This document shows positions 1 to 64,000 of a DNA stretch of 64,000 nucleotides, in pieces. Made by a program: the position numbers and the translations under genes. Origin of the DNA: Escherichia phage vB_EcoM-Ro121c4YLVW. Location of the stretch: sequence record NC_052654.1. One strand, written 5' to 3'. Positions within the stretch are counted from its first letter, which is position 1; each line of letters begins with the position of its first letter. The notes under the pieces are model-generated. The model saw only the letters and a list, made by a program, of their open reading frames with translations, was not told where the DNA came from and did no database searches.

Positions 1-1
1 A

Positions 2-145
2 CCTAAACATAGTCCTTTAGCTTGGATGGAAAAATGGTTGAATCCTGATTTGATTCAGTCAGCAGCCCAAGAGATTCAGTTAACTAATTACAAATTGAAT
101 TCAGCTAACAAAGATCTCTCTGATGATGAGGAGCTTGACTTCTAA
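2..145 (+). CDS. 3' end of upstream gene (partial), hypothetical
   Basis: Open frame from window edge to TAA at 143-145, overlapping next ATG (taATG). Confidence 0.4.
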   Translation, partial: PKHSPLAWMEKWLNPDLIQSAAQEIQLTNYKLNSANKDLSDDEELDF

Positions 146-354
146 TGATTTTGAGATGTGTTGGTATAATCGACACATTCAAAGACGTTTTTGATAAAGG
201 GGCTTCTTATGAAGCCTCTGAAATGAAGAATGGTTTTTGTGATGTATTCGGTAAACGCCTGAAGAAAAACGGCGATCCTTGGCTAGGAGTTATGTCTTGT
301 GGTCATATTATTGTAAATGGTGTTGCCAAATTTGAAATAATTAAGGAGGAATAG
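145..354 (+). CDS. hypothetical protein
   Basis: ORF track 69 aa; co-oriented and translationally coupled. Confidence 0.45.
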   Translation: MILRCVGIIDTFKDVFDKGASYEASEMKNGFCDVFGKRLKKNGDPWLGVMSCGHIIVNGVAKFEIIKEE

Positions 355-506
355 TGGCTGAAAAACTTATTTTTTGTCCTGTGTGCGGTGGGACGGGACA
401 GATGGAAGTGGAAATTATGGTAACATTTCCTTGCCTGAATTGTCATGGTGAGGGGCGAGTAGTAGTCTTTGAAAAAGAAGGGTTGGAGGTAGAAGATGGA
501 GAGTGA
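354..506 (+). CDS. small zinc-ribbon protein (CxxCGGxG...CxxCHGxG)
   Basis: GTG start after AAGGAGG; 50 aa with two CxxC pairs; not in ORF track (<60 aa). Confidence 0.4.
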   Translation: MAEKLIFCPVCGGTGQMEVEIMVTFPCLNCHGEGRVVVFEKEGLEVEDGE

Positions 507-660
507 AAAAGAGTATGTCCGCATTCCACGAGAATTAACAGATCACATTGCAGAAGCAATAGCTTTCGAAGCTAGATGTTGTGGAGGTATTGCTTACGAT
601 ATTTATGAAGCAATTATTAAAGCTGCTCAAGAAGAGGAGGAGATGAATAATGGGTATTGA
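496..660 (+). CDS. hypothetical small acidic protein
   Basis: ATG after GGAGG; 54 aa; overlaps neighbours by a few nt. Confidence 0.35.
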   Translation: MESEKEYVRIPRELTDHIAEAIAFEARCCGGIAYDIYEAIIKAAQEEEEMNNGY

Positions 661-976
661 TATCGAATGGCGTATGTTACAGGGTGCACCATATGATAAA
701 TGGAAAGAAATATTTGGAGACGACCCACAAGTTGAAGACCAGTTCGATGGGGACTTTAATTGGTTTCTCTGCGAAGGTTTGGGCTTGGAAAACATTTCCC
801 CGTGGTACGATGCAGATCCTGAAGATTGTGTCTTCGGTGTCAAGCTGTGTAGCGGCTGTGGTGCTTGTGCCATAGACCTCACAAGCTTAAATAAAAAAGC
901 GAATGAGATCTATTTTGAACTGCTTAATAAGTATAATATTGAAACTGAAACATTAGTATCACAAAACGTCTGGTAA
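650..976 (+). CDS. hypothetical protein
   Basis: ORF track 108 aa; RBS GAGGAGGAG upstream. Confidence 0.5.
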   Translation: MGIDIEWRMLQGAPYDKWKEIFGDDPQVEDQFDGDFNWFLCEGLGLENISPWYDADPEDCVFGVKLCSGCGACAIDLTSLNKKANEIYFELLNKYNIETETLVSQNVW

Positions 977-985
977 GGAGAACTG

Positions 986-1978
986 ATGCGCTATCTGGTA
1001 ACAGGTGGTCTTGGTTTTATTGGGAGTGCCGTGGTGCGCTCTCTTTGTCAAGATCCTAATAACGAAGTTTTTGTCGTTGATAAGATGAGCTATGCAGCAG
1101 ATATTGAGAATGTAGGCGATATCACTCACGTTAAACTAAGCATGACAGATTTGGCAAACGAAGCCCAAGTAAAAAGTTTAGTAGTAGAGTGCAATCCCGA
1201 TTTCATCATTCACTTAGCGGCAGAGAGTCATGTGGATAATTCTATCAAGAATCCACGAGTTTTCATCGACTCCAATATTATTGGTACATACAATTTATTG
1301 GAAGCTGCAAGGCTCCTCCCAAAGAATAAACTGAAGATGTTCGTACACGTCTCCACAGACGAAGTGTACGGCGATATGGCAGACTCTGGCGTTCCCTTTA
1401 CCGAAGAGACAGCTTATGCCCCTTCAAGCCCATACAGTGCGTCTAAGGCAGCATCTGACCATCTTGTGAAAGCTTGGCACCGTACCTACGATTTGCCTGT
1501 TGTGATAACCAACTGCTCCAATAACTTTGGACCTTATCAACATCCAGAAAAGCTGATCCCAAAAATCATCACAAGTATTTTGACGAATAAAGAGATTCCG
1601 GTGTATGGTAAAGGCGATCAGGTGCGAGACTGGCTTTTTGTTGAGGATCATGCGAGAGCTATTCTTCAAGTGGCAACAGGTGGAGAACCAGGCCAAACGT
1701 ATAACGTTGGAACACGTAATCCCAAAACCAATATGGAGATCATCTATATGGTTTGTGACTACATGGATGCTGTACATCCAGAAGCAGGAACCTACCCTTC
1801 TTCCAACTTGATAACTTTTGTTGAAGATCGTAAAGGACATGACTTGCGTTATGAAATCAATCCTTCTAAGATAGAGTCTGAACTGGGTTGGAGTGCAAAC
1901 TCTACATTTGAACAAGATCTCTACTCAACGATTGAATGGTACTTAAACAACCCTCAATGGTGGAGTGAGAAGATTTAA
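986..1978 (+). CDS. rfbB: dTDP-glucose 4,6-dehydratase
   Basis: N-terminal TGGxGFIGS Rossmann motif, STDEVYG and YSASK (YxxxK) motifs typical of RmlB. Confidence 0.85.
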
Positions 1979-1986
1979 GGAGGGCT

Positions 1987-2865
1987 ATGAAAGGTATTAT
2001 TTTGGCTGGAGGAAGTGGAACCCGCCTTCATCCGGTAACACGCAGCGTGAGCAAGCAATTGCTCCCTGTGTATGACAAACCCATGATCTACTACCCTTTA
2101 TCGGTATTGATGTTGGCTGACATTAAGGATATCTTAATCATCACCACACCAGGCGATCAGGAAGACTTTGAGTATCTTCTCGGAGATGGGTCTATGTTTG
2201 GGATAAAACTCACTTACGCAATCCAATCCGAGCCACGAGGTCTTGCGGACGCTTTCATCATCGGTAAAGATTTTATCGGAGAAGACTCTGTTGCTCTTAT
2301 TTTAGGTGACAACCTATTCTTCGGACAAAGCTTTGGTAAACTACTGATTAACGCCAGTGAGATGGTAGATGTTTGGGGCGGAGCTTGTATCTTCGGGTAT
2401 TTGGTGAAAGATCCTGAACGATTCGGTGTGGTTGAATTTGGGAGTAATCGTCAAGCTATTTCTATTGAAGAGAAACCTGAAAATCCTAAATCAGATTACG
2501 CTGTCACAGGTTTGTATTTCTATGATAACTCTGTTGTTCAACGTGCATTAGAAGTAACCCCTTCCGCGCGTGGAGAACTGGAGATCACAGATATCAATCG
2601 CAGCTACCTCGAAGACAGGAAGTTACAAGTGGAAGTTCTCGGACGAGGATTTACTTGGCTTGACACAGGAACACACGCCAGTCTGATGGAAGCTGGTCAA
2701 TTCGTGCAGACTATTGAGAACCGGCAAGGATTGAAGATTGCGTGCCTGGAAGAAATTGCTTTCAAAAAAGGGTGGATTTCTTTAGAGACTTTGGTGTATC
2801 ATGGAAACTCACTGAAGAAAACAGAATACGGGCAATACCTACTCAAATTAGCGGAGAGAAAATGA
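1987..2865 (+). CDS. rfbA: glucose-1-phosphate thymidylyltransferase
   Basis: [16 protein letters not shown]...[17 protein letters not shown]-terminus typical of RmlA. Confidence 0.85.
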
Positions 2866-3428
2866 AAGTAGAAAAAACAAAAATTGAAGGTGCGGTAATT
2901 ATCAAACCAGACGTTTATAAAGATGATCGTGGTTTCTTTTTAGAAACATATAATGAACAAAAATACGAAGATATTATTGGTAGACAAACTTTCGTTCAAG
3001 ATAACATGTCTAAATCAAACTTCGGTGTTTTGCGAGGAATGCACTTTCAAACAAATAATCCGCAAGGTAAGCTTGTTCGTTGTGTAAGTGGGGAAGTATT
3101 GGATTTCGCTGTAGACCTACGTAAAGATAGTCCTACTTACGGTGCTTGGGACGGTGTTGTTCTTCGTGCACGACACCATACACAGTTCTGGCTTCCACCT
3201 GGTTTGGCACATGGTTTTATAGTGTTGAGTATGGATGCTATCTTCGAATACAAATGCACAACTCCATACGACCCTTCCAGCGAACAAAGTTTACGTTGGG
3301 ATGATCCTGATATAGGGATTGATTGGGGCTTCGATATGATTTTTGACGAAGATTTTAAACCTATCTTATCAACAAAAGATGCAATGGCTAAGTCTTTTCA
3401 ACAGCTACGTAGCGAGGGTGTATGCTAA
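2862..3428 (+). CDS. rfbC: dTDP-4-dehydrorhamnose 3,5-epimerase
   Basis: RmlC-like cupin with RGMHFQ motif; ATGA overlap with rfbA; start chosen at internal ATG after RBS. Confidence 0.8.
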
Positions 3429-4264
3429 CATATCTGGTATTGGGCGGTAATGGACAACTGGGACAAGCTTTACGTAAAGTGGCTCCTTCAAATGTATCTT
3501 TAATTTATCCTAAAGAACGTGTAGATATTACAAATTTTGAAGCTGTGCGAAACGCTATTGTTGAAGATTATGTAGATGGTGTTATTAATTGCGCTGCTTA
3601 TACGGCTGTAGATAAAGCAGAACATGATTTTGCTACTGCTTTGGCTGTTAATTCCTACGGCCCTGCAAACATTGCAGCAGTGTGCAGTAAACTTAAAATT
3701 GATTTTGTGCATATTTCTACAGACTATATTTTTAATTACTCTCATCCTATTTTTGAAGATACTACACCTAACCCAATAAACAATTATGGGTATACGAAAG
3801 AACTTGGTGAAAAAATGGTGCGAGGAGTTAACCCAAATGCATATATTATTCGAACAGCCTCGGTATATAGCGAATTTGGAAATAACTTTCTAAAAACCAT
3901 GTTGTCTCGCTATAATGATGGACAACGTGATTTTATTATTGTTGCTGATCAGTTCTCTTGTCCAACATATGCTCCAGATTTAGCAGAAGCTATTTTTGAA
4001 GTATTAAAAACAGGTTGGTCAAGGTCTGTTAAGACTTACCATTTTGCAGGAAGCCATCTTATTTCTTGGGCGGAGTTTGCGGAAAAGATCTTGACACAGA
4101 TGCCAGAACCTGTTAAGATATCGGCGGTATCAGCTTCAACCTATAATGCTCCAGCAGCACGTCCGGTGAAGTCACAATTAGTAACCAGTCACTATCTTAC
4201 AAAATCAGATTTAAATAAAGGTATTGAACGGTCTTTAGCAGTATTACTTAATAAGGAGAGGTAA
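3422..4264 (+). CDS. rfbD: dTDP-4-dehydrorhamnose reductase
   Basis: LGGNGQLG N-terminal Rossmann motif, length and position after rfbC. Confidence 0.75.
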   Translation: MLTYLVLGGNGQLGQALRKVAPSNVSLIYPKERVDITNFEAVRNAIVEDYVDGVINCAAYTAVDKAEHDFATALAVNSYGPANIAAVCSKLKIDFVHISTDYIFNYSHPIFEDTTPNPINNYGYTKELGEKMVRGVNPNAYIIRTASVYSEFGNNFLKTMLSRYNDGQRDFIIVADQFSCPTYAPDLAEAIFEVLKTGWSRSVKTYHFAGSHLISWAEFAEKILTQMPEPVKISAVSASTYNAPAARPVKSQLVTSHYLTKSDLNKGIERSLAVLLNKER

Positions 4265-4524
4265 TGGAATTTGTAATTTTTGGTAAACCTAACTGTCAAT
4301 TTTGCGAAATGTCAAAACAACTATTAACCATGCGCAATAAACAGTTTGAATATTTAAGTCTTGACCAAGACTACGATTTAGAATCAATGACTAAAACAGT
4401 TGTTGATCTTACCGGAGTTCCTCCACGCACATTTCCACAAATTCTGTCTGAAGTGAACGGGGAGGTAACATACGTAGGCGGTTTTACCGAACTGCGTGAT
4501 CTCATGGCTCAAATTGCGGAGTAA
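4264..4524 (+). CDS. glutaredoxin/NrdC-like thiol-disulfide protein
   Basis: CQFC redox motif near N-terminus, about 86 aa, similar architecture to T4 NrdC. Confidence 0.55.
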   Translation: MEFVIFGKPNCQFCEMSKQLLTMRNKQFEYLSLDQDYDLESMTKTVVDLTGVPPRTFPQILSEVNGEVTYVGGFTELRDLMAQIAE

Positions 4525-4529
4525 CACTT

Positions 4530-4679
4530 ATGAAAAGTAAACAGAAACGTAAGATCTTTTCTCGTGCTTTGGCAAATGAGCTGAAGTCCAACATAAAGAA
4601 AACGAAACCAAAACGTGAAACTTCTCCAGAACATCTGTTGTTTAATGAGTTGGATCACGGAGTAGGAGACGACGAATAG
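4530..4679 (+). CDS. hypothetical small basic protein
   Basis: 49-aa ORF filling gap between glutaredoxin and lysozyme genes. Confidence 0.3.
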   Translation: MKSKQKRKIFSRALANELKSNIKKTKPKRETSPEHLLFNELDHGVGDDE

Positions 4680-4686
4680 GAAGTAA

Positions 4687-5187
4687 ATGGCTAAAGTAGT
4701 AGATGAGTTTGATATGCTACGAGTCGATGAAGGACTGAAGCTTACTGTTTATCAAGACCATCTTGGTTATTGGACAGTCGGCATAGGACACCTTCTGACT
4801 AAAATAAAAGATAAAGCAAAGGCTATTCAAATCTTAGATAATCTCCTTGGTCGTAAGACCAATGGAGTTATCACAGAAAAAGAAGCCCGTCAAATCTTTG
4901 CTGACGATGTTGCAAAAGTGAAGAGAGACATAAAAAACAGTGCTATCTTATCACCAATCTATGATAAGGTGAGTGATACTCGTAAATTGGGAATAATCAA
5001 CATGGTTTTCCAGTTGGGGTTAAAAGGTGCTGAAGGGTTTAAAAATAGCTTGACTTTAATCAGCAATGCATATTATACTCAAGCAGGTAAAAACATGCGT
5101 AAAAGCCGATGGTATAGCCAGACGCCAAACCGTGCTGAACGAGTAATTAAAGTTCTGACTTCTGGAACTTTAGATGCTTACAACTAA
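4687..5187 (+). CDS. T4-type lysozyme (endolysin)
   Basis: DEGLKLTVYQD...GYWTVGIGHLLTK...NMVFQLG...AKSRWYSQTPNRAERV closely parallels T4 gene e lysozyme. Confidence 0.9.
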   Translation: MAKVVDEFDMLRVDEGLKLTVYQDHLGYWTVGIGHLLTKIKDKAKAIQILDNLLGRKTNGVITEKEARQIFADDVAKVKRDIKNSAILSPIYDKVSDTRKLGIINMVFQLGLKGAEGFKNSLTLISNAYYTQAGKNMRKSRWYSQTPNRAERVIKVLTSGTLDAYN

Positions 5188-5190
5188 TAA

Positions 5191-5206
5191 AGGGGCTTCG
5201 GCCCCT
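5191..5206 (+). other. GC hairpin (tetraloop TTCG) between lysozyme and phoH; possible attenuator/stabiliser
   Basis: aggggcttcggcccct, no strong T-run. Confidence 0.3.
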
Positions 5207-5224
5207 TCTAAAAGGAGTGCTACT

Positions 5225-5983
5225 ATGGGAAATAAAACCGCAGCTAAAACACAACGGCAGAAACTGGCTAATTCAGCAAAGATTGAAAGCCGTTATGCAG
5301 CAAAAGCGGTAGGTAATGACGATTACCGTTTAGATGAATTTATGCCTGAAGGGGACCAAAATAAGATTGTTCAAAGCATGATTTGGAATGATCTGACTGT
5401 TGTAAATGCTCCGGCAGGGACTGGTAAAACCTCTGTTGCTTTATGGAAAGCTTTGCAGATGCTTCGTTCAGGAGACTTCCGTAAACTACTTTTTATCAAG
5501 AACCCTACTGAAGTCGGAGATGACCAGATTGGTTTCTTGTCTGGGGATAAAACAGATAAACTAGCAGCACACTATGAATCTACAAAACGTATTTTCCAGC
5601 AATTCATGACAGCCAACAAATTGGAAAACGATATTGGATCAGGTAAGATCGAATTGAATATTCCTAACTATTTGTTGGGGGCTACCCTGGATAATACAAT
5701 CGTCATTATTGACGAAGCACAACTCATGTCAACAGAAACACTTAAACTTCTTATTGAACGTGCAGGTATTAATACGCATGTTATTGTATTAGGCGATGTT
5801 CGCCAGACATATGCAATTAAAAAACGTAGCAATGGTCTGCATCAAATTTTGGAACTTTTATATCCAGAAAATGAAGAAGGTGTTCGTGAGCCAATTGTAG
5901 ATTTTATTGGATACGTTGAACTGACAACGGACGATAATAAACGTGGACGTTTGTCTAAACTGATTACTGAAGTGTTTATTTAA
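5225..5983 (+). CDS. phoH: PhoH-like ATPase
   Basis: Walker A APAGTGKTS, Walker B IIDEAQ; start chosen at ATG after AAAGGAG (alternative 5174). Confidence 0.8.
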   Translation: MGNKTAAKTQRQKLANSAKIESRYAAKAVGNDDYRLDEFMPEGDQNKIVQSMIWNDLTVVNAPAGTGKTSVALWKALQMLRSGDFRKLLFIKNPTEVGDDQIGFLSGDKTDKLAAHYESTKRIFQQFMTANKLENDIGSGKIELNIPNYLLGATLDNTIVIIDEAQLMSTETLKLLIERAGINTHVIVLGDVRQTYAIKKRSNGLHQILELLYPENEEGVREPIVDFIGYVELTTDDNKRGRLSKLITEVFI

Positions 5984-6018
5984 TAATGTGGCAGGGAAGC
6001 CATTTATAAGGAGGATTG

Positions 6019-6519
6019 ATGGGTGTAGCAACAATAGCTATCGGAAGAAGCGGTATAGATGAGTGCTATCAAACGGGACTCGTAAAACCTAACGAATTTC
6101 GTCAAATTTGTGTAAACCATATTGAAAAAGAGATTGCTCTTACTTTAGAGAATATGACCCTCCGAGATAAACTGGAAATGTTTAAATGTTGGTGTCTAGG
6201 AGAAGATTGGCTTTTAAACCATTTTCAAGAACTTTCTGATAGTAAAGAAAGCTTGTTTGATTGTATAATAGGAATAGCTGGCTCCGATCCTAGCCTTCTG
6301 CACATAACAGAAGAAGAGGCGAAGTTACTGTTCTTAAGTAATTTGTTTAATAAGAAAGCACTGCTTGTTCGTGATTGTAGTGATCTTCTTAATAACCCGC
6401 TCGCAACGTCTGATCAAATTTTTGTTGACAAAGAGACACTACGTGCGATAGAATACATCTGCAAATATGTGAATGGCGGGAAAGCGGTTCTTAAAACATT
6501 AACAGAGGAGGAAGAATAG
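6019..6519 (+). CDS. hypothetical protein
   Basis: ORF track 167 aa; RBS AAGGAGG. Confidence 0.5.
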   Translation: MGVATIAIGRSGIDECYQTGLVKPNEFRQICVNHIEKEIALTLENMTLRDKLEMFKCWCLGEDWLLNHFQELSDSKESLFDCIIGIAGSDPSLLHITEEEAKLLFLSNLFNKKALLVRDCSDLLNNPLATSDQIFVDKETLRAIEYICKYVNGGKAVLKTLTEEEE

Positions 6520-7211
6520 TGACGACAATTATTGCAACCAAAAATAAGATTTTGAGTGACGGTAAGGTAACTTTTGGTGGACGTGTAGATTCTATTAATT
6601 TCAAAAAGGTCCGAAAAATTGGAGATTACCTTGTAGGTGGTGCTGGTCGTCTGACCTCCGTGCTTTCTTTCTTTCAATGGTTTGAACAAAATCTACAGTG
6701 CGAAGCAGCACGTGATGCTGTCCCTGGTTTGATGATTCACTCTGATCCAGATAAAGAAGATGAAGAGTTTATTGCACTTGTTGTTCATCCAGACGGACGT
6801 ATTTTCCTGCACGAAGGTAATAACCCAACACGTGCATATCCGATTGATGAAGAATATTATGCGGTAGGAAGCGGGTCAGACTTTGCTTTAGCTGCTCTTG
6901 ATGCAGGGGCAACACCAGAACAGGCTATGGAAGTAGCTAAAAAGCGAGATGCTTTTTCTGGTGGTGAAACATTTATTGAAGAACAAGACGAGATTATTGA
7001 ATTAACAGATGATGATTTAGAAAACTTCTCCAAAGAAGAATTGATCAATCTTTTGAAATTCGGTAATCCCTACGGTGAAGAAGAACCTCGTAACGTGGCA
7101 GGTAACGAGGCGGATACTGAAGAAAAATCTGTTGCAGAAAACAACTTGACTTCTAAATCTGAAAATATTAATCTCGTAAATGTGGCGGATTTCGAAGGAA
7201 CCGCTATTTAA
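6519..7211 (+). CDS. HslV-like (proteasome beta-like, Ntn-hydrolase) peptidase with acidic C-terminal extension
   Basis: N-terminal MTTI (Thr after Met), GGAG and AVGSGSDFALAAL motifs as in HslV; GTG start after GGAGG. Confidence 0.65.
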   Translation: MTTIIATKNKILSDGKVTFGGRVDSINFKKVRKIGDYLVGGAGRLTSVLSFFQWFEQNLQCEAARDAVPGLMIHSDPDKEDEEFIALVVHPDGRIFLHEGNNPTRAYPIDEEYYAVGSGSDFALAALDAGATPEQAMEVAKKRDAFSGGETFIEEQDEIIELTDDDLENFSKEELINLLKFGNPYGEEEPRNVAGNEADTEEKSVAENNLTSKSENINLVNVADFEGTAI

Positions 7212-7214
7212 CAA

Positions 7215-7239
7215 ACTGCCCCTTCGGGGGCATTTCTTA
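7215..7239 (+). terminator. Rho-independent terminator
   Basis: tgccccttcgggggca hairpin followed by tttctt. Confidence 0.5.
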
Positions 7240-7256
7240 AACATAGGAGATTAATA

Positions 7257-7691
7257 ATGTTACAAGTTCCTGCTAAGTTTGTTGAAGGCGCTATCCACTC
7301 TTACCGTCAAACATGTAAGAGGGCAAGAAACTGTTTAGATGGTCTGGTGGCAAAAACCTATACTGTTGAAAAGAAGAAACGTTGGTTTGGCAAAGATGTT
7401 TACGAAGTTAATATTTTTGGTGAACATAAACTAAACCACGATACTCCTGAAAACATGTTAGAAATATTTCTAAGAGATGACAAAATATCTCCTATGGATT
7501 ACCAACTTTTAAAATTTTATGATTCTTCTTTGGCTATTGATAAGTTTGTTGAAGATATTCTGTCTAGAAAAACAGATAAAAACACTTATCCTCTAGAGGC
7601 TGATCAAATAGGATTATTAAACGAGATTTCATCCTTTAAAGAGTTGGATAATATTACAAAAGAGGAGATTTTAGATGGCATTAGATTATGA
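7257..7691 (+). CDS. hypothetical protein
   Basis: ORF track 144 aa. Confidence 0.5.
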   Translation: MLQVPAKFVEGAIHSYRQTCKRARNCLDGLVAKTYTVEKKKRWFGKDVYEVNIFGEHKLNHDTPENMLEIFLRDDKISPMDYQLLKFYDSSLAIDKFVEDILSRKTDKNTYPLEADQIGLLNEISSFKELDNITKEEILDGIRL

Positions 7692-8184
7692 TCGCCCAAC
7701 GAGCGATTATTATCCGACACCGCAAAAAGCAATCAATAGTTTGTTTAGTGTTATAGATTTCAAAAATCTAAAGGAAGAAGGTTGGGTTTTTGCAGAACCT
7801 TGCAGAGGTGAAGCTGAAGCGATTTATCGCCATTTTCCTGAAGGTTCAGAATATTGCGAACTTGAAGAAGGTAAAGATTATTTTAGTCATGAATGGGAAA
7901 ATCGTCCCGACATTATAATCACAAATCCTCCATTTAAGTTAGCAATGGAGTTCTTGGAAAAGAGCTTAAAAGAGGCGGATGTTTGTATTTATCTTCTTCG
8001 GTTGGGCTTCTTGGAGTCAAAGAAACGACGAGAGTTCCATCAAAAGAATCCACCAACAAACCTTATAGTCCTTTCAGAACGGCCTTCGTTTGTTGCAGGT
8101 GGAACAGATAAGACAGCATACGCTTGGTATGTATACGACCCAAAGAATCGTTTGGGCCTCTCTCAACCATTTTATTTTGTTTAA
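7675..8184 (+). CDS. SAM-dependent methyltransferase, N6-adenine DNA MTase-like
   Basis: DYYPTP and catalytic NPPF motifs. Confidence 0.5.
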   Translation: MALDYDRPTSDYYPTPQKAINSLFSVIDFKNLKEEGWVFAEPCRGEAEAIYRHFPEGSEYCELEEGKDYFSHEWENRPDIIITNPPFKLAMEFLEKSLKEADVCIYLLRLGFLESKKRREFHQKNPPTNLIVLSERPSFVAGGTDKTAYAWYVYDPKNRLGLSQPFYFV

Positions 8185-8196
8185 GGAGTGTGAACT

Positions 8197-8433
8197 ATGG
8201 GTAAACTAATTATGACAGTGGCTATTGATTTTGATGAAGTAGATGAAAGCCTCAACCTTTCACTTTCTACTGACGTAGATGGCGAAATGGATAATATTGA
8301 AGCAGCTACTGCTCTTTTCTTCAAAAAAGCCATTGAAGTTTATGCCGAACATGCTGCAAATCAGGCAGTAGATTACGGTGGTATCGTGCGAGCTTTAGTT
8401 CACTCTACCGAGGGCAATGACTGGGAAGATTAA
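8197..8433 (+). CDS. hypothetical protein
   Basis: ORF track 78 aa. Confidence 0.4.
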   Translation: MGKLIMTVAIDFDEVDESLNLSLSTDVDGEMDNIEAATALFFKKAIEVYAEHAANQAVDYGGIVRALVHSTEGNDWED

Positions 8434-8636
8434 TGGCTTACAATTATTACTGCATTTATGCACATGAAAAGAAAAAAGGTGACACTGGGACTAACGTTTA
8501 TGCAGAGTCCGAATCTCATGCAAAAGAGATTGGTGCTATCCTTTTATCACGCTGGACTGGAAATAATTACAGTGCAGAAGATATGTTTGCAGAAGTGGAT
8601 TCTAGTATCCAAGAAGACAACATAACAACTACGTGA
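8433..8636 (+). CDS. hypothetical protein
   Basis: ORF track 67 aa, ATG overlapping previous stop. Confidence 0.4.
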   Translation: MAYNYYCIYAHEKKKGDTGTNVYAESESHAKEIGAILLSRWTGNNYSAEDMFAEVDSSIQEDNITTT

Positions 8637-8646
8637 TATACTTATA

Positions 8647-8668
8647 CTCCCTTTTCGGAGGGAGTATT
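8647..8668 (+). terminator. Rho-independent terminator
   Basis: actcccttttcggagggagt hairpin plus atttt. Confidence 0.45.
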
Positions 8669-8681
8669 TTAAGGAGGGATT

Positions 8682-8876
8682 ATGCAGAGCGGAGAAGAAC
8701 TTTTAGAGAAACAATTCTCAACGCGTCAACAAGCTTTAAGTTATATGGTTTTTCTAAGCAATCTTGATGTGAATGAGATACTTTTACGGCGCGAAGGTAA
8801 TTTCTGGAGCGTTAAATATCATGCAACAAGGTCTGTAATCTACCTGGAAGAGGCGGAATTCTCTTTGGTAGAATGA
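8682..8876 (+). CDS. hypothetical protein
   Basis: ORF track 64 aa; RBS AAGGAGGG. Confidence 0.4.
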   Translation: MQSGEELLEKQFSTRQQALSYMVFLSNLDVNEILLRREGNFWSVKYHATRSVIYLEEAEFSLVE

Positions 8877-8890
8877 TCCGAGGAGTAGTT

Positions 8891-9463
8891 ATGCGTTCAA
8901 CTTTCACTGGCAAAATAAATGCTGGTTTGATTTTTACAGCAGTAAGCATTCTTAGCAAAAAGTTTAAAGTTGTTAACTTACCTGTGTGTGTCGATTTCGA
9001 TCATGTTTTTGATCCTTCGAACCCCACTCGTTGCATAGTAAGGAGTAATGTTGAAAACCCAACAGAAAATCTTTTTTATGTAACAAAACCATCTCAAAGC
9101 ATACTTAACCAGGTTGAGGCGAAATTGATACCTAACGGTAAATATTACTCCTTTTTACCTTGTAAGTCGGTTGAAGTAGAGAATAGCAATACTTTCGCTA
9201 ATAACTTGTCTGTATTCGTTTTCTTTGTTTCACAGGAAGACGAAACAGATGAAATGGTAGCAACAGTGAGATCACTTTATGACTCTTTAGGGGTTGTTTA
9301 TAGTCAACAGGTGTGCGAAAATAATAAATCCTGTGTAGATTTCATTATCAACGGTATTTGTGTTTGTAGAGTAGAATCTTTTTGGCTGCACGATACATAT
9401 GTGACTGTAGCAGAGGTTATATCTGAACCAAGATTTAGTCATGCGGTTTCGTTAATAATTTGA
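8891..9463 (+). CDS. hypothetical protein
   Basis: Start moved to ATG after GAGGAG; 190 aa. Confidence 0.45.
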   Translation: MRSTFTGKINAGLIFTAVSILSKKFKVVNLPVCVDFDHVFDPSNPTRCIVRSNVENPTENLFYVTKPSQSILNQVEAKLIPNGKYYSFLPCKSVEVENSNTFANNLSVFVFFVSQEDETDEMVATVRSLYDSLGVVYSQQVCENNKSCVDFIINGICVCRVESFWLHDTYVTVAEVISEPRFSHAVSLII

Positions 9464-9473
9464 GGAGGAAGGA

Positions 9474-9803
9474 ATGGAAATTACTACAGAACAAGCCCTT
9501 ATCGACGAGGGTCGTAAAATCTTAGAAAAGTATTTAGGGGAGATTCATAAAACCCCTGGCTATTTGGGTTGGAGAATTGTTGAAGCTGTAGATTTCCTTC
9601 CTCGTAACAGTAAAAGCGTCGAAATGCGATCTCTTTTCTTATTAGTAAAGGTGGACGGGGATACACCTTTTAAAGATGCCGCAGAACATATTGAAAAAGT
9701 TGAAGAGAAAGCTTATGCAGAATTTGCCGATCTTGTTTTAGAACAAGAGATTGAAGGAAAGGTGAATATTTTTATTTTCTTAGATTTTGAGGAGGATAAG
9801 TGA
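9474..9803 (+). CDS. hypothetical protein
   Basis: ORF track 109 aa; RBS GGAGGAAGG. Confidence 0.45.
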   Translation: MEITTEQALIDEGRKILEKYLGEIHKTPGYLGWRIVEAVDFLPRNSKSVEMRSLFLLVKVDGDTPFKDAAEHIEKVEEKAYAEFADLVLEQEIEGKVNIFIFLDFEEDK

Positions 9804-10543
9804 TCATACACAGAGAAATTACTGTTAAAAGCGATCAAGATCTTTTTATAATTGGAGATCTACACGGTTGTTATAATTTGTATGAAAAAGGAAAGGCAAA
9901 GTTAGGTATCCGAGATACAGATGTGGTTGTATCTCTAGGAGATCTTACTGACCGTGGAAAGCAAAACTTTCGTTGTGTTTTAGAATTTACTCGTAAACAC
10001 AATCGCTACGCTATTCGTGGCAATCATGAAGACATGATGATTAAAGGTATGCTGGAAGGAGATCGTAGCTACTACGAGTGTTGGTATCAAAATGGAGGAT
10101 ATACGGTCTTTGAAGAATGTGGTGAAGAAGGAGCTACAGCCTTAGCAATGATGACAGAAGATTTACCTGTTGTTCTCATTGTTAACTACAGAGGCATGAA
10201 ACTTGCGTTTATTCATGGTGGGTATCCATCTTCTTTGGAATATCTCCCTGTAACAGATATTCCAGAATACATTTCGAAGATGACAAAAACACAGGAAAAC
10301 CGTTTTGCTGAAGCACTTATGTGGGACAGAGATATGGTAGACTGTGCTAAAGAGGGAATGAAACTTCCTGTTGTGATGGGTGTGGATTATGTGTTTCATG
10401 GACACTCTTATGTAAAAACACCTATTATCAATGCGAATCGTGTTTATATGGATACTGGATCTGTGTTCAATAATAACTTAACATTTGCTTATTTCGATAT
10501 GGACGGTGGTCTTCAATTTTATTCAACTCTTGAGGAGGATTAA
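9800..10543 (+). CDS. Ser/Thr protein phosphatase (calcineurin-like metallophosphoesterase)
   Basis: GDLHG, GDLTDRG and GNHE metallophosphatase motifs in canonical order. Confidence 0.75.
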   Translation: MIIHREITVKSDQDLFIIGDLHGCYNLYEKGKAKLGIRDTDVVVSLGDLTDRGKQNFRCVLEFTRKHNRYAIRGNHEDMMIKGMLEGDRSYYECWYQNGGYTVFEECGEEGATALAMMTEDLPVVLIVNYRGMKLAFIHGGYPSSLEYLPVTDIPEYISKMTKTQENRFAEALMWDRDMVDCAKEGMKLPVVMGVDYVFHGHSYVKTPIINANRVYMDTGSVFNNNLTFAYFDMDGGLQFYSTLEED

Positions 10544-10851
10544 TGTATAAGATTACAATTATTCAAAGTGTAGGTAATATCCGTAAAGAAGTTATCTTAG
10601 AAACAGAAGATGTTAATCTTGTTCGTGAGATTGTTCTTAAGGAAGATAACCTGCAAGCTGTAGAATCAGATGCACCGAATCTTATGGTGGATCAAGAATA
10701 TTCTGAACTTCGTCGTATTTTTGAAGAGATTCAGAAGAAAGAAACACAACCTACCATAAAACCTTTTGGCCCTTATGATCCGAGCAATCCTAGCAGTCCT
10801 TGGATCATGAGAAATACGGAACCCTATACACCTTTTGAAATTACTTGTTGA
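10543..10851 (+). CDS. hypothetical protein
   Basis: ORF track 102 aa. Confidence 0.4.
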   Translation: MYKITIIQSVGNIRKEVILETEDVNLVREIVLKEDNLQAVESDAPNLMVDQEYSELRRIFEEIQKKETQPTIKPFGPYDPSNPSSPWIMRNTEPYTPFEITC

Positions 10852-10858
10852 GGTGATT

Positions 10859-11440
10859 ATGGCAGAACTGTTCTATACGGGAGTTGGAAGTAGAGACATA
10901 TCCGAAGAAGAGTGGGCTTTGATGGTAGGCATAGGGAAATGGCTTTCAAACCTTGGGTTTAAATTAAGGTCTGGGAAGGCAGAGGGTAGTGATTCTGCTT
11001 TTGAAACAGGTGTCCAAGAGTCTGAAAATCCTACTAACAAGGAGATTTATGTTCCTTGGGAAAATTTCAAAGGTAATCAGATTCCAGGGGATGTTATTGT
11101 TCTTGCAAAACCAGATACAATGAACTATGCTATCTCTGTGCAATGGATCAAAGATGTTCACCCAGCCTATGAAAAGCTTAAGCAGGGTGCTAGAAAATTG
11201 CACCAACGTAATGTGCATCAAGTGTTAGGTAGAGATTTGGAGAATCCTGCTCCATCATGTTTCTTGTTGGCTTGTGCTAATACTGATAAACATGGAGATG
11301 CAAAAGGTGGAACAGCTACGGCTTGGAAGATAGCTAAAGCCAATAATGTTCCTTGTTTAAACATTCGTGGGAAAACAAAACAAGAGATTTACGATTTTCT
11401 ACGACCTTTGGTAATGAGGGCAATAACAAGTGATTCCTAA
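10859..11440 (+). CDS. DprA/Smf-like Rossmann-fold (SLOG superfamily) protein
   Basis: GVGSR...SGKAEGSDSAFETG...QRNVHQVLG...GGTATAW pattern resembles the DprA core (GSR, SGxAxGxD, RNR); start at ATG after GAGGTGA. Confidence 0.45.
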   Translation: MAELFYTGVGSRDISEEEWALMVGIGKWLSNLGFKLRSGKAEGSDSAFETGVQESENPTNKEIYVPWENFKGNQIPGDVIVLAKPDTMNYAISVQWIKDVHPAYEKLKQGARKLHQRNVHQVLGRDLENPAPSCFLLACANTDKHGDAKGGTATAWKIAKANNVPCLNIRGKTKQEIYDFLRPLVMRAITSDS

Positions 11441-11942
11441 ACGTAAACGTGGTGAACAAAGAACAAACTTGGCAGAAATCTTAGATTACAACATGGTTAA
11501 TGATGTGACAAAAGAAATTCTGCCTGTTGTAGAAGATATTCTTCAAAGAGGGTTACGATTCTGCTCGGATCGGGTGCATTTCATGTGGACACATAAAAGT
11601 GACTCCGCTTTGAATTTCTATCCTTTGGATTATACTCTGAACAATACAGAGATGAAAGATATCAACAAATACTTAATGGGATATAAAGATATAACCGAAA
11701 CCGTTCTTGGAGAATTGGCAGAAATCTTGGCTAACGATATCCTTAGAAATATTAATAAGGCTCTTGACAGAAGCCCAGCAGGAGTAGTAGTATCTTTTGC
11801 TGTGCCAGATATGGTTAAATATGAGTCTACAATACCTAATAAAGCTTATGCCTTTCTTCGGAGAGACGTTCGTGGAAATGTGTTGGAGATGGAGTCAAAC
11901 TACAAGATTGAGGAGGTTTTATGGCAGAGTTCGGATCAGTAA
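11430..11942 (+). CDS. hypothetical protein
   Basis: ORF track 170 aa. Confidence 0.4.
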   Translation: MIPKRKRGEQRTNLAEILDYNMVNDVTKEILPVVEDILQRGLRFCSDRVHFMWTHKSDSALNFYPLDYTLNNTEMKDINKYLMGYKDITETVLGELAEILANDILRNINKALDRSPAGVVVSFAVPDMVKYESTIPNKAYAFLRRDVRGNVLEMESNYKIEEVLWQSSDQ

Positions 11943-12211
11943 CAAGTTTTGAAAGTAACTTCGTTACCGCTTGGGAAGCTTGGGATGAAATGGGTGTTGG
12001 GGAACTTTATTTTTACAATGTAACACTACGTCCAGAGTATGCTTACCTGGTACCAGAAGGAACAGTTCAAATTGGCATGTATCTGTCTTCTCAAGACGGT
12101 GTTGTTCAATTTGAGTTTTATTCAAACACAACGGACAACGAATTTACATATCGTGCATTTCATGTCAACATGTCTTTAGGAGAGGAGAAATTTTATGACG
12201 ACCAAGTTTAA
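11921..12211 (+). CDS. hypothetical protein
   Basis: ORF track 96 aa; RBS GAGGAGG. Confidence 0.4.
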   Translation: MAEFGSVTSFESNFVTAWEAWDEMGVGELYFYNVTLRPEYAYLVPEGTVQIGMYLSSQDGVVQFEFYSNTTDNEFTYRAFHVNMSLGEEKFYDDQV

Positions 12212-12392
12212 AACAGTAGAAGAAGCCGTAAAAGCAGCTTATGAGGCTTTAGCGGAAGCAGAGCAGTTAGCAGATGAGACTGGTAAAGGTTTCCGTTTCT
12301 CCCCTGAATATGGGATGGGTGGCTATTATGATCCAGAAGATGAAAATGAGAATACTGGAACAAATTGGCATCCATCTTCTTTAAGTTGTTAA
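12195..12392 (+). CDS. small acidic protein, C-terminal W-x-SSxSC motif (family member 1)
   Basis: 65 aa ending NWHPSSLSC. Confidence 0.45.
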   Translation: MTTKFKTVEEAVKAAYEALAEAEQLADETGKGFRFSPEYGMGGYYDPEDENENTGTNWHPSSLSC

Positions 12393-12403
12393 TAGGAGGT
12401 AGA

Positions 12404-12679
12404 GTGGGAATCGAAGATATCAAAGGTTATAAGGCGCATACTGACGATAAGATTGGCAAGGTTAACGCTATTAAAGATGCAGAAGAGCGTTTAGGTTTAA
12501 TCTTCAAAGCTTTAGAGGAAGAGTATTGTGAAGCATATCATGGGTCTTTTGACGGCACAGAAAAAGAATTAGGTCTTGCATACGAACGTATTGATCAAAT
12601 CCGTTGTGCTATTAGACATTTAAAAGAAGCTAGTATGTGGGCTTGTCGTTCAGTTTTCCAACCAGAGGAGAAATACTAA
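12404..12679 (+). CDS. hypothetical protein
   Basis: GTG after TAGGAGGTAGA; 91 aa. Confidence 0.4.
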   Translation: MGIEDIKGYKAHTDDKIGKVNAIKDAEERLGLIFKALEEEYCEAYHGSFDGTEKELGLAYERIDQIRCAIRHLKEASMWACRSVFQPEEKY

Positions 12680-12897
12680 TGAGTGATCGTAATGTTGAAG
12701 AATTAACTGAAAAAGCCCAAGCTATTATGGCTTTAGTGGACGAACTTACAAAAGAAGCTGAAGATGCTGGTTTTGGTCTTAGTTTAGAAAATGACGCAAT
12801 CTGTTTTGAAGATTGGCAATCCTCTTCTTGTTATGGTGAAGGTGATGATGGTTTCGTCGTTAATTCTCAAGGTGTTTGGCACAGTAGTAGCTGTTAA
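12679..12897 (+). CDS. small acidic protein, C-terminal W-x-SSSC motif (family member 2)
   Basis: 72 aa; internal DWQSSSC and terminal VWHSSSC. Confidence 0.45.
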   Translation: MSDRNVEELTEKAQAIMALVDELTKEAEDAGFGLSLENDAICFEDWQSSSCYGEGDDGFVVNSQGVWHSSSC

Positions 12898-12906
12898 GGA
12901 GAGATT

Positions 12907-13179
12907 GTGGAGTCTGAAGGCGAACTGCTGATAAAAAAGAAAGTTAAAGAGATGGAACAAGCACAAAGAAAGTTTCGTAAGGAGATTGAAGAACTTTGTG
13001 AACAGTTTCAGGAACAAGCTTGGATAGGTGACTACGGTAACGGAGAAACTTATTACCCTACAGGAACGCCAGCCGCAGATCACTATATTGATTTCATTTG
13101 TGAAGATTATGGTGTAGAGTTGGATGAAAATGGTTTAACCACAAGAGGTGTTTGGATCTCTTCTTCCTCAATGTGTTAG
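12907..13179 (+). CDS. small acidic protein, C-terminal W-x-SSSSMC motif (family member 3)
   Basis: GTG start after TAAGGAGAG; 90 aa ending GVWISSSSMC. Confidence 0.45.
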   Translation: MESEGELLIKKKVKEMEQAQRKFRKEIEELCEQFQEQAWIGDYGNGETYYPTGTPAADHYIDFICEDYGVELDENGLTTRGVWISSSSMC

Positions 13180-13186
13180 TAAATAA

Positions 13187-13211
13187 TAACCCGCTTCGGC
13201 GGGTTTTTTAT
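13187..13211 (+). terminator. Rho-independent terminator
   Basis: aacccgcttcggcgggtt hairpin plus ttttatt. Confidence 0.7.
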
Positions 13212-13269
13212 TGACAGGAATCTGGAAGCTTGATAAACTTAACCTATCAACCAATAGAGGAGAAATATT

Positions 13270-14211
13270 ATGGTGTTAATTGGTAGCCGTGCATTGCAAA
13301 TTCATGCTATGGACATGGGAAAAGACTTGTATCGCCCTTGTGTAGATTTAGATTACCTGTGTACAGAACAAGAGTGGGAAGAATTATCAAAAATGTTCTC
13401 TCAAGAGGAGTTTGTTGAACTTGTAGAACGTAAAGGAAACAAAGGCCATGTCAAAATGATAGCTGGTGCACATTTGGAATACGATATTGCTTCTCAAGGA
13501 GATAGCACAGAAGCTTTGATTAGTTATTGTGAAGATTCTGATGATGTTCGTCGAACTTACGCTGGACATGTTGTTGCTCCTTTAGATGTGCTCTACCTTC
13601 TTAAAATGAGTCATCGTTTTAAAAAGGATAGTCCTCACTTCTTTAAAACTATGAAAGATATTCATTTCATGCGGTCACTGGGCGCAAAGATCCCAGAAAA
13701 TCTTAAGAGTATTTATGAGTTGCGTGAGAAAGAAACATACACTTACTCTCATCCGAACTTAAACGTAAAAAGTAAAGACTTTTTTAAAGGTGATGAGGTT
13801 CCGTATGTTTATGATCATGATTCTATCCATGAAGCAATCGCGGTAATGGATGCTCCGGCATATAAATCTTATATGAAAGATGGAAGTGAAGTTATGACCA
13901 GCAAAGAAAAGTTTTTTGCTCAACCAAAACATGTGCGCCTGTTAGGTGTTTATGAAGAAGCGTGTGTTTTGGCTTTGGAACGTTCACAAATTCCTTTCGG
14001 TGGAGAGATCGGAGGTCCAACCCCTAAGCAAAGTTTTATAATGGCTTTATCTAAAGTCTGCACATCCATCACTAGTGGTTGGTTTAGGGAATATGCTTGG
14101 GAAAACTTTTATGTTGTTATTAAGCTATATGAAAACATGGGCGAAAACGACTATGTTGAACGTTTTAAAGCTAATCAACATGTAGTAAAGCCTTTTGAAG
14201 GAGGTTATTAA
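13270..14211 (+). CDS. hypothetical protein, possibly Pol-beta-type nucleotidyltransferase fold
   Basis: N-terminal GSRAL...DLD resembles the GS...DxD NTase signature (weak); 313 aa. Confidence 0.45.
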   Translation: MVLIGSRALQIHAMDMGKDLYRPCVDLDYLCTEQEWEELSKMFSQEEFVELVERKGNKGHVKMIAGAHLEYDIASQGDSTEALISYCEDSDDVRRTYAGHVVAPLDVLYLLKMSHRFKKDSPHFFKTMKDIHFMRSLGAKIPENLKSIYELREKETYTYSHPNLNVKSKDFFKGDEVPYVYDHDSIHEAIAVMDAPAYKSYMKDGSEVMTSKEKFFAQPKHVRLLGVYEEACVLALERSQIPFGGEIGGPTPKQSFIMALSKVCTSITSGWFREYAWENFYVVIKLYENMGENDYVERFKANQHVVKPFEGGY

Positions 14212-14212
14212 T

Positions 14213-14608
14213 ATGTGTGGATATCTTTCAGAAAGTTATTTCAAAGTGACGCACGAGGATTTAGAAAAAGCACGATTGAAACTGACAGCTATTATTGAAT
14301 ACTCTAATACTGTTGATCACAGATTAAAGACTACTAAAGTATCTGTTCCTTGTTGGTTAGGTTTACGGCATAAAATAATGTCTCAACATGACCATGTTGT
14401 TCGAGAGATGCATGGTTGGTGTTGGTTTCACGATGTGGCTCTGCATTTTGGTTATATTACAGAAGAAGAGCATAGATTCTGTGAACTAACATATCGTATT
14501 CCAACCCTTCACGATTTAGATTTGTGGAAGAAAGCAAACGAGATTTTTCTTACAGAAAGTGATTGGCGTAAAGTTATGGCTTGTCTTGAATGGAGGGGTA
14601 ATGAGTAA
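14213..14608 (+). CDS. hypothetical protein
   Basis: ATG after AAGGAGG; 131 aa. Confidence 0.45.
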   Translation: MCGYLSESYFKVTHEDLEKARLKLTAIIEYSNTVDHRLKTTKVSVPCWLGLRHKIMSQHDHVVREMHGWCWFHDVALHFGYITEEEHRFCELTYRIPTLHDLDLWKKANEIFLTESDWRKVMACLEWRGNE

Positions 14609-15284
14609 AACAGTTTTGTCTATGTTTGACGGATCTGGGATCATGGTGTTACGTTATGCCGAAGCAGGTCACAAGTGTTTTTGTGTAAACGCTGATGAAG
14701 GGGATCACGGTAAATACGAGGTTAGGATGGAGCACCCAAACATAACCTATGTGAATGCCTGGATAGATTCTACATTCAACCCTGAAGATCATGGGATACC
14801 TAAACCCGATATTATTTTTGGATTTCCACCTTGCACTATGTTAGCAGGTAGTGGTAGCAAACACGAACGCAGCACAGAGGAATTGGATGAAGCTTTAGCT
14901 AATATTCGTGTAGTGGAAGCTTTGGGTAACAAATATAATGTTCCTTGGATGATTGAGAACCCAGTAGGTAAACTTTCAACCTTATGGCGTAAACCCGATT
15001 TTTACTTTGATCCTTATGAGTATGGTGGGTATTTGTTTGAAGAGGAAGGAAGCTTTCATCCTAAAATGCCTACCCGTGATGGGTATACAAAGAAAACTTG
15101 TATTTGGCACGGCAATGGTTTTGTTCAACCAGTGAAGAAACCAGTAGATCATATAGGCTGCTTCTGGGGTTGGAAAAGCTTAGGTGGAGCTAGTGCAAAA
15201 ACAAAACAACTTAGATCACTAACCGCACGTGGTTTTGCTCGTGCAGTGTTTTTGTCTAACAATCTTCTAGATAAGGAGAAATAA
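14601..15284 (+). CDS. C5-cytosine DNA methyltransferase-like
   Basis: Motif I LSMFDGSG, motif IV FGFPPC, motif VI ENP; start after GGAGGGG. Confidence 0.6.
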   Translation: MSKTVLSMFDGSGIMVLRYAEAGHKCFCVNADEGDHGKYEVRMEHPNITYVNAWIDSTFNPEDHGIPKPDIIFGFPPCTMLAGSGSKHERSTEELDEALANIRVVEALGNKYNVPWMIENPVGKLSTLWRKPDFYFDPYEYGGYLFEEEGSFHPKMPTRDGYTKKTCIWHGNGFVQPVKKPVDHIGCFWGWKSLGGASAKTKQLRSLTARGFARAVFLSNNLLDKEK

Positions 15285-15937
15285 TGTTAAATTCAAAACC
15301 AGTGGTTGCTTATCAAGTAGATCGTAATGATGGTGAAGGAAGTGTTGTTATTTTCAGTACACACGGTCTTGAGGCTCGTCGAAAAGGTGCATATCGTTTA
15401 GAATGTGAGTTTGAAGACTGCACAAGCCACCGTGTCAAACAATTCGATCAATATGCTGATAAAGGCTTCGTCCCTATCAAAGCGTTACTGGAAGATGGTT
15501 GGTGGGTATATTCTGCTTTTGATTACTCAAAACTGGAGGAGTCAGCTTCGTGCGCCTCCGAGATCGAATATGATGATTACTATGACACTCTATACCTTCC
15601 AGAATGGCTTGTCTTTTCTCCTGATGAGAGAAGTGTCTGGAAAACGTGGGAAGAAATGGAGAGACATGCGTATAGCATCAATGAAGCTTTAGATCGTAAA
15701 ACTTGGTTTATTGAGGCAGTAAAGGCGGCATACCCCCAATTCTCATTCTGTGATTTCACTGGCGGCCCAGGATACATTACACATACAGCCTCTTTTGAGT
15801 TTCCTGGTTCACGTTATAAGGGTAATGTTTATTGGGACTGGGATGAAAATAAACAACCTTCGGCTCAAGACTTCCGTTGCTATGTTTGTCAAGGCGATCA
15901 AGAAGCCCTTGACAAATACCTACAAAATCTGGTATAG
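15284..15937 (+). CDS. hypothetical protein
   Basis: ORF track 217 aa, coupled to MTase gene. Confidence 0.45.
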   Translation: MLNSKPVVAYQVDRNDGEGSVVIFSTHGLEARRKGAYRLECEFEDCTSHRVKQFDQYADKGFVPIKALLEDGWWVYSAFDYSKLEESASCASEIEYDDYYDTLYLPEWLVFSPDERSVWKTWEEMERHAYSINEALDRKTWFIEAVKAAYPQFSFCDFTGGPGYITHTASFEFPGSRYKGNVYWDWDENKQPSAQDFRCYVCQGDQEALDKYLQNLV

Positions 15938-15954
15938 TGCCAGCATCTGAACAA

Positions 15955-15984
15955 AGCCTCCTGTTTCAGGGGGCTTTTCTTTTA
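15955..15984 (+). terminator. Rho-independent terminator
   Basis: gcctcctgtttcagggggc hairpin plus ttttctttt. Confidence 0.55.
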
Positions 15985-15995
15985 TAGGAGGGAAT

Positions 15996-16481
15996 ATGTT
16001 TCAAGTAAATGTCAATGTGCATAATAGTTACTCTGATTGTGAAACGTGTGGCTATAATTCATCTAATGTTATTCGTATTAGTGGCGATTTAGGAGAAGCT
16101 TCTTTTGGAGAAGAAGCAAGTTGCTTTAGTGGTATGGATGCAGAATGGAATGATATTGCACATTGGTTAGTGAGCAAACTAAAAGAAAAAGAGAAACCAT
16201 TTCCTACTCTGCTTGATCGTTCTCTTGTGGAAGATGCAGGTAAAGCATATGCAGACTATGCGTATGCAGACGGGAAATATTTGGAAGATGATAAGGCTAA
16301 CCATTTGCTTTATGTTTACTATGAAGCTGAATCTGCCTACGATAATTATTACAGCATGTCTAACATCCTACGTCTGTTTGCAGAGTTTGATATTTATTTC
16401 GAAGTAGAATTTTCAGAAGATGATACTTACGAGTACAATTCTTATGATCCATTTGAGGAGGAAGAATGCCAAGACGAGTGA
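15996..16481 (+). CDS. highly acidic protein (possible DNA mimic)
   Basis: 161 aa, D/E/Y-rich C-terminal half; overlaps Sir2-like start by 16 nt. Confidence 0.45.
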   Translation: MFQVNVNVHNSYSDCETCGYNSSNVIRISGDLGEASFGEEASCFSGMDAEWNDIAHWLVSKLKEKEKPFPTLLDRSLVEDAGKAYADYAYADGKYLEDDKANHLLYVYYEAESAYDNYYSMSNILRLFAEFDIYFEVEFSEDDTYEYNSYDPFEEEECQDE

Positions 16482-17281
16482 TTTTTGTAAGCGGTGCAGG
16501 TTTAAGTGCAGACAGTGGGATTCGAACATTTAGAACAGACACAGATAGTGGTCGTGCTTTATGGGAAGAATATGATTTAGAAGAGGTCTGCGATATTGGA
16601 GCTTTCCAAGCAGGTTATCGTGTTAGAACATCTCCAGATCTTCCAGTGGTCGGTGGTGTAGACGAGAACGGTATGGATTTGTATGCCAAAACACACGAAT
16701 TTTATAACAAAAGACGTGTTGAGCTTAAAGATGTACAACCTAATGCTGCACATATTCAAATAGCAAAGTGGTTTAAGGAATATCCTAACCAAATAGTAAA
16801 CTTGACAACAAACGTTGATGATCTACTAGAGCGAGCAGGTGTAGACAGAGATTCTGTTATTCACGTACACGGATATCTTCCTGAAGTAGTTTACCGTATG
16901 CATCCCGGAGATTACAAAACACTGGTAGATATTGGTTACAATAGTATAAACATAGATGATTATAACTGGGTGAAGCCTAATGTTGTATTTTTTGGTGAGG
17001 CTGCACCTTTGTATGCAGATATGGCTCACTTGTTCGATACTTTGACCATGCAAGATTTGGTTGTAGTAGTAGGATGTTCAAACCAAGTTATCAATTTTAA
17101 TTGGGAATTATTTCCTGCACTTAGTATGGGTACAAAAATGGTTGTAGTTAACCCTGGAGTTAATTACGAAGAAACACTTCTCTATGAAGATCGTGGAGTT
17201 TTTGTTTACCGAGAAAAAGCTGCAACAGCCTTCAGCAATGAAGGTTTCATTAAAATGGTCGAAGACCACTTAAACAAATAA
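16466..17281 (+). CDS. Sir2-like (sirtuin-family) NAD-dependent protein
   Basis: GAGLSADSGIRTFR NAD-binding motif, HVHG and VVVGCS motifs. Confidence 0.65.
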   Translation: MPRRVIFVSGAGLSADSGIRTFRTDTDSGRALWEEYDLEEVCDIGAFQAGYRVRTSPDLPVVGGVDENGMDLYAKTHEFYNKRRVELKDVQPNAAHIQIAKWFKEYPNQIVNLTTNVDDLLERAGVDRDSVIHVHGYLPEVVYRMHPGDYKTLVDIGYNSINIDDYNWVKPNVVFFGEAAPLYADMAHLFDTLTMQDLVVVVGCSNQVINFNWELFPALSMGTKMVVVNPGVNYEETLLYEDRGVFVYREKAATAFSNEGFIKMVEDHLNK

Positions 17282-17288
17282 ACCACTC

Positions 17289-17312
17289 AAGGGGCTTCGG
17301 CCCCTTTCTTAT
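17289..17312 (+). terminator. Rho-independent terminator
   Basis: aaggggcttcggcccctt plus tcttatt. Confidence 0.6.
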
Positions 17313-17324
17313 TAGGAGAATAAA

Positions 17325-17597
17325 ATGACTGAAGAAATCCGTGATTACTACCTTGCACATTACGTTTACTACTTTGCCAATGCTACACAAAAAGGGGAAG
17401 GTAATCTTTACTTGGCAACAGGACATGGAACAGGCGTTAGGAAATCAAATATTGATAATGCCTTGGCTCAAGTGGCTGCGGGGCTAGAAGATAAACTTCA
17501 AACACCTGTAGTTGTAGTGATGCAAAATATAAATTACCTAGCAAGTTGTACTGAAACCGAATTTAACGCGTCTGAGACGCAATCTAACGAAGAATAA
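17325..17597 (+). CDS. hypothetical protein
   Basis: ORF track 90 aa; RBS AGGAGAA. Confidence 0.45.
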   Translation: MTEEIRDYYLAHYVYYFANATQKGEGNLYLATGHGTGVRKSNIDNALAQVAAGLEDKLQTPVVVVMQNINYLASCTETEFNASETQSNEE

Positions 17598-17598
17598 A

Positions 17599-17630
17599 AC
17601 AAAGGCACCCAAGTGGGTGCCTTTTCTATT
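17599..17630. terminator. bidirectional terminator at convergence of + and - blocks
   Basis: aaaggcacccaagtgggtgcctttt hairpin with A/T runs on both sides. Confidence 0.6.
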
Positions 17631-17666
17631 TTAGAGCGTCTCTGTTCGATTTAGGTGGGTTCTAGC

Positions 17667-17897
17667 TTACTTGTGTAGTGCTCTCTCGTATAACTCAATG
17701 ATCAATTCATCCTCTACTGTAATACGCGCCATTTGATCCGTCTTAAGTATTGTTGGTTGGTAGTGGTGCATTTCACTATTGATACTACAATCCCATTCGT
17801 CATAACCTAAATACTCTCCTACATGGACCTTAACCATAAAGGGAAACGGGTTATCTACCAAAAATGCCATACAACCTTCTTCGATTTTATTTAACAC
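17667..17897 (-). CDS. hypothetical protein
   Basis: ORF track 76 aa. Confidence 0.4.
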   Translation of the reverse strand: MLNKIEEGCMAFLVDNPFPFMVKVHVGEYLGYDEWDCSINSEMHHYQPTILKTDQMARITVEDELIIELYERALHK

Positions 17898-17923
17898 ACG
17901 ACCTCCTATTGCTACAGATATGA

Positions 17924-17945
17924 AAAAACCCGCCGAAGCGGGTTC
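17924..17945 (-). terminator. Rho-independent terminator (minus strand)
   Basis: cccgccgaagcggg hairpin; T-run on minus strand. Confidence 0.5.
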
Positions 17946-17988
17946 TATTGCTACGATAGGATCACTATCCTATAGTATTGTTTCTGTG

Positions 17989-18270
17989 TCAAGCCTTAGC
18001 GTAGAAAAACTTCTCATATTCAGATTTTGTTACGATTGTGGGGCAATCTTTTGTTCCATCCTCGATAACAGGGGCTTCTACCATTCTGGTGTTGAATAAG
18101 CAATAAGTTCCACGCATGTAAATACCCAGTTTTGTTTCTACGATGTGCTCTTTACTTACGCTTGAAAACTTAATCTCACCATCGGAGTCTCTTATAGCAA
18201 TAAGCGCATGTTCGGGCCAATCTTTTCCTTTTGCTCCTAAAGCATTATACAATTCTTGAACGAGTTCCAT
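17989..18270 (-). CDS. hypothetical protein
   Basis: ORF track 93 aa; RBS AAGGAGG. Confidence 0.45.
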   Translation of the reverse strand: MELVQELYNALGAKGKDWPEHALIAIRDSDGEIKFSSVSKEHIVETKLGIYMRGTYCLFNTRMVEAPVIEDGTKDCPTIVTKSEYEKFFYAKA

Positions 18271-18282
18271 ATGACCTCCTTA

Positions 18283-18456
18283 TTAAATAACAAATTTTTC
18301 TTCTTCTGGCTTATCGTAATCTGGAGAATAAACATGTGCGGGATTAAAACCTTTAAAATTTCCGCGACCTTTACGTGGACAGTTGAATGTGCGAGCTTGA
18401 TGATCCCCAAAAGATTTCCCACAATGCATACATTTAAAATCAGTGCGTTTAGTCAT
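18283..18456 (-). CDS. small Cys/His-rich (zinc-binding-like) protein
   Basis: Start moved to ATG after AAAGGAGA; CMHCGK...HQARTFNCPRKG. Confidence 0.4.
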   Translation of the reverse strand: MTKRTDFKCMHCGKSFGDHQARTFNCPRKGRGNFKGFNPAHVYSPDYDKPEEEKFVI

Positions 18457-18508
18457 GCCATATCTCCTTTTAAAAGGCTGCACCTATTGAAGATGCAGCT
18501 TTGATAGA

Positions 18509-18610
18509 TTATTTAGATGAGTCTAAAATGTCTTTTACTTTTGCCGTGATAACGTCTTGATATTTGTTAATAAGATAGCCTACAACTACACCTACGATAA
18601 ATGAAACCAT
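18509..18610 (-). CDS. 33-aa hydrophobic membrane peptide
   Basis: GGAGAAATA RBS then ATG; single TM-like segment; below ORF-track cutoff. Confidence 0.35.
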   Translation of the reverse strand: MVSFIVGVVVGYLINKYQDVITAKVKDILDSSK

Positions 18611-18619
18611 TATTTCTCC

Positions 18620-19228
18620 TTATTTAAGTGGTGAGAGAACAATCTCTCGGTTTTTTAAGAACCAAAGCACGTCATCTTGATCATAGTCTGATCCCTCTGT
18701 AGTAGAATTTTTGATAGAATCAAAAAACCAACGAGGTATACCAAAACAACTTCCAGATGACTGCATGTCTTTCTGCGACATTTTAAATGTGATTGGAAAA
18801 TCACAATTATCAATCTCTCGGATATCTGCTGAAGATAAGATTGTAACTTCAACCAGTTCGTCGTTAGATGTAGTATCGTTGTCTTCCTGAATAATGTCAA
18901 ATGCTTTTTGCACATCTTTTGCATCTAATGTTAAACCTGTGGCTTTCTGAAAAGCCGAAACAAAAATTAGAGCTTCTTCAGAGCAAGGGGCTTCCAGCAA
19001 ATGAGCCATAATAGGTGACAAGCAAATGTTAAGATCTTTGTCATACCAACGAACAATCCACACAGGCGTTGCTCCGTTTTGTTTGTCACGAGCCAAAATT
19101 GTAACGTGCTGACCTTCTTCTGGTATATGATACAAACCAGAAAAACCAGGACCTGTAGTAGATTTTTTGACACGCGCTACGTGTCCAACTTCTAAAGGAT
19201 CTTTACCATCCCAAATCTTCTCTTCCAT
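18620..19228 (-). CDS. hypothetical protein
   Basis: ORF track 202 aa; RBS GGAGG. Confidence 0.5.
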   Translation of the reverse strand: MEEKIWDGKDPLEVGHVARVKKSTTGPGFSGLYHIPEEGQHVTILARDKQNGATPVWIVRWYDKDLNICLSPIMAHLLEAPCSEEALIFVSAFQKATGLTLDAKDVQKAFDIIQEDNDTTSNDELVEVTILSSADIREIDNCDFPITFKMSQKDMQSSGSCFGIPRWFFDSIKNSTTEGSDYDQDDVLWFLKNREIVLSPLK

Positions 19229-19236
19229 ATAACCTC

Positions 19237-19500
19237 CTAAATAACATCTTTGAAATAGTGAATCACTTCAATATTATGGTACAAAGTGCTTCGCTCTTTT
19301 GTGTACTCTGTTTTAGTAACAAACACTTTTGCAATACCGTACTTATGCGCTGGTAGGCTTGGATTGGTTTGCATAATTTCTTTCACTACACTTATAGTTT
19401 CGTGCTCGGATTCCCAATAAGTGAAGTAACCCTCACCATCAACGATTAAAGACTCGTTTTCAAGATCTACAAAACAGAAAAATATTGACGGATGGCTCAT
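19237..19500 (-). CDS. hypothetical protein
   Basis: ORF track 87 aa. Confidence 0.45.
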   Translation of the reverse strand: MSHPSIFFCFVDLENESLIVDGEGYFTYWESEHETISVVKEIMQTNPSLPAHKYGIAKVFVTKTEYTKERSTLYHNIEVIHYFKDVI

Positions 19501-19664
19501 TCTTTTTCTTCAACCTTCCTCAAAGCTTTTTGATCGAATATGGCGTGTTGCAATTCCCCGTTTTCATCGAACCAAGTTACTTTACAAGATTCACCATAAC
19601 TTTCTATTACTGTCATTTGTTTGTTTGCACCTTTAAGGCAAACCACATCACCTACTTGCATCAT
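19497..19664 (-). CDS. YodC/DUF2158-like small protein
   Basis: 55 aa MMQVGDVVCLKGANKQMTV... pattern; ATGA-coupled to downstream gene. Confidence 0.4.
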   Translation of the reverse strand: MMQVGDVVCLKGANKQMTVIESYGESCKVTWFDENGELQHAIFDQKALRKVEEKE

Positions 19665-20110
19665 GATTGAGTTCCTTTTTGTTTTTCAATAGCTGCACGA
19701 ATTTCTGCTAAAGGTTCTGCTACCAAGTCTTCAACTTCTTGGATTTGTTCATTCATCACATCACGAACCATTTGAATACGCTCTTCAAGGGAAACAGCAA
19801 GTTCATCTGCATAAGCCATATTAAGAACGTGGTAGAAATTTTCTTGTGCACTTAAAGCACCAGATAACAAATAATCCTGATCTTCCTCTGGTAAAAGCAT
19901 GTGTTGCTCATATTCAGCAAAAGTGTTTTTGTTAATCTCAAGCAAAGCACCCATCATAACATCATACTGATAATCTTTATGACCAGGGTTGTTTAAAATA
20001 ACATCTTCAAAAATATTAAGAAGAATCTTAGTAACAAAAGCATTGTTTTCGGCACCTTCCATCTGACGGATTACCGTGATTACTTCTTTTTCTTTAGCGT
20101 TTTGGCTCAT
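19661..20110 (-). CDS. hypothetical protein
   Basis: ORF track 149 aa. Confidence 0.5.
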   Translation of the reverse strand: MSQNAKEKEVITVIRQMEGAENNAFVTKILLNIFEDVILNNPGHKDYQYDVMMGALLEINKNTFAEYEQHMLLPEEDQDYLLSGALSAQENFYHVLNMAYADELAVSLEERIQMVRDVMNEQIQEVEDLVAEPLAEIRAAIEKQKGTQS

Positions 20111-20300
20111 AGTGTTTCTCCTCTGATTCTATTTGGATATAACCTGTGGTTTTGCACGGGTTACACTCGTAAATTTGACCTACGTCCGCCATAACATATC
20201 CTGCACCACCACAATAGGGGCAAGGCATAGGAGGACAAGGTATGGACGTAGTGATTGTTACGACATTATCAATTTCCAACATTTTCGCCATTACTACCAT
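20094..20300 (-). CDS. small zinc-ribbon protein (CPxCGGxG...CxxCxxxG)
   Basis: 68 aa with DnaJ-type CxxCxGxG-like motifs. Confidence 0.4.
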   Translation of the reverse strand: MVVMAKMLEIDNVVTITTSIPCPPMPCPYCGGAGYVMADVGQIYECNPCKTTGYIQIESEEKHYEPKR

Positions 20301-20542
20301 TCCGCTATTAACGTCAAACCAAGTGCATCGTTAAAACGCTCAACATTTGAGTATAGGTATGGAGGGGTTATTTGCTCTAAAATTTGTGCTGCTTCCACTT
20401 GGTGTTCTATGTTTTGAGAAGTTCGGGCATAAACTAAGACACCCATTTTATTCAAAATAAAAACAGAATCAGACCCATCCAGCTTATCAACGGCTGCATA
20501 CATTTTAGTCATATTTTCTCCTGGATTACCATTCAGCAACAA
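20294..20542 (-). CDS. hypothetical protein (C-terminal ...LIAEW)
   Basis: ORF track 82 aa. Confidence 0.4.
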   Translation of the reverse strand: MLLNGNPGENMTKMYAAVDKLDGSDSVFILNKMGVLVYARTSQNIEHQVEAAQILEQITPPYLYSNVERFNDALGLTLIAEW

Positions 20543-20741
20543 GACTAGGATTCATAGCAAAAGCTTTGAAAGTTGTTATGTCATGACTAACATTAAAACT
20601 AACACCTTTTACTTTCTCTAGTATTTGAACTTTTGTCTCTCCGTCCCACGGTAGGATGATAACACCATCTCCTGTGATCAACCACCAATGGTTCTCTCCA
20701 TCTCGTGAATCTTTTGCTTTGTATAGAAAATTGGAACTCAT
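20526..20741 (-). CDS. hypothetical protein (C-terminal ...LVAEW)
   Basis: ORF track 71 aa; RBS AGGAGGAAG. Confidence 0.4.
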   Translation of the reverse strand: MSSNFLYKAKDSRDGENHWWLITGDGVIILPWDGETKVQILEKVKGVSFNVSHDITTFKAFAMNPSLVAEW

Positions 20742-20934
20742 TCTTCCTCCTGTTCGGTATTATTCACCTGTGAGACACAATGTAACACAAGCTTTGTGAG
20801 TTTGTCAAGGATCTAATTACATTCTACAGAAGAAGAGGGTTAATAACTATAGGAATAGTCTTACTATAGGTGCAATACTAGTTAAGACTTAGATTGATAG
20901 GTAAGACTTATCTTAAACAGATAATTGATAGGTG

Positions 20935-21010
20935 AATCAGCATTGACTTTTTCAAAAAAATATGGTACCCTAAACATATGTTTACGAGCGATAGCGAGTA
21001 GTAGATTTCT
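20935..21010 (+). promoter_or_regulatory. promoter-like conserved element, copy A (TTGACT..TACCCT..CGAGCGATAGCGAGTA)
   Basis: About 60 bp nearly identical to 55716-55790. Confidence 0.35.
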
Positions 21011-21101
21011 ATATAATAATGTTTCATGTTACTCACGATAGTGAGGTATGAAACGTAAGTGAAGGTAGATAAACTATGATCATCTATCTACCATCTATTA
21101 A

Positions 21102-21311
21102 TCAGTATAGATCCAATGTTAGACTAACAGTTATCCAACAAACAATAACAGTCCATATAACAAGTAATGATCTACAAACTACATCCCATTCAAATACATT
21201 GTATGTTAACCATTCTCCCATCACAACACAAGAACCTAACCAACATCCAACAATAACTATAATCCAATAAAAGAATCCTACAGTAGAGTATATAGCAAAA
21301 GCTTTTAACAT
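21102..21311 (-). CDS. hydrophobic membrane protein
   Basis: 69 aa, strong GGAGGAAAG RBS; antisense + ORF 21076-21270 also has an RBS. Confidence 0.4.
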   Translation of the reverse strand: MLKAFAIYSTVGFFYWIIVIVGCWLGSCVVMGEWLTYNVFEWDVVCRSLLVIWTVIVCWITVSLTLDLY

Positions 21312-21724
21312 CTTTCCTCCAGAAGTTGTTCAACAGTTTGACGAGTATGATTGTCCCAGTAAACCTTAGTGAAGTCAAGAGTCCCTTGTTCGTTTCTCTT
21401 AGTTTCGAAGAAGTATCCGCCTTCTCTTTCTACTCTGTCTCTAATGTGCTCTATAAGGTGCTTTTTACAAGATGCTGATAAACAATAGTCATACTCCCCA
21501 CGAAGCAATGCTATAGCTGCAAGCCTGTTATCACCAACTTGAGATATTGTCCAAGAAAGCATACTACCTTTTATACCTAAAGGTGTTTGTCGAATGGAAT
21601 ATCCACCATGCCGACTGATAGAAATTATGGCAAGTGGTTCTCCTGTTAGGGATCTTCCTAATGCACCTTCTGTTGGACTTCCTTCAATAACACGTTTGAA
21701 AAAAGCTTTGATCTTACCTAACAT
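21305..21724 (-). CDS. hypothetical protein
   Basis: ORF track 139 aa. Confidence 0.45.
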   Translation of the reverse strand: MLGKIKAFFKRVIEGSPTEGALGRSLTGEPLAIISISRHGGYSIRQTPLGIKGSMLSWTISQVGDNRLAAIALLRGEYDYCLSASCKKHLIEHIRDRVEREGGYFFETKRNEQGTLDFTKVYWDNHTRQTVEQLLEERC

Positions 21725-21741
21725 AAGTCCCCCTTAAAAAC

Positions 21742-21876
21742 TTACTTGTTTAAAGTATCTCTTACTTGTTCTGCTTGACGTTTAGTAATAAAAGTCCCAA
21801 CCGAAACGTTAAATTCATTGACTACAGAGAACGATCCATCACGATTCTCACGAATATTAAACAATTTCTTACTCAT
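21742..21876 (-). CDS. 44-aa hypothetical protein
   Basis: GGAGG RBS then ATG; below ORF-track cutoff. Confidence 0.35.
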   Translation of the reverse strand: MSKKLFNIRENRDGSFSVVNEFNVSVGTFITKRQAEQVRDTLNK

Positions 21877-22072
21877 TTCTACCTCCTTCGATGCTTTGTG
21901 CCGTACCATCCCAAGCCATTAGAATATTTGCCAATAGTTCACGAGGCTCTTTAAACCAAACTTCCATTTCATCAAGAATCTCGTCCGTGTCGTAAGTATA
22001 ACCTGGAACACCAAGTTCGCATTTCTTAAGATAGCTTTCTAACCAGCGGTGATAATTCTTAACCCCATTCAT
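21869..22072 (-). CDS. hypothetical protein
   Basis: ORF track 67 aa. Confidence 0.4.
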   Translation of the reverse strand: MNGVKNYHRWLESYLKKCELGVPGYTYDTDEILDEMEVWFKEPRELLANILMAWDGTAQSIEGGRNE

Positions 22073-22397
22073 ACTGTGCTACCTTTTCTTTTACCCAATC
22101 TACACGATCTTTATCATAATGTTGAGTGCCAAGGAAAAGACCATTGTGGAAACTTTCCTCACCGAAAGGATAAATCGGATCTAAACCATCTTCTTCAAAT
22201 AACATTTTTAGTCTCTGTGATGTAGATTTCTTAGTTTCTGAGTTGTAGTTTGTGGTTATAAGCCAATCTTCCAAACAACGACACAAACCTTGACGAGAAT
22301 CCCAAGGAAAAACACAATCTCCGACAGGAGCTTGTTCAGCCCATTTCAACCAGCCTTTAAAAAAGTTATACAGTATGTAGTCTTCAGTGTAATACAT
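22059..22397 (-). CDS. paralog-family protein F (FY..W..GLC..PF..R..WV motif family)
   Basis: Shares motif pattern with five other genes; start at ATG after AAGGAGGAG. Confidence 0.5.
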   Translation of the reverse strand: MYYTEDYILYNFFKGWLKWAEQAPVGDCVFPWDSRQGLCRCLEDWLITTNYNSETKKSTSQRLKMLFEEDGLDPIYPFGEESFHNGLFLGTQHYDKDRVDWVKEKVAQYEWG

Positions 22398-22448
22398 TAT
22401 CTCCTCCTTTACGTATACAATAACACCCCGAAGAACGGGGTGCAACTG

Positions 22449-23060
22449 TTATTTAATCTGTTTGAAAATTTCGTTTGGAACGGTACCGTTTAAAATACCT
22501 TCTACGATCTCCTGTGCAGACGTGTAAGAGAGTCCAAAAGAAGCTACGCCTAAAATTGCCTCCTTCAAAGGATCTGGCAGGGGTTCAAAATTACCTGCAA
22601 CAAAGCCACCTGCACAAGCAGCGCCTTCATCATCCCAGAAAACAACTGCTACATCGTTACCATGCGAAGTTGTGCGATGTGCAATAACTTCAACTTCTGT
22701 TCCTTCTTTAGGAACAGAATAAGAACTGTCCCAAGAATATCTTTCCAAATCAGGAACAAAGATAACCTTTTCACCTACTGGCGGCAGTTCACAACGATAA
22801 TACCAAGAATTTTTTTCGTTCATTGTTTTATTTTCCTCCACGTCTTCAAAAGTAACGATCCAATCGTAGCCGTAAGAAAACGGATATTTTAGATCTAAAG
22901 AATAAGTTTGACCTAGATCGTCCTCAACAAGAACCATCCTGTCAAAGTTTGCGATGTTAGGATTATGTTTAATGATAGGGTATGTTTCCCCTACAGTAAA
23001 TTGCCCCAAATGGTAAAGTTCATCTCTCCAAGTAATTTGGATATGAGTGCATTGAATCAT
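22449..23060 (-). CDS. hypothetical protein
   Basis: ORF track 203 aa. Confidence 0.5.
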   Translation of the reverse strand: MIQCTHIQITWRDELYHLGQFTVGETYPIIKHNPNIANFDRMVLVEDDLGQTYSLDLKYPFSYGYDWIVTFEDVEENKTMNEKNSWYYRCELPPVGEKVIFVPDLERYSWDSSYSVPKEGTEVEVIAHRTTSHGNDVAVVFWDDEGAACAGGFVAGNFEPLPDPLKEAILGVASFGLSYTSAQEIVEGILNGTVPNEIFKQIK

Positions 23061-23064
23061 AAAA

Positions 23065-23337
23065 TCACCCCCAAGAAATATTTATATATCTTACAATGTT
23101 TGCACTGTCTAAAGCCATGTTTGCACCACACCCACGCTCGCGCCAGTAACTAACAATACCTTCACAGATACTCTCTTGTATCTTCTTATCACTTGGCATT
23201 TCTAGTATAAGACTTGGATTGTGGATGTTTATGTTATAATATCCTTCCTCTGCGGCTTGAGCTACCAATTTACTTACTTTTTCAAAGTACGGGGAATTAG
23301 TGGCATCTGCCATTGTTTTTAAGGTTTGTCTATCCAT
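23065..23337 (-). CDS. hypothetical protein
   Basis: ORF track 90 aa. Confidence 0.45.
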   Translation of the reverse strand: MDRQTLKTMADATNSPYFEKVSKLVAQAAEEGYYNINIHNPSLILEMPSDKKIQESICEGIVSYWRERGCGANMALDSANIVRYINISWG

Positions 23338-23702
23338 TATTCTGCCTCATCATAGAAGAAATCCAACTCTTGTTCCAGTTGTTTAACTCGATCCTTAACC
23401 CACTGTACACGTTTTTCATTAAACATGCAACGTTTTTCCTTACACTCTTGCTCAAAAGATTTTGCTGTGTTAAACGGGAAAGTTGTATCTAAACCAGCAT
23501 TTTCAAAACTGGCTAATTGCATACCATAAACAGAATATGCTAAAGAATGATCGGCTCGAAATTCATCACTTATATACATACGTAGACCTCGGCATAAGCC
23601 AACATCAGCGTAACCACTTTCTCGTGGAAAGAGACGGAGGTGTTCTAACCAATTATTATAGAAATCTAAAAGAATCCTCTTACACTTCAAATCAATTGTC
23701 AT
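23337..23702 (-). CDS. paralog-family protein E
   Basis: DFYNNWL...GLCRGL...FPFN...RVQWVKDRV; start after GAAGGAG. Confidence 0.5.
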   Translation of the reverse strand: MTIDLKCKRILLDFYNNWLEHLRLFPRESGYADVGLCRGLRMYISDEFRADHSLAYSVYGMQLASFENAGLDTTFPFNTAKSFEQECKEKRCMFNEKRVQWVKDRVKQLEQELDFFYDEAE

Positions 23703-24102
23703 AAAAAGTTTCTCCTTCATCGAACAAGTTGGCAAGATTGTTCACCGCAATTTGGGTGGAAAGAAGACAACTGTTTGCAGACACATAAGCACGGGCTATT
23801 TTGTAAACATAAGCTTTCGTATTGCAATCTTCTAAAATCGGAAGACTTTCATCGATAGCATCTATAACACTAAACATTACATCTAAAACTTTAATGGTGA
23901 GTGTTGTATTTGTATCTTCGTAACCTTTTTCAATCCGACCTGAATAGAAAGTATAGTCCTCAACAGTTCGTCGTTTAAATTGGCGCATAAAATCAGAACC
24001 ATCTGTAGCAGAATTGAACAAATTTTCAAAAAATACCTCCCATCCGGCAAAAAGGGCTGACAGCATGATTAAGTGGTCTACAGATTCATTTTCTTGTTTC
24101 AT
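23692..24102 (-). CDS. hypothetical protein
   Basis: ORF track 136 aa. Confidence 0.45.
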   Translation of the reverse strand: MKQENESVDHLIMLSALFAGWEVFFENLFNSATDGSDFMRQFKRRTVEDYTFYSGRIEKGYEDTNTTLTIKVLDVMFSVIDAIDESLPILEDCNTKAYVYKIARAYVSANSCLLSTQIAVNNLANLFDEGETFYDN

Positions 24103-24110
24103 ATCCTCTC

Positions 24111-24782
24111 CTATTTAATGTTCAATCTAGCACACAAGCGAGAAACAGTTTTAGCATCCCACTTACCACCACGTGCTGTTGCGATTTTCTTACTATTGAA
24201 TTTTTCAGCAATAGTTTTGTAAGGTGTATTTAAATCTCTAAGGATCTCCAAGCGTTCACGGAATGTCTCTGCAAAAGCGTCTGCTTTAACAGAATTGTAT
24301 TCCATTTTTCCTTTTCTACGTGCAGCGGCAGTTTTAGGATTAGCACTGCCTAATAAAACACCTTTGCTTTTTGCTACAGCAAGACCCTTTTTAATACGAT
24401 CAGCAATACCTCTGACTTCTTGTTCAGCCAGAACAGACAGAAGCTGTATAACCATTTTATCTGCATCTGGCATGATGGCTATCTTAACATCGATCATTTC
24501 TAGAAGAGTTGCTACGGAGGCGTTGTTACGACCCAAGCGGTCAACTTTAGCTACCAATAAAGTTGCTCCGGTAGCTTTACACATTTCAACCGCTTTGACC
24601 AGTTCCTTACGTTGCTTCCAATCGCCCTTACCCGAATAGTATTCAGAAAATTGACCAATAACTTCAGCATCAGGCACAGAGTCTAAGAAGTAACGGATAT
24701 CGTTCTCTTGGCTCTCCATACCATATTGTGCCTCACCTTTTTTCTGTTTAGAAAGACGACTGTAAACAACAAACTTTTTCAT
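24111..24782 (-). CDS. serine recombinase (resolvase/invertase family)
   Basis: N-terminal YSRLS catalytic motif and LLVAKVDRLGRN motif; C-terminal HTH-like region. Confidence 0.65.
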   Translation of the reverse strand: MKKFVVYSRLSKQKKGEAQYGMESQENDIRYFLDSVPDAEVIGQFSEYYSGKGDWKQRKELVKAVEMCKATGATLLVAKVDRLGRNNASVATLLEMIDVKIAIMPDADKMVIQLLSVLAEQEVRGIADRIKKGLAVAKSKGVLLGSANPKTAAARRKGKMEYNSVKADAFAETFRERLEILRDLNTPYKTIAEKFNSKKIATARGGKWDAKTVSRLCARLNIK

Positions 24783-24852
24783 AACCACTCCTAAACCATT
24801 GCTGTATTCTCACTTTACAAAACGAATAAACACTTGTCAAGGTATTTATTAT

Positions 24853-25065
24853 TTACAGCCATTCTACTTTTAAGCAGTATTCTTCGACATGTTGTTTACG
24901 CTTGTTTTTGTCTATGTAAGTGTATTCAACAAATGTCCCAAGATAATCCTTGTCCACATTGTGTTGGCTATTAATTGGACATTTAGTACGACAAACCCGT
25001 TGCCACTGACGAAGAATTACGGCTTTGTTTTTAGGATCAAAGGGATGAGGGTAATGTGCCTTCAT
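24853..25065 (-). CDS. hypothetical protein
   Basis: ORF track 70 aa. Confidence 0.4.
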   Translation of the reverse strand: MKAHYPHPFDPKNKAVILRQWQRVCRTKCPINSQHNVDKDYLGTFVEYTYIDKNKRKQHVEEYCLKVEWL

Positions 25066-25389
25066 TCACGCCTCCTGTTTTAGTCGAAAAATATTTTGAA
25101 TAACTAGAGATGTATAGTTATCACTTAGTCCCATAAGTTCTACTTCCAAGTTTCGAATATCTTCCACCGTAGGAGGATATGTTGGTAAAAATGCTTGAGC
25201 ATTGCCAGATCCGACCTCATTGCTGTAAGCAGTTGTAAAATTGTAAGATACAAAACATGAAACACCTTTTTGTCGGTACCCGATTAATCGACGAATACAC
25301 CAGATAAGAGCCAAACCTATGAGAACACCTCCTAAACCAGCCAACAAGAAGGATAAGTTCATAATAGCTTCGTTAACAACTGCTTGCAT
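25066..25389 (-). CDS. hypothetical membrane-anchored protein
   Basis: 107 aa, N-terminal hydrophobic helix. Confidence 0.4.
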   Translation of the reverse strand: MQAVVNEAIMNLSFLLAGLGGVLIGLALIWCIRRLIGYRQKGVSCFVSYNFTTAYSNEVGSGNAQAFLPTYPPTVEDIRNLEVELMGLSDNYTSLVIQNIFRLKQEA

Positions 25390-25399
25390 TCTTTTCTCC

Positions 25400-25699
25400 T
25401 TAGTTATGTAAACCCAAATGTGCTACAACTTCTCTACGATAAGATAACTGCATAGCGATTTTATAGCCAGGATGAAAACCATTTACATCAATGTCATCAA
25501 ACCAAACCTCAAACGAACCGTGCTTAAGGGTCATTAAGTTGATATACCATTCGATAGTATAATGATCGTTAGCAATACCTTCGATGTAAAACTCTCGGCA
25601 ACAATGAGATAAATCTTCACTTGTTTCACGTTTCCAGTCTTTGATAGCACCCTTCTCTTTAGCTTTATTCAGAATGTGGATCAGGTCTTCAACTTGCAT
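25400..25699 (-). CDS. hypothetical protein
   Basis: Start at ATG after AAAGGAGAG; 99 aa. Confidence 0.45.
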   Translation of the reverse strand: MQVEDLIHILNKAKEKGAIKDWKRETSEDLSHCCREFYIEGIANDHYTIEWYINLMTLKHGSFEVWFDDIDVNGFHPGYKIAMQLSYRREVVAHLGLHN

Positions 25700-25709
25700 A
25701 TTCTCTCCT

Positions 25710-26264
25710 TTAGTTCCAACTAATAACGATGTGTTTGATAATCCCAAAAATACTGTGCTCTGCGGTTGCCAATGTTACATCCAAACCTTTTGCACGTAGC
25801 ATTGTAGCTACAACATTTGCCCCTCTTTTCTGTTCACTTATCTGTTCATAAGAAGAAGGGTTATTGCACAAACCAAAACTGGAAGGTTCAAAGTATTTTT
25901 CAAACTTCCCTTGTTCTGCACAATCTTCAATCTCTAATAGAACGGCGTCTACCATTTCAGTAAAATGGGAATTTGCTTGCAGTGCTTTATTACGCAGTTT
26001 ATCACGTAAACTTCCCGTAGATTCTTCCTGCTCTTCTGTCTGTCCATCTTCACAGAAAGGATGAAGTTCAGCCCAGTCCCAAGCATCTCCTTCTAAAGCA
26101 AATGGAGTGTTGTAATTGAAGAAAGTGCAGCGCGGATATTCCCCGTTGAAAGAATCTTTCAGCAGAATATATTTCTTACCGTTTGCATGGAAGAGTTCTC
26201 CTTTGATAACCTTACCTACAAGGATATCACTGTTAGTGGAACGGGTGCAAATAAATTTTTTCAT
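25710..26264 (-). CDS. hypothetical protein
   Basis: ORF track 184 aa; RBS AGGAGAA. Confidence 0.5.
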   Translation of the reverse strand: MKKFICTRSTNSDILVGKVIKGELFHANGKKYILLKDSFNGEYPRCTFFNYNTPFALEGDAWDWAELHPFCEDGQTEEQEESTGSLRDKLRNKALQANSHFTEMVDAVLLEIEDCAEQGKFEKYFEPSSFGLCNNPSSYEQISEQKRGANVVATMLRAKGLDVTLATAEHSIFGIIKHIVISWN

Positions 26265-26326
26265 GATTTTCTCCTCTTTGTTTCGATGAGATGATTATGA
26301 CAAAGACAGATCCTTCTGTCAACTAT

Positions 26327-26548
26327 TTATTTCCATTCCCCTTGGTGTTCTTTGATCTCATAAGAGTAGTATTCGAACATGCTCATACAAACCACACCAG
26401 ACATTTCTAAACAAAGAGGTTTACTATTATAAAAGGCACTTATCATTCTTCCAGCTTTATCTGCTGACTCTTTAGTATCACATCCGCAAACTGTTCTCAC
26501 CCAAGGATTAGGGCCATCATACTTAAGACGCACAATCCACATGATCAT
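26327..26548 (-). CDS. hypothetical protein
   Basis: ORF track 73 aa. Confidence 0.4.
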   Translation of the reverse strand: MIMWIVRLKYDGPNPWVRTVCGCDTKESADKAGRMISAFYNSKPLCLEMSGVVCMSMFEYYSYEIKEHQGEWK

Positions 26549-26772
26549 TCTTCCATCTCAAACCATTCAGGGAACACTTTGCGGAAGACCCGCGTGTTTT
26601 CTAAGAGAAATTCCAACTCTTTTTCCAAATCTGCGTTCCAACCGTTTATTTTAACACGGATTGCCAATGCACTTGCACGGCGACTCAATTCTTGACAGAT
26701 TGGATCACGCAGAACTATTGAGTCATAAAACTGACAAACAGCCTCAAGTTCATACCAGTTATAATCCGACAT
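26545..26772 (-). CDS. hypothetical protein
   Basis: ORF track 75 aa. Confidence 0.4.
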   Translation of the reverse strand: MSDYNWYELEAVCQFYDSIVLRDPICQELSRRASALAIRVKINGWNADLEKELEFLLENTRVFRKVFPEWFEMEE

Positions 26773-27098
26773 TATTCATCCTCCTCTGCAATACGATCTC
26801 TTACCCAATTAATCCTGTCCACGTTCAGGTGACATACCTCTGCATCTGATTCTAAGATATATGCATCGTAGTTCTCATTGAAAGGGAGTGCTTGACTCAA
26901 CCCTTTGTGGTAAAACTGTGCGTGCATTTCATCTGACAAGATTGTTATAATGGGGTTGTAATTACCTCTGTGCACATAATCGAACAAGTTGGCACACAAA
27001 CCACAATCCCGCCGAAAAGGTTTACCATCAGGAGCACCAACATCAATCCATGCTAGATAAATTTTATAAAACTCCATCAACCTTGTGCTTGTTTTCAT
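26772..27098 (-). CDS. paralog-family protein D
   Basis: EFYKIYLAWI...GLCANL...LPFN...RINWVRDRI. Confidence 0.5.
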   Translation of the reverse strand: MKTSTRLMEFYKIYLAWIDVGAPDGKPFRRDCGLCANLFDYVHRGNYNPIITILSDEMHAQFYHKGLSQALPFNENYDAYILESDAEVCHLNVDRINWVRDRIAEEDE

Positions 27099-27336
27099 TT
27101 AGCCACCTCGTTAGTTTTTCTTGCTCTTTGTTTGCGCGTTCTAAGCTTCTGAACTTTAAACAGAGGGAACGAGAATCCCTACCCATGCACAAGCTTTCAT
27201 CTAAGCTGTGCTCCCCAACCAACCAAAGAGAGTATGTTTGAACATCTAACCCATAGTTTCTGTCTTTCCATAATCTCACCCCAAGAACATCAAAAGGAGC
27301 TTCCGCGACTAAAGAAAGAAACCGATCTTTATTCAT
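27064..27336 (-). CDS. hypothetical protein
   Basis: ORF track 90 aa. Confidence 0.35.
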   Translation of the reverse strand: MNKDRFLSLVAEAPFDVLGVRLWKDRNYGLDVQTYSLWLVGEHSLDESLCMGRDSRSLCLKFRSLERANKEQEKLTRWLNENKHKVDGVL

Positions 27337-27398
27337 ATTACACCACCTTGCTCACGTTGATAATGTATGTATACCATACATAAAATAAATGTCAAGGC

Positions 27399-27599
27399 TT
27401 ATCGACACAGATAGTTGTAACGATCTGCTTTATCCTCGGCTTCAGCAAAGTCAGCAATCAAGGAAGTTTTGAGTTCTTCCAACTCTTTCACCCAAGAGTC
27501 GTAATCGTTCTGTGTTTCTCCAATAGTTTGGAGAAAACAATCGTCGTAGCCAATAGACATGGCTAACTCGATAATACGTTCCAGTTTTTCTTCCATCAC
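27399..27599 (-). CDS. hypothetical protein
   Basis: ORF track 66 aa. Confidence 0.4.
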   Translation of the reverse strand: MMEEKLERIIELAMSIGYDDCFLQTIGETQNDYDSWVKELEELKTSLIADFAEAEDKADRYNYLCR

Positions 27600-27958
27600 T
27601 TCTCTCCTTCTACAGACTTCTGTTTAACATAAAAGTAAGCACCACGAGCAAGATACAAATCATGTTCAATATCGCTCACAGGAAAACCATCTGGATTTTT
27701 AAAACCGTCTTCTACAGCCAAAATGAGAGATCGTAAACTGATAGCTAACAACTCCATTTGATCTTGTAGTTTTCTATTTTCTGCATAAAGGTTTTTGCAT
27801 TTTTGTTCTGCATTTTTCCATTGTTCTAATGCATGATCATAGTTTCGCATAAGGATAGCTTTTTCTTGTTCACGTTTAAAAGTTTCTTCACAAATGAAAC
27901 CCGTGCCTAAACCAGTTTCTTCATCTTTGACAAACACTTCAACAAAATCTTTAGACAT
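27596..27958 (-). CDS. hypothetical coiled-coil protein
   Basis: Start at ATG after AGGAGATAA; about 120 aa. Confidence 0.45.
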   Translation of the reverse strand: MSKDFVEVFVKDEETGLGTGFICEETFKREQEKAILMRNYDHALEQWKNAEQKCKNLYAENRKLQDQMELLAISLRSLILAVEDGFKNPDGFPVSDIEHDLYLARGAYFYVKQKSVEGEK

Positions 27959-27959
27959 A

Positions 27960-28223
27960 TTATCTCCTATTTGCTTTTGGATACTCCCAACCCTCTGGGA
28001 GATCTTCTTTACACATCCACTCAAAAGGCCAGCGACAATAACTGTGCCACTTTCCATCGAGATACAAGCAATCTTCATCCACTGGTCCACAAGGGTTGAT
28101 AACTACAACACACCCTTTTGCTCGCCAATATTGAACTATTTCAGGGTAAAAACAAGAAACGTCGGTCCACTCCCAAATACGTTCATCATTCAAACGGTAT
28201 GCTGCTGGCAATGTCTCTTTCAT
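27960..28223 (-). CDS. hypothetical Trp/Cys-rich protein
   Basis: ORF track 87 aa. Confidence 0.4.
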   Translation of the reverse strand: MKETLPAAYRLNDERIWEWTDVSCFYPEIVQYWRAKGCVVVINPCGPVDEDCLYLDGKWHSYCRWPFEWMCKEDLPEGWEYPKANRR

Positions 28224-28227
28224 ATTA

Positions 28228-28674
28228 TTAAACCTCTGTCAAAGAGAAACGCCAATCCTTACTACTACCTACACCAAGGAAGATATAGTCTCCGGTACTA
28301 ACGGAATATCTCCAAGCGGGAATCCAATCAGGAATCTCTGGCTTATGGCTGTAGCCATAACGCTCGCCACTCGAATCTGTTGCAATATAATTAACAAATT
28401 CAGGAACCTCTAAAGTTTCACCTTGATACTCTACACGCTTGAAGCCATCTTCCACTTCTTTCTCACCTTCTACCAGAAGGGCAAGAAATTTGATGTGAGG
28501 GCAAGTGAAATCTTGTCCTGGATAACGTGAACGGATATCTGTTAACAATGCGACTACAGCATCCGATAACTCTTTATAATCCTCATATCTTACAAATGTG
28601 CCTTCTGTCGGATCATCAGGACACAAACGCCAAACATCGTTGCAGTTTACAGCGTAATGTCTCATTTTAGTCAT
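28228..28674 (-). CDS. hypothetical protein
   Basis: ORF track 148 aa. Confidence 0.5.
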   Translation of the reverse strand: MTKMRHYAVNCNDVWRLCPDDPTEGTFVRYEDYKELSDAVVALLTDIRSRYPGQDFTCPHIKFLALLVEGEKEVEDGFKRVEYQGETLEVPEFVNYIATDSSGERYGYSHKPEIPDWIPAWRYSVSTGDYIFLGVGSSKDWRFSLTEV

Positions 28675-28683
28675 AAATCCCCC

Positions 28684-29082
28684 TTATCGTTGCGTACAAT
28701 CAGCTTCTAGAGTAAGAACATTCGTTATTGTTTTATCATTTTTTAGAAATGCAAACCAAGCCAAAGTGTCTCGATACTCTGTGCGCATCATTACTACTTC
28801 AGTAGTGCCAATAAATTGTTGTGAACCGTACATAGCACTACCATCTTTACTTTTTTCTCCTGTGTATTGCAGAATGCCACTCATCAAAGCACCACCTGAA
28901 TTTTTAAGGATAAAGGAGTTATCTTTATTAATGACAACAGAAGCCATTTTCTTAGGACCAGAAATCACTTCACCTTTCAGATTTTTAACAACCACATCTG
29001 ACACACACTCATAAACTTGAGACGCATTTGCTGTTCCAAGTGATGCAACGAGTAGCAATAAACCTACAATGATCTTTTTCAT
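28684..29082 (-). CDS. secreted/periplasmic protein (signal peptide)
   Basis: MKKIIVGLLLLVASLGTANA-SQ signal-peptide-like N-terminus. Confidence 0.5.
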   Translation of the reverse strand: MKKIIVGLLLLVASLGTANASQVYECVSDVVVKNLKGEVISGPKKMASVVINKDNSFILKNSGGALMSGILQYTGEKSKDGSAMYGSQQFIGTTEVVMMRTEYRDTLAWFAFLKNDKTITNVLTLEADCTQR

Positions 29083-29177
29083 ATAAACTCTCCTCTTTAT
29101 TTACCCGACGCGCCCCTGTTGGGCGGAAAGGGTTGTACGCAAAATTTTTAGCTCCAATCGTCGGGTGTCCCGACTCC

Positions 29178-29384
29178 TTACGCTTTTAATGTTTTAACAG
29201 AATGACAAGCTTTGCAAACCATAACCGGAACAAGTTCATCTCCATTATCCGCATAAATCACTGTTTTCTTCATTCTGCCACCGCATGAACAATACTCTGT
29301 ATGATCCGCAGGAATATTAAATATTCCGTAATCACTTTCATACTGTTTCTTACATATGGACACTGCTTTCGTAAAACAAGACAT
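29178..29384 (-). CDS. small zinc-ribbon protein
   Basis: CSCGG...CKAC pairs; 68 aa. Confidence 0.4.
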   Translation of the reverse strand: MSCFTKAVSICKKQYESDYGIFNIPADHTEYCSCGGRMKKTVIYADNGDELVPVMVCKACHSVKTLKA

Positions 29385-29386
29385 GC

Positions 29387-29608
29387 CTACTCCGCAAGAA
29401 CCTTCACTTCGTCAGAGAAGAATACGTAATCACAACCTTCCCAAACATCTTCTTCAAACCACTCCCATCCCTCGACTTTGGACATTTCTTCTATCGTAAC
29501 AAAGAATGTTGTCATATCCTCACTAACAAGATGTGCTTCAACAACAAAAGGAATCTGAACATTCTCAAAACCAACATAACCCAATACATCACAAACTCTA
29601 ATTTTCAT
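29387..29608 (-). CDS. hypothetical protein (DYVFF pair, member 1)
   Basis: 73 aa; shares W..E.....EG.DYVFF motif with 32900-33130. Confidence 0.4.
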   Translation of the reverse strand: MKIRVCDVLGYVGFENVQIPFVVEAHLVSEDMTTFFVTIEEMSKVEGWEWFEEDVWEGCDYVFFSDEVKVLAE

Positions 29609-29609
29609 A

Positions 29610-29810
29610 TTATGCTCCTTTGTAGATTATGTTGGTGCGTTCACACTCTGCCACCAGCAAGCGATTAGCAATGTTGTCCATAGGAACATCAATCTCTACG
29701 CTCCAAGCGTTGATATACACTTCTTCAATCTTTGCTCCAAGCATTTGTGCGATCAGAGCAACAGCGCCAGCATACTCAAGTTTAATCTCAATTACCATTT
29801 TGCACCTCAA
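29610..29810 (-). CDS. hypothetical protein
   Basis: ORF track 66 aa. Confidence 0.4.
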   Translation of the reverse strand: MRCKMVIEIKLEYAGAVALIAQMLGAKIEEVYINAWSVEIDVPMDNIANRLLVAECERTNIIYKGA

Positions 29811-29812
29811 GG

Positions 29813-30013
29813 TTATTTGTCTTGCTTGTATCTTACAAGGCGATCACACTCCAGGTCAAGAAATTTCTCCGCATTTCGTTCATGTTTGAGCACAATACAT
29901 TGTTCTTTCCAGTCTGTAGCTCTTTGCTGCGCTGCTCCTGGGTCAAAATCCCAAAGCCATGCCGCGAAAAGAACAACCATAACAATTACCAAGAAACTAA
30001 ACACTATTGGCAT
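29813..30013 (-). CDS. small membrane protein
   Basis: Start at ATG after CAGGAGGA; one TM helix. Confidence 0.4.
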   Translation of the reverse strand: MPIVFSFLVIVMVVLFAAWLWDFDPGAAQQRATDWKEQCIVLKHERNAEKFLDLECDRLVRYKQDK

Positions 30014-30318
30014 TGCACATCCTCCTGTGTAGCATGATCTTTTACCCATTTTATACGGGCAGCATTCAAATGCAATAGCCCGTTTCTTTGTGCAAAATCA
30101 TATTTAAACCAGTCTCCGTCATCAAACGGGTATTCTTCAGACAATCCTGCTTCTCGAAATTGCATTTGCATTTCATAATTTAGGTCATCATAACCACCAG
30201 ACCAAAGATAGAGGCAACTGCACAAACCTTTATCGTGCCAGAAAGGATTATTATCTGGAGCACCAGCTAACAGCCAATTATGATAGGCTTGATAAAATTC
30301 TTTAAGTTCTTCTGACAT
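30004..30318 (-). CDS. paralog-family protein C
   Basis: EFYQAYHNWL...GLCSCL...YPFD...RIKWVKDH. Confidence 0.5.
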   Translation of the reverse strand: MSEELKEFYQAYHNWLLAGAPDNNPFWHDKGLCSCLYLWSGGYDDLNYEMQMQFREAGLSEEYPFDDGDWFKYDFAQRNGLLHLNAARIKWVKDHATQEDVQCQ

Positions 30319-30516
30319 TTAACCCCCTGTGTACAGTGTTGAAAGATACACAGCAAAAGCATTCTCGGCTGTTTTAACCTCCTCTTCAAGATCTTCACGC
30401 TCTGCTGGCGTTAGCGCATTTCGCACAGCAGCGTCTGCTTCTCGGATTTTTCTTACTAAACGTGAAACATCTTTCAGTTGTTGAAAAGTAGCCATAATCT
30501 TCCTCCTTTTAGTCAA
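30319..30516 (-). CDS. hypothetical protein
   Basis: ORF track 65 aa. Confidence 0.4.
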   Translation of the reverse strand: MTKRRKIMATFQQLKDVSRLVRKIREADAAVRNALTPAEREDLEEEVKTAENAFAVYLSTLYTGG

Positions 30517-30742
30517 ACCAGTTGTATTCGGAAGGGTAACGAGCGTAGTTTGGCTTGTACCCCAGTCTTTTCATCTTAACAGACATACGAGTGAAGCCAA
30601 AGGTTGTTTTGCCCTTAGACATAAACTTCTTCCCACTCTTCATTGGCTTCTTAGGGTTTTTGATCGTCTGGTGTAACGCTCGCGCAAGCCACAAAGTGTA
30701 TGCGCTCGGCACTTGATTAACTTTCATCTTGTTACCTTTCAT
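30509..30742 (-). CDS. small basic protein (possible nucleic-acid binding)
   Basis: Start at ATG after TGAGGAGG; Lys/Arg-rich, 77 aa. Confidence 0.4.
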   Translation of the reverse strand: MKGNKMKVNQVPSAYTLWLARALHQTIKNPKKPMKSGKKFMSKGKTTFGFTRMSVKMKRLGYKPNYARYPSEYNWFD

Positions 30743-30752
30743 CGAAACCTCC

Positions 30753-30980
30753 TCAGTGAACTTCGTGCCAAGTGCCAAACTCTTCTGCTGATACTTTAGG
30801 AACGGCATGAGTTTCTCGGTATTTGTTTAAAGCTTTCTCAATGGCTGTAGCAAAAACATCTTGTGATTTATAAGGCATATAATAAGAGCGTCCCATGTAT
30901 GCCACTGCATCACGTAATTCTTCTGCTTGCTCTTGTGTAACTGTCAATGTGATAGTAACCATTATTTCACCTCCGACCAA
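30753..30980 (-). CDS. hypothetical protein
   Basis: ORF track 75 aa. Confidence 0.4.
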   Translation of the reverse strand: MVGGEIMVTITLTVTQEQAEELRDAVAYMGRSYYMPYKSQDVFATAIEKALNKYRETHAVPKVSAEEFGTWHEVH

Positions 30981-31261
30981 TCAATAGTGATCCACTCGTA
31001 TGCCCCGTTCAGATCCATTTCTTTATAAACAATAAGCCCACGCTCACGAAGAATTGCTACTGCTTCATCCATCCACTTCACCTGATTGTAGATCTCCCCT
31101 GGGTGGGTAGGGGAATTATCCAGACCAAAATCAGATGGCGTGAAATTTCTTGAAGAGTTTCCCGCTCGTGCTTCAGCAAAACATGTCTCGATCACTTCTT
31201 CAACAGGGAAGTTGAAGGAAGCTTCTTTTGCAATACGGCGTAACTGTTCGGTCAGATTCAT
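30962..31261 (-). CDS. hypothetical protein
   Basis: ORF track 99 aa. Confidence 0.45.
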   Translation of the reverse strand: MNLTEQLRRIAKEASFNFPVEEVIETCFAEARAGNSSRNFTPSDFGLDNSPTHPGEIYNQVKWMDEAVAILRERGLIVYKEMDLNGAYEWITIDWSEVK

Positions 31262-31288
31262 TTTATTCTCCTTTCGTTGTGCGAAACA

Positions 31289-31726
31289 TTACAGCAGATC
31301 TAATGCTTTCAACTCTTCTTTCAATGATTCAGGCAGGTCACATTCAATGTCAATCAGAGATAACAAGTGACCAACAATGCCTTCCAGATGTTGATACTCA
31401 CTATAACTTATAAATTCAGAATTGTAAACAGAAACATCCTTAGTTTCTTTCACAACTTCCCCCGCAGACACGCACATAAAAAAGTTACGCTCTCCGCGAG
31501 CTAACAATATCTCCCAACTTCTGAACGGATACTGTCCAGCTTCAATAATATCTCCGCTGTCCAATAAGGTCAATGAGCAAACAGACCCTGATTCACTAAC
31601 ATCTTCGACGCGGAAACAAGACCCTTCAATCAAAGCTGCCATTTTGAAATTTTCATCAGAGATCATAGAGAAAGCTTCACATGCAGCTTTGCTTTTGAAA
31701 CAGTAAACAGCATTAATTTTAAACAT
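31289..31726 (-). CDS. hypothetical protein
   Basis: ORF track 145 aa. Confidence 0.5.
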   Translation of the reverse strand: MFKINAVYCFKSKAACEAFSMISDENFKMAALIEGSCFRVEDVSESGSVCSLTLLDSGDIIEAGQYPFRSWEILLARGERNFFMCVSAGEVVKETKDVSVYNSEFISYSEYQHLEGIVGHLLSLIDIECDLPESLKEELKALDLL

Positions 31727-31738
31727 AACATTCTCCTT

Positions 31739-32197
31739 TTAAACAAAAGATACGCCGATGGTAGCAACAACCAAACGTTTATAAACTTCAACCTCTTCTG
31801 TAGGATTAGCCATTTTATGCTCCGCTGCTTCTTTCAAAGCTTCTTCATAATTTTGAGATCCAGAAATACAGGTGTCACCAGTCATTACAACATACCACTC
31901 TTCTTTTGTTGTATCAACAGGTTCTTCTTGGGGTTTTCCACGACCACCACGAACACCACCGTCAACAAAATAATCTATATGAGCAGAATTGATTATGTAA
32001 CGATCCCCATCACCAGCAGTGATAATACCATCTCTCATACCTATTACAACCATTGACAAGATATTACCATTTGCATCAGTGCTCAACACCTCGAAAAAAT
32101 TCTCTCCAATGATAGCCGCAATACTGTTATCAAAGGTAGAATATAGTCGCATATAATCCTCATCCTGGAAACGGTAGACATGACCTTCTTTAAACAT
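31739..32197 (-). CDS. hypothetical protein
   Basis: ORF track 152 aa. Confidence 0.5.
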   Translation of the reverse strand: MFKEGHVYRFQDEDYMRLYSTFDNSIAAIIGENFFEVLSTDANGNILSMVVIGMRDGIITAGDGDRYIINSAHIDYFVDGGVRGGRGKPQEEPVDTTKEEWYVVMTGDTCISGSQNYEEALKEAAEHKMANPTEEVEVYKRLVVATIGVSFV

Positions 32198-32651
32198 TGC
32201 TCTCTCCTCCTAGTTCATCATACCATTTCAAAGCGTCTTTTGGAAGCATACCAAAATCTTCTTTTAGCTCTTTTTCAATCTCTTCTTGCATTTCCATCAG
32301 CATTTTCAATTGACGGACTTTTTTGTGCATAGCCACATTCCTTTCATTAAGGTTTGTCACTACATTATTTGCACGACTCGGTGGAAACGACAAAGGTTTC
32401 ACGGGAAGATAATCTTCGATATTATCTAGTGCGTTACGAAAATTATGATCCAAGAAACGCACATCTACACGATTGTAATCGGCAGCTACAACAGTGAACA
32501 CTTTAAACGGCACATTGGATAAAGTATGTTGCACACAGACAGTACCCATATTACCTTCAATTTTACTGGTAACTTCCAGCACACCTGTATGAGCACTAAC
32601 ATAATCGTGAACACATTGCACATAGGCTGCCAGTATAGTGAATTGTCTCAT
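32190..32651 (-). CDS. hypothetical protein
   Basis: ORF track 153 aa. Confidence 0.5.
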   Translation of the reverse strand: MRQFTILAAYVQCVHDYVSAHTGVLEVTSKIEGNMGTVCVQHTLSNVPFKVFTVVAADYNRVDVRFLDHNFRNALDNIEDYLPVKPLSFPPSRANNVVTNLNERNVAMHKKVRQLKMLMEMQEEIEKELKEDFGMLPKDALKWYDELGGESNV

Positions 32652-32896
32652 TTTCTACCTCCCCATAATGCTAACATTTTATTGAAAATGGAAACGCGTC
32701 GTGCGCGAGATGCCATATCATAATTCATTCTTTCCGTCTCTGCAAGAAATTGATCTACGGTAATCAACGCTTTTGTCTTCTCTTTCAGAGTTTGCATATT
32801 CATCCATTCACATTCAGAGTACCAATTATCGAAATACAAACTATCGAGAAGATCCATTGCTGCTTCATTCTGTTGTGGTGTGATCATTGCACACAA
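32648..32896 (-). CDS. hypothetical protein
   Basis: ORF track 82 aa. Confidence 0.4.
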   Translation of the reverse strand: MCAMITPQQNEAAMDLLDSLYFDNWYSECEWMNMQTLKEKTKALITVDQFLAETERMNYDMASRARRVSIFNKMLALWGGRK

Positions 32897-32899
32897 CCC

Positions 32900-33130
32900 T
32901 TAATAGACAATTTCATATTCGTGAGGAAAGAAAACATAATCTTCCCCTTCTCGTGCATCTATCTCGTCCCAAAACCATTCCTGCACTTCCATCATCTTCG
33001 AGAATCGCACATGAGCAAGCCCACTGTATTCCACCGTAGCTTCCAACACAAGTGGGAATTTTGCACGGGTAAGTCCTTTATAACCACCATCATTCTCAAT
33101 ACGAATTTTCATGCGTTTCATGTTATGCAT
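32900..33130 (-). CDS. hypothetical protein (DYVFF pair, member 2)
   Basis: 76 aa; W.WDEIDAREGEDYVFF. Confidence 0.4.
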   Translation of the reverse strand: MHNMKRMKIRIENDGGYKGLTRAKFPLVLEATVEYSGLAHVRFSKMMEVQEWFWDEIDAREGEDYVFFPHEYEIVY

Positions 33131-33332
33131 CCTTCAGACCCTTAATAAAGTAACGACCAACCGGATTCCCTCGGAAGTATTCGTTAATGAAATCGATAAC
33201 ACACGTTTCACTGCCTGTCACAACGGACGGCTTAAAGTTTTGGAATTCTACAGCTACACGGCTGGCTTTAGCCAGTGCTTGCACACGTGTAGGATCAGTC
33301 AAGAACATTGTGACAGTTTTCAAATTCTTCAT
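33123..33332 (-). CDS. hypothetical protein
   Basis: ORF track 69 aa. Confidence 0.4.
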   Translation of the reverse strand: MKNLKTVTMFLTDPTRVQALAKASRVAVEFQNFKPSVVTGSETCVIDFINEYFRGNPVGRYFIKGLKDA

Positions 33333-33381
33333 TTCATCTCCTCATTGGCTATCTGCTATGTCATCCATTATACAAACATCT

Positions 33382-33750
33382 TTATTCAATGCAAGCATTA
33401 TTTGCATCTTCAATGCGATCTTTCACCCATTGCACACGAAACTTGTTGGTATGACACGCTAAAGCTATACACTCTGAAAGGTAATCCATGCAATCTGCAT
33501 TGAACGGAAGATTGTAGTCCAGCCCTGCACATGTAAATTGTTTCCTCATTTCATATTTCAAACGGTCTAACAAATGATCACGCCATCTTCTATCTTCTTC
33601 TCTAGTTGTCTCACCAACAAAATCATCTACATAGTCTACCAGACAACCACATAAGCCACTCGTTGTGCGATTCATTGCAGGATAGTTGGCAATCCATGCT
33701 TTATAGAAGCGAAGCAATGTTGCACTACTCAACGGAATACTATTTGTCAT
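33382..33750 (-). CDS. paralog-family protein B
   Basis: RFYKAWI...GLCGCL...LPFN...RVQWVKDRI; start after AAGGAGAGAA. Confidence 0.5.
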   Translation of the reverse strand: MTNSIPLSSATLLRFYKAWIANYPAMNRTTSGLCGCLVDYVDDFVGETTREEDRRWRDHLLDRLKYEMRKQFTCAGLDYNLPFNADCMDYLSECIALACHTNKFRVQWVKDRIEDANNACIE

Positions 33751-34084
33751 TTTTCTCTCCTTCATAATCTTGAATTCTATCTAGCACCCATTGTATACGA
33801 TGTTTGTTTTTATGGCAAATATGTTTTTTATGTTCGAAGGTGTATTCCTCATAACCACCTTCATTAAACGGGAAATTGTAATCCAATCCTGCACCAATAA
33901 ACTGTGATTTCATCTCCTGTTGTAGACGAGGTAACAGTTCATCAGGATATGTTCCCTCTACATACTTAATCAAACATATGCACAAACCACTCGTTGTGTG
34001 ACCTTCTACCTCACCAGCAAGCCAAGCTTTGTAAAACTTCATTAGACGTAAACTGCTCAACGGAACATTTTTACTCTTTTGCAT
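33740..34084 (-). CDS. paralog-family protein A
   Basis: KFYKAWL...GLCICL...FPFN...RIQWVLDRI. Confidence 0.5.
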   Translation of the reverse strand: MQKSKNVPLSSLRLMKFYKAWLAGEVEGHTTSGLCICLIKYVEGTYPDELLPRLQQEMKSQFIGAGLDYNFPFNEGGYEEYTFEHKKHICHKNKHRIQWVLDRIQDYEGEKNDK

Positions 34085-34089
34085 GACAA

Positions 34090-35640
34090 TCTCCTCTCAT
34101 CGTTAGCCATCTTTCATGGCAATCATCAATCACCAACATCATACGATCAATCTTAGGGAATTACAATCGAATTATCATAGGGGATTCCTATCAATTATCC
34201 CATATATACCGATTATTTTTGACACCCCACTCTTGTATAAAAAGTAACCCAAAATATCTACGGGGAGAGATTATTTCGGGACACCCTGTTTCATAGCAAT
34301 CATGGCAAGAATATCTAATAGAATCAATATGATATGGCAAAAATCATGGCGCATACGTAAGAAGTGCTTAACGCGAATTTTCGGGCCGTCAGGTCCACGC
34401 AGCGACAATTCCCAAATATCATGCGAATGAGAATAATTATCATTCGTATTCAATGACTTATGCAAGGCTCATGCCAACATAGCGACAAGGTGGGCCACTT
34501 GATTATAAATCACACAAACACTTATTTATCAATGGTTTGGCAACTTCATCATATGACGGAACAATGTCAACTGATCCCGCTCATGACAAGCAGACTATTA
34601 TTTATATGAGAATGATTATTATTTAAACGTTTATTAACATATAAACTAAAATAAATCAAGAATTTTCTGATTTTATTTACGTTTAAGAGAAGGTGCTCAA
34701 CATATCGCTACGCGATAGTATTCGCCCCCAAAAGATTAGCCTTTATTTTCTTGTATGTTTATACACTGCGTGTACATCTATGTGCACACTATGCAACCTG
34801 TCGCTATTCGCTCATGTTGCTACGTGCAATTATTCATCTTGCTAATGATTTCATATTGTAACTATTACAATGACTATTGTTATTGCGCTAATGTTATGAT
34901 CTTGGTAATTACATATAATGCTAATAATAAGCCAGCGCAATAAGTGTAAGCGTCATTACGCTTGCAATTATTGCAAGCTACGCAGTAACAAGAAATAACC
35001 GTCACCGATGGTTATGATTGTTGGGGTGTAGTTGGCTTATTATTAGCTCGCTATGTGTCCGGCATAGCGTGCTAATGATGACTCTGTGAATGATTCGTTT
35101 TGTAATGATTTCATTCAGGCACTATTTTGCTAATAGTTATTATTTTAATGGTTTCGTTTGTTATTGTTCGTTAGTTGGTTGTTTTGTCGTGTTATCGTTA
35201 TCTTGCTTAGTATTCATCATGGTTTGATTGTTTGTCATTATCAATCATCTTGCTATTATTCCTTTGATTATGATTAGTTTGCTTATTGTTTTAGGTTGTT
35301 GGTTGGTTAGTTGTTGCGAACTATTATCAACATTATAGTTATGCACTTATATTGCATAGATAAACATGGATAGATGATAATGGTTATCATTGCACCAGAA
35401 AGGAGGTAAAAGGGTGTTTTTGATGGTTTGTTGTTGGTTGTTGATCGATTTTAACCGCTTTAAATGGCTCTCTAACAGCCTGTTACCCTGGGAGGTATGG
35501 TTATTCATTTAATGGTTGATTAGCTTGATACCACTATTTATTCAGTTTTGTTCTGTGTCGGTTTTCCATAGGCGGAATCTATCAACATTGTTCGGGCAAA
35601 AAGAAAGGGCGCTTGGTGCGCCCCTTGTTTTGTTGTCGAT
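34090..35640. other. about 1.5 kb non-coding region with strand-skewed composition, palindromes and Fur-box-like motifs
   Basis: No ATG ORF with RBS; T/G-rich top strand; palindrome at 34936-34975; motifs at 34421-34441 and 34601-34620. Confidence 0.5.
35606..35630. terminator. bidirectional terminator
   Basis: agggcgcttggtgcgccc hairpin flanked by A-run upstream and T-run downstream. Confidence 0.55.
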
Positions 35641-36059
35641 TATAACGCTTCATAGATTGAGTAGATCCGGTTTGCCAGGTCATTACGAAAGCGGAATTTT
35701 TCATCACGTTTAATCATCAGATCCTTAAAACCGCATTCTTTCAAGGCTTCATTAACTTTATGGCGGCAAACGTTCATATTATCCTGCGCGTCACCAATAA
35801 ACTTATTACTGTGATGCATTGCTTTGATCTCTTCCTCTAATACCAGGGCAACTACACGGACCGGATCAAGCTGATATGCGGTAACATCCATGCGGCATTG
35901 TAAACGGCTTTTAACATCGTTTACAGGATACACTGCAACCTCTTCCCCGTCAACGTTCACGATAACCAATTTACCATCGATTTCGAAGCCTTTGGCGGCG
36001 CTACCGTGACAAAAAGCGTTATCGAAGGAGTAAGCTGGATTATTTGATTTAATGTTCAT
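35640..36059 (-). CDS. hypothetical protein (first gene of small-gene array)
   Basis: ORF track 139 aa. Confidence 0.5.
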   Translation of the reverse strand: MNIKSNNPAYSFDNAFCHGSAAKGFEIDGKLVIVNVDGEEVAVYPVNDVKSRLQCRMDVTAYQLDPVRVVALVLEEEIKAMHHSNKFIGDAQDNMNVCRHKVNEALKECGFKDLMIKRDEKFRFRNDLANRIYSIYEAL

Positions 36060-36198
36060 GATGTTGTCCTTTGTTTCGTTTCGTTGTTTGCTGCCAGTAA
36101 GTTAAATATAATATAACGCCGATCCCCTGTCAATAGGGGATAGCGCATTATTTACATTTCTTTACGTTAAAGGGCGCTTAGTGCGCCCTTGTATAATC

Positions 36199-36567
36199 TT
36201 ACTTTGTGCTGTTGTAAACGTTATCGCGTTCAACCATCAGGGCAAGGCGGATCAGTTGATCAGTTGTATCGCTTAAGCTTTTAGGCCATGTTTTACTGTT
36301 CCAGCTATCAAGATTAGATTGAATATATGTATCAATGGCTTGATCCATGTTGTCAAACAAGTTTTCTTCTAAGCTCTCGGCTGTTTCACACTGGAAAGCA
36401 TTAGCCACACTATTAATCAGTAAGCAAGCCAGTAAATCAGCGTTACGCCAATTTTTACGGATAGTTTCATCTGTCAGATAACCAACGAGATTAACCTTTG
36501 CGCCAGTGGTGGACGTTGCGATCACTTCTTGCGCTTTTTCAACTGCTTTAATTGCTGATTTGCTCAT
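36199..36567 (-). CDS. hypothetical protein
   Basis: Start at ATG after AGAGGAAAATAAA; 122 aa. Confidence 0.45.
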   Translation of the reverse strand: MSKSAIKAVEKAQEVIATSTTGAKVNLVGYLTDETIRKNWRNADLLACLLINSVANAFQCETAESLEENLFDNMDQAIDTYIQSNLDSWNSKTWPKSLSDTTDQLIRLALMVERDNVYNSTK

Positions 36568-36819
36568 TTTATTTTCCTCTTTGTGGGCTTGCTGTATTGC
36601 TTGCCCTACGAGATAAATAATAATATAAGGGTGATCCGGTGTCAATAGGTAGAATTGTAAAGATTCGATAGTTTATCTCTTTGATGTTTTGTTGTTTGAT
36701 AGGTGTTAGCTATCAATATATAGCGGGGTCGTCCGGTGATTATCTTCCCTGTTGCCAGTGCCGCCCGTTCAATAAGCATAACAAAAAACAGGACAAAAAC
36801 AAGCCCTGTTTTGTAAAGA

Positions 36820-37023
36820 TTAGATGATCTGCATATCCTCCACGATAATTTCTAATTTCCAAACAAGATGATCTAAGCTCCCTGATAAAAATGATTCCGA
36901 TACATAACCGCCATCGGATACCGTAGCAAGGATCTCGCCATTTGCTTGCTCTTTGATTTGAACATCCAGGCGGTTAGCCTTTGCTTTATTCAGGACGGCG
37001 ATCAGGCGGTTAGCTGTAGTCAT
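36820..37023 (-). CDS. hypothetical small protein
   Basis: Start at ATG after GGAAGGAAA; upstream part of track ORF is the translated leader hairpin. Confidence 0.45.
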   Translation of the reverse strand: MTTANRLIAVLNKAKANRLDVQIKEQANGEILATVSDGGYVSESFLSGSLDHLVWKLEIIVEDMQII

Positions 37024-37040
37024 GGTGTTTCCTTCCAGTG

Positions 37041-37100
37041 GTGAGCGGCACCATTGCCGCCCTACAAAACACATCTTACACTATCCGGCACATTGTGCAA
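37041..37100 (-). promoter_or_regulatory. array promoter unit (TTGCAC-N16-TAAGAT, TAGGGCGG, hairpin GCGGCAATGGTGCCGC)
   Basis: Read on minus strand upstream of 36820-37023. Confidence 0.55.
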
Positions 37101-37106
37101 GCTATT

Positions 37107-37298
37107 TTAAATCTTATCGCCAATATAATCTGATCTGTTCTTCTCTGTCATGCGCTTTAATAATTCTTGCATATTGCTTATAGCTTGCAAGGTGTCTTCT
37201 TCCAGACTTGAATCAACATAATCAGGATCATTCTTCACCTTGCTATAGTTGTGATAGCGTAACGCTGCTAATACCTTTCTAACTTGTTCCACGTTCAT
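37107..37298 (-). CDS. hypothetical protein
   Basis: ORF track 63 aa. Confidence 0.4.
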   Translation of the reverse strand: MNVEQVRKVLAALRYHNYSKVKNDPDYVDSSLEEDTLQAISNMQELLKRMTEKNRSDYIGDKI

Positions 37299-37307
37299 AA
37301 TGTACCC

Positions 37308-37442
37308 TTAAAATAGTGTGCCGATGGAAGATAGCAGGTCACTAACAACTAAAACCAGATCTACTATCACATATCTAATCAGGAAGGGGATAAGCGCCAG
37401 CGTCGCTACTATGATCCCCATTGTGATGATCACCTTTCTCAT
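37308..37442 (-). CDS. 44-aa hydrophobic membrane peptide
   Basis: ATG 3 nt after upstream stop; no clear SD. Confidence 0.3.
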   Translation of the reverse strand: MRKVIITMGIIVATLALIPFLIRYVIVDLVLVVSDLLSSIGTLF

Positions 37443-37444
37443 CG

Positions 37445-37729
37445 TTAGCGGCTTACGTAGGCTTTACCGTTTACGGTCATCGGTATGGCTTCAAGGTCTG
37501 GATCTTCCTTAAGGTCGCGTGCAAGCTCACCGCAGCGGATACCCTCGAATCCGTGATATTCTGTTACACCGTCGTTAAATGTTTTAGCGGCAAGGCATAG
37601 GCGATAATTAACGCCGATCCGGTTTATTGCGTTGATATCGGTTAGCGTGATGGATTCTGGCAACTCATTAGCCAGTACAGGCGCGTTAATACCAACAACC
37701 AGGGCAACTACTGCGATCATCTTTTTCAT
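37445..37729 (-). CDS. secreted small protein (signal peptide)
   Basis: MKKMIAVVALVVGINAPVLA-NE; RBS AGGAAGAGGA. Confidence 0.5.
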   Translation of the reverse strand: MKKMIAVVALVVGINAPVLANELPESITLTDINAINRIGVNYRLCLAAKTFNDGVTEYHGFEGIRCGELARDLKEDPDLEAIPMTVNGKAYVSR

Positions 37730-37783
37730 GTGTCTATCCTCTTCCTATTGCGTTTAATGGGGCGTTACCGCCCCGCTTATGGT

Positions 37784-38020
37784 TTATTGATTGATGTTAT
37801 GATGAAAGTTATTTTCTTCAATAGCTTTTAAAATAAAAGCCGTGATCGCTTTCGTGTCTACTTGTTCGAACGTATCAGAATAAGCCCAATAATAATCATC
37901 CCCTACTTTCGGCGGGTAAACCTGGACAAGGAGATCGCCACCTGGTTGATCTATAAGCTCAACATGCAAGCCGGATGATTCAGCGGTTTTAACGGCGTTT
38001 AATACTGTTGCAATACTCAT
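37784..38020 (-). CDS. hypothetical protein
   Basis: ORF track 78 aa. Confidence 0.45.
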   Translation of the reverse strand: MSIATVLNAVKTAESSGLHVELIDQPGGDLLVQVYPPKVGDDYYWAYSDTFEQVDTKAITAFILKAIEENNFHHNINQ

Positions 38021-38064
38021 AATCTTTCCCTTTCTGATGTGGGGCGTTGCCGCCCCTTTGTTGA

Positions 38065-38364
38065 TTAGATCGCTGTTTCCAGTAGTTCGGCTAACGTCTT
38101 ACCGCCTGATAGTTGGTCTAACGTTTGCTCTTCTGGCAAGAAATTAGCTGATATTAATCCGACTTGATTTCCTTTGTGCCAATTAGCTTGACGGATGATT
38201 CCATCCTTTAAAGATTTTACCGCCATTGTGCAACCGTCGCCAAATGATTCATTTTTATGATCCATTACTTCATAAGCGCCCAGCTTGCTGCTGTTAGGCA
38301 CCATTAATGCGAATACATCACCAACAACCAGTTTTTCTACGGTAACAATAGCGATAGTTTCCAT
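38065..38364 (-). CDS. hypothetical protein
   Basis: ORF track 99 aa; RBS GAGGAAAG. Confidence 0.45.
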   Translation of the reverse strand: METIAIVTVEKLVVGDVFALMVPNSSKLGAYEVMDHKNESFGDGCTMAVKSLKDGIIRQANWHKGNQVGLISANFLPEEQTLDQLSGGKTLAELLETAI

Positions 38365-38382
38365 TTTACTTTCCTCATTATC

Positions 38383-38439
38383 GGCGGCACCATTGCCGCC
38401 CTACGTGGTAAATATTAGCACACTGGCGATCTGTGTCAA
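38383..38439 (-). promoter_or_regulatory. array promoter unit (TTGACA-N16-TAATAT, GTAGGGCGG, hairpin)
   Basis: ggcggcaccattgccgccctacgtggtaaatatta...tgtcaa on + strand. Confidence 0.6.
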
Positions 38440-38445
38440 TACTTT

Positions 38446-38832
38446 TTATTCAATATAAATCAAATTATCTTCACCAATGTAAGCCGACACGTTCGGCATA
38501 AACTTAGCTGCATTGGTTAGGCGGTTCGCCGTGTTAGTGGTGTATATTTCAGGGCGATCCCAAAAGCCTACGCCGTGACTGTTACGGGTAAAATGTAAAT
38601 CATTCCCGATCTGGTTGGCTGTTGCGCCGTCGCTCATTGCCTCAGAGATAGCGGCATTATTGGCATCACAAAACGCCGCCACGTCACGTATGATCCGCTG
38701 ATGGGCTTGATCTGAAAATTCATAATCAGTCATGTCATCTATAAAATTACCTTCATGATCCCTTGCGGATTCAGCAAAAATAAAGGCTTCTTTATAACCG
38801 TTGATGATTTCAATAATGATTTCTGTTTTCAT
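38446..38832 (-). CDS. hypothetical protein
   Basis: ORF track 128 aa. Confidence 0.45.
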   Translation of the reverse strand: MKTEIIIEIINGYKEAFIFAESARDHEGNFIDDMTDYEFSDQAHQRIIRDVAAFCDANNAAISEAMSDGATANQIGNDLHFTRNSHGVGFWDRPEIYTTNTANRLTNAAKFMPNVSAYIGEDNLIYIE

Positions 38833-39053
38833 GCTGTACGCTCGACAATAATAATGGTTTGCGGTATCTCGTTTTCTACTACTAATAAGGCTTTTTTCTG
38901 CGTGATAGATATTTTAACACGTTGTAAAGTAGCGGTAAAATCTTTCATTTCATTATGCGCGGATTTAGTGCAATGCCAGATCTCAGGCTTACCTATTTGC
39001 AAGCCGCGTAAAAATTCTGTTTTACCTGTCTTATTCGTGATCATTTGATTCAC
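38829..39053 (-). CDS. hypothetical protein
   Basis: ORF track 74 aa. Confidence 0.4.
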   Translation of the reverse strand: MNQMITNKTGKTEFLRGLQIGKPEIWHCTKSAHNEMKDFTATLQRVKISITQKKALLVVENEIPQTIIIVERTA

Positions 39054-39054
39054 C

Positions 39055-39159
39055 TTAACCGATACCGTGGGAAGATAGGATCATATTAGCCATAGTTGCA
39101 ACCACTCCAACCGATAACGCCAGGCCCACTATTACAACCGTGAAAATTTTCTCTAACAT
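39055..39159 (-). CDS. 34-aa hydrophobic membrane peptide
   Basis: Own promoter/hairpin unit upstream, RBS GAGGG; below ORF-track cutoff. Confidence 0.4.
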   Translation of the reverse strand: MLEKIFTVVIVGLALSVGVVATMANMILSSHGIG

Positions 39160-39426
39160 GATTCTACCCTCATTAATGGGCGTTGCCTTATTGCCCCGCC
39201 CTACGAAATACATTCTATCAGATAACAAATTATCGTCAAGATTTATTTTTTACTTCCCAAACGGAAAATTCGCTGCCTGTTGGGATCATCTTTTTAATCT
39301 TGTTTGCTGCCGCTACCAGGTCAACGGCTTGCACTGTAATAATATAACCAATTGTCGAGGCTGTTGCGTTGAAAGTTTTCATTATATTACCCTTTAATAC
39401 AGGCGGGATTAATCCCGCCTTGTTGA

Positions 39427-39597
39427 TTACTCTTCATCGTCGCCGTTATAGTATTCAATGCCATTTTCATCGGTTACGGTGATGTTAACGCCACCGATAG
39501 CAACACGATCACGGGCAAACGTCATGGCTTCATTTAAATCTTCAGACCAAAAAATATTGTGACCTTTGCGCGATACATAAAACATAGTCGGGATCAT
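39427..39597 (-). CDS. hypothetical small protein
   Basis: Start at ATG after AGAAGAGAAA; upstream part of track ORF is leader hairpin. Confidence 0.45.
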   Translation of the reverse strand: MIPTMFYVSRKGHNIFWSEDLNEAMTFARDRVAIGGVNITVTDENGIEYYNGDDEE

Positions 39598-39618
39598 GAT
39601 TTGTTTCTCTTCTGTTGT

Positions 39619-39681
39619 GAGCGGTGGACCATTCCGCCGCCCTATGTGGTAAACTTTACTACGTTGTTTGCGTGCTGTCAA
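39619..39681 (-). promoter_or_regulatory. array promoter unit (TTGACA-N17-TAAAGT, ATAGGGCGG, hairpin GGCGGAATGGTCCACCGC)
   Basis: Hairpin stem differs from other copies but stays self-complementary. Confidence 0.6.
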
Positions 39682-39682
39682 A

Positions 39683-39967
39683 TTATTTTTTAATGTTTTG
39701 CCCTACAAAATTAATCATTTCCTTAAGCTGTCTCTCTGTCATGATCGTACCTGGTAACTCTTCTTTAATTTCTTCCGGTAAATAAATATTACCGCGCCAG
39801 GTTAACAAACAACCGTTTTGATCTTCGCAGATAGAATAGGAAAACATCCACTCGCAATCATTTTCAAGCTCCCAAAAACACAAAAAGTCTTCTTTCCCTA
39901 AGTTTTCAACGGTTAAACATAATCCGCGACGTGCTGCATAATTAGTTAGGCTTTTTGTGATTTTCAT
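39683..39967 (-). CDS. hypothetical protein
   Basis: Start at internal ATG (MKITKS...), 94 aa. Confidence 0.45.
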   Translation of the reverse strand: MKITKSLTNYAARRGLCLTVENLGKEDFLCFWELENDCEWMFSYSICEDQNGCLLTWRGNIYLPEEIKEELPGTIMTERQLKEMINFVGQNIKK

Positions 39968-39986
39968 GATTTTTCTCTCTTCTTGT

Positions 39987-40044
39987 GAGCGGCACCATTG
40001 CCGCCCTACAAGATACATATTACCAGACTAAGCCGACTTGTCAA
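39987..40044 (-). promoter_or_regulatory. array promoter unit
   Basis: gagcggcaccattgccgccctacaagatacatatta...tgtcaa. Confidence 0.6.
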
Positions 40045-40165
40045 ACTATTTTTTCTTTTTCTTTGCTTCCAACCGTCTAAGGTTACGGCTTGACTTATTG
40101 CGCAAGGCGCTTAGATCGTCGTACCCTTTCCATGCTTGCATATCTTTCGGATTCATGTTATCCCC

Positions 40166-40327
40166 TTACTTGTTAGCCGGATTATATGCCAGGACCGCGC
40201 CGCTTGCTTTCACGCTTTCCGCTTCATAGTTGCGCAGATCGTTTTCTGTAAGGTTGAGCGCGATCACTTCCTCGATCTCAACGTCAGCGGCAAGGGCGAT
40301 CTCTTTGATAATGTCTGCTGTTTTCAT
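40166..40327 (-). CDS. hypothetical small protein
   Basis: Start at ATG after AAGGTG; 53 aa. Confidence 0.4.
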   Translation of the reverse strand: MKTADIIKEIALAADVEIEEVIALNLTENDLRNYEAESVKASGAVLAYNPANK

Positions 40328-40337
40328 AGTATGCACC

Positions 40338-40457
40338 TTATAAGATGATTGATAAGATAGTGACAACGAAAGCGATTATACTGATGGCAAATGTTATCTT
40401 TTTACCTTCGGATACTGCCGGATTTTTTGCCGTGTATTCTACTATGTACTTGCTCAT
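40338..40457 (-). CDS. 39-aa membrane peptide (C-terminal TM helix)
   Basis: Promoter unit upstream, RBS GAGAGGA; below ORF-track cutoff. Confidence 0.4.
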   Translation of the reverse strand: MSKYIVEYTAKNPAVSEGKKITFAISIIAFVVTILSIIL

Positions 40458-40480
40458 CGTGTAATCCTCTCATTTGCCTT

Positions 40481-40540
40481 GGGAACTATTCCCGCCGCCC
40501 TATGAATTAAATATACACTATCTCAAAAAGATTGCAAGCC
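40481..40540 (-). promoter_or_regulatory. array promoter unit (hairpin variant GGGAATAGTTCCC)
   Basis: gggaactattcccgccgccctatgaatt...tgcaag. Confidence 0.55.
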
Positions 40541-40555
40541 TTTTTCTGAATTATT

Positions 40556-40840
40556 TTATGCAGTAAACAAACCATCATTTACAACGGCGGCGATGATCTC
40601 CCGTGCCATTGATTCAGGGAAAGGGGCGCTATAGTCCTGGCTTGTCTCGTCGGTGTCAGTGATACAATGATAAGCTAACGAGTAAAAGCCTTTACTAACT
40701 GTTTTCAGTGAGATGATGATCACTCGGTCAAGCTTATTGGTGAATGTTGCCGTTAATGTGTTACCCTCCTGCGTCATATTGGACAAGTAAGCGGCATTAT
40801 TAATCAGGGAAAACATTAGCACGGTGTTAGCTTTACTCAT
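40556..40840 (-). CDS. hypothetical protein
   Basis: Start at internal ATG after GAGGATG; 94 aa. Confidence 0.45.
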   Translation of the reverse strand: MSKANTVLMFSLINNAAYLSNMTQEGNTLTATFTNKLDRVIIISLKTVSKGFYSLAYHCITDTDETSQDYSAPFPESMAREIIAAVVNDGLFTA

Positions 40841-40856
40841 GATTGCATCCTCAAAG

Positions 40857-40916
40857 GGGCGCGGCACCATTGCCGCCCTACACGATAACTATAACACAAT
40901 ATAAAACAGGATCAAC
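40857..40916 (-). promoter_or_regulatory. array promoter unit
   Basis: gcgcggcaccattgccgccctacacgat...gatcaa. Confidence 0.55.
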
Positions 40917-41124
40917 CTTTATTTTTCCACGGTGTCAGTTTGTTAATCATTGGTGATAAATAGCGTTTACCAACGTAAAACAGTACGCCAACTGATGCAA
41001 CGGCGGCGATCTCATGTAAGGAGGAAGGTCGCGCGGTGTCATAGTAGGTACCAATAATAGCAATAGCGGCTACTGCGGCAATGTCTGTAATAATTTTTTC
41101 TTGTTTTGTTGTGATAGTGGTCAT
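40912..41124 (-). CDS. small membrane protein (two hydrophobic segments)
   Basis: ORF track 70 aa. Confidence 0.45.
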   Translation of the reverse strand: MTTITTKQEKIITDIAAVAAIAIIGTYYDTARPSSLHEIAAVASVGVLFYVGKRYLSPMINKLTPWKNKG

Positions 41125-41145
41125 AATGTTTTTCTCTTTTATGTG

Positions 41146-41203
41146 GTCGGGAACTATTCCCGCCCTACGTGATACATCTTATCATACTTGGTTATGCTGT
41201 CAA
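41146..41203 (-). promoter_or_regulatory. array promoter unit (TTGACA-N16-TAAGAT)
   Basis: ggtcgggaactattcccgccctacgtgatacatctta...tgtcaa. Confidence 0.6.
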
Positions 41204-41209
41204 CCGTTT

Positions 41210-41395
41210 TTAAAGATATTTTATGCTAATGACGTTTTCAGGTTTAACCTTGTTGTGATGTGCATCAACATAGATCAAACCATCGTCAGAAAAGCCCAGG
41301 ATCACGCCCTGCGCGATAAAACCGTACGCATCACGGTAACGCACGGCTATTTTTAATGTTGCGTTGTAGGCTGTTTTAAGCTCGTTTAAAGTCAT
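41210..41395 (-). CDS. hypothetical protein
   Basis: ORF track 61 aa. Confidence 0.4.
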   Translation of the reverse strand: MTLNELKTAYNATLKIAVRYRDAYGFIAQGVILGFSDDGLIYVDAHHNKVKPENVISIKYL

Positions 41396-41450
41396 TTTTG
41401 TTTATCCTCTACATGTAAAAAGAAAGGGCGCTTGATGCGCCCTTGTTATG

Positions 41451-41597
41451 TTAATCCTCTAAATCCATCCAATTATATTTGTCACTCTTCCCGCGCTTTG
41501 TTTTATTGCGCTTGTCGCCTTTGCGGATCACTTCCTCGTTCCAGGCCTTGCGGATCTTGGAAGATTGAATTTTTTCTGCGCGATTAGATGTATTCAT
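41451..41597 (-). CDS. 48-aa basic protein
   Basis: Promoter/hairpin variant upstream, RBS GAGGAAACAAA; below ORF-track cutoff. Confidence 0.4.
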   Translation of the reverse strand: MNTSNRAEKIQSSKIRKAWNEEVIRKGDKRNKTKRGKSDKYNWMDLED

Positions 41598-41676
41598 TTT
41601 GTTTCCTCTTCATATGAGCGGCACCATTGCCGCTATATTGTTAATTTAAACTGTTTTGTAAAATTGTCAAGGTTTA

Positions 41677-42030
41677 TCATTCATAAGAGCAAGCAAGGAT
41701 CACGCCTGCAATATAAAGCCAATAATTTTCCCTTTCTCGTTGGATTTTATCATCGCTGCTATTCTCTTTAATGTATCCCCAGGATGTTAACAGGCGATCA
41801 ATTTCCCAATATTCGAAAGCGATATTGATATCTGATGGCAAGCCTTGTAACCATGATGCAAGTGCTTTAACAATACTATAATTAAAACGTGATTGGTTAT
41901 CAGGGTACCAGTACTCGGAATTAAAACGGCGCATCAATTCCGCGATCTTCTCTTTTTCGGTTGTAATACCGTAATCATTAAAATCGATAGCGGCAAGGAT
42001 GTACTCTTTAATTGCATTTTGTGCTTTCAT
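41677..42030 (-). CDS. hypothetical protein
   Basis: ORF track 117 aa. Confidence 0.5.
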   Translation of the reverse strand: MKAQNAIKEYILAAIDFNDYGITTEKEKIAELMRRFNSEYWYPDNQSRFNYSIVKALASWLQGLPSDINIAFEYWEIDRLLTSWGYIKENSSDDKIQRERENYWLYIAGVILACSYE

Positions 42031-42047
42031 GGTCTTTCTCTCTTTTT

Positions 42048-42106
42048 GAGCGGGAACTATTCCCGCCCTACGTGTAACAGTTTACTAAAAATTAAATCGG
42101 TGTCAA
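42048..42106 (-). promoter_or_regulatory. array promoter unit
   Basis: gagcgggaactattcccgccctacgtgtaac...tgtcaa. Confidence 0.6.
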
Positions 42107-42109
42107 GCT

Positions 42110-42331
42110 TTATTTTGTTACTACCATTTGGTACCCTGCTTCAATGTTAGTAAATACTGTTATTCCGTCCTGGCGTTCACTCATTAGCATACAAGGCGCT
42201 AACATCCTTTCTACTGCCTTGCACTCATTGTAAACGGCGGTTATATCTCCTGCGGCCTTGTCTTCTGTGGTGAATGTATCGTTTACGTAAACTTGACCAG
42301 CAACAACGGCGACAATAGCGAAAGTGATCAT
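42110..42331 (-). CDS. small protein with N-terminal hydrophobic segment
   Basis: Start at ATG (MITFAIVAVVAG...). Confidence 0.4.
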   Translation of the reverse strand: MITFAIVAVVAGQVYVNDTFTTEDKAAGDITAVYNECKAVERMLAPCMLMSERQDGITVFTNIEAGYQMVVTK

Positions 42332-42410
42332 AATGTTTTTTCTCTTTATGTGTTTCGTTTCAATTAGTTGATAATACAGCAATTTGCAGATTAGTCTTTA
42401 GCAATTCATG

Positions 42411-42629
42411 CTATTTACTCACAACAATATCGAAAACAAATTTTTCTTTGTTGTCTAAGCTCACGTATCCGATTCGACCACGCAATCCGAGAGTAGTGCC
42501 GTATTCGTAACCATCAAGACCTTTAACCTTCCAATCCATGCCCATTAAAACCGCATTATATTTCTGACCAACTACAAAAGCGCCACCAGTTGATTCAATG
42601 CAAACAACTTTAATTTTACGGATTGCCAT
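42411..42629 (-). CDS. hypothetical protein
   Basis: ORF track 72 aa; promoter TTGACT-N17-TATAAT with palindrome flanking -10. Confidence 0.45.
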   Translation of the reverse strand: MAIRKIKVVCIESTGGAFVVGQKYNAVLMGMDWKVKGLDGYEYGTTLGLRGRIGYVSLDNKEKFVFDIVVSK

Positions 42630-42707
42630 TTTCTTTCTCTCTTTCTGGTGATTGGTTTCTCTTCTCTATAGCGCCCATTATAAGGCGCTATAACGAAAAG
42701 TCAACGA

Positions 42708-42875
42708 TTATTTTTTAAGGCTTAAAGTACCTAACTTGTCAGCATGACGTAGACCAGGGAAGATCCATTTTCCTGATTCATCTTTTACAGGGGCTTTAAG
42801 CGTAGCGCCCAGGTTGGCGGCGTTAACTTTACGTGCAACGTTGCGAGCGGCTTCACGGGTAGCGAAAGTGATCAT
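42708..42875 (-). CDS. 55-aa hypothetical protein
   Basis: Promoter unit upstream, RBS AGAGGAAAA; below ORF-track cutoff. Confidence 0.4.
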   Translation of the reverse strand: MITFATREAARNVARKVNAANLGATLKAPVKDESGKWIFPGLRHADKLGTLSLKK

Positions 42876-42966
42876 AATATTTTCCTCTTCTCTTTGTTAG
42901 GCGGTGGACCATTCCGCCGCCTTGATGTAATACAGTTTACTTTATTTTTGCAGTATTGCAAGCGTT

Positions 42967-43179
42967 TTATGAAATAATCGTCAAAGTAAAATTGTAATCA
43001 CCTGATTGGTACAATACTTTATCACCGAACGTTCCAACACGTTTAACATTGCAATATATACCCATAACACTTTTTACATCTTTGATATTCTTCACGCCTG
43101 TAATATCTTTATTAAAATGATCGTGATCAGAAAATAAAACTTGACTTGCATTTTTTAACAGTGTGCGGATATTAGCCAT
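42967..43179 (-). CDS. hypothetical protein
   Basis: ORF track 70 aa. Confidence 0.45.
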   Translation of the reverse strand: MANIRTLLKNASQVLFSDHDHFNKDITGVKNIKDVKSVMGIYCNVKRVGTFGDKVLYQSGDYNFTLTIIS

Positions 43180-43212
43180 CGTGATAATCTCTCTTCTGTT
43201 GTGAGCGGCACT

Positions 43213-43270
43213 ATTGCCGCCCTACGTAATACAGTTTACTCTTTTTCTTTCCCGTGTCAACAATCTTTTT
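43213..43270 (-). promoter_or_regulatory. array promoter unit
   Basis: gagcggcactattgccgccctacgtaatac...tgtcaa. Confidence 0.6.
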
Positions 43271-43497
43271 CAGATTAATTCATCCAGGCATAACAGGCGA
43301 TCAACGTTGAGATCGGTCAGGCTGATGGTTGGCACCTGGTAGGATTCGATGTACTCAACGCTTGCATATTCCCCAAAATTAGCAATAGCCCACTTATTCA
43401 AGATCTCACATACATCATTAATCTTTTTGTTTGTTACAACTGCAATAACCTGGGAAGTGCCAACGGTGCCGGATACGCGAACAATATTGATAGCCAT
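43270..43497 (-). CDS. hypothetical protein
   Basis: ORF track 75 aa. Confidence 0.45.
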   Translation of the reverse strand: MAINIVRVSGTVGTSQVIAVVTNKKINDVCEILNKWAIANFGEYASVEYIESYQVPTISLTDLNVDRLLCLDELI

Positions 43498-43519
43498 AAT
43501 CTTTAATCTCTCTGCTGTT

Positions 43520-43579
43520 GGCGGGAAACCACTTCCCGCCCTATGTGATACATCTTACACTAATTTTAAACGTTGTCAA
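43520..43579 (-). promoter_or_regulatory. array promoter unit (hairpin variant GGCGGGAAGTGGTTTCCCGCC)
   Basis: ggcgggaaaccacttcccgccctatgtgatacatctta...tgtcaa. Confidence 0.6.
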
Positions 43580-43588
43580 CTGTTTTTA

Positions 43589-43828
43589 TTACATTCCAAC
43601 CATCGCGGCGCGGATCGCTGTAGTGCTATACTTGAAACCGTCTGGAGTTTTATCTTGTCCAGTTTGTTCCAGGAATAACATCATATCACGGGCAGCATCA
43701 TTACGATTAGTATTAGCGGCGATAAATTCTTTCGCCAACCGATATAATGATTCGTCGTTATTAATCCAAAGGCTTACATTCCAGTGAGTTTTGTTTTTGT
43801 GACCGTTGTAAGTTTTAGTAATAGCCAT
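43589..43828 (-). CDS. hypothetical protein
   Basis: ORF track 79 aa. Confidence 0.45.
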   Translation of the reverse strand: MAITKTYNGHKNKTHWNVSLWINNDESLYRLAKEFIAANTNRNDAARDMMLFLEQTGQDKTPDGFKYSTTAIRAAMVGM

Positions 43829-43849
43829 GATGATAATCTCTCTTTGAAT

Positions 43850-43911
43850 GAGGCGGGAACTATTCCCGCTCTCTATGTAATACAGTTTACTCTTTTTATT
43901 CGTGCTGTCAA
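43850..43911 (-). promoter_or_regulatory. array promoter unit (degenerate TAGAGAGCGG)
   Basis: gaggcgggaactattcccgctctctatgtaatac...tgtcaa. Confidence 0.5.
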
Positions 43912-43917
43912 TGCTTT

Positions 43918-44283
43918 TTATAAATCTTTTTTACGTTTTACATCGCTTGCATGACTGTATACAGTGATCCCATTGTCACGGCAAAAACGGGAAAGATACG
44001 CGCCGCGTGAAAATTCCTTGCCCTCAAGGTTGATAACCTTGCTAAATTCTTCCAGGGCGACGGTATCAAAATGATCACCATAGCCATATTGAAACGGAAC
44101 GTTAACCACCTCGATCAGTTTACCGCCGATCTCAACGTCAACCATTAAAGAAAAATATGTGTTACCGTAGGACTGTTGAAACCAGCGACGGGCGCTAATA
44201 TGCACCGCCTCAATGCTGGATAATTCAATTTTAGCCGTGTTAGCCAGGGTAGCATAAGCGGAAACATTGATATTAATAGCCAT
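43918..44283 (-). CDS. hypothetical protein
   Basis: ORF track 121 aa. Confidence 0.5.
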   Translation of the reverse strand: MAININVSAYATLANTAKIELSSIEAVHISARRWFQQSYGNTYFSLMVDVEIGGKLIEVVNVPFQYGYGDHFDTVALEEFSKVINLEGKEFSRGAYLSRFCRDNGITVYSHASDVKRKKDL

Positions 44284-44380
44284 GGTGTCACTCTCTCTTT
44301 TTGGTTAGTGGGAAGTATTCCCGATAAAAGTTATTATGCTTATACTATCACTCATTGTCAATAGTATAAGACTAAAACTT

Positions 44381-44560
44381 TTAACGATAATCATTATAGG
44401 CTTTATTGACCTGGCGAATGTAACATTCGAAAGCAAGATCAATGTATTCGTATTCACGCACATAATCACCATAGGTCACTACATACATTTTTAAAGTTTC
44501 CTCATAAGCCAGGAGGATCGAATCTAAACCTATAATCTCAGTTTTTGCAATGATAGCCAT
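44381..44560 (-). CDS. 59-aa hypothetical protein
   Basis: Promoter unit upstream; below ORF-track cutoff. Confidence 0.4.
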   Translation of the reverse strand: MAIIAKTEIIGLDSILLAYEETLKMYVVTYGDYVREYEYIDLAFECYIRQVNKAYNDYR

Positions 44561-44580
44561 GATGTTAACCTTTTATTGTT

Positions 44581-44637
44581 GGCGGCACCATTGCCGCCCT
44601 ACGTGATAAACTATACCAGAAGTTTAAACAGTGTCAA
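44581..44637 (-). promoter_or_regulatory. array promoter unit
   Basis: ggcggcaccattgccgccctacgtgataaacta...tgtcaa. Confidence 0.6.
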
Positions 44638-44643
44638 CCGTTT

Positions 44644-45006
44644 TTATTCGTAAATTTTACCGCTTTCGGCCCATACCATAACGCGGCGCATACTATCCCA
44701 AGTGTTTTGATCCAGGTTTAAGCCGTGCAACTCTTCGGTACTTCCCAGACCAGGTACCGCTTTGTTGTAAGTCGCATATAAGCGCCCTTGATACTCATAC
44801 GCCAGAGTAAGATCCTTTTGAATCATCTTTTTAAGCATAGCATTAAGCATCATATTAGCGGCATGTTGATCACGTTTTAGCGGTAACATGTCAATAAGGG
44901 CGCGATAAGCTGAAACATGAATATCAACCGTTTCACGTGGTAAATTTTTCATATCATTGCGGAAAGATACCAGATTAAACATGATAGTATTGATTTGCTT
45001 GCTCAT
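44644..45006 (-). CDS. hypothetical protein
   Basis: ORF track 120 aa. Confidence 0.5.
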   Translation of the reverse strand: MSKQINTIMFNLVSFRNDMKNLPRETVDIHVSAYRALIDMLPLKRDQHAANMMLNAMLKKMIQKDLTLAYEYQGRLYATYNKAVPGLGSTEELHGLNLDQNTWDSMRRVMVWAESGKIYE

Positions 45007-45027
45007 TGTGTTACCCTTTTTTGTTTT

Positions 45028-45088
45028 GGCTGGGAAGTATTCCGCCGCCCTATGTGATACATCTTATCAGATTAAAAAACGTTGTCAA
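45028..45088 (-). promoter_or_regulatory. array promoter unit
   Basis: ggctgggaagtattccgccgccctatgtgatacatctta...tgtcaa. Confidence 0.6.
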
Positions 45089-45096
45089 GAATATTT

Positions 45097-45192
45097 TTAG
45101 AAAATAATAGCCGCTACTACAATCCAAAATGGAACGGCTAGAATGATAGCGTTAATCGTTCCAACCGTCAAGCTATTTTCTTTATTAATCAT
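45097..45192 (-). CDS. 31-aa hydrophobic membrane peptide
   Basis: Promoter unit upstream; below ORF-track cutoff. Confidence 0.35.
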   Translation of the reverse strand: MINKENSLTVGTINAIILAVPFWIVVAAIIF

Positions 45193-45219
45193 TGTAAGCC
45201 TCTTGCATAATTTCACTAT

Positions 45220-45278
45220 GAGCGGCACCATTGCCGCCCTACGTGGTAAATATTATGCCAGTGGCGGCGATATGTCAA
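45220..45278 (-). promoter_or_regulatory. array promoter unit
   Basis: gagcggcaccattgccgccctacgtggtaaatatta...tgtcaa. Confidence 0.6.
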
Positions 45279-45841
45279 AGACTATTTTCAAAGTTTTCTA
45301 GTGCGATCCTTTTTTCTTCCTCTGTCGGCTGATAATCAGGAAAAGCATCAACACACAACAACGGCGGGATCTCTTCGTACTCTTCCTCTTCCGTTGTCTC
45401 CTCGTCTTCCTCCTGGGCTATGGCTGCAATTTTGGCTAATTTTCTTTCAGCTTGAATCAATTTACCATCAAGTACGTTTTTTGCCATGTTGTAAGCGGTC
45501 CAGGTGATGCGCTTACTTTCCAGGGCCTGATCGAGCGCCGCTATCTTGCTGGGGTATTCATCCAGGACACGAAAAGCCGGATCAACTTTGTACAAAGGAT
45601 TATCTTTCGCGCCGTCGCTCGCATCTTCCGCACTGGATAAATCAGCGTTACCATTTGCCAGCCAGCCAGGGCGCACATAACGCGCTTTTACGTTGCCGTT
45701 ACTACGTGCTAATCTGTTACCTATTTGCTCACCACTATATCCCGTGGATTCATCGATAAGATGATCGGGAATGATGCGCGGATCATCTGCTTCATGTTTT
45801 ACCCAAGACTGGATCACATATTCGCGGCCCATATTAACCAC
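45275..45841 (-). CDS. hypothetical protein with acidic C-terminal region
   Basis: ORF track 188 aa. Confidence 0.5.
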   Translation of the reverse strand: MVNMGREYVIQSWVKHEADDPRIIPDHLIDESTGYSGEQIGNRLARSNGNVKARYVRPGWLANGNADLSSAEDASDGAKDNPLYKVDPAFRVLDEYPSKIAALDQALESKRITWTAYNMAKNVLDGKLIQAERKLAKIAAIAQEEDEETTEEEEYEEIPPLLCVDAFPDYQPTEEEKRIALENFENSL

Positions 45842-46091
45842 CTTTTTTCAACAATTGGCATACTTTAAAAAGACTTGCTGAATCCTTGCAAGGGTAGAAA
45901 GATGTACGATAATCACGTACGCCAACCTTGCGGATCTCGATGTTCTCGCATGTTGTTTGATCAAAGATATTTATTTCATCACGCCCCCTTATATAAACAT
46001 AGTGGGGATGTATTAACGCATATTTTGCTAATCTGTAAAAAGCGTTATCTTTGAACGCGATCACGTGACCTTTTAATTTGATGTAAAACAT
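45834..46091 (-). CDS. hypothetical protein
   Basis: ORF track 85 aa; promoter unit at 46109-46164. Confidence 0.45.
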   Translation of the reverse strand: MFYIKLKGHVIAFKDNAFYRLAKYALIHPHYVYIRGRDEINIFDQTTCENIEIRKVGVRDYRTSFYPCKDSASLFKVCQLLKKGG

Positions 46092-46167
46092 TCTACCACC
46101 TTACAAATAGCGGGAACTATTCCCGCTTTATGTAACATATTAACAAATTATTCGTTAATGTCAAGCC

Positions 46168-46440
46168 TTAAAGCAAAAACGCTACATCTTGCGCTTTTAG
46201 TGTAGTATCAACCATTTTCGGGCTTTTATAATCAACAAAGCGCGCGGTTTTTTCAATAGCGAAACCGAGATAATCTTGCTTGTTGAAATTACATTCTTTC
46301 TTAAATGTTTCCCGTGCAATAGTGATCGCTGCGTCCAGGGATAAACGCCCGTCAATATTGATATTAGCGAAAGATCCGCCACCGCTCATAGGTTTACCAG
46401 TGGTGCCAGCTACGATCATTGTTGCGCTATATGATGCCAT
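46168..46440 (-). CDS. hypothetical protein
   Basis: ORF track 90 aa. Confidence 0.45.
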   Translation of the reverse strand: MASYSATMIVAGTTGKPMSGGGSFANINIDGRLSLDAAITIARETFKKECNFNKQDYLGFAIEKTARFVDYKSPKMVDTTLKAQDVAFLL

Positions 46441-46464
46441 GATGATAATCTCTCTTCTGTTGTG

Positions 46465-46525
46465 AGCGGTGGACCATTCCGCCGCCCTATGTGATACATC
46501 TTATCAGGTTGTTGTTTGTTGTCAA
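46465..46525 (-). promoter_or_regulatory. array promoter unit
   Basis: gagcggtggaccattccgccgccctatgtgatacatctta...tgtcaa. Confidence 0.6.
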
Positions 46526-46531
46526 TACTTT

Positions 46532-46729
46532 TTATTCTATTCCTGCAATTTGATTAACGCGCTTGCATTTTGTAGCGTGCTGGTCTTCTGTAATGACTCC
46601 CATTTCTAACAGGGAATCAATGAAAGATAAAACCGTTTCATGATCATCCTGGGGGTGACTGAACTCAGTAAAACCGTTTACCACTACGTTGATTTGTCCA
46701 GCTTTCGCCACAATGTGCAATGTTGCCAT
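46532..46729 (-). CDS. hypothetical small protein
   Basis: Start at internal ATG (MATLHIVAK...). Confidence 0.45.
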   Translation of the reverse strand: MATLHIVAKAGQINVVVNGFTEFSHPQDDHETVLSFIDSLLEMGVITEDQHATKCKRVNQIAGIE

Positions 46730-46748
46730 GATTTTAACTCCAAATAAT

Positions 46749-46807
46749 GAGCGGCACCATTGCCGCCCTACGTGGTAAATATTATGCCGCCACCTGGCGA
46801 ACGTCAA
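46749..46807 (-). promoter_or_regulatory. array promoter unit (last copy)
   Basis: gagcggcaccattgccgccctacgtggtaaatatta...cgtcaa. Confidence 0.6.
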
Positions 46808-46916
46808 TCACTTTTTCAATCTTTTTTATTTTCTTTTTGCTTGCTATATATAAAAGAAAGGGCTATCATCTTTCTACCGCGCCAACCAGGGCGCACATCA
46901 AAGAAAGGGCGATACC

Positions 46917-47120
46917 ATGACAACTACATTACACCTTATGCACTCATTGGGCTGGCAAGGCGGCACGGTGCACCAGGTAGCAAGTGCAACGGGCTTAAAG
47001 GTTGAAACCGTTCTCAACCTGGGCGATCATAAGGTGGAAGAGATAGATCATTTTGATACGTTCGCAAATGGTTATCTATGGGCTTGCAGTGGCGGCGGGG
47101 CGATATGTATTTTTGGTTAG
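46917..47120 (+). CDS. hypothetical small protein (only + strand gene within the leftward block)
   Basis: ORF track 67 aa; weak RBS. Confidence 0.35.
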   Translation: MTTTLHLMHSLGWQGGTVHQVASATGLKVETVLNLGDHKVEEIDHFDTFANGYLWACSGGGAICIFG

Positions 47121-47154
47121 GTGTCCTATCCTGGCAAGAAAACAAAAAATAATC

Positions 47155-47183
47155 TTGACAAGCCCAGGGATCGGGCTTATACT
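47155..47183 (+). promoter_or_regulatory. sigma70-type promoter with no ORF downstream
   Basis: TTGACA-N17-TATACT; palindromic spacer. Confidence 0.5.
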
Positions 47184-47189
47184 GTTTTA

Positions 47190-47290
47190 CATACAGAAGA
47201 GGAAGCGCCACCCCACGGCGTAAAGGCGGGGCTAACATACCAGGGGGCACTGGTTGGAAGGTTGATCGCCGGTAGGCTGGGCGCTATATA
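47190..47290 (+). ncRNA. candidate small non-coding RNA
   Basis: GC-rich segment with local hairpins just downstream of the promoter, ends near an A/T-rich stretch; no ORF. Confidence 0.25.
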
Positions 47291-47537
47291 TTTGTAAAGA
47301 AATGTAAAGATAAAATAATCGCTTGCTTTCCTGGCTGGATCTGTTATTCTTATTACATGGCGAGGGGACACGGGAGCGCGAGACAAACACCACCCCTGCG
47401 CGTCATTCTCTAAATGAGAATGATTATCATTTACCTTATCAAATAAGAATCAATCTCATTTATAAACCTAAATGCGAATCATTATCATTTGCATTTCCAT
47501 ATGAGAACTCTTCTCATTCCCATCTGCATAAATTTTT

Positions 47538-47740
47538 GTAAACTTTAAATTTTGCTTTTGTACTTTCATTTTTGTAAAAGCAAAAAAACTTTAAATACTG
47601 TGGGCGCGCAAAATTTTTAAAATTTTCCTTGACTTTTGAGTTTTGTTTTGTATCTGACATTTTAAGATAATTTTCCTAAACTTTAAATTTTGGTTTTCAA
47701 CTTTCACTTTTGTAAATTCTTAAAAAGTTTAAATAATTTG
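47538..47740. repeat. two about 63-bp direct repeats rich in A-tracts plus short TTTGAGATAA repeats (iteron-like)
   Basis: Copies at about 47538-47600 and 47677-47740. Confidence 0.55.
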
Positions 47741-47958
47741 AGGGATTTTTGAGATAATGGATAGTGGGAATTTGAGATAACCTTTAATCTTATTGGCAGA
47801 CCTTCAGGAAGCCACTTAGATCGAATCCTAGCAATGCAAACTGAAAAAGACAAGTGTTTGTATAGGACAAAATAATAGGCTCTCTACGGTGCTGTAGGAG
47901 CCTTATTTCTGTGCTACAAAGTGACACCTTTGTTCTAAAAATGAAAAAAGTTAAAATA

Positions 47959-48501
47959 TCACAAATATCGTCTTTGCGGTATTTTGTCTGGGAAAAGTAT
48001 TTCGATCAGTTTATTATGATATTTGCCTAAAAGATTCTGCCCTTTCCAGGTGGCAGGGTTTAGCACCCCTGGTTCATACATCCCCATTCCAATTCCGTAA
48101 ACCTTATCGTAGGGGCTTGCTTCAACAAACGTTTTGTATTGGTAAAGGTGTAAGTCTGCATACAAATCTGGATTCTGTACATATTTCAAGCATAAACCTC
48201 GCATAACAATACGCTCACGGTTCTCTTCCCACATATCATTATTAAAACCAGATACCGCTCGACCCATACGTTTGTAGTATGCTTGTTTCCTCTCGTTGTC
48301 ACGTATAGTCGAGTGATCAAGGATAGCTGCTGCAATCGCATGATCCTTGAACAGCAAAGCCTTACGCCACATCATATATTGCTCAACACAACAGAAAGTC
48401 TCATTGTAACCTGGTTCAGTTTCTGTAAAGGGTGCAATATACCAATTACTAAACACATCTTTATGTGAAAAGAAGAATACATATTCATCAGTTATTCTCA
48501 T
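47959..48501 (-). CDS. NADAR (YbiA-like) domain protein
   Basis: FFFS...FSNW, CVEQYMMWRKA, KRMGR, FVEASPYDKVYGIG match the NADAR signature. Confidence 0.7.
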   Translation of the reverse strand: MRITDEYVFFFSHKDVFSNWYIAPFTETEPGYNETFCCVEQYMMWRKALLFKDHAIAAAILDHSTIRDNERKQAYYKRMGRAVSGFNNDMWEENRERIVMRGLCLKYVQNPDLYADLHLYQYKTFVEASPYDKVYGIGMGMYEPGVLNPATWKGQNLLGKYHNKLIEILFPDKIPQRRYL

Positions 48502-48676
48502 TTTTCATGCCTTCTAAAACTTTAGCTTGCCCGTCTTGAAAAGCTTTCATCAGAACTATCTTAAGATTGACTTCCAAACGTTCTTCATCCTCTCTATAAC
48601 AATCCAACACTGCTTTAAGTTCATCATAGTGGCTCAGAATAGGTTTAAAGATTTCATGATCTGCTAAACGTGTCAT
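48488..48676 (-). CDS. hypothetical small protein
   Basis: Start at ATG after AAGGAGAAA. Confidence 0.4.
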   Translation of the reverse strand: MTRLADHEIFKPILSHYDELKAVLDCYREDEERLEVNLKIVLMKAFQDGQAKVLEGMKNENN

Positions 48677-48689
48677 AGTTTCTCCTTTG

Positions 48690-49055
48690 TTAATCCATCC
48701 ACCAGTAGCCATAAACTGCGTCTGCGTCGATGAGTTTGTGTTTGTTGTTCCGCATGTAGTCTAAGATAAGTAGACGTTTATTGTATCTGGAGAGATTATG
48801 ACCCTCTTTTCCGCCATAGTCAAAATATTTTGCAAGATCTTTACACTCAAACAAAATCAGTTCGGGAGTTTCTTCACACTGGTCTGTCTGGTACACTTGA
48901 CGAATGATCATGTATACATCGTCGTCTTCCGCTAAATGCTCTACTGGTCCACATCCAGCAGGAACAAATTCATAGTCCCATCTGATCAGATGTTTCTCTA
49001 CTGCTTCAAAGAAATCCATCCTTTCGTTGCGCATAATTTGAACGTCAACTAACAT
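48690..49055 (-). CDS. hypothetical protein
   Basis: ORF track 121 aa. Confidence 0.45.
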   Translation of the reverse strand: MLVDVQIMRNERMDFFEAVEKHLIRWDYEFVPAGCGPVEHLAEDDDVYMIIRQVYQTDQCEETPELILFECKDLAKYFDYGGKEGHNLSRYNKRLLILDYMRNNKHKLIDADAVYGYWWMD

Positions 49056-50251
49056 GTTTCCTCCTGTAATGTTCCACCATAAAGTTTATAAATGTTTTGT
49101 ATTGAGGCCATGCAAGATAACTCTACTGTTTCTGTGTAGCCATCTGGCATAGAATATTTGCTCACTGCTTCCGTGTGAAGGACACGCTTACAACGCTTTT
49201 CTGCATCTTTGCATTGCTTCACAGTAGGGAAGTGCCACACTTGGACCTGTTTCATAGTAAACACATTACGACTATTTTGTTTTTTGATACGGCGATCACT
49301 ATTATTGGCAATTCCAAATTTCAAAGCACAGAGAATACCTTGTTCATCATGAATGTGGTTAATGTAACATTGTTGTTGTGTCTGGTTAGCACATTGCGGA
49401 CAACCAGTGCCATGATTTAACAAACCACTGGCACGTCCTATTTGTACCCCATGTTTCTTACATCCATATTTAAACTTACCTAATCTTACAGACGGTTTCC
49501 CGATCCAACCTACCCAGATATACCCTTTCCTTTCTACTGCCTTTTTTACCCTATAGGTAATCTGTGCTTCTGTGTAATGACAGTTAGTTGCACAACGGCA
49601 AGGAATCTTCCCTTGTTTAAGGTCATTCCCTGCGACATAAAACTTACCATCACACACCCCAGCTTGCACATACTCATCGTGAGAGCAGGCAGGACACTCT
49701 ACACACCATAAAGAATCGCGGCCTCGTTTTTTATCTGTTTTAGTGAAGATTGTACCCTCTTTAAACTTTCCTGTATTAATGAAGTCTTGTATGTGCTGAT
49801 CGTCTGGAAGTATTTTAGAATTCCTAGATCTTTTGTTACCGCATTTAGGACAACCACTACCACCCTTAAGATTATGAAATGTTAATGTTCGCCATTCCCC
49901 GTGCTCAGGACAAAGGTTGATCATCTTTGTATGTACACCTATAAACTCTCCATTAATGCCTAAAATCTTGATTCCCTTAGCTTCAGCAATAGGCTTACAT
50001 TCCGAAAGGTAATAATCTAGGTTTTTACTGTTGTCTTGTCTTGCTTTCTCATTTTTGCACCTAGGGCAACCAGACTTACCACGTTTAAAATTGGCAAATG
50101 TGGATGTTCTCCACTCCCCATGATTAGGGCAGAAGTTGATCATCTTCGTGTGCACACCTTTAAATGGCTCTACAATCCCTATAATCTCATATCCTTTAGC
50201 TTCCGCTATTGGTTTACATTCTCCTATATACTGTTCTAACGTCTTCGCCAT
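49049..50251 (-). CDS. multi-zinc-ribbon protein with internal tandem duplication; possible nuclease-like C-terminal domain
   Basis: Two about 80-aa repeats ending CPxHGEWRT..F.N.K.G.SGCPxC; further CxxC pairs; C-terminal FGIANNSDRRIKKQNS region. Confidence 0.5.
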   Translation of the reverse strand: MAKTLEQYIGECKPIAEAKGYEIIGIVEPFKGVHTKMINFCPNHGEWRTSTFANFKRGKSGCPRCKNEKARQDNSKNLDYYLSECKPIAEAKGIKILGINGEFIGVHTKMINLCPEHGEWRTLTFHNLKGGSGCPKCGNKRSRNSKILPDDQHIQDFINTGKFKEGTIFTKTDKKRGRDSLWCVECPACSHDEYVQAGVCDGKFYVAGNDLKQGKIPCRCATNCHYTEAQITYRVKKAVERKGYIWVGWIGKPSVRLGKFKYGCKKHGVQIGRASGLLNHGTGCPQCANQTQQQCYINHIHDEQGILCALKFGIANNSDRRIKKQNSRNVFTMKQVQVWHFPTVKQCKDAEKRCKRVLHTEAVSKYSMPDGYTETVELSCMASIQNIYKLYGGTLQEETC

Positions 50252-50293
50252 CTTTATCTATCCTCTCTCCCTATAATCTGAAGTCAATATAAC

Positions 50294-50314
50294 AAAACCC
50301 GCCGAAGCGGGTTT
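50294..50314 (-). terminator. Rho-independent terminator (minus strand)
   Basis: cccgccgaagcggg hairpin then T-run on minus strand. Confidence 0.55.
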
Positions 50315-50330
50315 AGTTATTTGTGCTGTA

Positions 50331-51470
50331 TCAGAACACGCTACCCAGTGTAGTGGAACGTTGTGTTACAGGCTCCAGCACCACTCGCAGAGTGTTTCCT
50401 GGTGTAGTGCTCATCACCAGAATCTTACCACCTTCAATCAGATCACAAGTTAGACCATCAGCAGTTGCACACAGATCAATATGTGGATCGCCATCTTCAT
50501 CCAGGATAACATAACTGTTGGTTTCCATTGCTTCCACTTCATCATCTTTCAAACTTTGCAGATAGATGTTCAGGGAACAAGCACCCGACAAAAACTTAGT
50601 AGGGGTGAAGTCGTGCCAGTTATTGATCCAATTCACCTTCAGGGTTTTGCCATTAGCTACGATAGAAGCCACATTCCATTTAGCATCGTTGCCTAAAGAA
50701 ATACCCATCATTTCCAGACATTCTTTAAAAGTCATTTTTGGATAGAAATTCAATTCTTCTACAATACCTTGAATAACATCAAAAGACAACTCTGTACTAA
50801 CATCCCATAAACGTTGGAAGTTATCTACGTGCTTTTTATTTACCAAGTTCTTATCCAAGTAATCTAACATAGTTTCACTAGACAGTTTATCGTAATTGAA
50901 ACTGTAATAGATACGACTAGGACGGTTTACAAAATATTCCGAGATATAACCACTATTTTTAGTGAGGATGTAAAGTTTATTCCCACTTCCTGTTCCATCC
51001 AACAAGGTCAACAGTGCTTCCTGATCTTCTTTCTTAGCGTACACTTTATCAAATTCGTCAAATAAAACAACAGCACGATCTGTAATTTTACTCATAAATT
51101 CTAAGAAGCCAGCATCTGTGTAAGGCTGTGTAACCAAAATGGTTGGAATACCTAAACCTTCTGTGGACATTAGAGACATGCTAATCAGTTTAGCTAACAT
51201 CGTCTTACCACTGCCCTTTGTCCCTGTCAGTAACACCCCAGTATTTTTACCTTCTTTACTACGACGAGCAAATGTTTTAATAACATGTGCGGCGCGGTCT
51301 TTAGTTTCCCCATAAAGAGTGTTCGGAAGAGAGAAACTTTCGCCACGCACTAAAGAGTAGTTACCGTGCGGATCGCAGTTGACAACCCAAACTCCAGCAG
51401 GAAGTTTATTAGCTTCAACGCCATATTCCTTATTTACAACCGCTACATCTCCAAAAATAGTGTATTTCAT
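50331..51470 (-). CDS. AAA+ ATPase
   Basis: Walker A GTKGSGKT, Walker B VVLFDEFD; 379 aa. Confidence 0.65.
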   Translation of the reverse strand: MKYTIFGDVAVVNKEYGVEANKLPAGVWVVNCDPHGNYSLVRGESFSLPNTLYGETKDRAAHVIKTFARRSKEGKNTGVLLTGTKGSGKTMLAKLISMSLMSTEGLGIPTILVTQPYTDAGFLEFMSKITDRAVVLFDEFDKVYAKKEDQEALLTLLDGTGSGNKLYILTKNSGYISEYFVNRPSRIYYSFNYDKLSSETMLDYLDKNLVNKKHVDNFQRLWDVSTELSFDVIQGIVEELNFYPKMTFKECLEMMGISLGNDAKWNVASIVANGKTLKVNWINNWHDFTPTKFLSGACSLNIYLQSLKDDEVEAMETNSYVILDEDGDPHIDLCATADGLTCDLIEGGKILVMSTTPGNTLRVVLEPVTQRSTTLGSVF

Positions 51471-51826
51471 TAGAACGTTTCTCCTTTTAAAATAATTACT
51501 GTAAACTTTGCAGTTTTTTCACTCTTAATATTCTTGACTAATAAGTATTCTCCTCCAGGGGCATCTTTATATTGTTTAATAGCTACTATTTCATTTTTGC
51601 AAGTAGCTATAATCGAATAAAAAGGACGTTCCGTGTTATCTTCTTTTCCTGTATATGCCTCAACATCTTTGCACTGTTCTAGAACACCATTCCCAGGTGT
51701 ATAGTAAAACTTGTTGCCTGTGATCACAACATCTTTACCAATATCTGTTTTAACTGCTACAAATTTTTGAGCGTAAGTGGTGAAGCTTACGGTAGCCAGC
51801 AATGTGGCTAAGATTAGTTTTTTCAT
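51470..51826 (-). CDS. secreted small protein (signal peptide)
   Basis: MKKLILATLLATVSFTTYA-QK; start at internal ATG. Confidence 0.5.
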   Translation of the reverse strand: MKKLILATLLATVSFTTYAQKFVAVKTDIGKDVVITGNKFYYTPGNGVLEQCKDVEAYTGKEDNTERPFYSIIATCKNEIVAIKQYKDAPGGEYLLVKNIKSEKTAKFTVIILKGETF

Positions 51827-51837
51827 AAACTTCCCTC

Positions 51838-52002
51838 CTATTCCCACAACATACAAATCGCAGCGACAAACATATTAGCAATAGCCGCACCAAGAACTAT
51901 AAACATCGCCAGTTCAGAACAATATTCACCAACCAGAGGGGATACTATTGCACAGAGTAATCCCAATGTCAAACACAAGTTGATGATGAAGTTTAAAATC
52001 AT
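51838..52002 (-). CDS. 54-aa membrane protein
   Basis: GGAGAGAAT RBS then ATG; two hydrophobic segments; below ORF-track cutoff. Confidence 0.4.
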   Translation of the reverse strand: MILNFIINLCLTLGLLCAIVSPLVGEYCSELAMFIVLGAAIANMFVAAICMLWE

Positions 52003-52011
52003 ATTCTCTCC

Positions 52012-52203
52012 TTACAACCAACCTTTTGCCTGATAGCCTTTAGAAAATCCATCTTCCCATTCTTCGAATTCCTTTTTGTGTGTCATTGGACAATATGGAT
52101 TTACTTTATTAAACATACCAAACTTGAACCCTGCGGTATACCCCTTCTTAAAAGCTATTGATTCTAAAGAGATCATATTCTTTCTCCTCTTAGAACTCGA
52201 CAA
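52012..52203 (-). CDS. hypothetical protein
   Basis: ORF track 63 aa. Confidence 0.4.
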   Translation of the reverse strand: MSSSKRRKNMISLESIAFKKGYTAGFKFGMFNKVNPYCPMTHKKEFEEWEDGFSKGYQAKGWL

Positions 52204-52441
52204 TGATTTTGTCTAAGTGTTCTGCTTCAACTTGGGATAATGTTAACACCTGCACCAAACCTCTGTCAATACCAATTTTAATGACTTGCAAATAATCACC
52301 AAAAAGATCTGATAAAGAAATAGCATGTTCCGTAACTACAATAACTTCATTACCTTTAGTGTATTCTTTCCACACCCGACCACATTTATAAATGTAATCT
52401 TTTTGATCTTCAGTAATCATTTTAGGTTTGATACTTAACAT
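52190..52441 (-). CDS. hypothetical protein
   Basis: ORF track 83 aa. Confidence 0.45.
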   Translation of the reverse strand: MLSIKPKMITEDQKDYIYKCGRVWKEYTKGNEVIVVTEHAISLSDLFGDYLQVIKIGIDRGLVQVLTLSQVEAEHLDKIIVEF

Positions 52442-52779
52442 TACATACTCCCGTATTCTGGTTCAATATTATGTTTACGACAAATGGTATCCCAACGTTC
52501 ATTACCAAAACTTCTTCCATGTAGAGCGTTAAATGCGAAATGCTCTGCCAACCACAATACTACATCATCAGGATCTGTGTCAAGAGGAATTCTAAACTCT
52601 CGATCATAACGCATACGCAGAATAAAATCCTTATCATCTTCAAGGAGATACATGTGACTTTTAGCCCGTGATGCCAAATCAAAGAAAGGAGGCTCATCTT
52701 TCCAAACGTGACGCTCAACTTCAACACCATGATCTACTACCAGAGTAGCGATCACCTCTCTCATTTCTTTACTAAACAT
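52441..52779 (-). CDS. hypothetical protein
   Basis: Start at ATG after AATGGAGGTAAT. Confidence 0.45.
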   Translation of the reverse strand: MFSKEMREVIATLVVDHGVEVERHVWKDEPPFFDLASRAKSHMYLLEDDKDFILRMRYDREFRIPLDTDPDDVVLWLAEHFAFNALHGRSFGNERWDTICRKHNIEPEYGSM

Positions 52780-52789
52780 ATTACCTCCA

Positions 52790-52978
52790 TTAACCAATGA
52801 GTTCAACTGCTTTGCAGATGTAGATCCAAACCGGAGTGAGCATAAGAGCTATACCGAATGCACAATTCCACTTAATTCCCATTTCCTCTATTAGAGACAT
52901 GATTAAGCCAACAGCACTAATAATCAGATAGATCCCTAAGAAAGCCATTGTGAAGAATTCAGACATATTTAGCTCCAA
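52790..52978 (-). CDS. small membrane protein
   Basis: 62 aa, two hydrophobic helices. Confidence 0.4.
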   Translation of the reverse strand: MELNMSEFFTMAFLGIYLIISAVGLIMSLIEEMGIKWNCAFGIALMLTPVWIYICKAVELIG

Positions 52979-53325
52979 AGATTATCAAAATAACTAGCGA
53001 ATAAAAGACGGCCCTCTAACCGTGCCTTCCTTTGATCTTCAGCATACACGATTTCTGGATTACCACTATCAATAAAAGCATTCTCCATCTTTTCTAAAAT
53101 ATTTAACCACTCTCTTCTACCTGTCTCCTCTTCTTCATCTGTATACGGCGCACTTCTATTTGGATACAAAACACGCATCAGTTTAGTGGGGATCATGACA
53201 AACGTGCTATTGTTTGCCTTCTCGCGGAAGGCTTTAATTCCTGCATAGATTACCTTCCCCAAAGCTGCATCCAAATCCATCAGGTCACTTTCTTCTATTT
53301 GAATTTCATCGTGTACAATTTTCAT
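52969..53325 (-). CDS. hypothetical protein
   Basis: ORF track 118 aa. Confidence 0.45.
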   Translation of the reverse strand: MKIVHDEIQIEESDLMDLDAALGKVIYAGIKAFREKANNSTFVMIPTKLMRVLYPNRSAPYTDEEEETGRREWLNILEKMENAFIDSGNPEIVYAEDQRKARLEGRLLFASYFDNLWS

Positions 53326-53609
53326 CGTGCCTTCTCCCGATCTGCGTCCAATTTCAACAAGAAGGTTGCATACTCTTCTGAGCCTTGATGCAAGAACATA
53401 CGATAAGAACTTACCAGTTTCTTGGTCGTTGTATAACGTTCCATTTCCCCAACAACACCTCCACCCAGGGTGTAGAGCACAACACCCTCAAACCCAACAT
53501 GAGTTACTACTTCAACCAAGTCTGTGTTATCCCAATGGTAGTTAGGTGACACAATAAGATCGCCAACTGCCAGTTTAATGTTTGCTACTTCATTTTGTGA
53601 ATAATACAT
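53322..53609 (-). CDS. hypothetical protein
   Basis: ORF track 95 aa. Confidence 0.45.
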   Translation of the reverse strand: MYYSQNEVANIKLAVGDLIVSPNYHWDNTDLVEVVTHVGFEGVVLYTLGGGVVGEMERYTTTKKLVSSYRMFLHQGSEEYATFLLKLDADREKAR

Positions 53610-53621
53610 TTGGTTCTCCTC

Positions 53622-53915
53622 TCACATTAAGACACGTTTTGTATCGATGGGTGCATTATCAAACATGTTAAGAACATTGTCAAGCAGTTTTACTAATTCA
53701 TTTGTAATTTGTTCTTTTGAACGGGAGGAAGTGAGCACTTTGCTTTCACCAACGATATGCATAACTTTTATAGGAGCATCTAAAATAATGTTGTGCTGAC
53801 GATCCTCTTCAAAAGAAGCCAACCATTTCTCGTTGTTACCGTGTAAGGCTACAATGACACCAAAACCGTTAATTGTCTCAGAAATATTCTTAGTTGCTAA
53901 AGTAATGTTCATCAT
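53622..53915 (-). CDS. hypothetical protein (first gene of leftward block)
   Basis: ORF track 97 aa. Confidence 0.45.
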   Translation of the reverse strand: MMNITLATKNISETINGFGVIVALHGNNEKWLASFEEDRQHNIILDAPIKVMHIVGESKVLTSSRSKEQITNELVKLLDNVLNMFDNAPIDTKRVLM

Positions 53916-53929
53916 CTACCTCTCTTGTT

Positions 53930-53995
53930 AATGTTCATATATGATACCTGAAAATAATTTCAGATCAAGTATTGACATGCTTTTTAGTCCTGTTA
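53930..53995. promoter_or_regulatory. divergent promoter hub
   Basis: Rightward TTGACA-N16-TAAGAT (53964-53991); leftward TTGATC-N16-TATCAT on opposite strand. Confidence 0.5.
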
Positions 53996-54029
53996 AGATC
54001 AACTCATACAAAACAAGAGGAGAAAACAA

Positions 54030-54464
54030 ATGCAAAACATCAAACTAACTTGGACCGAAGCTAAAGAAGCAATGAAGGAAGGTAGACGTGTTGAGCACAG
54101 TTATTTTTGCGGTGGTGAATGGTTTGAGATGCGAGATGGTGTTATTCTCGACGAACAAGGTTATAACATGGAAACTTGGTTCAGAGGGGAAGCTTGGCAG
54201 GAAGAGGGTTGGTCTGTAATTGAAAAAGAAGACAGTAAGGAAGAAGGCGTGTTGTCTAATGTAGAACGCAAGATGAGGGAAACAAAGATACCTGCTTTGG
54301 ATTTTGTATACCTGGAAGAACTTGTGGCAGCATCTTTTGTAGCAGGAAATCTTTGGAATACACCTGTTAGCCGACTGGAGAACCAAAATAACCCATCTGC
54401 TCGTAATCACAAGCTTTATAAGGGTAAAGGTCACAACAAATTAAAGAAAGGAAAGAAGAAATGA
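54030..54464 (+). CDS. hypothetical protein with basic C-terminus
   Basis: ORF track 144 aa; RBS AAGAGGAGAA. Confidence 0.5.
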   Translation: MQNIKLTWTEAKEAMKEGRRVEHSYFCGGEWFEMRDGVILDEQGYNMETWFRGEAWQEEGWSVIEKEDSKEEGVLSNVERKMRETKIPALDFVYLEELVAASFVAGNLWNTPVSRLENQNNPSARNHKLYKGKGHNKLKKGKKK

Positions 54465-54607
54465 TCTACAAAAACAAGTTCACTGGTTGTCTCCGTAAAT
54501 TTATCGATAAGAAAGGGTATGTTTCTCTTGACAACGGGGTTACATGGACAGAGAATGGCACTTCAGAACAGCTGATCAAAGCTTTGCCTTACTACGAGGA
54601 GGTTTAA
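54461..54607 (+). CDS. 48-aa hypothetical protein
   Basis: ATGA-coupled; fills gap; below ORF-track cutoff. Confidence 0.35.
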   Translation: MIYKNKFTGCLRKFIDKKGYVSLDNGVTWTENGTSEQLIKALPYYEEV

Positions 54608-54931
54608 ATGTCAAACAGTTTGTTTAGCGTGTCAATTGCACCACGTGTCAACATCCGTTGTCAGTTTGTTACTTTACCTGGTGTAACGCATATCACATTA
54701 GAATACGATCCTCGCTCACGAGACAACCCAATCACAGGGAAAATTGATTGTGCTTATGGAGACTTTGTTATGGATCACCAAACCCTCTTATGCTGTGTGC
54801 AACGCTTACAGGCAGGATCTTTATACATCTTTAAGAAAACAGTGTTCCAAGAGATTGCTCAAGCAGTTGAAAGCGGTATGGAGACTCTTAACGTTATGAT
54901 TGAAGCAGCCAACCAGAAGGAGGTTTTATGA
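54608..54931 (+). CDS. hypothetical protein
   Basis: ORF track 107 aa; RBS GAGGAGG. Confidence 0.45.
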   Translation: MSNSLFSVSIAPRVNIRCQFVTLPGVTHITLEYDPRSRDNPITGKIDCAYGDFVMDHQTLLCCVQRLQAGSLYIFKKTVFQEIAQAVESGMETLNVMIEAANQKEVL

Positions 54932-55185
54932 CACTTTATCACGTAACCACTGAAGGCGATACCGAAGGTCGTACTACGAAAGATTTAGGGTATGTTGAAG
55001 CAGATTCCCCTGAACACGCAATTAAGTATTTGCATTCCATCGGTAAATATGCGACTTATGAATATACTATCTACAAGGTTGAAGTTAGCCCTATACAAGT
55101 GGCAACTCCTATGGTAGAGTTGAAACATCTTAAGGCAAAAGTAAGACCTGGTATAGTGTCCGATTACAAAGGGGGAGTAAAGTGA
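54928..55185 (+). CDS. hypothetical protein
   Basis: ORF track 85 aa. Confidence 0.45.
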   Translation: MTLYHVTTEGDTEGRTTKDLGYVEADSPEHAIKYLHSIGKYATYEYTIYKVEVSPIQVATPMVELKHLKAKVRPGIVSDYKGGVK

Positions 55186-55394
55186 GTGGATGGATTAAAG
55201 TATCTGGTACCGAGGATGTTCCTATCGGAGAGTGGCTTGTAATCATGGCAAACGGCAAGAAGGGATTCTGTGAAGTTAACAAAACACGCAATGGCACGAT
55301 AGCTGTTATCAATGGTCATTTTTATTTTGACTTGGCACCTGTGATCGCATACCATGCACTACCAACATATGAAGAGGAGATTAACAATGGCTAA
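55182..55394 (+). CDS. hypothetical protein
   Basis: ORF track 70 aa. Confidence 0.4.
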   Translation: MSGWIKVSGTEDVPIGEWLVIMANGKKGFCEVNKTRNGTIAVINGHFYFDLAPVIAYHALPTYEEEINNG

Positions 55395-55710
55395 CAAAGA
55401 ACCACATGTATACACTGCACTGGTAAAGCACTTGAACAAAGAACGTAACAAGATCATTGCAGATTATCGTAAATTTAAACGTAGTAGTCTAAATCGTAAA
55501 TACATGCCACATGCAGCTTTTGACGCTACACGTGCAGTGTTTCGTGCAAAGATTGCAGAAATGGATAATCTGCTTAAGCTTGCACGATTATCTATTCAGG
55601 CATCCAAAGTAACAGGAGTCACTCACTTCTTTGACTTCGATACTAAAGCACTATATGCACCAGAAGCAGGTGAACAATTGATTTATCTACTTACCAAAAA
55701 TAAGTGTTGA
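55387..55710 (+). CDS. hypothetical protein
   Basis: Start at ATG after GAGGAGATTAAC. Confidence 0.45.
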   Translation: MANKEPHVYTALVKHLNKERNKIIADYRKFKRSSLNRKYMPHAAFDATRAVFRAKIAEMDNLLKLARLSIQASKVTGVTHFFDFDTKALYAPEAGEQLIYLLTKNKC

Positions 55711-55715
55711 CTTTT

Positions 55716-55790
55716 TTCAAAAAATATGCTACCCTAACCCCGAAGGGTCGAGCGATAGCGAGTATAGATTATGTAATAGATTAATCTCTA
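55716..55790 (+). promoter_or_regulatory. promoter-like conserved element, copy B
   Basis: TTGACTTTTTTCAAAAAATATGCTACCCTAA...CGAGCGATAGCGAGTA, homologous to 20935-21010. Confidence 0.4.
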
Positions 55791-55879
55791 TCGTTAGATG
55801 TTCGAAGAACAGAGATTTAAGTACTTGTTCTTATCGGTAGATGATCGTAAGATCAAGAACAATAATAGGAGAGTGTGTT

Positions 55880-56077
55880 ATGTTAGTCAGTGAAATACTA
55901 CCTGACTCTAATGGTAATCAGATCACTATTGATTGGTTTCCTGGTACTGGTACACTAGATCTAACTGCTGAATGGTCTGGTGATATTTATGGAGAAGGTG
56001 TATTATCATTGTCTACAGAACAAATGATCATCCTTCGTGACTTCTTAATTAGTTTAGATCTAGGAGAAAACAAATGA
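55880..56077 (+). CDS. hypothetical protein
   Basis: Start at ATG after AGGAGAGTG. Confidence 0.45.
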   Translation: MLVSEILPDSNGNQITIDWFPGTGTLDLTAEWSGDIYGEGVLSLSTEQMIILRDFLISLDLGENK

Positions 56078-56343
56078 GTAAAACTTCTGTTGAGTTTATC
56101 GAGAAATCCCCTGTTCCAAAGTTATACCGTTTATCTGAAATTGAACCTATGTCTGTTTTCTATTACTACAACTCAGAAGTAAATGAACAAGAACGGGACT
56201 ACTACTTAGCTACAGATACAGGTGCAGTTTGCTTAACAGGTTCTCGTGCAGGAGAATACATTGCAAATAGTCGTTTTAATGAAGCAGATTCCTGTTGGGC
56301 TAAGGTTGAAACTAAGATCGTCATCAACATCATCAATCATTAA
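56074..56343 (+). CDS. hypothetical protein
   Basis: ORF track 89 aa. Confidence 0.45.
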   Translation: MSKTSVEFIEKSPVPKLYRLSEIEPMSVFYYYNSEVNEQERDYYLATDTGAVCLTGSRAGEYIANSRFNEADSCWAKVETKIVINIINH

Positions 56344-56425
56344 GATTAATCTCACAAAGAGTTACTTGACATGTGCAAAGCTCTTTGTGTAGAATAAAGA
56401 TTCACTTACTAAGGAGACTTTATAA

Positions 56426-56623
56426 ATGGCTACAAAGAAACAGAAAATGAAATGTCTTACTCTTACTGAACTGGGTCAAGCTTCCAACTGCGTTACTGTT
56501 GGTAAGATTTATTCTACAGTTCTTGATAAAGACAACAACAGTTTTACTTTCAAAGATGATAACGGAAACCCTCAAGTTGGAATCTACCCTTCCTGTGCTT
56601 TTGGTACTTGGGAAAAAGTGTAA
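56426..56623 (+). CDS. hypothetical protein
   Basis: ORF track 65 aa; RBS AAGGAGA; promoter TTGACA-N18-TAGAAT upstream. Confidence 0.45.
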   Translation: MATKKQKMKCLTLTELGQASNCVTVGKIYSTVLDKDNNSFTFKDDNGNPQVGIYPSCAFGTWEKV

Positions 56624-56666
56624 CTAATTAGAGGGTATACTTGTAAACAAGATTAAGGAGGCATTT

Positions 56667-56840
56667 ATGGGAGATAAACAAAGTAACATCCGTTACGCGC
56701 TTTATGGAAGAATGGGTGCAGATTGTGAATGGATGCTTCTGTCGCAACGTATACCCTCTTACAAAGAGGCTCTTGAAAAAAGAGACTATTATAAACAAAC
56801 ATGGCGTTTTGTCATTTGTAAACACTATTTGGAGGCGTGA
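56667..56840 (+). CDS. 57-aa hypothetical protein
   Basis: Strong RBS TTAAGGAGG; preferred over antisense track ORF 56628-56855. Confidence 0.4.
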   Translation: MGDKQSNIRYALYGRMGADCEWMLLSQRIPSYKEALEKRDYYKQTWRFVICKHYLEA

Positions 56841-57148
56841 TGAGTACATTATCATTAGCAGTTATGGTACATCAACAGTATGAAGAAGCTGTGAAAGATT
56901 CAGAAAACCCTTCTACATTGGTGTTTGAAGATCGGACTGGTCTTAAATGGGTAGAATCTTGTGGTGAACTTTACTTTTGGTATCCACAAGGTTGCACAAG
57001 TAATTCTAATCTGTATAGTTATGAATTGGAGTATCGTGCGCCTGTAGACGAAGATGATAATTACATCATGTATTATGTTAATAATGGTTGCGGTGAAATG
57101 TTTAATGTAGTATTCTCTAAAGCCTTGAAGTCCGACGAGGAGATGTGA
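56840..57148 (+). CDS. hypothetical protein
   Basis: ORF track 103 aa. Confidence 0.45.
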   Translation: MSTLSLAVMVHQQYEEAVKDSENPSTLVFEDRTGLKWVESCGELYFWYPQGCTSNSNLYSYELEYRAPVDEDDNYIMYYVNNGCGEMFNVVFSKALKSDEEM

Positions 57149-57507
57149 TGAGAAAAGTGCTGTTTGCCTTGCTGTTATTAGCCTCTACTGGTGTTTTTGC
57201 TCGTGACGGCTTTAAGGTTGGGGCAGATCGCACTAAATTCTTCACATGGTTCGGAGGTGAAGCACTTTACCAAGACGGTAAAGATAAAATAAAATGTAAG
57301 TATGTAGAAACATTAAAAGGTGTGGATGATTGGGGCGATGCTTATCAAGCAACAGGCTTCTCTTGTAAGAAACACCTTTACATTGTAGTAAAAGAGTTTC
57401 AAGATATAAATAAACAACTTTTTATTTTAGTAGATCCTAGTAAATTTAATGAACGGGCAGCTTATGAAGTTGACATGTTCTTAGAATACAAGAAGGAGGA
57501 AAAATGA
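57145..57507 (+). CDS. secreted small protein (signal peptide)
   Basis: MMRKVLFALLLLASTGVFA-RD. Confidence 0.5.
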   Translation: MMRKVLFALLLLASTGVFARDGFKVGADRTKFFTWFGGEALYQDGKDKIKCKYVETLKGVDDWGDAYQATGFSCKKHLYIVVKEFQDINKQLFILVDPSKFNERAAYEVDMFLEYKKEEK

Positions 57508-57866
57508 GAGAAACGATTGTAGATGTTGTTATTAATGGTCAACGTTATGTGCCTGTTGTAGATAAAGCTGAACCAGATGCTTTAGATGTTGTTTTTGAAG
57601 ACGATGATCTTGGCACTGTTACTGTGCGTGAATATTTCAGACGACTGCTCTCTACACTTTGGGAAGAAGAAGACAGTTTCAGTGGAAAACGTCCTTTCGG
57701 TAATTCTTGTTGGCAGTTCGATTTGATTATTGGTTTGATCGATGCTGGGTACTTGGAAGGTAAAGTTTATCGTGACGAAGATGGTGGTATAGAAGATACC
57801 GACTATGATCGAGAAGAAGCAGATAAACTAATTCAAGGTCTGATCGCACGTATGTGTTTAGGTTAA
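57504..57866 (+). CDS. hypothetical acidic protein
   Basis: ORF track 120 aa. Confidence 0.45.
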   Translation: MRETIVDVVINGQRYVPVVDKAEPDALDVVFEDDDLGTVTVREYFRRLLSTLWEEEDSFSGKRPFGNSCWQFDLIIGLIDAGYLEGKVYRDEDGGIEDTDYDREEADKLIQGLIARMCLG

Positions 57867-57867
57867 T

Positions 57868-58236
57868 ATGAAGGTATTAAACTTTTACCATTTAGGCAAA
57901 ACAATCCCAGAAGGTGCTGTTTATATTGGTAGAGCAATGCCACACATGGGACTAAAAGCCTCCAAGTTTGCGAATCCTTTTAAGTTAAAAGATGATGAAC
58001 CACGAGGATCAACCATACAAAGGTATAAAGAGTGGTTGTGGGAGCAAATTCGTTGTGGTAAGATCACTCTTGAAGATTTATTAGAGTTAGAAGGGAAAGA
58101 TTTAGTTTGCTTCTGCTCACCTCAACCTTGTCATGGAGATGTATTGGTAGCAGCCGTAGCTTGGGCTAGAAAAGAGTGGGACAAAAAGCATCCTACTTAT
58201 GTAGACAATTATTGGATTTGGGAGGAGAATTTTTGA
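57868..58236 (+). CDS. hypothetical protein
   Basis: ORF track 122 aa. Confidence 0.45.
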   Translation: MKVLNFYHLGKTIPEGAVYIGRAMPHMGLKASKFANPFKLKDDEPRGSTIQRYKEWLWEQIRCGKITLEDLLELEGKDLVCFCSPQPCHGDVLVAAVAWARKEWDKKHPTYVDNYWIWEENF

Positions 58237-58586
58237 AAAATATTATTGATGTAGATGTGTTTGGTATCACAACACTACAAGACAAACAAGCAACATTGTA
58301 TTATCATAAAAAAGAGGACCAAGCTTACATCTACATCGGGGCAGAAAAGTTTGGTGTCGGAGATATGGTTTTAAATGTTGAAGGAGATCTTCCTTTAGAA
58401 CAAAAGTTGAAAGTTTTTCGTTTCACAGGAGATGTTAAACTAGACGGCGTTATCGCAATCCTACAAGAAGACCATTATTACATGGTAACTTTCGTTACTC
58501 CTGCTTTCTCTGGCCTTAATGGAGAAGAAGCTCTTAACGACGTTATTATCTTAAAGATTGGTAATGCTCTAAACGATGTAAACTAA
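58232..58586 (+). CDS. hypothetical protein (start uncertain)
   Basis: Frame open across previous stop; possible TTG start after GGGAGGAGAA. Confidence 0.35.
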
Positions 58587-58599
58587 AGGGGGAGTGAGT

Positions 58600-59109
58600 A
58601 TGTTCTTTGATGCAAATTCTCTTTTTGTATCTACAGCAGGGCAGTCTGCTGTTAATGCAGAATTTGAGGAAAGAGAAGAATGGATTGATAATCACAACTA
58701 CGATCCAAGTAATTTAAACTGGTGCAGTTTGGATGTTGGTAATCTTAGTCGAGATAATGCACTTAGAGCATACTACTCTGTATATACTGTTGACAATCTT
58801 TATCAATACTACGTGTTTCGTAGTCTTATTGTTAATCTTAATTTAGCTGGACGTTTAAAGAACAATAAGGCATTCACATTGGGACATTATATTCCCTTCC
58901 GTAAAGGTGGTGTGCATTTTCCATGTAATTGGATTATTCAAACACGAAAAGAAAACAGTTTAGCAGGAGACACCATGCCAAGATTTAAAGATAAGTGGAC
59001 ATGGGAAAAACAAATGGGATACATTAATGCACATTTGCCACCTAATCTAAAAGAACCTTACGCCAGCAGAGCTAAGGAAATGATGAGGATTGTCAAGAGT
59101 TTTTATTAA
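58600..59109 (+). CDS. hypothetical protein
   Basis: ATG after GGGGGAGTGAGT; 169 aa. Confidence 0.45.
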   Translation: MFFDANSLFVSTAGQSAVNAEFEEREEWIDNHNYDPSNLNWCSLDVGNLSRDNALRAYYSVYTVDNLYQYYVFRSLIVNLNLAGRLKNNKAFTLGHYIPFRKGGVHFPCNWIIQTRKENSLAGDTMPRFKDKWTWEKQMGYINAHLPPNLKEPYASRAKEMMRIVKSFY

Positions 59110-59123
59110 GAGAGGAGAAATAC

Positions 59124-60716
59124 GTGTCTACACAATTGAGTTTTACACCTACCGATGAACAATACGCTATTGAAAGTGGGTATCAAGAAAATCGTTTCGT
59201 TACAATTCAAGCTAAATCTGGATCAGGTAAAACGTCAACACTGTATATGTTGGCTAATGGCACAAATGATAGTATTCTATACTTGGCGTTTAACAAAAGT
59301 ATGGCAGAGGAAGCTCGACGTAAAATGCCGCCTAATGTTATGTGCCGAACGCTACATTCAATCTGTTACCAGCGTCTTCCACAAAACCTTCGACACAAAT
59401 TGTCTCGTCCAGAAGGTCAATATGTTAACGTAGCTGGAACTGGTAGTGAGATTGCCAAAAAATTCAAGATTCAGAACTTGATTGATAAGAATGGTAAAGT
59501 GCTACTGACTCGTGCAATGATCGGGTTAATGGTAAAACAAACTTTAGCTAAATATGAGTTTTCTGACGATGAACATATTGGACATAAACATTTTCCTAAA
59601 GTGCATATGTCAGATCTTAAACGTAAGAACATCAACGAACAAAAACTTATTAACGAAGTTGTTAAATATGCGAAGCAACTTTGGCGTGAGCGTATTGATC
59701 CTAAATCAGAAACCATTATGACTCATGACACCTATGTGAAACTCTTTGAATTGAGTAAAGAAGATTTAGGATACGATATTATTTTTGGAGATGAATTCCA
59801 GGATGTTAACCCTGCATTCCTGTCTATCCTTCGCAATGCTAAATCGGCTAAACGTATTGTTGTTGTGGGTGATGAATTTCAGAGTATTTATCAGTTCCGT
59901 GGAAGCCAGAACATGATGAAGCAAACGGCTAAATATGGGGTTGAGTTGCCTCTGACAGCTTGTTTTCGCTTTGGTCCTAAAGTTGCGGACATTGCTAATG
60001 CGATCCTTTCTGATCGCTCACCTCTGAAGCATCCGCTGGTAGGCAAAGGTTATGATACTGTCACTGGAAGTTTTCATTCTGATGTGGTAGATTATAGTAA
60101 ACCTTACACCATTATTTTCCGTAAGAATTTGACCCTGTTGCTCGAAGCTATGGATCGAATCGCTAACGGAGAAGAGATTATTATTAACGTAGATACCAAA
60201 GATTTCATTTCTATGGTTGATAGTGTTAATGCTTTACGTAGAGGTGATTTGGACAAAGTTAAGCATGAGACAGTTCTACCTTACACTTCTTGGGAAGAAT
60301 TTGTAGAGTGTGCAGAATCAGATCCTGATGCAAAACGACTTTTAAACATCGTTGTTTCTGGTAAAGCTAATAATATTGCATACACTTTACGTATGCACCG
60401 TAACTCTCCAACGGCTAAAGTTACTTTAACTACAGCCCACAAATCAAAAGGTTTGGAGTGGGATCAGGTTATTGTTGCAAATGACTTCCCTTCCAATTAT
60501 GATAAGAAGGGTGAGTGGGTAGGTCTTGAAGAATCAGAACGAAATCTTCTGTATGTTGCACATACACGTTGTATTAAATGTCTGCAATGGAACCGAACTG
60601 TTCAAGAGATTTTAGACATGCATCGTTTAGGTAAGAGCACGGCTCCTGTATCTGAAGAAGATAAGCTTATAGCTGCCCTTGCTCGTAAGATTAATCAAAT
60701 CAGAGAGGATCGTTAA
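59124..60716 (+). CDS. UvrD/Rep-family (SF1) DNA helicase-like protein
   Basis: Walker A AKSGSGKTS, motif II GDEFQD, C-terminal TTAHKSKGLEWDQVIV; GTG start after AGAGGAGAAA. Confidence 0.65.
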   Translation: MSTQLSFTPTDEQYAIESGYQENRFVTIQAKSGSGKTSTLYMLANGTNDSILYLAFNKSMAEEARRKMPPNVMCRTLHSICYQRLPQNLRHKLSRPEGQYVNVAGTGSEIAKKFKIQNLIDKNGKVLLTRAMIGLMVKQTLAKYEFSDDEHIGHKHFPKVHMSDLKRKNINEQKLINEVVKYAKQLWRERIDPKSETIMTHDTYVKLFELSKEDLGYDIIFGDEFQDVNPAFLSILRNAKSAKRIVVVGDEFQSIYQFRGSQNMMKQTAKYGVELPLTACFRFGPKVADIANAILSDRSPLKHPLVGKGYDTVTGSFHSDVVDYSKPYTIIFRKNLTLLLEAMDRIANGEEIIINVDTKDFISMVDSVNALRRGDLDKVKHETVLPYTSWEEFVECAESDPDAKRLLNIVVSGKANNIAYTLRMHRNSPTAKVTLTTAHKSKGLEWDQVIVANDFPSNYDKKGEWVGLEESERNLLYVAHTRCIKCLQWNRTVQEILDMHRLGKSTAPVSEEDKLIAALARKINQIREDR

Positions 60717-60968
60717 ATGGCAGGGTATCACATAACAGACATTAAGAAACAACCTTATGGCAGCATAGAAAAGATTAAAGAGGAAGTAGAAGAACTTTTT
60801 GATGCTGTTGAGCAGGATTGCAAAATAATGCAACTTGTTGAATTATCAGATATTATAGGTGCTGTCGAGGGAGTTTTAGAACAACAGTTCCCAGATATGA
60901 CTTTACAAGACTTAATCATTATGTCCAACATTACTAAACGCGCTTTCCGCACAGGAGGAAGATCATGA
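60717..60968 (+). CDS. small MazG-like nucleotide pyrophosphohydrolase (tentative)
   Basis: 83 aa with KIKEEVEELFDAVE...ELSDIIGAVEGVLE pattern. Confidence 0.35.
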   Translation: MAGYHITDIKKQPYGSIEKIKEEVEELFDAVEQDCKIMQLVELSDIIGAVEGVLEQQFPDMTLQDLIIMSNITKRAFRTGGRS

Positions 60969-61519
60969 ACGTAGCTGTTATTGCTCAAGCTATTGATTAC
61001 TACGGGCGATTTGCGGAGATGTTGGAAGTTCCTTATCTTGTAGATGCGGATATCCTTGCATATACATTACCAGAAGGTAAAGAGGATCGCCCCTTGGGGC
61101 ATCCTAATGGTAAGTTCTACGTAGCCAGTGCAGAGCAGTCTTTCCTCCAGATGGAGAAAGATGGGTTTGAATTTTCAACAGATCATCCTTATATGGCTCT
61201 AACACCTTGCTACCGAACAGAAGAAGAGTTGGATGATGCTCATTTTAACATTTTCTTAAAGTTGGAAATTATTGAGTTTTATCCAGGAGCGTCCGTAAAA
61301 GAATATGCCGAAACTATGCGCTATTTCTTTTGGACGTATTACAAAGTTCAAACTCAAATCATAGAGACAGATATTGGTCTTGACGTGGAAGATATGTATG
61401 GGTTAGAATTAGGTTCGTTTGGGATGAGAACTTCTCCACAAGGTCATCCGTATTTATACGCCACTGGTATCGCAGAGCCTAGGGCATCTATTGCAATAAA
61501 ACGAGGAGGGTTATTATGA
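60965..61519 (+). CDS. hypothetical protein
   Basis: ORF track 184 aa. Confidence 0.45.
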   Translation: MNVAVIAQAIDYYGRFAEMLEVPYLVDADILAYTLPEGKEDRPLGHPNGKFYVASAEQSFLQMEKDGFEFSTDHPYMALTPCYRTEEELDDAHFNIFLKLEIIEFYPGASVKEYAETMRYFFWTYYKVQTQIIETDIGLDVEDMYGLELGSFGMRTSPQGHPYLYATGIAEPRASIAIKRGGLL

Positions 61520-62862
61520 ATGTATATGCACATAAGCAAGATTTGGTAACAGCGGCAAACAATCGGGGCTTGTTCGATAGGCTTTGCAAAGCTATTGAAA
61601 TTGCATATGGTTGGACTAAAGAGACAGATCCTAAACTTACAGGACAATATGCTCTTTTACACGGTTGCACAAATTTTCCATACGTCTGTCACACAGTCGG
61701 GACCAATGAATTTTCTGGAGAGCCGACAGTAGGAGATAATGAACTACGTTTTACAGGAGATGCAATGTTAGATTTAATTCTTAAGAAAACTAAAATGCTA
61801 AAAATTGAAGATGTTTACACGGACACTAGTAACCTTTCTGAAGAAGAAATTGGAGAAATGATTACTACTTTCAATAATACAACAGGGAAGAGTTTTTGGA
61901 CTAAAAGCGATGCTTCCCGTCTTAAACGAGTAGACCCTGCTATTCCAGAAGACGGCAAGAAGTATCGAAAAGTTATCTTTTACGATAAAATGGCAGGTCT
62001 GGATGCTCTACATCTTGAGTGTGGAAGCCTTGTGCCTCCGGCTGTTAGAGAACATGAATTTGCAGTTGAGGTTGAAGCACAGGAGTTTAAAGATATGTTT
62101 TATACTAAGCATGTAAGAAAAGTGGAAGATGTGGAACAACAAAAAGAGACTTTTGAACCAGAAGACACAGAGCCTACCTATATTCCTAATACAGGTATTC
62201 AACCTTGTGAGGATTTTGTTCAAGTCCGTTACAAAAATGGTGTTTTAGAAGTATGCAAAGCCAACCACTTCGAATGGGAGAAATACGACAGTGAATGGCA
62301 GATTGAAGAATATTTTGTTCTCCCAAGAACAGCAAAATACCAAGCACACATCGGAGGTAGACGCCCTTGTGATGGTCCTGTTAATGTTCTTTTTCGAAAT
62401 GGGGACCAAGGAAAAGGTTTGGCAGAGACGTTTTATTGGAGCCACTCTGGAGATGGGTCAGATATTGTAGGTTATATTGAACTTAACCCGTCTCCACGTT
62501 ACCGCAAGCGTCGTCAGAAGCCGCCAGTAGGTAAGAAGAGTGTCGTTCGTGTCCTTTACACTACACAGCAGACATACACATTTAAAAATGTGGTAGACGT
62601 GCAAGTGACCGAGGAGCGAGTTTATATCCAATATGATCGTGAAGTTACAGAGGGTATTAAAGAATCGGTTACTACCGAAATTGAAAATAAGCTTGTTATG
62701 GCAATCATTGTGGAAGAAAGTAAAGTAGAGAACGGTAAAGCCTACACTGTTCGTGATAGCTTCTTGCGTAACATTGATGGAACTTGGGATTATAATGGAC
62801 ACGATGGGACCGCTGTAAAGAACGGTAAGATCATGGGAAGACAATTCCTCTCCAAACGATAA
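61516..62862 (+). CDS. hypothetical protein
   Basis: ORF track 448 aa. Confidence 0.5.
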   Translation: MNVYAHKQDLVTAANNRGLFDRLCKAIEIAYGWTKETDPKLTGQYALLHGCTNFPYVCHTVGTNEFSGEPTVGDNELRFTGDAMLDLILKKTKMLKIEDVYTDTSNLSEEEIGEMITTFNNTTGKSFWTKSDASRLKRVDPAIPEDGKKYRKVIFYDKMAGLDALHLECGSLVPPAVREHEFAVEVEAQEFKDMFYTKHVRKVEDVEQQKETFEPEDTEPTYIPNTGIQPCEDFVQVRYKNGVLEVCKANHFEWEKYDSEWQIEEYFVLPRTAKYQAHIGGRRPCDGPVNVLFRNGDQGKGLAETFYWSHSGDGSDIVGYIELNPSPRYRKRRQKPPVGKKSVVRVLYTTQQTYTFKNVVDVQVTEERVYIQYDREVTEGIKESVTTEIENKLVMAIIVEESKVENGKAYTVRDSFLRNIDGTWDYNGHDGTAVKNGKIMGRQFLSKR

Positions 62863-62867
62863 AACTT

Positions 62868-62892
62868 AAAGGCGCACTTTGCGCCTTTTTTG
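62868..62892 (+). terminator. Rho-independent terminator
   Basis: aaaggcgcactttgcgcctttttt. Confidence 0.7.
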
Positions 62893-62962
62893 ATTTTCCT
62901 CAAAGCTTTTTTCGGTTGGAAGAGGTAGAATAATAGTTCTACTCACAAAATAAGGATTAATA

Positions 62963-64000
62963 ATGAAAGATTTGTACCAAGATGTTTTTTCTTTTTTAGA
63001 TCGCACTTCAGAAACATACACTAGAGAGAATGCAAACAAACCTTCCCACCTCGTTAACACGCATAGGGATCTCTTGGCGGGGATTTTAAGCAAACATATG
63101 GCAATGACACAGATACTGCCAAAAAACTTGTCAGAGTGGCATACAGAAGGTTTTGGACATATTCACGACTTGGATTATCTACTCTCTCCTCTTACAAACT
63201 GTTGTCTTGTTAATTATCAAGATATGTTAGAGACTGGTTTTAAGATCGGAGCCGCACAGATAGAAAAACCAAAATCTATTGGGGTAGCTACCACAGTACT
63301 AACTCAAATTATCCAAGCTGTTGCCTCCAGTCAGTATGGAGGTCAGACGTGTGCGCACATTGATAAAGGTCTTAGTCCTTATGTTGAAGCTAGTTTCCTT
63401 AAAAACATGGAGATAACTAAACGTCGCTACGGTTGTTATGCAAGGAAAGAAGCCCTAGAAATGACCGAACAAGATGTATATGATGCTATGCAAACTCTCT
63501 TGTATCAGGTTAATACTTTAATGAGTGTTAATGGACAATCTCCTTTTATTACAATCAGTATGGGTCTGGATACCTCTGTTTTTGGCAGAATGATCACAGC
63601 TAACTATCTTAAAGTGCATAGTAACGGTCTAGGCAAAGATCATGTAACACCTGTATTCCCTAAAGTTATTTTCTTTTTACAAGAAGGTGTAAACATGAAA
63701 CCTAGTGATCCTAATTATGACCTTAAGCAACAAGCTTTGGCCTGTTGTGCTGATCGTATTTATCCAGATTTTATTTCTGTTCCTTTGAACAAAGAAGTTA
63801 CGGGATCAGCAGATGGTACTGTTACGAGTATGGGTTGTCGTTCCTTTTTGTCGTACTATGCCACCGAACAAGGAGAAAAATATGATGGACGATTCAACCT
63901 TGGAGTAGTTTCTATCAATTTACCTCTGATTGCTGCGGAAGCGAGAAGTAAAGGAGAATCTTTCACCGACCTCCTTAATAAACATATGGAGATAGCCTAC
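62963..64000 (+). CDS. nrdD: anaerobic ribonucleoside-triphosphate reductase (class III), 5' part; continues beyond window
   Basis: N-terminal region closely parallels T4 NrdD (NANK, RDLLAGI.SKH, HxHDLDY, TNCCLV, GFKIG.AQIEKPKSIGVAT, QYGGQT); no stop within window. Confidence 0.8.
   Translation, partial: MKDLYQDVFSFLDRTSETYTRENANKPSHLVNTHRDLLAGILSKHMAMTQILPKNLSEWHTEGFGHIHDLDYLLSPLTNCCLVNYQDMLETGFKIGAAQIEKPKSIGVATTVLTQIIQAVASSQYGGQTCAHIDKGLSPYVEASFLKNMEITKRRYGCYARKEALEMTEQDVYDAMQTLLYQVNTLMSVNGQSPFITISMGLDTSVFGRMITANYLKVHSNGLGKDHVTPVFPKVIFFLQEGVNMKPSDPNYDLKQQALACCADRIYPDFISVPLNKEVTGSADGTVTSMGCRSFLSYYATEQGEKYDGRFNLGVVSINLPLIAAEARSKGESFTDLLNKHMEIAY

Follow-up and report, generated by a model that had tools for sequence, protein, structure and literature searches.

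A three-copy cassette of predicted promoter and hairpin in Stephanstirmvirinae phages, with relatives in integrase-adjacent bacterial islands

Phages of the subfamily Stephanstirmvirinae carry, at the same three places in each genome, a cassette in which a predicted host promoter is joined to a small hairpin of fixed sequence. Its anatomy, conservation, synteny and homology to a non-coding region of bacterial islands are established at the level of sequence. The reading that we favour, with a probability of about one half, is that host polymerase would start transcription at the cassette and that the transcript would be tagged at its 5' end by the hairpin. Cassettes of promoter plus stem-loop are already known in kind, as are phage small RNAs. 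The novelty lies in a class that spans the subfamily with three copies per genome and keeps the hexamer TACCCT invariant, in a mini-hairpin with tandem G.A pairs within the cassette, in the conserved antisense placement of one copy and in the link to island non-coding RNAs. A search of the literature on phAPEC8, Phapecoctavirus and Stephanstirmvirinae, and with the motif strings, found no transcript maps and no prior description of the element.

Copies, promoter anatomy and conservation

The DNA analysed here, a stretch of 64,000 nucleotides (the window), belongs to the genus Phapecoctavirus (ESCO13/phAPEC8-like) within the Stephanstirmvirinae; Escherichia phages ESCO13 and phAPEC8_ev052 match it at 99-100% identity. 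It runs as the reverse complement of the ESCO13 record and spans that record's junction. The initial annotation had described two copies of a promoter-like element, both on the top strand. Both are there, as a shared element of ~58 bp on the + strand at 20943-21000 (copy 1) and 55707-55764 (copy 2), each made up of promoter, spacer and a hairpin core that ends at 20998 and 55762, respectively. The limits first given for the second copy (55716-55790) start 9 nt late and leave out the -35 hexamer. Within the window the 16-mer CGAGCGATAGCGAGTA has exact matches only at 20985-21000 and 55749-55764, and with up to 3 mismatches there are still 2 matches versus 0.16 expected from shuffles. The 31-nt promoter part TTGACTTTTTNNAAAAAATATGNTACCCTAA likewise has 2 matches in the window, at 20943-20973 and 55707-55737, versus 0.00 expected. 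A whole-genome scan had been proposed as a check, and ESCO13 turns out to have exactly one more copy, making three in total. This copy 3 (ESCO13 56253-56310, outside the window) is more diverged and reads TTGACT-17-TGCTACCCTAG...CGAGCGCAGCGAG.

The window copies share one order of parts: TTGACT, a 17-bp spacer ending in TGn, TACCCT, an A, 11-12 variable nt and then the hairpin CGAGC-GATA-GCGAG (HP2). In copy 1, all on the + strand, the -35 hexamer TTGACT occupies 20943-20948 and the extended -10 element TG(G)TACCCT occupies 20963-20971 (TG at 20963-20964, hexamer at 20966-20971). The predicted start is the A at 20978, the seventh nucleotide past the -10 and preceded by T. In copy 2, also on the + strand, TTGACT lies at 55707-55712, overlapping the stop codon of the ORF at 55354-55710, and TG(C)TACCCT lies at 55727-55735 (hexamer at 55730-55735). 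Here the predicted start is the G at 55742, again seventh past the -10 and preceded by C. Both starts follow a signature of the family.

That family comprises 46 non-redundant members, collected from an IMG/VR scan, a metagenome scan and BLAST matches in cultured phages, the last being Klebsiella, Citrobacter and Escherichia Stephanstirmvirinae. A -35 element (TTGAC/TTTAC) stands 17-18 bp from TACCCT in 46/46 members, and no search pattern required it. Both window copies have TGn at -15/-14, and so does every phage copy that came from a scan without a TG requirement. Past the -10, position 6 is a pyrimidine in 45 of the 46 and position 7 a purine in 42. Anatomy and comparison together back the description of the element as promoter-like. 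More precisely, it is probably an extended -10 promoter for host sigma-70, with predicted activity and a predicted start, and it resembles that class in its TTGACT, 17-bp spacer, TG at -15/-14, A-11, T-7 and pyrimidine/purine at the canonical start distance. There are two departures from the class. A fixed hairpin is physically joined to the promoter, 11-16 nt downstream, and TACCCT is invariant, including a CCC at -10 to -8 that ordinary recognition does not need. TACCCT matches TATAAT at 3/6 positions, keeping T-12, A-11 and T-7, and a promoter consensus scan of window regions did not list the TACCCT sites. The invariant CCC is not explained by simple promoter function, and this counts against the reading that we favour.

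Scanning IMG/VR for TACCCTA...CGAGCG..GCGAG turned up three further complete contigs of ~150 kb with three matches apiece. Their sites are syntenic with those of ESCO13 despite flanking proteins that are only 30-60% identical. Conservation in related genomes was something that the initial annotation had looked to, and the relatives do have the element at the same three loci. In the family alignment specific positions are invariant while the bases between them vary. That TACCCTA and the hairpin stem do not vary is in part a matter of ascertainment, because most members were retrieved with patterns that fix TACCCTA and CGAGCG..GCGAG. This is offset by the presence of all three sites in every complete genome and by BLAST matches, which are free of any pattern, that bear both motifs. 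Comparison of the sequences thus confirms the element as a three-copy cassette in the same places across Stephanstirmvirinae.

Could the element be a passive repeat? It might be a recombination footprint, a mobile promoter-terminator cassette like the PeSL elements, with no function beyond that of an ordinary promoter, or a terminator for the opposite strand. The phage does use repeated promoter/stem-loop cassettes elsewhere, and in T4-like phages PeSL cassettes mediate shuffling (PMC4122927). PeSL elements (PMC2839356, PMC4122927) are, like the cassette described here, short conserved units of early sigma-70 promoter and stem-loop repeated within a genome. However, a PeSL is a terminator followed by a promoter, whereas the hairpin here comes after the promoter and has no U-run. 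PeSLs are present in many copies, in hyperplastic regions and with indels, in contrast to three copies at fixed syntenic sites; the stem of the element has G.A pairs and does not vary, and the phage itself is not T4-like. A closer analogue of the element than PeSL is provided by the early cassettes of the window itself (37-47 kb). A recombination footprint, one of the possibilities raised by the initial annotation, is unlikely given three fixed and syntenic sites, even in relatives with such low protein identity, and the pattern of invariant positions between variable ones also argues against a passive repeat. As for a terminator, copy 2 was flagged as terminator-like on the minus strand, but the flag falls on copy 2 only, uses the variable palindrome and relies on a U-run 12 nt from the hairpin. 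The terminator scan flagged no opposite-strand intrinsic terminator at copy 1, and on the other strand the G.A pairs of HP2 would be C.T/T.C. We therefore consider a passive repeat very improbable.

The invariant hairpin as RNA or DNA

HP2 lies at 20985-20998 in copy 1 and at 55749-55762 in copy 2, on the + strand in each, and its core is GCGATAGC in both. It consists of the pairs C-G, G.A, A.G, G-C and C-G closed by a GNA or GNNA loop, 13-14 nt in all, and the tandem G.A pairs stand in the context 5'-CGAG-3' on both sides. Among the 46 members the loop always begins with G and ends with A (GAA in 23, GATA in 14, GCA in 5, GAAA in 2, GGGA and GTAA in 1 each), and the hairpin begins 11-16 nt after the -10, which is 4-9 nt into the predicted RNA. 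Stem extensions vary between members (TGCC/GGTA, TACC/GGTA, TTAA/TTAA, TCCTAT/ATAGGA), and in copy 1 UUA/UAG could extend the stem. With flanking pairs included, RNA parameters give a predicted folding energy of -4 to -8 kcal/mol. The stretch CGAGCGATAGCGAG had been taken for a linear box, but what is conserved is a structure, HP2, that sits inside this box.

A second hairpin is less general. The "short hairpin" of the initial annotation is the palindrome AAACATATGTTT (HP1) at 20972-20983 of copy 1, + strand. It is true that the differing 11-12 nt of the window copies each form a palindrome of their own (AAACATATGTTT in one, ACCCCGAAGGGT in the other), but the feature is not kept family-wide. 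Across 19 distinct spacers the hairpin potential of this segment does not significantly exceed that of shuffles (Fisher p = 0.09). The 5' half of HP1-type palindromes also lies upstream of the predicted start.

How might the cassette work? In the proposed mechanism host sigma-70 polymerase would start at the purine 7 nt past TACCCT, and HP2, 4-9 nt into the RNA, would serve as a 5' tag. The tag may protect the RNA 5' end. It is probably read by one specific factor, because its sequence stays fixed instead of covarying. A hairpin at the RNA 5' end appears to be a house style of this phage, since its early transcripts have a stem-loop at the same distance from the -10: the early promoters (>14 copies at 37-47 kb, minus strand) are followed ~13 nt past the -10 by a stem-loop that covaries. 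The HP2 tag would set three units apart from these >14 early units with their different, freely covarying 5' stem-loop. Hairpins that stabilise mRNA from its 5' end, such as that of the ompA 5' UTR, lie a few nucleotides from the end, and any stable stem is tolerated. HP2 is similar in being within a few nucleotides of the predicted 5' end. It differs in that its sequence is fixed and that ~7 unpaired nt would precede it in copy 2.

What if HP2 acts as DNA instead? After promoter opening or in an R-loop the single-stranded non-template strand could fold into this extra-stable mini-hairpin, which would keep the duplex open and recruit the machinery for priming or helicase loading, as a signal of the ssi/PAS kind. 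Each of the three copies would in that case be a replication origin activated by transcription, and the islands would bear this host-dependent signal either to replicate likewise or to sense the phage. One clue is the core itself. A mini-hairpin consensus GCG(N)NAGC is shared by the primase origins of G4/St-1, the ssiA of RSF1010 and the hairpin promoters of N4 (PMC13037366). The HP2 core, GCGNAGC or GCGNNAGC, is identical to this consensus, and all six loop variants of the family fit it. N4 promoters also have a 5-bp stem with a 3-nt GAA/GGA loop (PMC13037366), and in both cases the hairpin is located where nucleic-acid synthesis starts. A second clue is stability. The motif is far more stable as DNA, with a Tm for GCGAAAGC of 76.5 C as DNA versus 39 C as RNA (PMC13037366), and this preference would speak against an RNA tag. 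DNA nearest-neighbour folding did not capture HP2, which is consistent with a warning in the same review about current models (PMC13037366).

Other features can be added in favour of single-stranded DNA. HP2 is always on the non-template strand, at its tightly fixed 11-16 nt from the -10. Copy 1 is without a gene to express, the leader of copy 3 has clusters of GATC/AGATCT and a long AT-rich tract, and the island element lies upstream of a DUF5906 helicase module. Furthermore, the 13-mer CGAGCGCAGCGAG of copy 3 is also present in the pUC/pBR322 backbone, presumably in the primosome-assembly region for PriA that lies downstream of the ColE1 origin. On the other hand, known mini-hairpins of this kind are used by primases or by a phage RNA polymerase in the form of single-stranded DNA, whereas HP2 stands on the non-template strand downstream of a complete host-type promoter, and among the 572 annotated ESCO13 features none is annotated as the RNA polymerase that an N4-type system would involve. 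GC skew mirrors gene orientation only and gives no origin signal, and no origin has so far been mapped in this phage group. The early promoters, which are plainly mRNA promoters, have an analogous stem-loop at an equal distance. The stem extensions include G.U-type pairs typical of RNA, and copies 2 and 3 are correctly positioned for operon expression. On balance, action as DNA seems unlikely, if the strongest of the competing accounts.

Two probable operon heads and an antisense copy

Copy 2 is placed between two rightward genes, ~1.8 kb into a block encoding helicase, ribonucleotide reductases, primase and polymerase, and the earlier statement that it lies upstream of a rightward gene is correct. 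The true start of that gene is probably 55880 and not 55841. It is preceded by AGGAG, which gives a leader of 55763-55879 (+ strand), and the first gene, 55880-56077, is a homologue of ESCO13_00244. Within the leader, alternative pairings could form among three segments: GAAGAACAG (55804-55812), CTTGTTCTT (55824-55832) and AAGAACAA (55855-55862). Copy 2 would thus head an operon for replication and nucleotide metabolism. Copy 3, in a divergent region, precedes small ORFs, ten tRNA genes, the terminase and structural genes, and would head the tRNA, terminase and structural block. A tRNA scan of the window gave no match.

The length of these units bears on another possibility, in which HP2 in the nascent RNA would be the site for a phage processive antiterminator or activator, as boxB is for lambda N. 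The units would form a co-regulated middle/late class and the islands would be satellite-like sensors of infection. The units headed by the element are indeed very long (33-40 kb) or untranslated, and the sequence of HP2 does not vary, whereas a hairpin that did no more than stabilise would covary. In size and in its GNRA-like loop HP2 resembles boxB, and lambda nut boxB and HK022 put are also small hairpins near the start of long units, two or three per genome. However, HP2 differs from these in sequence, in its tandem G.A pairs, in lying much nearer the 5' end and in having no boxA: near HP2 no CGCTCTTTA-like box with up to 1 mismatch was found in the 46 members, apart from one distant chance match. 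In some relatives, L019 among them, there is a strong hairpin with a U-run between HP2 and the first gene, but in the scans terminator-like sites were not consistently present downstream of the copies. Also in favour of antitermination, this module is all that the islands have in common with the phages, one phage copy and two islands being identical at 38/38 positions, and phages of this group (Citrobacter phage Tr1 and Klebsiella phages) infect genera in which the islands are found. Against it are that no cognate N-like or Q-like protein is known, that the promoter appears complete for unmodified host polymerase and that the islands have a second, ordinary promoter before their genes. We consider antitermination rather improbable.

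Copy 1 lies in an unannotated gap of 360 bp (20742-21101) among leftward early ORFs, and the gap also houses a leftward promoter-like site (20808-20779, - strand). Just upstream of its -35 are two repeats of ATTGATAGG, and there are only three such 9-mers in the genome. The initial annotation had noted that this copy would fire against the surrounding genes. The neighbours are indeed leftward, and the orientation is kept in distant relatives: in those compared, the orthologues of copy 1 are always opposite to the neighbouring genes and antisense to early genes.

The target that had been suggested for copy 1, an antisense ORF at 21076-21270, does exist on the + strand. However, it is not conserved and has no support as a target. 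It was rejected because it is interrupted by stops in relatives, after 22 codons in L042 and 17 in L228. The leftward ORF that overlaps it is conserved as a protein in relatives.

Instead of an ORF, hairpins are found downstream. HP4, of the type GTTTCATG...CATGAAAC, is predicted to fold at 21021-21054 (+ strand) and is homologous to TTTCATG-N5-CATGAAA in most relatives and in the islands. In L016 it has a compensatory change from U-A to C-G, and in the window and L042 the arms are re-paired. HP5, GGTAGATA...TATCTACC at 21064-21092 (+ strand), ends 9 nt short of the stop codon of a convergent gene (21102-21311, - strand), and relatives have a long stem in its position with a sequence that differs between them. 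The terminator scan found no U-tract terminator after these hairpins. When IMG/VR was searched with CATGTTASTCAYGAWAG, the motif of the copy 1 hairpin, all matches other than the known L027 and L042 were due to chance. Rfam gave no match at the gathering score over the whole window and none at E<=5 over 20700-21200. Copy 1 would not be an mRNA promoter in our reading; it may drive a short structured RNA (HP2-HP4-HP5) of ~80-120 nt that is antisense to early transcripts. An antisense regulator, the first of the roles proposed for it initially, or a small RNA remains the best reading of copy 1, and as a candidate only.

Island relatives and what the cassette may mean

The same promoter and hairpin are present in the chromosomes of Citrobacter sp. 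OP27, Scandinavium and metagenomic relatives. There the element is situated directly 3' of a gene for a DUF6538-type tyrosine integrase and opens a non-coding stretch of ~900 nt, the first ~160 nt of which fold strongly, with stems that covary. After the non-coding stretch come the ordinary sigma-70 promoter, small ORFs, an endonuclease VII-like gene and the DUF5906 helicase, together with genes for an HTH protein and a resolvase and with the restriction-modification pair Eco29kI. None of the island proteins is shared with the ESCO13 genome. An nhmmer profile built from the 5' region of the islands finds every one of the three phage copies and aligns with copy 1 over ~110 nt, HP4 included. This shows that copy 1 is homologous, in sequence, to the 5' part of the ~160-nt structured non-coding region of the islands. 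The island leader had no match among 5,426 complete E. coli genomes and no relevant match in Rfam.

The hairpin core also occurs in other settings. An abundant repeat in many bacterial phyla has the form (T)TGTCAT-stem-GAGCG(N)AGCGA-stem'-ATCT. Its outer stems covary, it often occurs as inverted pairs and it is covered by no Rfam family. HTVC023P/027P-like pelagiphages have a divergent pair of TACCCTA...CGAGCGAAGCGAG upstream of the terminase. This pair was considered as a distant member and set aside: it is without TG and without a -35, and it may be due to chance because the hairpin core is so common.

What would the cassette mean for these phages? The phAPEC8/phi92 group (Stephanstirmvirinae) includes many therapy candidates, and its transcription is essentially unmapped. 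As a second class of promoter, one that singles out the replication operon, the tRNA and structural block and an early-region antisense RNA, the cassette would give a handle on the temporal programme. HP2 is fixed across distant phages and matches a motif of priming origins. The choice between action as RNA and action as DNA is sharply testable. The presence of the same module at an integrase-adjacent structured RNA of small defence-carrying islands points to regulatory cross-talk or satellite-like exploitation, and the RNA common to the islands and copy 1, with no match in Rfam, is a candidate for a new RNA family.

Sequences flanking the three copies

Directly upstream of the -35 hexamer of copy 1 of the promoter-hairpin element, which lies in a gap between leftward early genes, ATTGATAGG occurs twice in direct orientation with a spacing of 31 bp (20894-20902 and 20925-20933). 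Only three 9-mers of the ATTGATAGG type exist in the whole 150-kb genome, and the 8-mer core ATTGATAG is also found upstream of copy 1 in relatives, in either orientation. The repeats may constitute a regulator-binding site. Back to back with copy 1 is a promoter-like site on the minus strand (20808-20779), TTGACA-18-TACATT with a TG, and 135 bp separate the -35 hexamers of the two. This site is probably the restart promoter of the leftward genes beyond the gap.

The leader of copy 2, which precedes a rightward gene, contains the three segments GAAGAACAG, CTTGTTCTT, and AAGAACAA (55804-55862). The first can pair with the second, or the second with the third, just upstream of the first gene's ribosome-binding site. 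This three-segment leader looks like an attenuator. The arrangement is kept in the retrieved locus L010. Relatives other than L010 have a different conserved leader hairpin, CTATTCGTTCC...GGGACGGATAG.

Copy 3 lies outside the window, at 56253-56310 of the near-identical ESCO13 genome (KX552041.2; 6253-6310 of the retrieved stretch L004), where the tRNA cluster, the terminase gene and the structural genes follow it. The copy 3 leader of ~290 nt contains repeated GTAC and GATC/AGATCT motifs, a pure A/T tract of ~45 nt and a second promoter-like site ahead of the first ORF. Relatives retain both the AT tract and the clustered AGATCT motifs, which together give the leader an origin-like appearance.

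Early promoter cassettes and other repeats

Between 37020 and 46818, each small early gene is preceded by a cassette of a class distinct from the three-copy element, with at least 14 copies and with promoters on the minus strand. The order of parts is TTGACA, 16-17 bp ending in TGn, a TAATAT-like hexamer, ..GTAGGG and a GC-rich stem-loop, the stem of which covaries (GCGGCA/TGCCGC, CGGGAA/TTCCCG, GGTGGA/TCCGCC). These cassettes are PeSL-like units of an early promoter plus a 5' stem-loop. Across the window, both cassette classes share the pentamer CCCTA, which in the early class is on the template strand just ahead of the stem-loop (the RNA reads ..GTAGGG..) and in the three-copy class is on the non-template strand, within the -10. 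Its presence in both may be a coincidence.

Two families of local direct repeats are also present: D9 at 49858-50164 (88 nt, 77% identity, 219 bp apart) and D11 at 47531-47740 (72 nt, 82% identity, 138 bp apart). The coordinate offset between the window and ESCO13 changes by ~1.57 kb from copy 1 to copy 2; compared with ESCO13, the source genome therefore has an indel somewhere in the interval between these copies.

The hairpin core in bacteria and pelagiphages

The tandem-G.A/GNA core of the phage and island hairpin is also part of a repeat that is very abundant across bacterial phyla, including Acidobacteriota, Bacteroidota, Chloroflexota, Planctomycetota, Myxococcota and others. It consists of (T)TGTCAT, 5 nt, GAGCG(N)AGCGA, 5 complementary nt and ATCT; examples among many are L069:6560-6660, L098, L102, L149, and L146. 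The outer stem covaries, the repeats often form convergent inverted pairs with 25-40 nt between them, and no Rfam family matches.

In HTVC023P/027P-like pelagiphages, the terminase gene is closely preceded by two inverted copies of TACCCTATCCCCCCCAACGAGCGAAGCGAG with ~100 bp between them (L006:2033-2161 and ~20 similar IMG/VR loci). This layout is reminiscent of paired single-strand initiation sites; alternatively, the search pattern may have matched the pair by chance.

Bacterial integrative islands

The islands that carry the promoter and hairpin of the phage element are small, ~9-10 kb long (L070 in the Citrobacter sp. OP27 chromosome, L150, L067 from Scandinavium, L027/L233/L237/L238, and L079). 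Their order is a DUF6538 integrase, the promoter and hairpin, a non-coding region of ~900 nt, endonuclease VII, a DUF5906 helicase, an HTH gene, a resolvase and Eco29kI restriction-modification genes. Inside the non-coding region is a covarying multi-hairpin domain of ~160 nt. It has no match in Rfam and is a candidate for a new family of non-coding RNA.

Follow-up and report, generated by a model that had tools for sequence, protein, structure and literature searches.

Six paralogous genes in the early block of a phAPEC8-like Escherichia phage belong to a widespread N4 gp3-like family and may encode host-directed binding proteins

The window analysed here is a stretch of 64,000 nt from a Phapecoctavirus, a phAPEC8-like E. 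coli phage. Six open reading frames (ORFs), which an initial annotation made from the sequence alone had grouped as a family, were confirmed on the minus strand (Table 1). The six copies (m1 to m6) are spread over 12 kb, and the phage is virulent and has them in its early block. The leftward block begins with m6, which is preceded by a GAGGAG ribosome-binding site and the long non-coding leader. This leader is presumed to be the promoter region of the block. Several weak sigma-70-like matches lie at 34138-34299, Rfam and tRNA scans of the leader gave no match, and the same gap is found in phage ESCO25 at 133714-135175. In the Schickermooser annotation, m6 is gp001 and the hairpin next to m1 is likewise called a terminator. 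The ATG of m5 lies at 33750 and its Shine-Dalgarno sequence, GAAGGAG, falls within the 3' end of m6; translational coupling of the two overlapping genes is likely. This Shine-Dalgarno sequence, together with gene lengths that are the same in annotations of relatives, backs the start codons originally chosen. Other paralog pairs adjoin the six genes in the early block. A neighbour named 'Lar restriction alleviation' in the SKA64 annotation (window ORF 20094-20300) found no support in Pfam and was therefore left out as context evidence.

Table 1. Coordinates of the six family genes and associated features in the 64,000-nt window.
Feature	Position	Strand	Description
Copy 1 (m1)	22059..22397	-	112 aa, phAPEC8_0054; phrog_2510 match
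Copy 2 (m2)	23337..23702	-	121 aa, phAPEC8_0051; phrog_2510 match
Copy 3 (m3)	26772..27098	-	108 aa, phAPEC8_0041; full motif set; phrog_2510 match
Copy 4 (m4)	30004..30318	-	104 aa, phAPEC8_0030; phrog_2510 match
Copy 5 (m5)	33382..33750	-	122 aa, phrog_2510 match; 11-nt overlap with copy 6
Copy 6 (m6)	33740..34084	-	114 aa, phAPEC8_0018 ortholog; full motif set; phrog_2510 match, E 5.6e-26
Leader	34085..35603	-	~1.5 kb, AT-rich, no long ORF, upstream of copy 6
Hairpin	22443-22423	-	terminator-like, just before m1
Hairpin	35604-35626	bidirectional	G+C-rich, terminator-like; bounds the leader

The six proteins could be aligned over their full length with pairwise identities of 26-30%. The alignment contains 15 invariant columns and reproduces the shared motif set proposed at the outset (FY..W, GLC..L, F..(A)GL, PF(N/D/G) and R..WV); its G, L, C, P, F, R, W and V are invariant in all six copies, and the motif frequencies in the wider family are 92-100%. 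Each copy was used as a phmmer query against the window's 689 six-frame ORFs, and only family members were matched, with pairwise E values of 2e-3 to 1e-28; m1 as a query missed m5, which in turn recovered m1 at E 2e-3. A leave-one-out hidden Markov model (HMM) recovered every omitted copy (E 5e-16 to 1e-29, the extremes being m1 at 4.7e-16 and m6 at 1e-29), and no other window ORF was found at E<10. These E values are far beyond chance and indicate that the six ORFs are true paralogs; the family proposed earlier is genuine, and at this low identity it is also old, as had been suggested. No seventh copy was found in the 64,000-nt window, and the complete genome of ESCO25, which is 98% identical, carries exactly six. 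The six-copy synteny is kept in four close relatives and in the Klebsiella phage ZCKP1.

Profile searches of the databases matched all six copies to phrog_2510 (E 5e-25 to 3e-31, profile positions ~5-113), a PHROG without an assigned function. The family is already catalogued under this PHROG and is not confined to the phAPEC8-like group; phrog_6418 and phrog_27059 are related PHROGs. An HMM built from 172 domains recovered all six copies together with N4 gp3 (ABK54374.1 / A0MZ95_BPN4, E ~4e-21) and ORF5 of Ralstonia phage RSB1 (E ~6e-19). At 50% identity the family forms at least 1,735 clusters, with members in Schitoviridae (N4 gp3), Autographiviridae, Drexlerviridae and Stephanstirmvirinae, and it is found in phages of Alpha-, Beta- and Gammaproteobacteria and in one phage-plasmid. 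The copy number ranges from one to eight. One or two copies are usual; the phAPEC8-like genus has its six scattered over 12 kb, phiWec190 has eight, and a 62-kb metagenomic contig bears 7 genes with 8 family domains inside 12 kb. Natural fusions of two to three domains occur in 21 of the 144 best representatives, and one distant representative is fused to DUF551. Length, motifs and an early-region position are common to the PHROG 2510 members and the six genes. We read the six genes as a lineage-specific expansion of a widespread 'N4 gp3-like' phage domain.

Members outside the genus recur near the start of the early region. N4 gp3 is flanked by gp1/gp2 on one side and gp15/gp16 on the other, and these are early products (PMC4496689). 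RSB1 ORF5 is two genes upstream of a gp0.7-like kinase, RHEph08 gp06 and gp07 are also early-region members, and N4-like Achromobacter, Erwinia and Delftia phages have a member at 2-5 kb. In line with the earlier statement that no named domain is recognisable, the six copies had no match above the curated threshold in Pfam or NCBIfam and none among PDB sequences, and PADLOC returned only a weak partial match to PifA (E 0.017 over 46 residues). Pfam likewise gave no family match for 132 diverse members, and a second homolog search with the 132-sequence alignment yielded 21 proteins with no informative names or domains. When 185,579 genomes of bacteria and archaea were scanned with the family's most conserved motif, one 367-bp contig was hit; given the narrowness of this pattern, the result does no more than hint at absence from bacteria. 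An IMG/VR scan with the same motif confirmed no locus. Our literature search found nothing on PHROG 2510 or on the function of N4 gp3. The genome-wide CRISPRi-ART screens covered T4, T5, SUSP1 and PTXU04, neither N4 nor any Phapecoctavirus, and JS26 and PCH45 are the only phages named in the accessible part of a Tn-seq preprint.

Structure prediction gave a confident AF2 model of m3 (pLDDT 94, pTM 0.86) with five helices. The family fold is thus confidently predicted to be a compact five-helix one without a solved relative: no sequence or fold similarity was found to solved chains including Ocr, ArdA, AsiA, Acb2, Tad1/2, Gad1 and others in the PDB, and Foldseek against BFVD matched only uncharacterised phage proteins. 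In a two-domain model of the fusion protein P0049 (pTM 0.62), domain 2 was confident and domain 1 had no alignment depth, and the model was too poor to define a pseudo-dimer. Across the 172 domain instances, which share ~18-35% overall identity, Arg94 and Pro71 are conserved in 100%, Cys34 and Phe72 in 99% and Asn91 in 92%; Glu56, Gln60, Glu82 and His89 are conserved in 69-81%. From one subtype to the other, Asn73 and Asn91 change together to Gly73 and Asp91, which suggests that the two loops form one site. Three candidate assignments were rejected. A DNA mimic would be expected to have a pI below ~4.5 and a densely negative surface, and the charge of the six copies is too modest (pI 4.54-6.96, net charge 0 to -10; family median pI 5.5). 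A HEPN RNase and a Fic/Doc protein were both ruled out by motif and fold. R-x(4-6)-H on a four-helix bundle is not present, the Fic/Doc signature H-x-F-x-(D/E)-G-N-G-R-x-x-R is missing from the alignments, and Pfam gave no Fic match.

The six copies differ in how much of the polar site they retain and in how fast they change. Three stable copies lack part of the site and three have it in full, the lead pair showing the fastest turnover. m1 belongs to subtype B, with PFG...QHxD..R in place of PFN...CHxN..R, and is without Glu56, Gln60, Asn73 and Glu82; m2 is without Glu56, Gln60 and His89; m4 is without Glu82 and Cys88 and carries Asp at position 73. These three are 97-100% conserved even in ZCKP1. 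The most strongly constrained is m4 (99% identity in ZCKP1), with 0-1 non-synonymous against 9-20 synonymous differences in four relatives (dN/dS ~0.01), followed by m2 (98-100% identity in five relatives including ZCKP1, dN/dS ~0.03) and m1 (dN/dS ~0.1). In contrast, the ZCKP1 counterparts of m5/m6 and m3 are 43-51% identical (43% for m6), compared with 94-100% for most neighbouring genes. m3 is 91-94% identical in close relatives, 82% in phiWec190 and 51% in ZCKP1 (dN/dS 0.15-0.5). Of the six loci, m5 is the most polymorphic (dN/dS 0.2-0.5); its helices 2 and 3 are separated by a long, variable insertion. Its alleles fall into at least 20 distinct clusters at 90% identity; their termini are constant, and entropy peaks in helix 4 and in the loop between helices 2 and 3. 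P0009 and P0006 are recombinant m6/m5 chimeras. Allelic replacement is not peculiar to the family, since mosaicism extends over the whole block.

Ortholog comparisons gave dN/dS values of ~0.01-0.5, never above 1, so that purifying selection acts on each of the six copies. Values below 1 in every copy indicate that the genes encode functional proteins. The family had been described as diversifying, which is true only in part: copies 5, 6 and 3 show allelic replacement and many alleles, the conserved copies 1, 2 and 4 do not, and selection is purifying in all six.

From position, copy-number dynamics and mosaicism, we infer a host-interaction or anti-defence role. Our leading interpretation, put forward tentatively and at somewhat less than even odds, is that the genes encode immediate-early, host-directed binding proteins in which a rigid scaffold carries variable specificity loops. 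The product is a soluble, mildly acidic protein of ~100 residues with the predicted compact five-helix fold. It would be made immediately after infection and act in stoichiometric amounts on defence or takeover targets in the host. The scaffold would be fixed by a core and site that hardly vary (Phe9-Tyr10, Trp16, Gly32-Leu33-Cys34, Phe61, Pro71-Phe72, Asn91, Arg94 and Trp97), with target specificity set by helix 4 and by the loops that join helices 1 and 2 and helices 2 and 3, so that each paralog may recognise a different target or target variant. Dimers or tandem modules are the probable working form. The analysis shows the homology, the confidence of the fold, the pattern of conservation, the genomic position, the copy-number dynamics and the selection regime; early expression, host-directed action, binding mode and oligomeric state are what we infer. 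Several observations favour the model: members from unrelated phage families map to the first few kb of the early region, amplification is recurrent and independent, turnover at m5/m6 and m3 is mosaic, dN/dS below 1 marks all six as functional proteins, and only phages of Proteobacteria and one phage-plasmid carry the family. Against it, no ortholog comparison gave dN/dS above 1, the mosaicism is block-wide, no homology connects any member with a host target, and the P0049 model defines no pseudo-dimer.

Pure protein-protein inhibitors would not usually keep Cys34, Arg94 and Pro71-Phe72 invariant across hosts from Alpha- to Gammaproteobacteria, and this invariance points to chemistry or a conserved ligand. 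The main rival, to which we give roughly one chance in four, is a small-molecule 'sponge' or thiol-dependent enzyme. A single putative pocket, built from Arg94, Cys34 at the N-terminal end of helix 2, the PF(N) and (C)H-x-N loops and Glu56, Gln60 and Glu82, would sequester or modify a conserved metabolite, metal or immune signalling nucleotide, the ligand differing by paralog. Near-invariance of Cys34, Arg94, Pro71, Phe72 and Asn91 at such low overall identity supports this, and conservation across phages of three proteobacterial classes fits a universal ligand. Small size, oligomer-like tandem fusions and early position are reminiscent of the phage sponges Tad1, Tad2 and Acb2. However, m1 and m2 both lack Glu56 and Gln60 (m2 also His89, m1 also Asn73 and Glu82) and are nevertheless under strong purifying selection, no sequence or fold similarity links the family to a solved sponge or enzyme, and the AF2 secondary structure allows many conserved residues to be interpreted as helix caps or core positions. 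The three copies under the tightest constraint, m1, m2 and m4, have lost several conserved polar residues (Glu56, Gln60, His89, Glu82), an observation that agrees better with scaffold-plus-surface binding than with shared catalysis. A bolder form of the pocket hypothesis seems unlikely to us: the N4 gp3-like domain would be an unrecognised fold whose invariant Cys-Arg site sequesters or modifies a conserved host molecule (immune signalling nucleotide, cofactor or metal). Phapecoctavirus would then deploy six such specificities, and the hypervariable lead pair would follow the diversity of host defences.

The proteins might instead act on the phage rather than the host, for instance as early regulators of, or adaptors in, its transcription, replication or DNA protection. 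The genes lie in early blocks beside regulators and DNA-metabolism genes, gp1 and gp2 next to N4 gp3 are transcription cofactors, and m1, m2 and m4 are strongly conserved. We nevertheless consider this improbable: the carriers differ widely in how they transcribe and replicate (a virion RNA polymerase in N4, a T7-like RNA polymerase in RSB1 and RHEph08, and also Drexlerviridae and Stephanstirmvirinae), the acidic to neutral pI (4.5-7.0) comes with no nucleic-acid-binding signature, and a copy number of 1-8 combined with allele swapping is atypical of core regulators. Chance motif likeness or decaying, functionless duplicates could be argued only from the low pairwise identity. The leave-one-out statistics, with no other window ORF recovered, the confident fold, the conserved six-copy synteny and dN/dS of 0.01-0.5 already refute this explanation, whose probability we regard as negligible.

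The family can be compared with several known systems. The first-expressed anti-restriction proteins such as T7 Ocr (gp0.3) are likewise small, all-helical, acidic and early; the Autographiviridae members are among the genes before the gp0.7-like kinase, and m6 is first in its block. The six show no sequence or fold similarity to Ocr, we know of no counterpart of the invariant Cys, Arg and PF motif in the Ocr sequence, and the family's pI and net charge argue against a DNA mimic, unlike Ocr. Tad1, Tad2 and Acb2 are small early proteins that occur in many phage families and have few invariant aromatic or basic pocket residues. Here the analogy is functional only, with no homology or fold match; the tandem fusions in the N4 gp3-like family hint at possible oligomers, and several of the six paralogs lack putative pocket residues. 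Large virulent phages, for example SPO1 and T4 in their early regions, have paralogous small-ORF families in early or host-takeover modules, multi-copy small genes in an early block as here; by contrast, the N4 gp3-like family spans several phage families and its motif set is unusually conserved.

Small early genes are the main store of phage host-takeover and counter-defence tools and are mostly unannotated. The present family is large, and E. coli phages that carry it include classic and therapeutic ones (N4, phAPEC8-like and T1-like). Its Cys/Arg/Pro-Phe signature is sharply defined and directly mutable, and the six-copy set offers an internal comparison of stable reduced-site copies with full-site copies. 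If the Cys-Arg site reading were true, the family would represent a new class of counter-defence sponge or enzyme in thousands of phages including N4. A functional result for one member, for example N4 gp3, would annotate thousands of phage genes.

All six minus-strand ORFs described in the initial annotation (copies 1-6) were present in the window, and its ordered motif set was reproduced in an end-to-end alignment of the six proteins, with 26-30% identity and 15 invariant columns. Pairwise phmmer comparisons among the copies gave E values of 2e-3 to 1e-28 and matched only family members among the 689 six-frame ORFs of the window. An HMM trained on the other five recovered each omitted copy at E 5e-16 to 1e-29 and no other window ORF at E<10; a broader HMM gave a count of exactly six for the window and for the complete genome of the related phage ESCO25, all in the block. 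Shine-Dalgarno sequences back the start codons, as does the annotation in relatives, and the ATG of copy 5 (33750) sits in the last codons of copy 6, an overlap of 11 nt. The six copies constitute a real, functional and ancient family; chance resemblance and pseudogenes were excluded as an account of them. The initial observation was confirmed, and the interpretation attached to it was supported only in part.

All six copies belong to PHROG 2510 (E 5e-25 to 3e-31), whose function is given there as unknown; they match phrog_6418 and phrog_27059 less strongly. Scans of the copies with Pfam, NCBIfam and PADLOC returned no credible match, a Pfam scan of 132 diverse family members found nothing, and a profile search of PDB sequences gave nothing at E≤10, in agreement with the earlier remark that no named domain was recognised. 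The proteins are mildly acidic (pI 4.5-7.0) and lack the charge of a DNA mimic; HEPN and Fic motif tests were negative. A literature search turned up no paper describing what any member does. The family is catalogued yet uncharacterised, and we class it with the multi-copy accessory proteins of phage early regions.

When 1.84 billion cluster representatives were searched in full with HMMER, 1,735 clusters scored E≤1e-3, and 731 of these reached E≤1e-10. With copy 3 as query, tblastn matched 256 phage records, including Stephanstirmvirinae, Schitoviridae (among them isolates of species Enquatrovirus N4), Autographiviridae (RSB1, RHEph02, RHEph08), T1-like Drexlerviridae, a 161 kb Salmonella phage and a jumbo Erwinia phage. 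The named hosts are almost all Proteobacteria; five 'Campylobacter' records are probably mislabelled. The sole plasmid match was a 93-kb phage-plasmid-like element with phd/doc, and when one genome for each bacterial or archaeal species was scanned with a narrow motif pattern, one tiny contig matched. Members lie in the early region of the genome in several phage families. N4 encodes one as gp3 (ABK54374.1), which comes third among the genes at the early left end, and RSB1 carries its copy as ORF5, placed two genes ahead of a gp0.7-like kinase. In Escherichia phage SusanneMuster_Bas79 (PQ850629.1), a member at 3893-4294 (+) (HMM E 1.5e-30) is left unannotated; the record shows instead Bas79_0090, an ORF on the opposite strand, and Bas79_0089, a short fragment.

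The AlphaFold2 model of copy 3 (pLDDT 94, pTM 0.86; 33-sequence alignment) contains five helices (residues 5-19, 34-43, 50-64, 77-85 and 93-107). Foldseek against 350,542 chains gave a best E of 1.9 and TM ≤0.34, and the copies could be placed in no characterised family of Pfam, NCBIfam, PADLOC or the PDB, by sequence or by fold. This is therefore a confidently predicted fold without a solved relative. Against predicted viral structures, 20 matches at E≤3e-3 (TM up to 0.87) were all uncharacterised proteins of phages of Proteobacteria. Over 172 domain instances, in copy 3 numbering, Pro71 and Arg94 are 100% conserved, Cys34 and Phe72 99%, Gly32 97%, Tyr10, Leu33 and Phe61 95%, Leu6, Phe9, Trp16, Asn91 and Trp97 92%, and Glu56, Gln60, Asn73, Tyr79, Glu82 and His89 69-81%. 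In the model, Cys34 begins helix 2, the loops on either side of helix 4 carry Pro-Phe-Asn and His-x-Asn, and Arg94 belongs to the opening turn of helix 5. The family divides into subtypes A (PFN...CHxN..R) and B (PFG...QHxD..R), between which positions 73 and 91 switch together. The full polar set is present in copies 3, 5 and 6; Glu82 and Cys88 are missing from copy 4, and Glu56, Gln60 and His89 from copy 2; copy 1, of subtype B, is without Glu56, Gln60, Asn73 and Glu82.

The 20 best-matching genomes of Phapecoctavirus (subfamily Stephanstirmvirinae, phAPEC8 group, ~150 kb) align to 94-100% of the 22000-34200 region, with identities of 96.4-98.4%. Of the six proteins, the three that were compared by look-up each have an identical counterpart in Escherichia phage vB_EcoM-Ro121c4YLVW. 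'Campylobacter phage B15' (MG065650.1) and 'Acinetobacter phage vB_AbaM_ABPW7' (OP562383.1) share ~97% identity with E. coli Phapecoctavirus genomes across the block, which suggests wrong host labels or contaminating phages. The six genes lie in a minus-strand small-gene block (~17.7 to 34.1 kb) of negative GC skew, nearly all hypothetical in the annotation of relatives. Three further paralog pairs occur there, and repeated duplication appears to have built the whole early block. The invertase-like gene is named 'methionine ABC transporter ATP-binding protein' in relatives, which looks like an annotation error. The ~1.5-kb region upstream of copy 6 contains short direct and inverted repeats, gave no Rfam or tRNA match, and has an equivalent gap in ESCO25. 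Given the terminator-like hairpin preceding it, at a site where phage Schickermooser has an annotated terminator, copy 1 may rely on read-through for its expression or be expressed independently of the upstream genes.

Features of the leftward block and its flank
Position	Strand	Feature	Detail
19497-19664	minus	small DUF2158 protein	Pfam E 6e-9; downstream in same block
20094-20300		ORF, 'Lar family restriction alleviation protein' in SKA64	no supporting Pfam match in window
22059-22397	minus	copy 1	dN/dS ~0.1
22423-22443	minus	terminator-like hairpin	8 bp stem, 6 G-C pairs; 25 nt upstream of copy 1 start
23337-23702	minus	copy 2	dN/dS 0.03
24111-24788	minus	serine recombinase / DNA invertase-like gene	mid block; Pfam Resolvase E 5e-18; phrog_125
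25710-26264, 30962-31261	minus	paralog pair	phmmer E 1e-7
26772-27098	minus	copy 3	dN/dS 0.15-0.5
28228-28674	minus	ORF	71% identical in phAPEC8_ev052 and Schickermooser
29387-29608, 32900-33130	minus	paralog pair	phmmer E 2e-11
30004-30318	minus	copy 4	dN/dS ~0.01
31289-31726, 31739-32197	minus	paralog pair	common phrog_3710; 'goF / RNA metabolism modulator' in phAPEC8_ev052
32190-32651	minus	ORF	56% identical in Schickermooser
33123-33332	minus	ORF	77% identical in SKA64; absent from ZCKP1
33382-33750	minus	copy 5	dN/dS 0.2-0.5
33740-34084	minus	copy 6	dN/dS 0.05-0.25
34085-35626		AT-rich DNA, ~1.5 kb	upstream of copy 6; A/C-rich tract; no long ORFs
35604-35626		G+C-rich bidirectional terminator-like hairpin	far end of the ~1.5-kb region

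Six-copy synteny is common to four close relatives and Klebsiella phage ZCKP1. Between ZCKP1 and the window, copies 1, 2 and 4 are 97-99% identical, whereas copies 3, 5 and 6 are 51%, 50% and 43% identical among neighbours at mostly 94-100%; phiWec190 carries eight copies, each 38-82% identical to the nearest window copy. dN/dS (Nei-Gojobori, window versus four relatives) is below 1 in all six. The family had been described as old and diversifying; its age is borne out, but in this genus fast turnover is confined to copies 3, 5 and 6, and copies 1, 2 and 4 form a stable subset. At the copy 5 locus, sequences fall into at least 20 distinct 90%-identity clusters; they vary most in the helix 2-3 loop and near helix 4 and keep constant termini. 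Recombination within the tandem pair (copies 5 and 6) is seen in two clusters: P0009 matches copy 6 over residues 1-70 (66/70 identical) and then copy 5 (38/42), and P0006 (198 member sequences) has a copy 5 body with only the N-terminus from copy 6. Allelic replacement between close relatives also affects other genes of the block, such as the ORFs at 28228, 32190 and 33123, so mosaicism is a property of the whole block, not of this family alone. The family has been repeatedly amplified: a 62-kb metagenomic contig packs eight domains into seven family genes over a 12-kb stretch, in RHEph08 a gene with one domain precedes a gene with two, and fusions of two or three domains, mostly of one subtype, account for 21 of the 144 top representatives. 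DUF551 is fused to one representative.

We tentatively favor the reading that the six copies are stoichiometric binding proteins with a rigid scaffold and variable specificity loops, because the most constrained copies lack several conserved polar residues, variation is concentrated in loops, and copy number and alleles behave like those of accessory host-interaction genes. The main alternative, a ligand sponge or thiol-dependent enzyme, is suggested by Cys34, Arg94 and Pro-Phe, residues that may line a pocket and are almost invariant across hosts that differ widely; we consider this alternative rather unlikely. A phage-internal regulatory role is quite improbable, fitting poorly with the spread over phages of differing transcription strategies.

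The conserved site recalls those of phage sponges, and the position and size of the family recall anti-restriction proteins that are expressed first, T7 Ocr for example, both by analogy and not by homology. In the favored reading, the family members would be expressed immediately after infection and would act on host components, the rigid scaffold carrying variable loops that may determine specificity.

Follow-up and report, generated by a model that had tools for sequence, protein, structure and literature searches.

A small serine recombinase maintained in lytic Stephanstirmvirinae phages, with a change of locus and an exchanged DNA-binding part

Escherichia phage vB_EcoM-Ro121c4YLVW carries a gene for a stand-alone small serine recombinase of an uncharacterised subfamily, and its homologue alignment and predicted fold both indicate that the enzyme is probably catalytically competent. 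It is also well supported that this gene is vertically inherited and selectively maintained in phAPEC8- and phi92-like lytic myoviruses (Stephanstirmvirinae and relatives). The identity of the protein as a recombinase is secure; the kind of enzyme is ordinary, and its setting is mildly unusual. Among the roles weighed below, we tentatively lean towards a resolvase-type enzyme acting on the phage's own replicating DNA, with a single putative site per genome copy. Throughout, the window denotes the whole stretch of DNA that was analysed, 64,000 nt in length.

The gene is already annotated in GenBank, where the protein is called resolvase, DNA invertase, recombinase (or recombinase family protein) or hypothetical protein; some records misname it "methionine ABC transporter ATP-binding protein". 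We found no functional study of it in the literature, only annotation remarks, and the published remarks are one-line guesses (PMC10282059). New in the present analysis are the affinity of the C-terminal part, the purifying selection, the gene's own promoter, the change of locus and the swapped DNA-binding part.

Gene, active site and fold

In the ORF list, the recombinase ORF (Table 1) begins on the minus strand with the ATG at 24782 and is closed by the TAG at 24111-24113. The first-pass annotation had the coordinates exactly; the strand, which it left unstated, is minus. An alternative GTG start at 24788, two codons upstream of the ATG, would give a protein of 225 aa, and the ATG is favoured because the AGGAG lies 5 nt upstream of it. 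The upstream spacer of 68 nt holds the sigma-70-type promoter and one weak dyad. An equivalent TTGAC-type promoter precedes the homologue in ESCO13, phiWec186, phi92, a Klebsiella phage, ICP1 and Vibrio phage 1.170.O, and a promoter of its own was found for each of the homologues examined (7/7). This arrangement suggests that host RNA polymerase drives early expression of the recombinase, promoter activity and early timing both being predictions made from the DNA sequence. The gene is surrounded by small early genes, and the flanks examined thus agree with the setting described in the first-pass annotation.

Table 1. Positions in the window of the recombinase gene, its parts and associated elements
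Feature	Position	Strand	Basis and remarks
Serine recombinase CDS	24111..24782	-	ORF list; 223 aa + stop; homologue of phAPEC8_0049 and ESCO13_00051 ("resolvase")
RBS AGGAG	24788..24792	-	Direct sequence reading; 5 nt before ATG
Predicted sigma-70-type promoter TTGACA-17 nt-TAAAGT	24812..24840	-	Promoter scan, 10/12 matches; directly upstream of the recombinase
26-nt imperfect dyad AATAAATAC-CTTGACAA-GTGTTTATT	24825..24850	-	Sequence; overlaps the -35 hexamer
Catalytic domain and helix E (residues 1-142)	24357..24782	-	Pfam, invariant residues, model, PDB matches
Intragenic mosaic junction near codon 145	24349	-	blastn of phiWec186 against the window; per-domain identities
Linker helix and short helical DNA-binding region (residues 146-223)	24114..24347	-	PF07508, Bxb1/SPbeta alignment
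"Empty" counterpart of the phi92 recombinase locus	8637..8681	+	45-nt spacer with hairpin; tblastn of phi92 proteins

The earlier recognition of a small serine recombinase with an intact catalytic motif is borne out, far more strongly than chance would allow, by the Pfam match, the invariant residues and the modelled fold. The Pfam Resolvase family (PF00239) matches residues 5-142 with E=5.2e-18 and 66 bits, for a cut-off of 23.3 bits, and it matched in 38/38 family members; PHROG 125 ("DNA invertase") matches with E=2.6e-32. The two motifs quoted previously were located, VVYSRLS in residues 5-11 and LLVAKVDRLGRN in residues 75-86. Across 38 aligned homologues, of which the most divergent is 31% identical, Y7, R9, S11, Q25, R58, D81, R82 and R85 are invariant. 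S11 occupies the nucleophile position, and this serine, whose loss had been named in advance as the observation that would overturn the assignment, is kept throughout the alignment; the DRLGR motif corresponds to residues 81-85. We infer from the sequence that the enzyme is catalytically active.

An AlphaFold model built on the 38-homologue alignment has a mean pLDDT of 90 and consists of a mixed alpha/beta catalytic domain followed by two long helices, helix E at 109-139 and another at 149-172, and by three short ones. In Foldseek searches, the best match of the whole model was Bxb1 integrase, over the whole length of the recombinase (259 columns), and Sin, gamma-delta and TP901-1 were matched over the catalytic domain. 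The PDB matches for the catalytic domain with helix E are Gin, gamma-delta, Tn3 and Sin. When the family profile was compared with PDB sequences, Gin was the best match (E=9e-18), and by sequence the nearest relatives of the catalytic domain are Gin, gamma-delta and Tn3. NCBIfam holds no specific family for this protein, every match lying far under its cut-off.

The C-terminal part is of a different affinity. PF07508 (Recombinase) gives a sub-threshold match to residues 187-216, which correspond to positions 19-48 of the 102-position model. Across the family PF07508 is found in 20/38 members and HTH_62, a "recombinase-like HTH", in 2/38; HTH_7, the DNA-binding domain of Tn3/Hin-type enzymes, was matched in 0/38. 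The family profile could be aligned to the Bxb1 and SPbeta integrases through positions 202-216. By profile and model, the DNA-binding end thus appears to be like the opening helices of the "recombinase domain" in large serine recombinases and unlike the HTH of classic resolvases. Large serine recombinases have a full recombinase domain and a zinc ribbon with a coiled coil, and are typically 450-700 aa long. Here, a zinc ribbon and a coiled coil are lacking because only about 80 residues, forming four helices in the model, follow helix E. The statement in the first-pass annotation that this is not a large phage integrase therefore stands, given the 223 aa and the absence of the zinc-ribbon and coiled-coil regions. 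The N-terminal "YxRxS...SxxxQ" spacing is also like that of large serine recombinases. An AlphaFold prediction of the C-terminal 84 residues from the single sequence reached a pLDDT of 55, too poor for a structure search. The C-terminal part evolves much faster than the catalytic domain.

Conservation, change of locus and exchange of the DNA-binding part

A 5-kb query around the recombinase matches many Phapecoctavirus genomes at 97-99% identity, among them phAPEC8, ESCO13, Ro121lw and SKA64; these relatives are lytic E. coli myoviruses of 145-155 kb in the subfamily Stephanstirmvirinae. The window itself belongs to a phAPEC8-like Phapecoctavirus, a lytic myovirus with a genome of 150 kb. The protein itself is found at >=99% amino-acid identity, that is, at least 99%, in 61 GenBank phage records. 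Its identity is 74% in the phiWec-type phages, 57% in phi92 and other Justusliebigvirus members and 55% in Klebsiella members of the subfamily; more distant homologues occur in Vibrio phages of 133-140 kb (35-39%) and in a few ICP1 isolates (30%). Between the window and SKA64, nieznany and tuntematon there are 13-15 synonymous and 0-1 non-synonymous differences, with dN/dS of 0-0.02, and between deeper lineages dN/dS is 0.06-0.17. The recombinase is under strong purifying selection.

Records with the gene number about 70 for Phapecoctavirus-like and about 56 for Justusliebigvirus-like phages, and a conserved non-coding marker of the subfamily is found in the same numbers of records in both genera. 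From these equal numbers the gene appears to be fixed in both genera, as read from summary tables and not genome by genome. In Schickermooser six small deletions, all in the first 250 nt of the recombinase gene, represent either a real loss or poor sequence; on the strength of these deletions, plaque formation may not require the recombinase.

The recombinase is placed between gp054 and gp052 in phi92, and likewise in one phage of Klebsiella and one of Serratia. The block to which these genes belong reads PhoH, an HslV-like peptidase, a DNA methyltransferase, two small genes, the recombinase, a small gene, a NinI-like phosphatase and a DprA-like protein. A metagenomic phage whose recombinase is 51% identical has the gene in the same PhoH-methyltransferase block, and the association of recombinase and block is therefore old, since so distant a phage shares the phi92 location. 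At 4.2-12.2 kb the window carries the whole phi92 block on its plus strand, and the proteins encoded there are 32-85% identical to those of phi92 (tblastn). The spacer between the homologues of gp054 (8433-8636) and gp052 (8682-8876; 35% identity to phi92 gp052, E=2e-8) contains no recombinase, the two genes being 45 nt apart, and the recombinase of the window lies 16 kb away on the opposite strand, among early genes. The phi92 position looks ancestral from this comparison, so the promoter-plus-ORF unit would have moved in Phapecoctavirus. With different loci in sister genera, the recombinase behaves as a promoter-plus-gene cassette.

The edges of this cassette can be followed in mosaic relatives. 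In ESCO13 and phiWec186 the genes upstream of the recombinase differ, and homology with the window is regained at 24850 (blastn), the left edge of the cassette, just before the recombinase promoter. The gene also sits at a border, with 1-25 kb of the window conserved (at least 80% of it covered by 56 records) and 25-50 kb hypervariable (at least 80% covered by 1 record).

These features could speak for a selfish or moron-like cassette, in which promoter and gene move between intergenic positions with little dedicated benefit to the phage; it may be likened to a free-standing homing endonuclease gene. In its favour are the exact placement between gp054 and gp052 in phi92-like phages, where the window has adjacent genes and the recombinase 16 kb off, the start of homology with two independent mosaics at the same point, and the border position. 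We nevertheless consider it unlikely. The gene is apparently fixed in both genera and not sporadic, dN/dS is near zero, and the flanks at the two loci have no terminal repeats or end sequences in common. Serine transposases of the IS607 TnpA type have an N-terminal HTH and a C-terminal catalytic domain, an architecture that the recombinase does not share with them or with other known serine transposases. The suggestion in the first-pass annotation of a captured mobile element is thus upheld in one respect, the unit being found at different loci in sister genera, and fails in another, since an apparently subfamily-wide gene under strong purifying selection is not a recent capture.

A second mosaic junction lies inside the gene (Table 1). 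phiWec186 and the window are homologous upstream of 24349 and non-homologous downstream of it, and the two proteins are 95% identical in the catalytic domain and 37% identical in the C-terminal part. These domain identities indicate that the DNA-binding module has been exchanged between close relatives. The same trend, in weaker form, is seen in other variants, with catalytic and C-terminal identities of 84/67, 83/56 and 85/36. No co-varying site was recognised that accompanies the swapped DNA-binding part.

The exchange bears on a further explanation, that the recombinase acts in trans on the host chromosome, on resident prophages or defence islands, or on a co-infecting relative, and serves in take-over, anti-defence or exclusion; the swapped DNA-binding domain would then mirror changing targets. 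The identities of the phiWec186-type protein do suggest that specificity has changed from one close relative to another, early expression is suggested by promoter type and by the place among small genes of the host-takeover type, and a cis site in the phage was not found. The ICP1 homologue is accessory, being located in a newly annotated gene block of the 2017 DRC isolates examined. That homologue lies near a homing endonuclease gene. In addition, small serine recombinases have been genetically linked to bacterial defence islands (PMC13552941), which we count for action in trans. On the other side, a candidate target is lacking, DNA-binding domains are commonly exchanged in serine recombinases in the absence of an arms race, and the protein is essentially invariant across about 60 phages from very different E. 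coli strains. Such invariance agrees with a conserved target, and that target could just as well lie on the phage. We therefore rate action in trans as rather unlikely.

Search for a target site and the role of the enzyme

The window was joined to the other 84 kb of phage Ro121lw to give a pseudo-genome of 148 kb, and a search of it for inverted repeats (18 nt or longer, 90% identity) yielded just four. A single terminator hairpin accounts for two of them, as pairs of its copies; the third resembles an RBS, and the last is a palindrome of 20 nt. Inside the 64-kb window, inverted-repeat pairs are weak and scattered only. Where the first-pass annotation saw no obvious invertible segment by eye, the inverted-repeat search of the pseudo-genome likewise found none. 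In the gene-order comparison, positions 1-25 kb align collinearly with the best 40 of 190 related records, each of which matches at one place only, and the records listed in both comparisons continue on the same strand across position 25000.

These results weigh heavily on the possibility of a DNA invertase that flips a distant segment, for example a tail-fibre switch like those of Mu Gin and P1 Cin. PHROG 125 bears the name "DNA invertase", the family profile has its best PDB sequence match in Gin, and phi92-like phages have a complex multi-receptor tail, all of which could be taken to speak for it. It is nonetheless very unlikely: the inverted repeats of the pseudo-genome are of the kinds listed above, the related genomes are collinear, the tail genes are not adjacent to the recombinase, and the Hin/Gin-type HTH_7 is missing from the family. 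The programmed inversion proposed in the first-pass annotation is accordingly not sustained. Among the bacterial and prophage relatives, no clear invertible segment was seen next to the prophage homologue of 43% identity.

The search for paired direct sites turned up as direct repeats only the early promoter-hairpin cassettes, a doublet of 72 nt and, outside the window, a tandem repeat. The first of these raise the possibility of an integron-like shuffling of early-gene cassettes at the 18 repeated promoter-hairpin elements at 37-47 kb. The gene does border the hypervariable early region in Phapecoctavirus, and a perfect GC-rich dyad is present in the repeats, which are in direct orientation. 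Against this, each repeat reads as a consensus promoter (TTGACA-17-TAAGAT) with a 5' stem-loop, an RBS and an ATG behind it, and the compensatory changes in their stems point to an RNA or transcription signal and not to a protein-binding sequence. Furthermore, the recombinase of phi92-like phages is not beside such a repeat region, and homologous recombination between identical repeats of 25-43 nt would suffice. We give this explanation hardly any weight.

Adjoining the recombinase, no res-like site was recognised, the 68-nt spacer being filled by the promoter. The promoter dyad at 24825..24850 was rejected as a repeated site, as it is present in a single copy in the window and the promoters of the homologues share no dyad. 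A gene-free stretch of 360 nt at 20742-21101 was also considered. Its core is 83% conserved in phiWec186 despite differing flanking genes and 79% conserved in phi92, and it has a second copy at 55699-55770. The aligned copies of this element at 20.9-21.1 kb consist of TTGACT, a 17-nt spacer, TGnTACCCT and a hairpin with compensatory changes, followed in every copy by the invariant box ACGAGCG(AT)AGCGAGT. The second copy (55.7 kb) and the phi92 copy point into the downstream gene; a third copy is inverted, yet the inversion is found in no genome. The copies at 20.9-21.1 kb and 55.7 kb were rejected as a res pair because they form a promoter-like unit with a hairpin and a conserved leader box, and by its sequence the element looks like a special promoter-leader class and not a recombination site. 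A local array at 20850-20935 holds three AGTCTTA-type and two CCTATCAAT motifs. The short motifs TAAGTCTTA and CCTATCAAT were discarded as sites, since they form local clusters that have no partner elsewhere. The array may be an operator; it is a weak and improbable candidate for a res-like site. An Rfam scan of 20-26 kb gave no match.

No integrated form with attL/attR was found in 5,426 complete E. coli genomes. This concerns an integrase role that would permit rare or cryptic lysogeny. Small serine recombinases can integrate phages, as in Ralstonia phiRSM, and distant relatives of the present protein (33-37% identity) are found on the margin of a P. aeruginosa prophage and in terminal position on a satellite-like element. 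When the 3 kb surrounding the gene served as query, however, the 20,395 records of those E. coli genomes gave no match, and 72,556 plasmids hold no close relative, all matches being below 60% identity. An annotated repressor or lysogeny gene is absent from the flanks examined, and all isolates are described as lytic. An integrase role is, on this evidence, most improbable.

The homologues on plasmids offer a different analogy. Full-length homologues of 35-40% identity occur on 109 plasmids, of which 92 are non-mobilizable (92/109). The plasmids listed include ones of 5-7 kb, and the two that were inspected hold little besides replication and partition genes. Both have a non-coding region of 650-680 nt upstream of the recombinase, and immediately ahead of the gene in the inspected Klebsiella plasmid a 16+2+16 dyad is accompanied by repeated half-sites, an arrangement like that of res. 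A resolvase role is presumed for these plasmid homologues of the same architecture.

A resolvase-type role on the phage's own replicating DNA is the possibility towards which we lean, with the corresponding reserve. The recombinase would act at one specific site in each copy of the phage genome, where a serine-linked double-strand break would be followed by subunit rotation and religation, so that circular or multimeric intermediates of replication or recombination may be separated or cyclised; what is said here of the substrate is conditional throughout. The absence of repeated sites in the phage fits resolution, because one site per monomer suffices. We count for this reading the invariant catalytic residues, the confident fold, the strong purifying selection and the apparent universality of the gene, together with the old association with the block, the gene's own promoters and the plasmid homologues. 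We count against it the lack of an adjacent res-like site, the Schickermooser deletions, and the change of locus with the domain swap. Phages of such size normally package from concatemers, so that monomerisation is not an obvious need, and this too is counted against it. Of the three roles put forward in the first-pass annotation, multimer resolution is thus the most plausible by small-plasmid analogy, with no site recognised for it.

A broader proposal would make site-specific recombination a conserved step of the lytic cycle across a subfamily of large virulent phages, in which an early recombinase with an exchangeable DNA-binding module acts on a phage element or on the genomes of competing relatives. 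We hold this to be decidedly unlikely. One candidate phage element would be the conserved non-coding region and repeat array at 20.85-21.1 kb, 3 kb downstream. If the proposal is true, the recombinase would shape the topology of replication intermediates or the outcome of co-infection, and serine recombinases would have a role outside lysogeny, transposition and phase variation. The remaining probability belongs to some explanation beyond those listed here.

Significance and comparison with known systems

Phage-therapy pipelines read any recombinase as a sign of a temperate phage, and phAPEC8-like and phi92-like phages are popular therapy candidates. The present results remove a false alarm, as the gene is apparently fixed and is constrained in strictly lytic genomes, has no prophage counterpart in the E. 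coli genomes searched and is not of the integrase type. They also pose a puzzle, that of a lytic lineage which conserves a site-specific recombinase, relocates its promoter-gene cassette and swaps its DNA-binding module. This is a compact enzyme whose natural variants combine a common catalytic domain with differing DNA-binding domains; it could be of interest to recombinase engineers if its site were found.

The closest known proteins are phi92 gp053 and ESCO13_00051, orthologues of equal length and with the same two-part architecture, from lytic phages of the subfamily. ESCO13_00051 has zero amino-acid differences from the window recombinase; phi92 gp053 is 57% identical, and its gene is at a different locus. 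The names given to these proteins ("DNA invertase", "resolvase") are automatic. The recombinases of small plasmids (Marinovum pMaD11, Klebsiella plasmids of 5.8 kb) are 35-40% identical, the C-terminal part included, and are present as a single recombinase gene per small replicon, with a function that is likewise presumed. P1 Cre-lox is a phage site-specific recombination system with one site per genome, which cyclises terminally redundant DNA and resolves dimers. It is a functional analogue only, as Cre is a tyrosine recombinase with no homology to the present enzyme and P1 is temperate and maintained as a plasmid.

Among serine recombinases, the Gin, Hin, Cin and Pin invertases are phage-encoded and of similar size, whereas the window recombinase has no flanking invertible segment, a different C-terminal domain and no linkage to tail fibres. 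In the Bxb1, phiC31 and SPbeta integrases, the start of the recombinase domain aligns with the C-terminal helices of the window recombinase, which lacks the rest of that domain as well as the zinc ribbon and coiled coil and for which neither an attP/attB pair nor a prophage form is known. Unlike Tn3/gamma-delta resolvase and Sin, the window recombinase has no HTH_7, no adjacent three-subsite res and no transposase, and it sits in a lytic phage. It shares with them the catalytic domain, the nucleophilic serine, the DRLGR motif and the long helix E, and they serve as its presumed mechanistic model, with double-strand cleavage, a 5'-phosphoserine link and subunit rotation.

A non-coding element kept across genera

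One non-coding element is present twice in the window and once in phi92, a phage of the sister genus (see the table), and it is kept across genera, even between unrelated flanking genes. On the plus strand, 17 nt separate TTGACT from an extended -10 of the form TGnTACCCT, and a hairpin and the invariant box ACGAGCG(AT)AGCGAGT follow in that order; the changes within the hairpin are compensatory. Copy 2 and the phi92 copy both have a gene downstream and lead into it, and copy 1 is directed antisense into the minus-strand early cluster. Copy 1 could give rise to an RNA of ~130 nt; a search of Rfam gave no match for the element.

The short-repeat array, possibly an operator, holds two CCTATCAAT units as well as three of the AGTCTTA(C/A) type, of which one is inverted and the other two are direct. 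In the close relative phiWec186, this array is substituted in part.

Positions of the features discussed (in the window unless another record is named)
Feature	Position	Strand	Context
Non-coding element, copy 1	20742-21101	motifs on plus	
Non-coding element, copy 2	55699-55770		
Non-coding element, phi92 copy	NC_023693.1 129751-129846		
Short-repeat array	20850-20935		directly upstream of promoter-like TTGACA...TTACAT of gene 20526-20741
70-aa ORF	24853-25065	minus	immediately upstream of recombinase
Three paralogous small genes	22059-22445, 23337-23735, 26772-27098	minus	flanking recombinase
Terminator hairpin AACCCGCTTCGGCGGGTTTTTT, three copies	13188-13209, 17923-17944, 50294-50313	one plus, two inverted	
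Two AT-rich direct repeats, 72 nt each, 82% identical	47531-47602, 47669-47740		
Cassette of ~75 nt, 18 copies	37020-46820	read on minus	each before a small early gene

The recombinase: labels, neighbours and homologues

Some records name the recombinase 'methionine ABC transporter ATP-binding protein', a label that is wrong because Pfam gives Resolvase, and many GenBank records name the adjacent 70-aa ORF 'putative ABC transporter ATP-binding protein', which seems implausible given the size of the ORF. The three paralogues share a C-terminal W-V-(K/R)-(D/E)-(K/R)-(V/I) motif and are assigned to VOG7392 in some records.

In phage Schickermooser (MK373788.1), the recombinase gene at 4105-4757 carries six deletions of 1-7 nt, all confined to its first 250 nt, and the annotation covers the C-terminal 128 codons only. 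Either the catalytic domain has truly decayed in this phage, or the assembly is faulty at this place. A more distant homologue, 30% identical, lies in ICP1 (isolate 2017_DRC_82, region 2745-6857) within a newly annotated gene block between GP41 and GP30, with a homing endonuclease gene (GP28) nearby in the 2017 DRC records. In the 2017 DRC isolates examined, this homologue seems to have been acquired and to belong to the accessory genes.

Several genomes that are 97-100% identical to this coliphage, among them MG065650.1, OP562383.1 and MH252123.1, carry Campylobacter, Acinetobacter or Klebsiella as the host in their deposited records, and these host labels look doubtful.

Conservation and repeats along the window

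Among ~65 Phapecoctavirus genomes, conservation drops sharply from the first 25 kb to the next. Coverage of window 1-25000 reaches at least 80% in 56 records, and coverage of 25001-50000, a mosaic of small early genes, does so in only one. The first two AACCCGCTTCGGCGGGTTTTTT hairpins are separated by 4.7 kb, around a strand switch near 17.6 kb, and inversion of the segment between them was seen in no relative. The 72-nt direct repeats, 138 nt apart, lie where genes are sparse and the GC skew switches sign, and the region they span is possibly regulatory or replication-related.

Putative promoter-hairpin cassettes

The 18 cassettes sit in the hypervariable part of the genome. In each, an A-rich tract precedes TTGACA, a spacer of 17 nt separates this from TAAGAT or TAATAT, and GTAGGG, a perfect GC hairpin, a ribosome-binding site and ATG follow in that order. 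The hairpin stem occurs in three variants, for example GCGGCAATGGTGCCGC and CGGGAATAGTTCCCG, with pairing kept in each. The cassettes have the appearance of strong early promoters that carry a 5' stem-loop. In T4-type phages, promoter-stem-loop cassettes are associated with gene shuffling, and the cassettes of the window are reminiscent of those.
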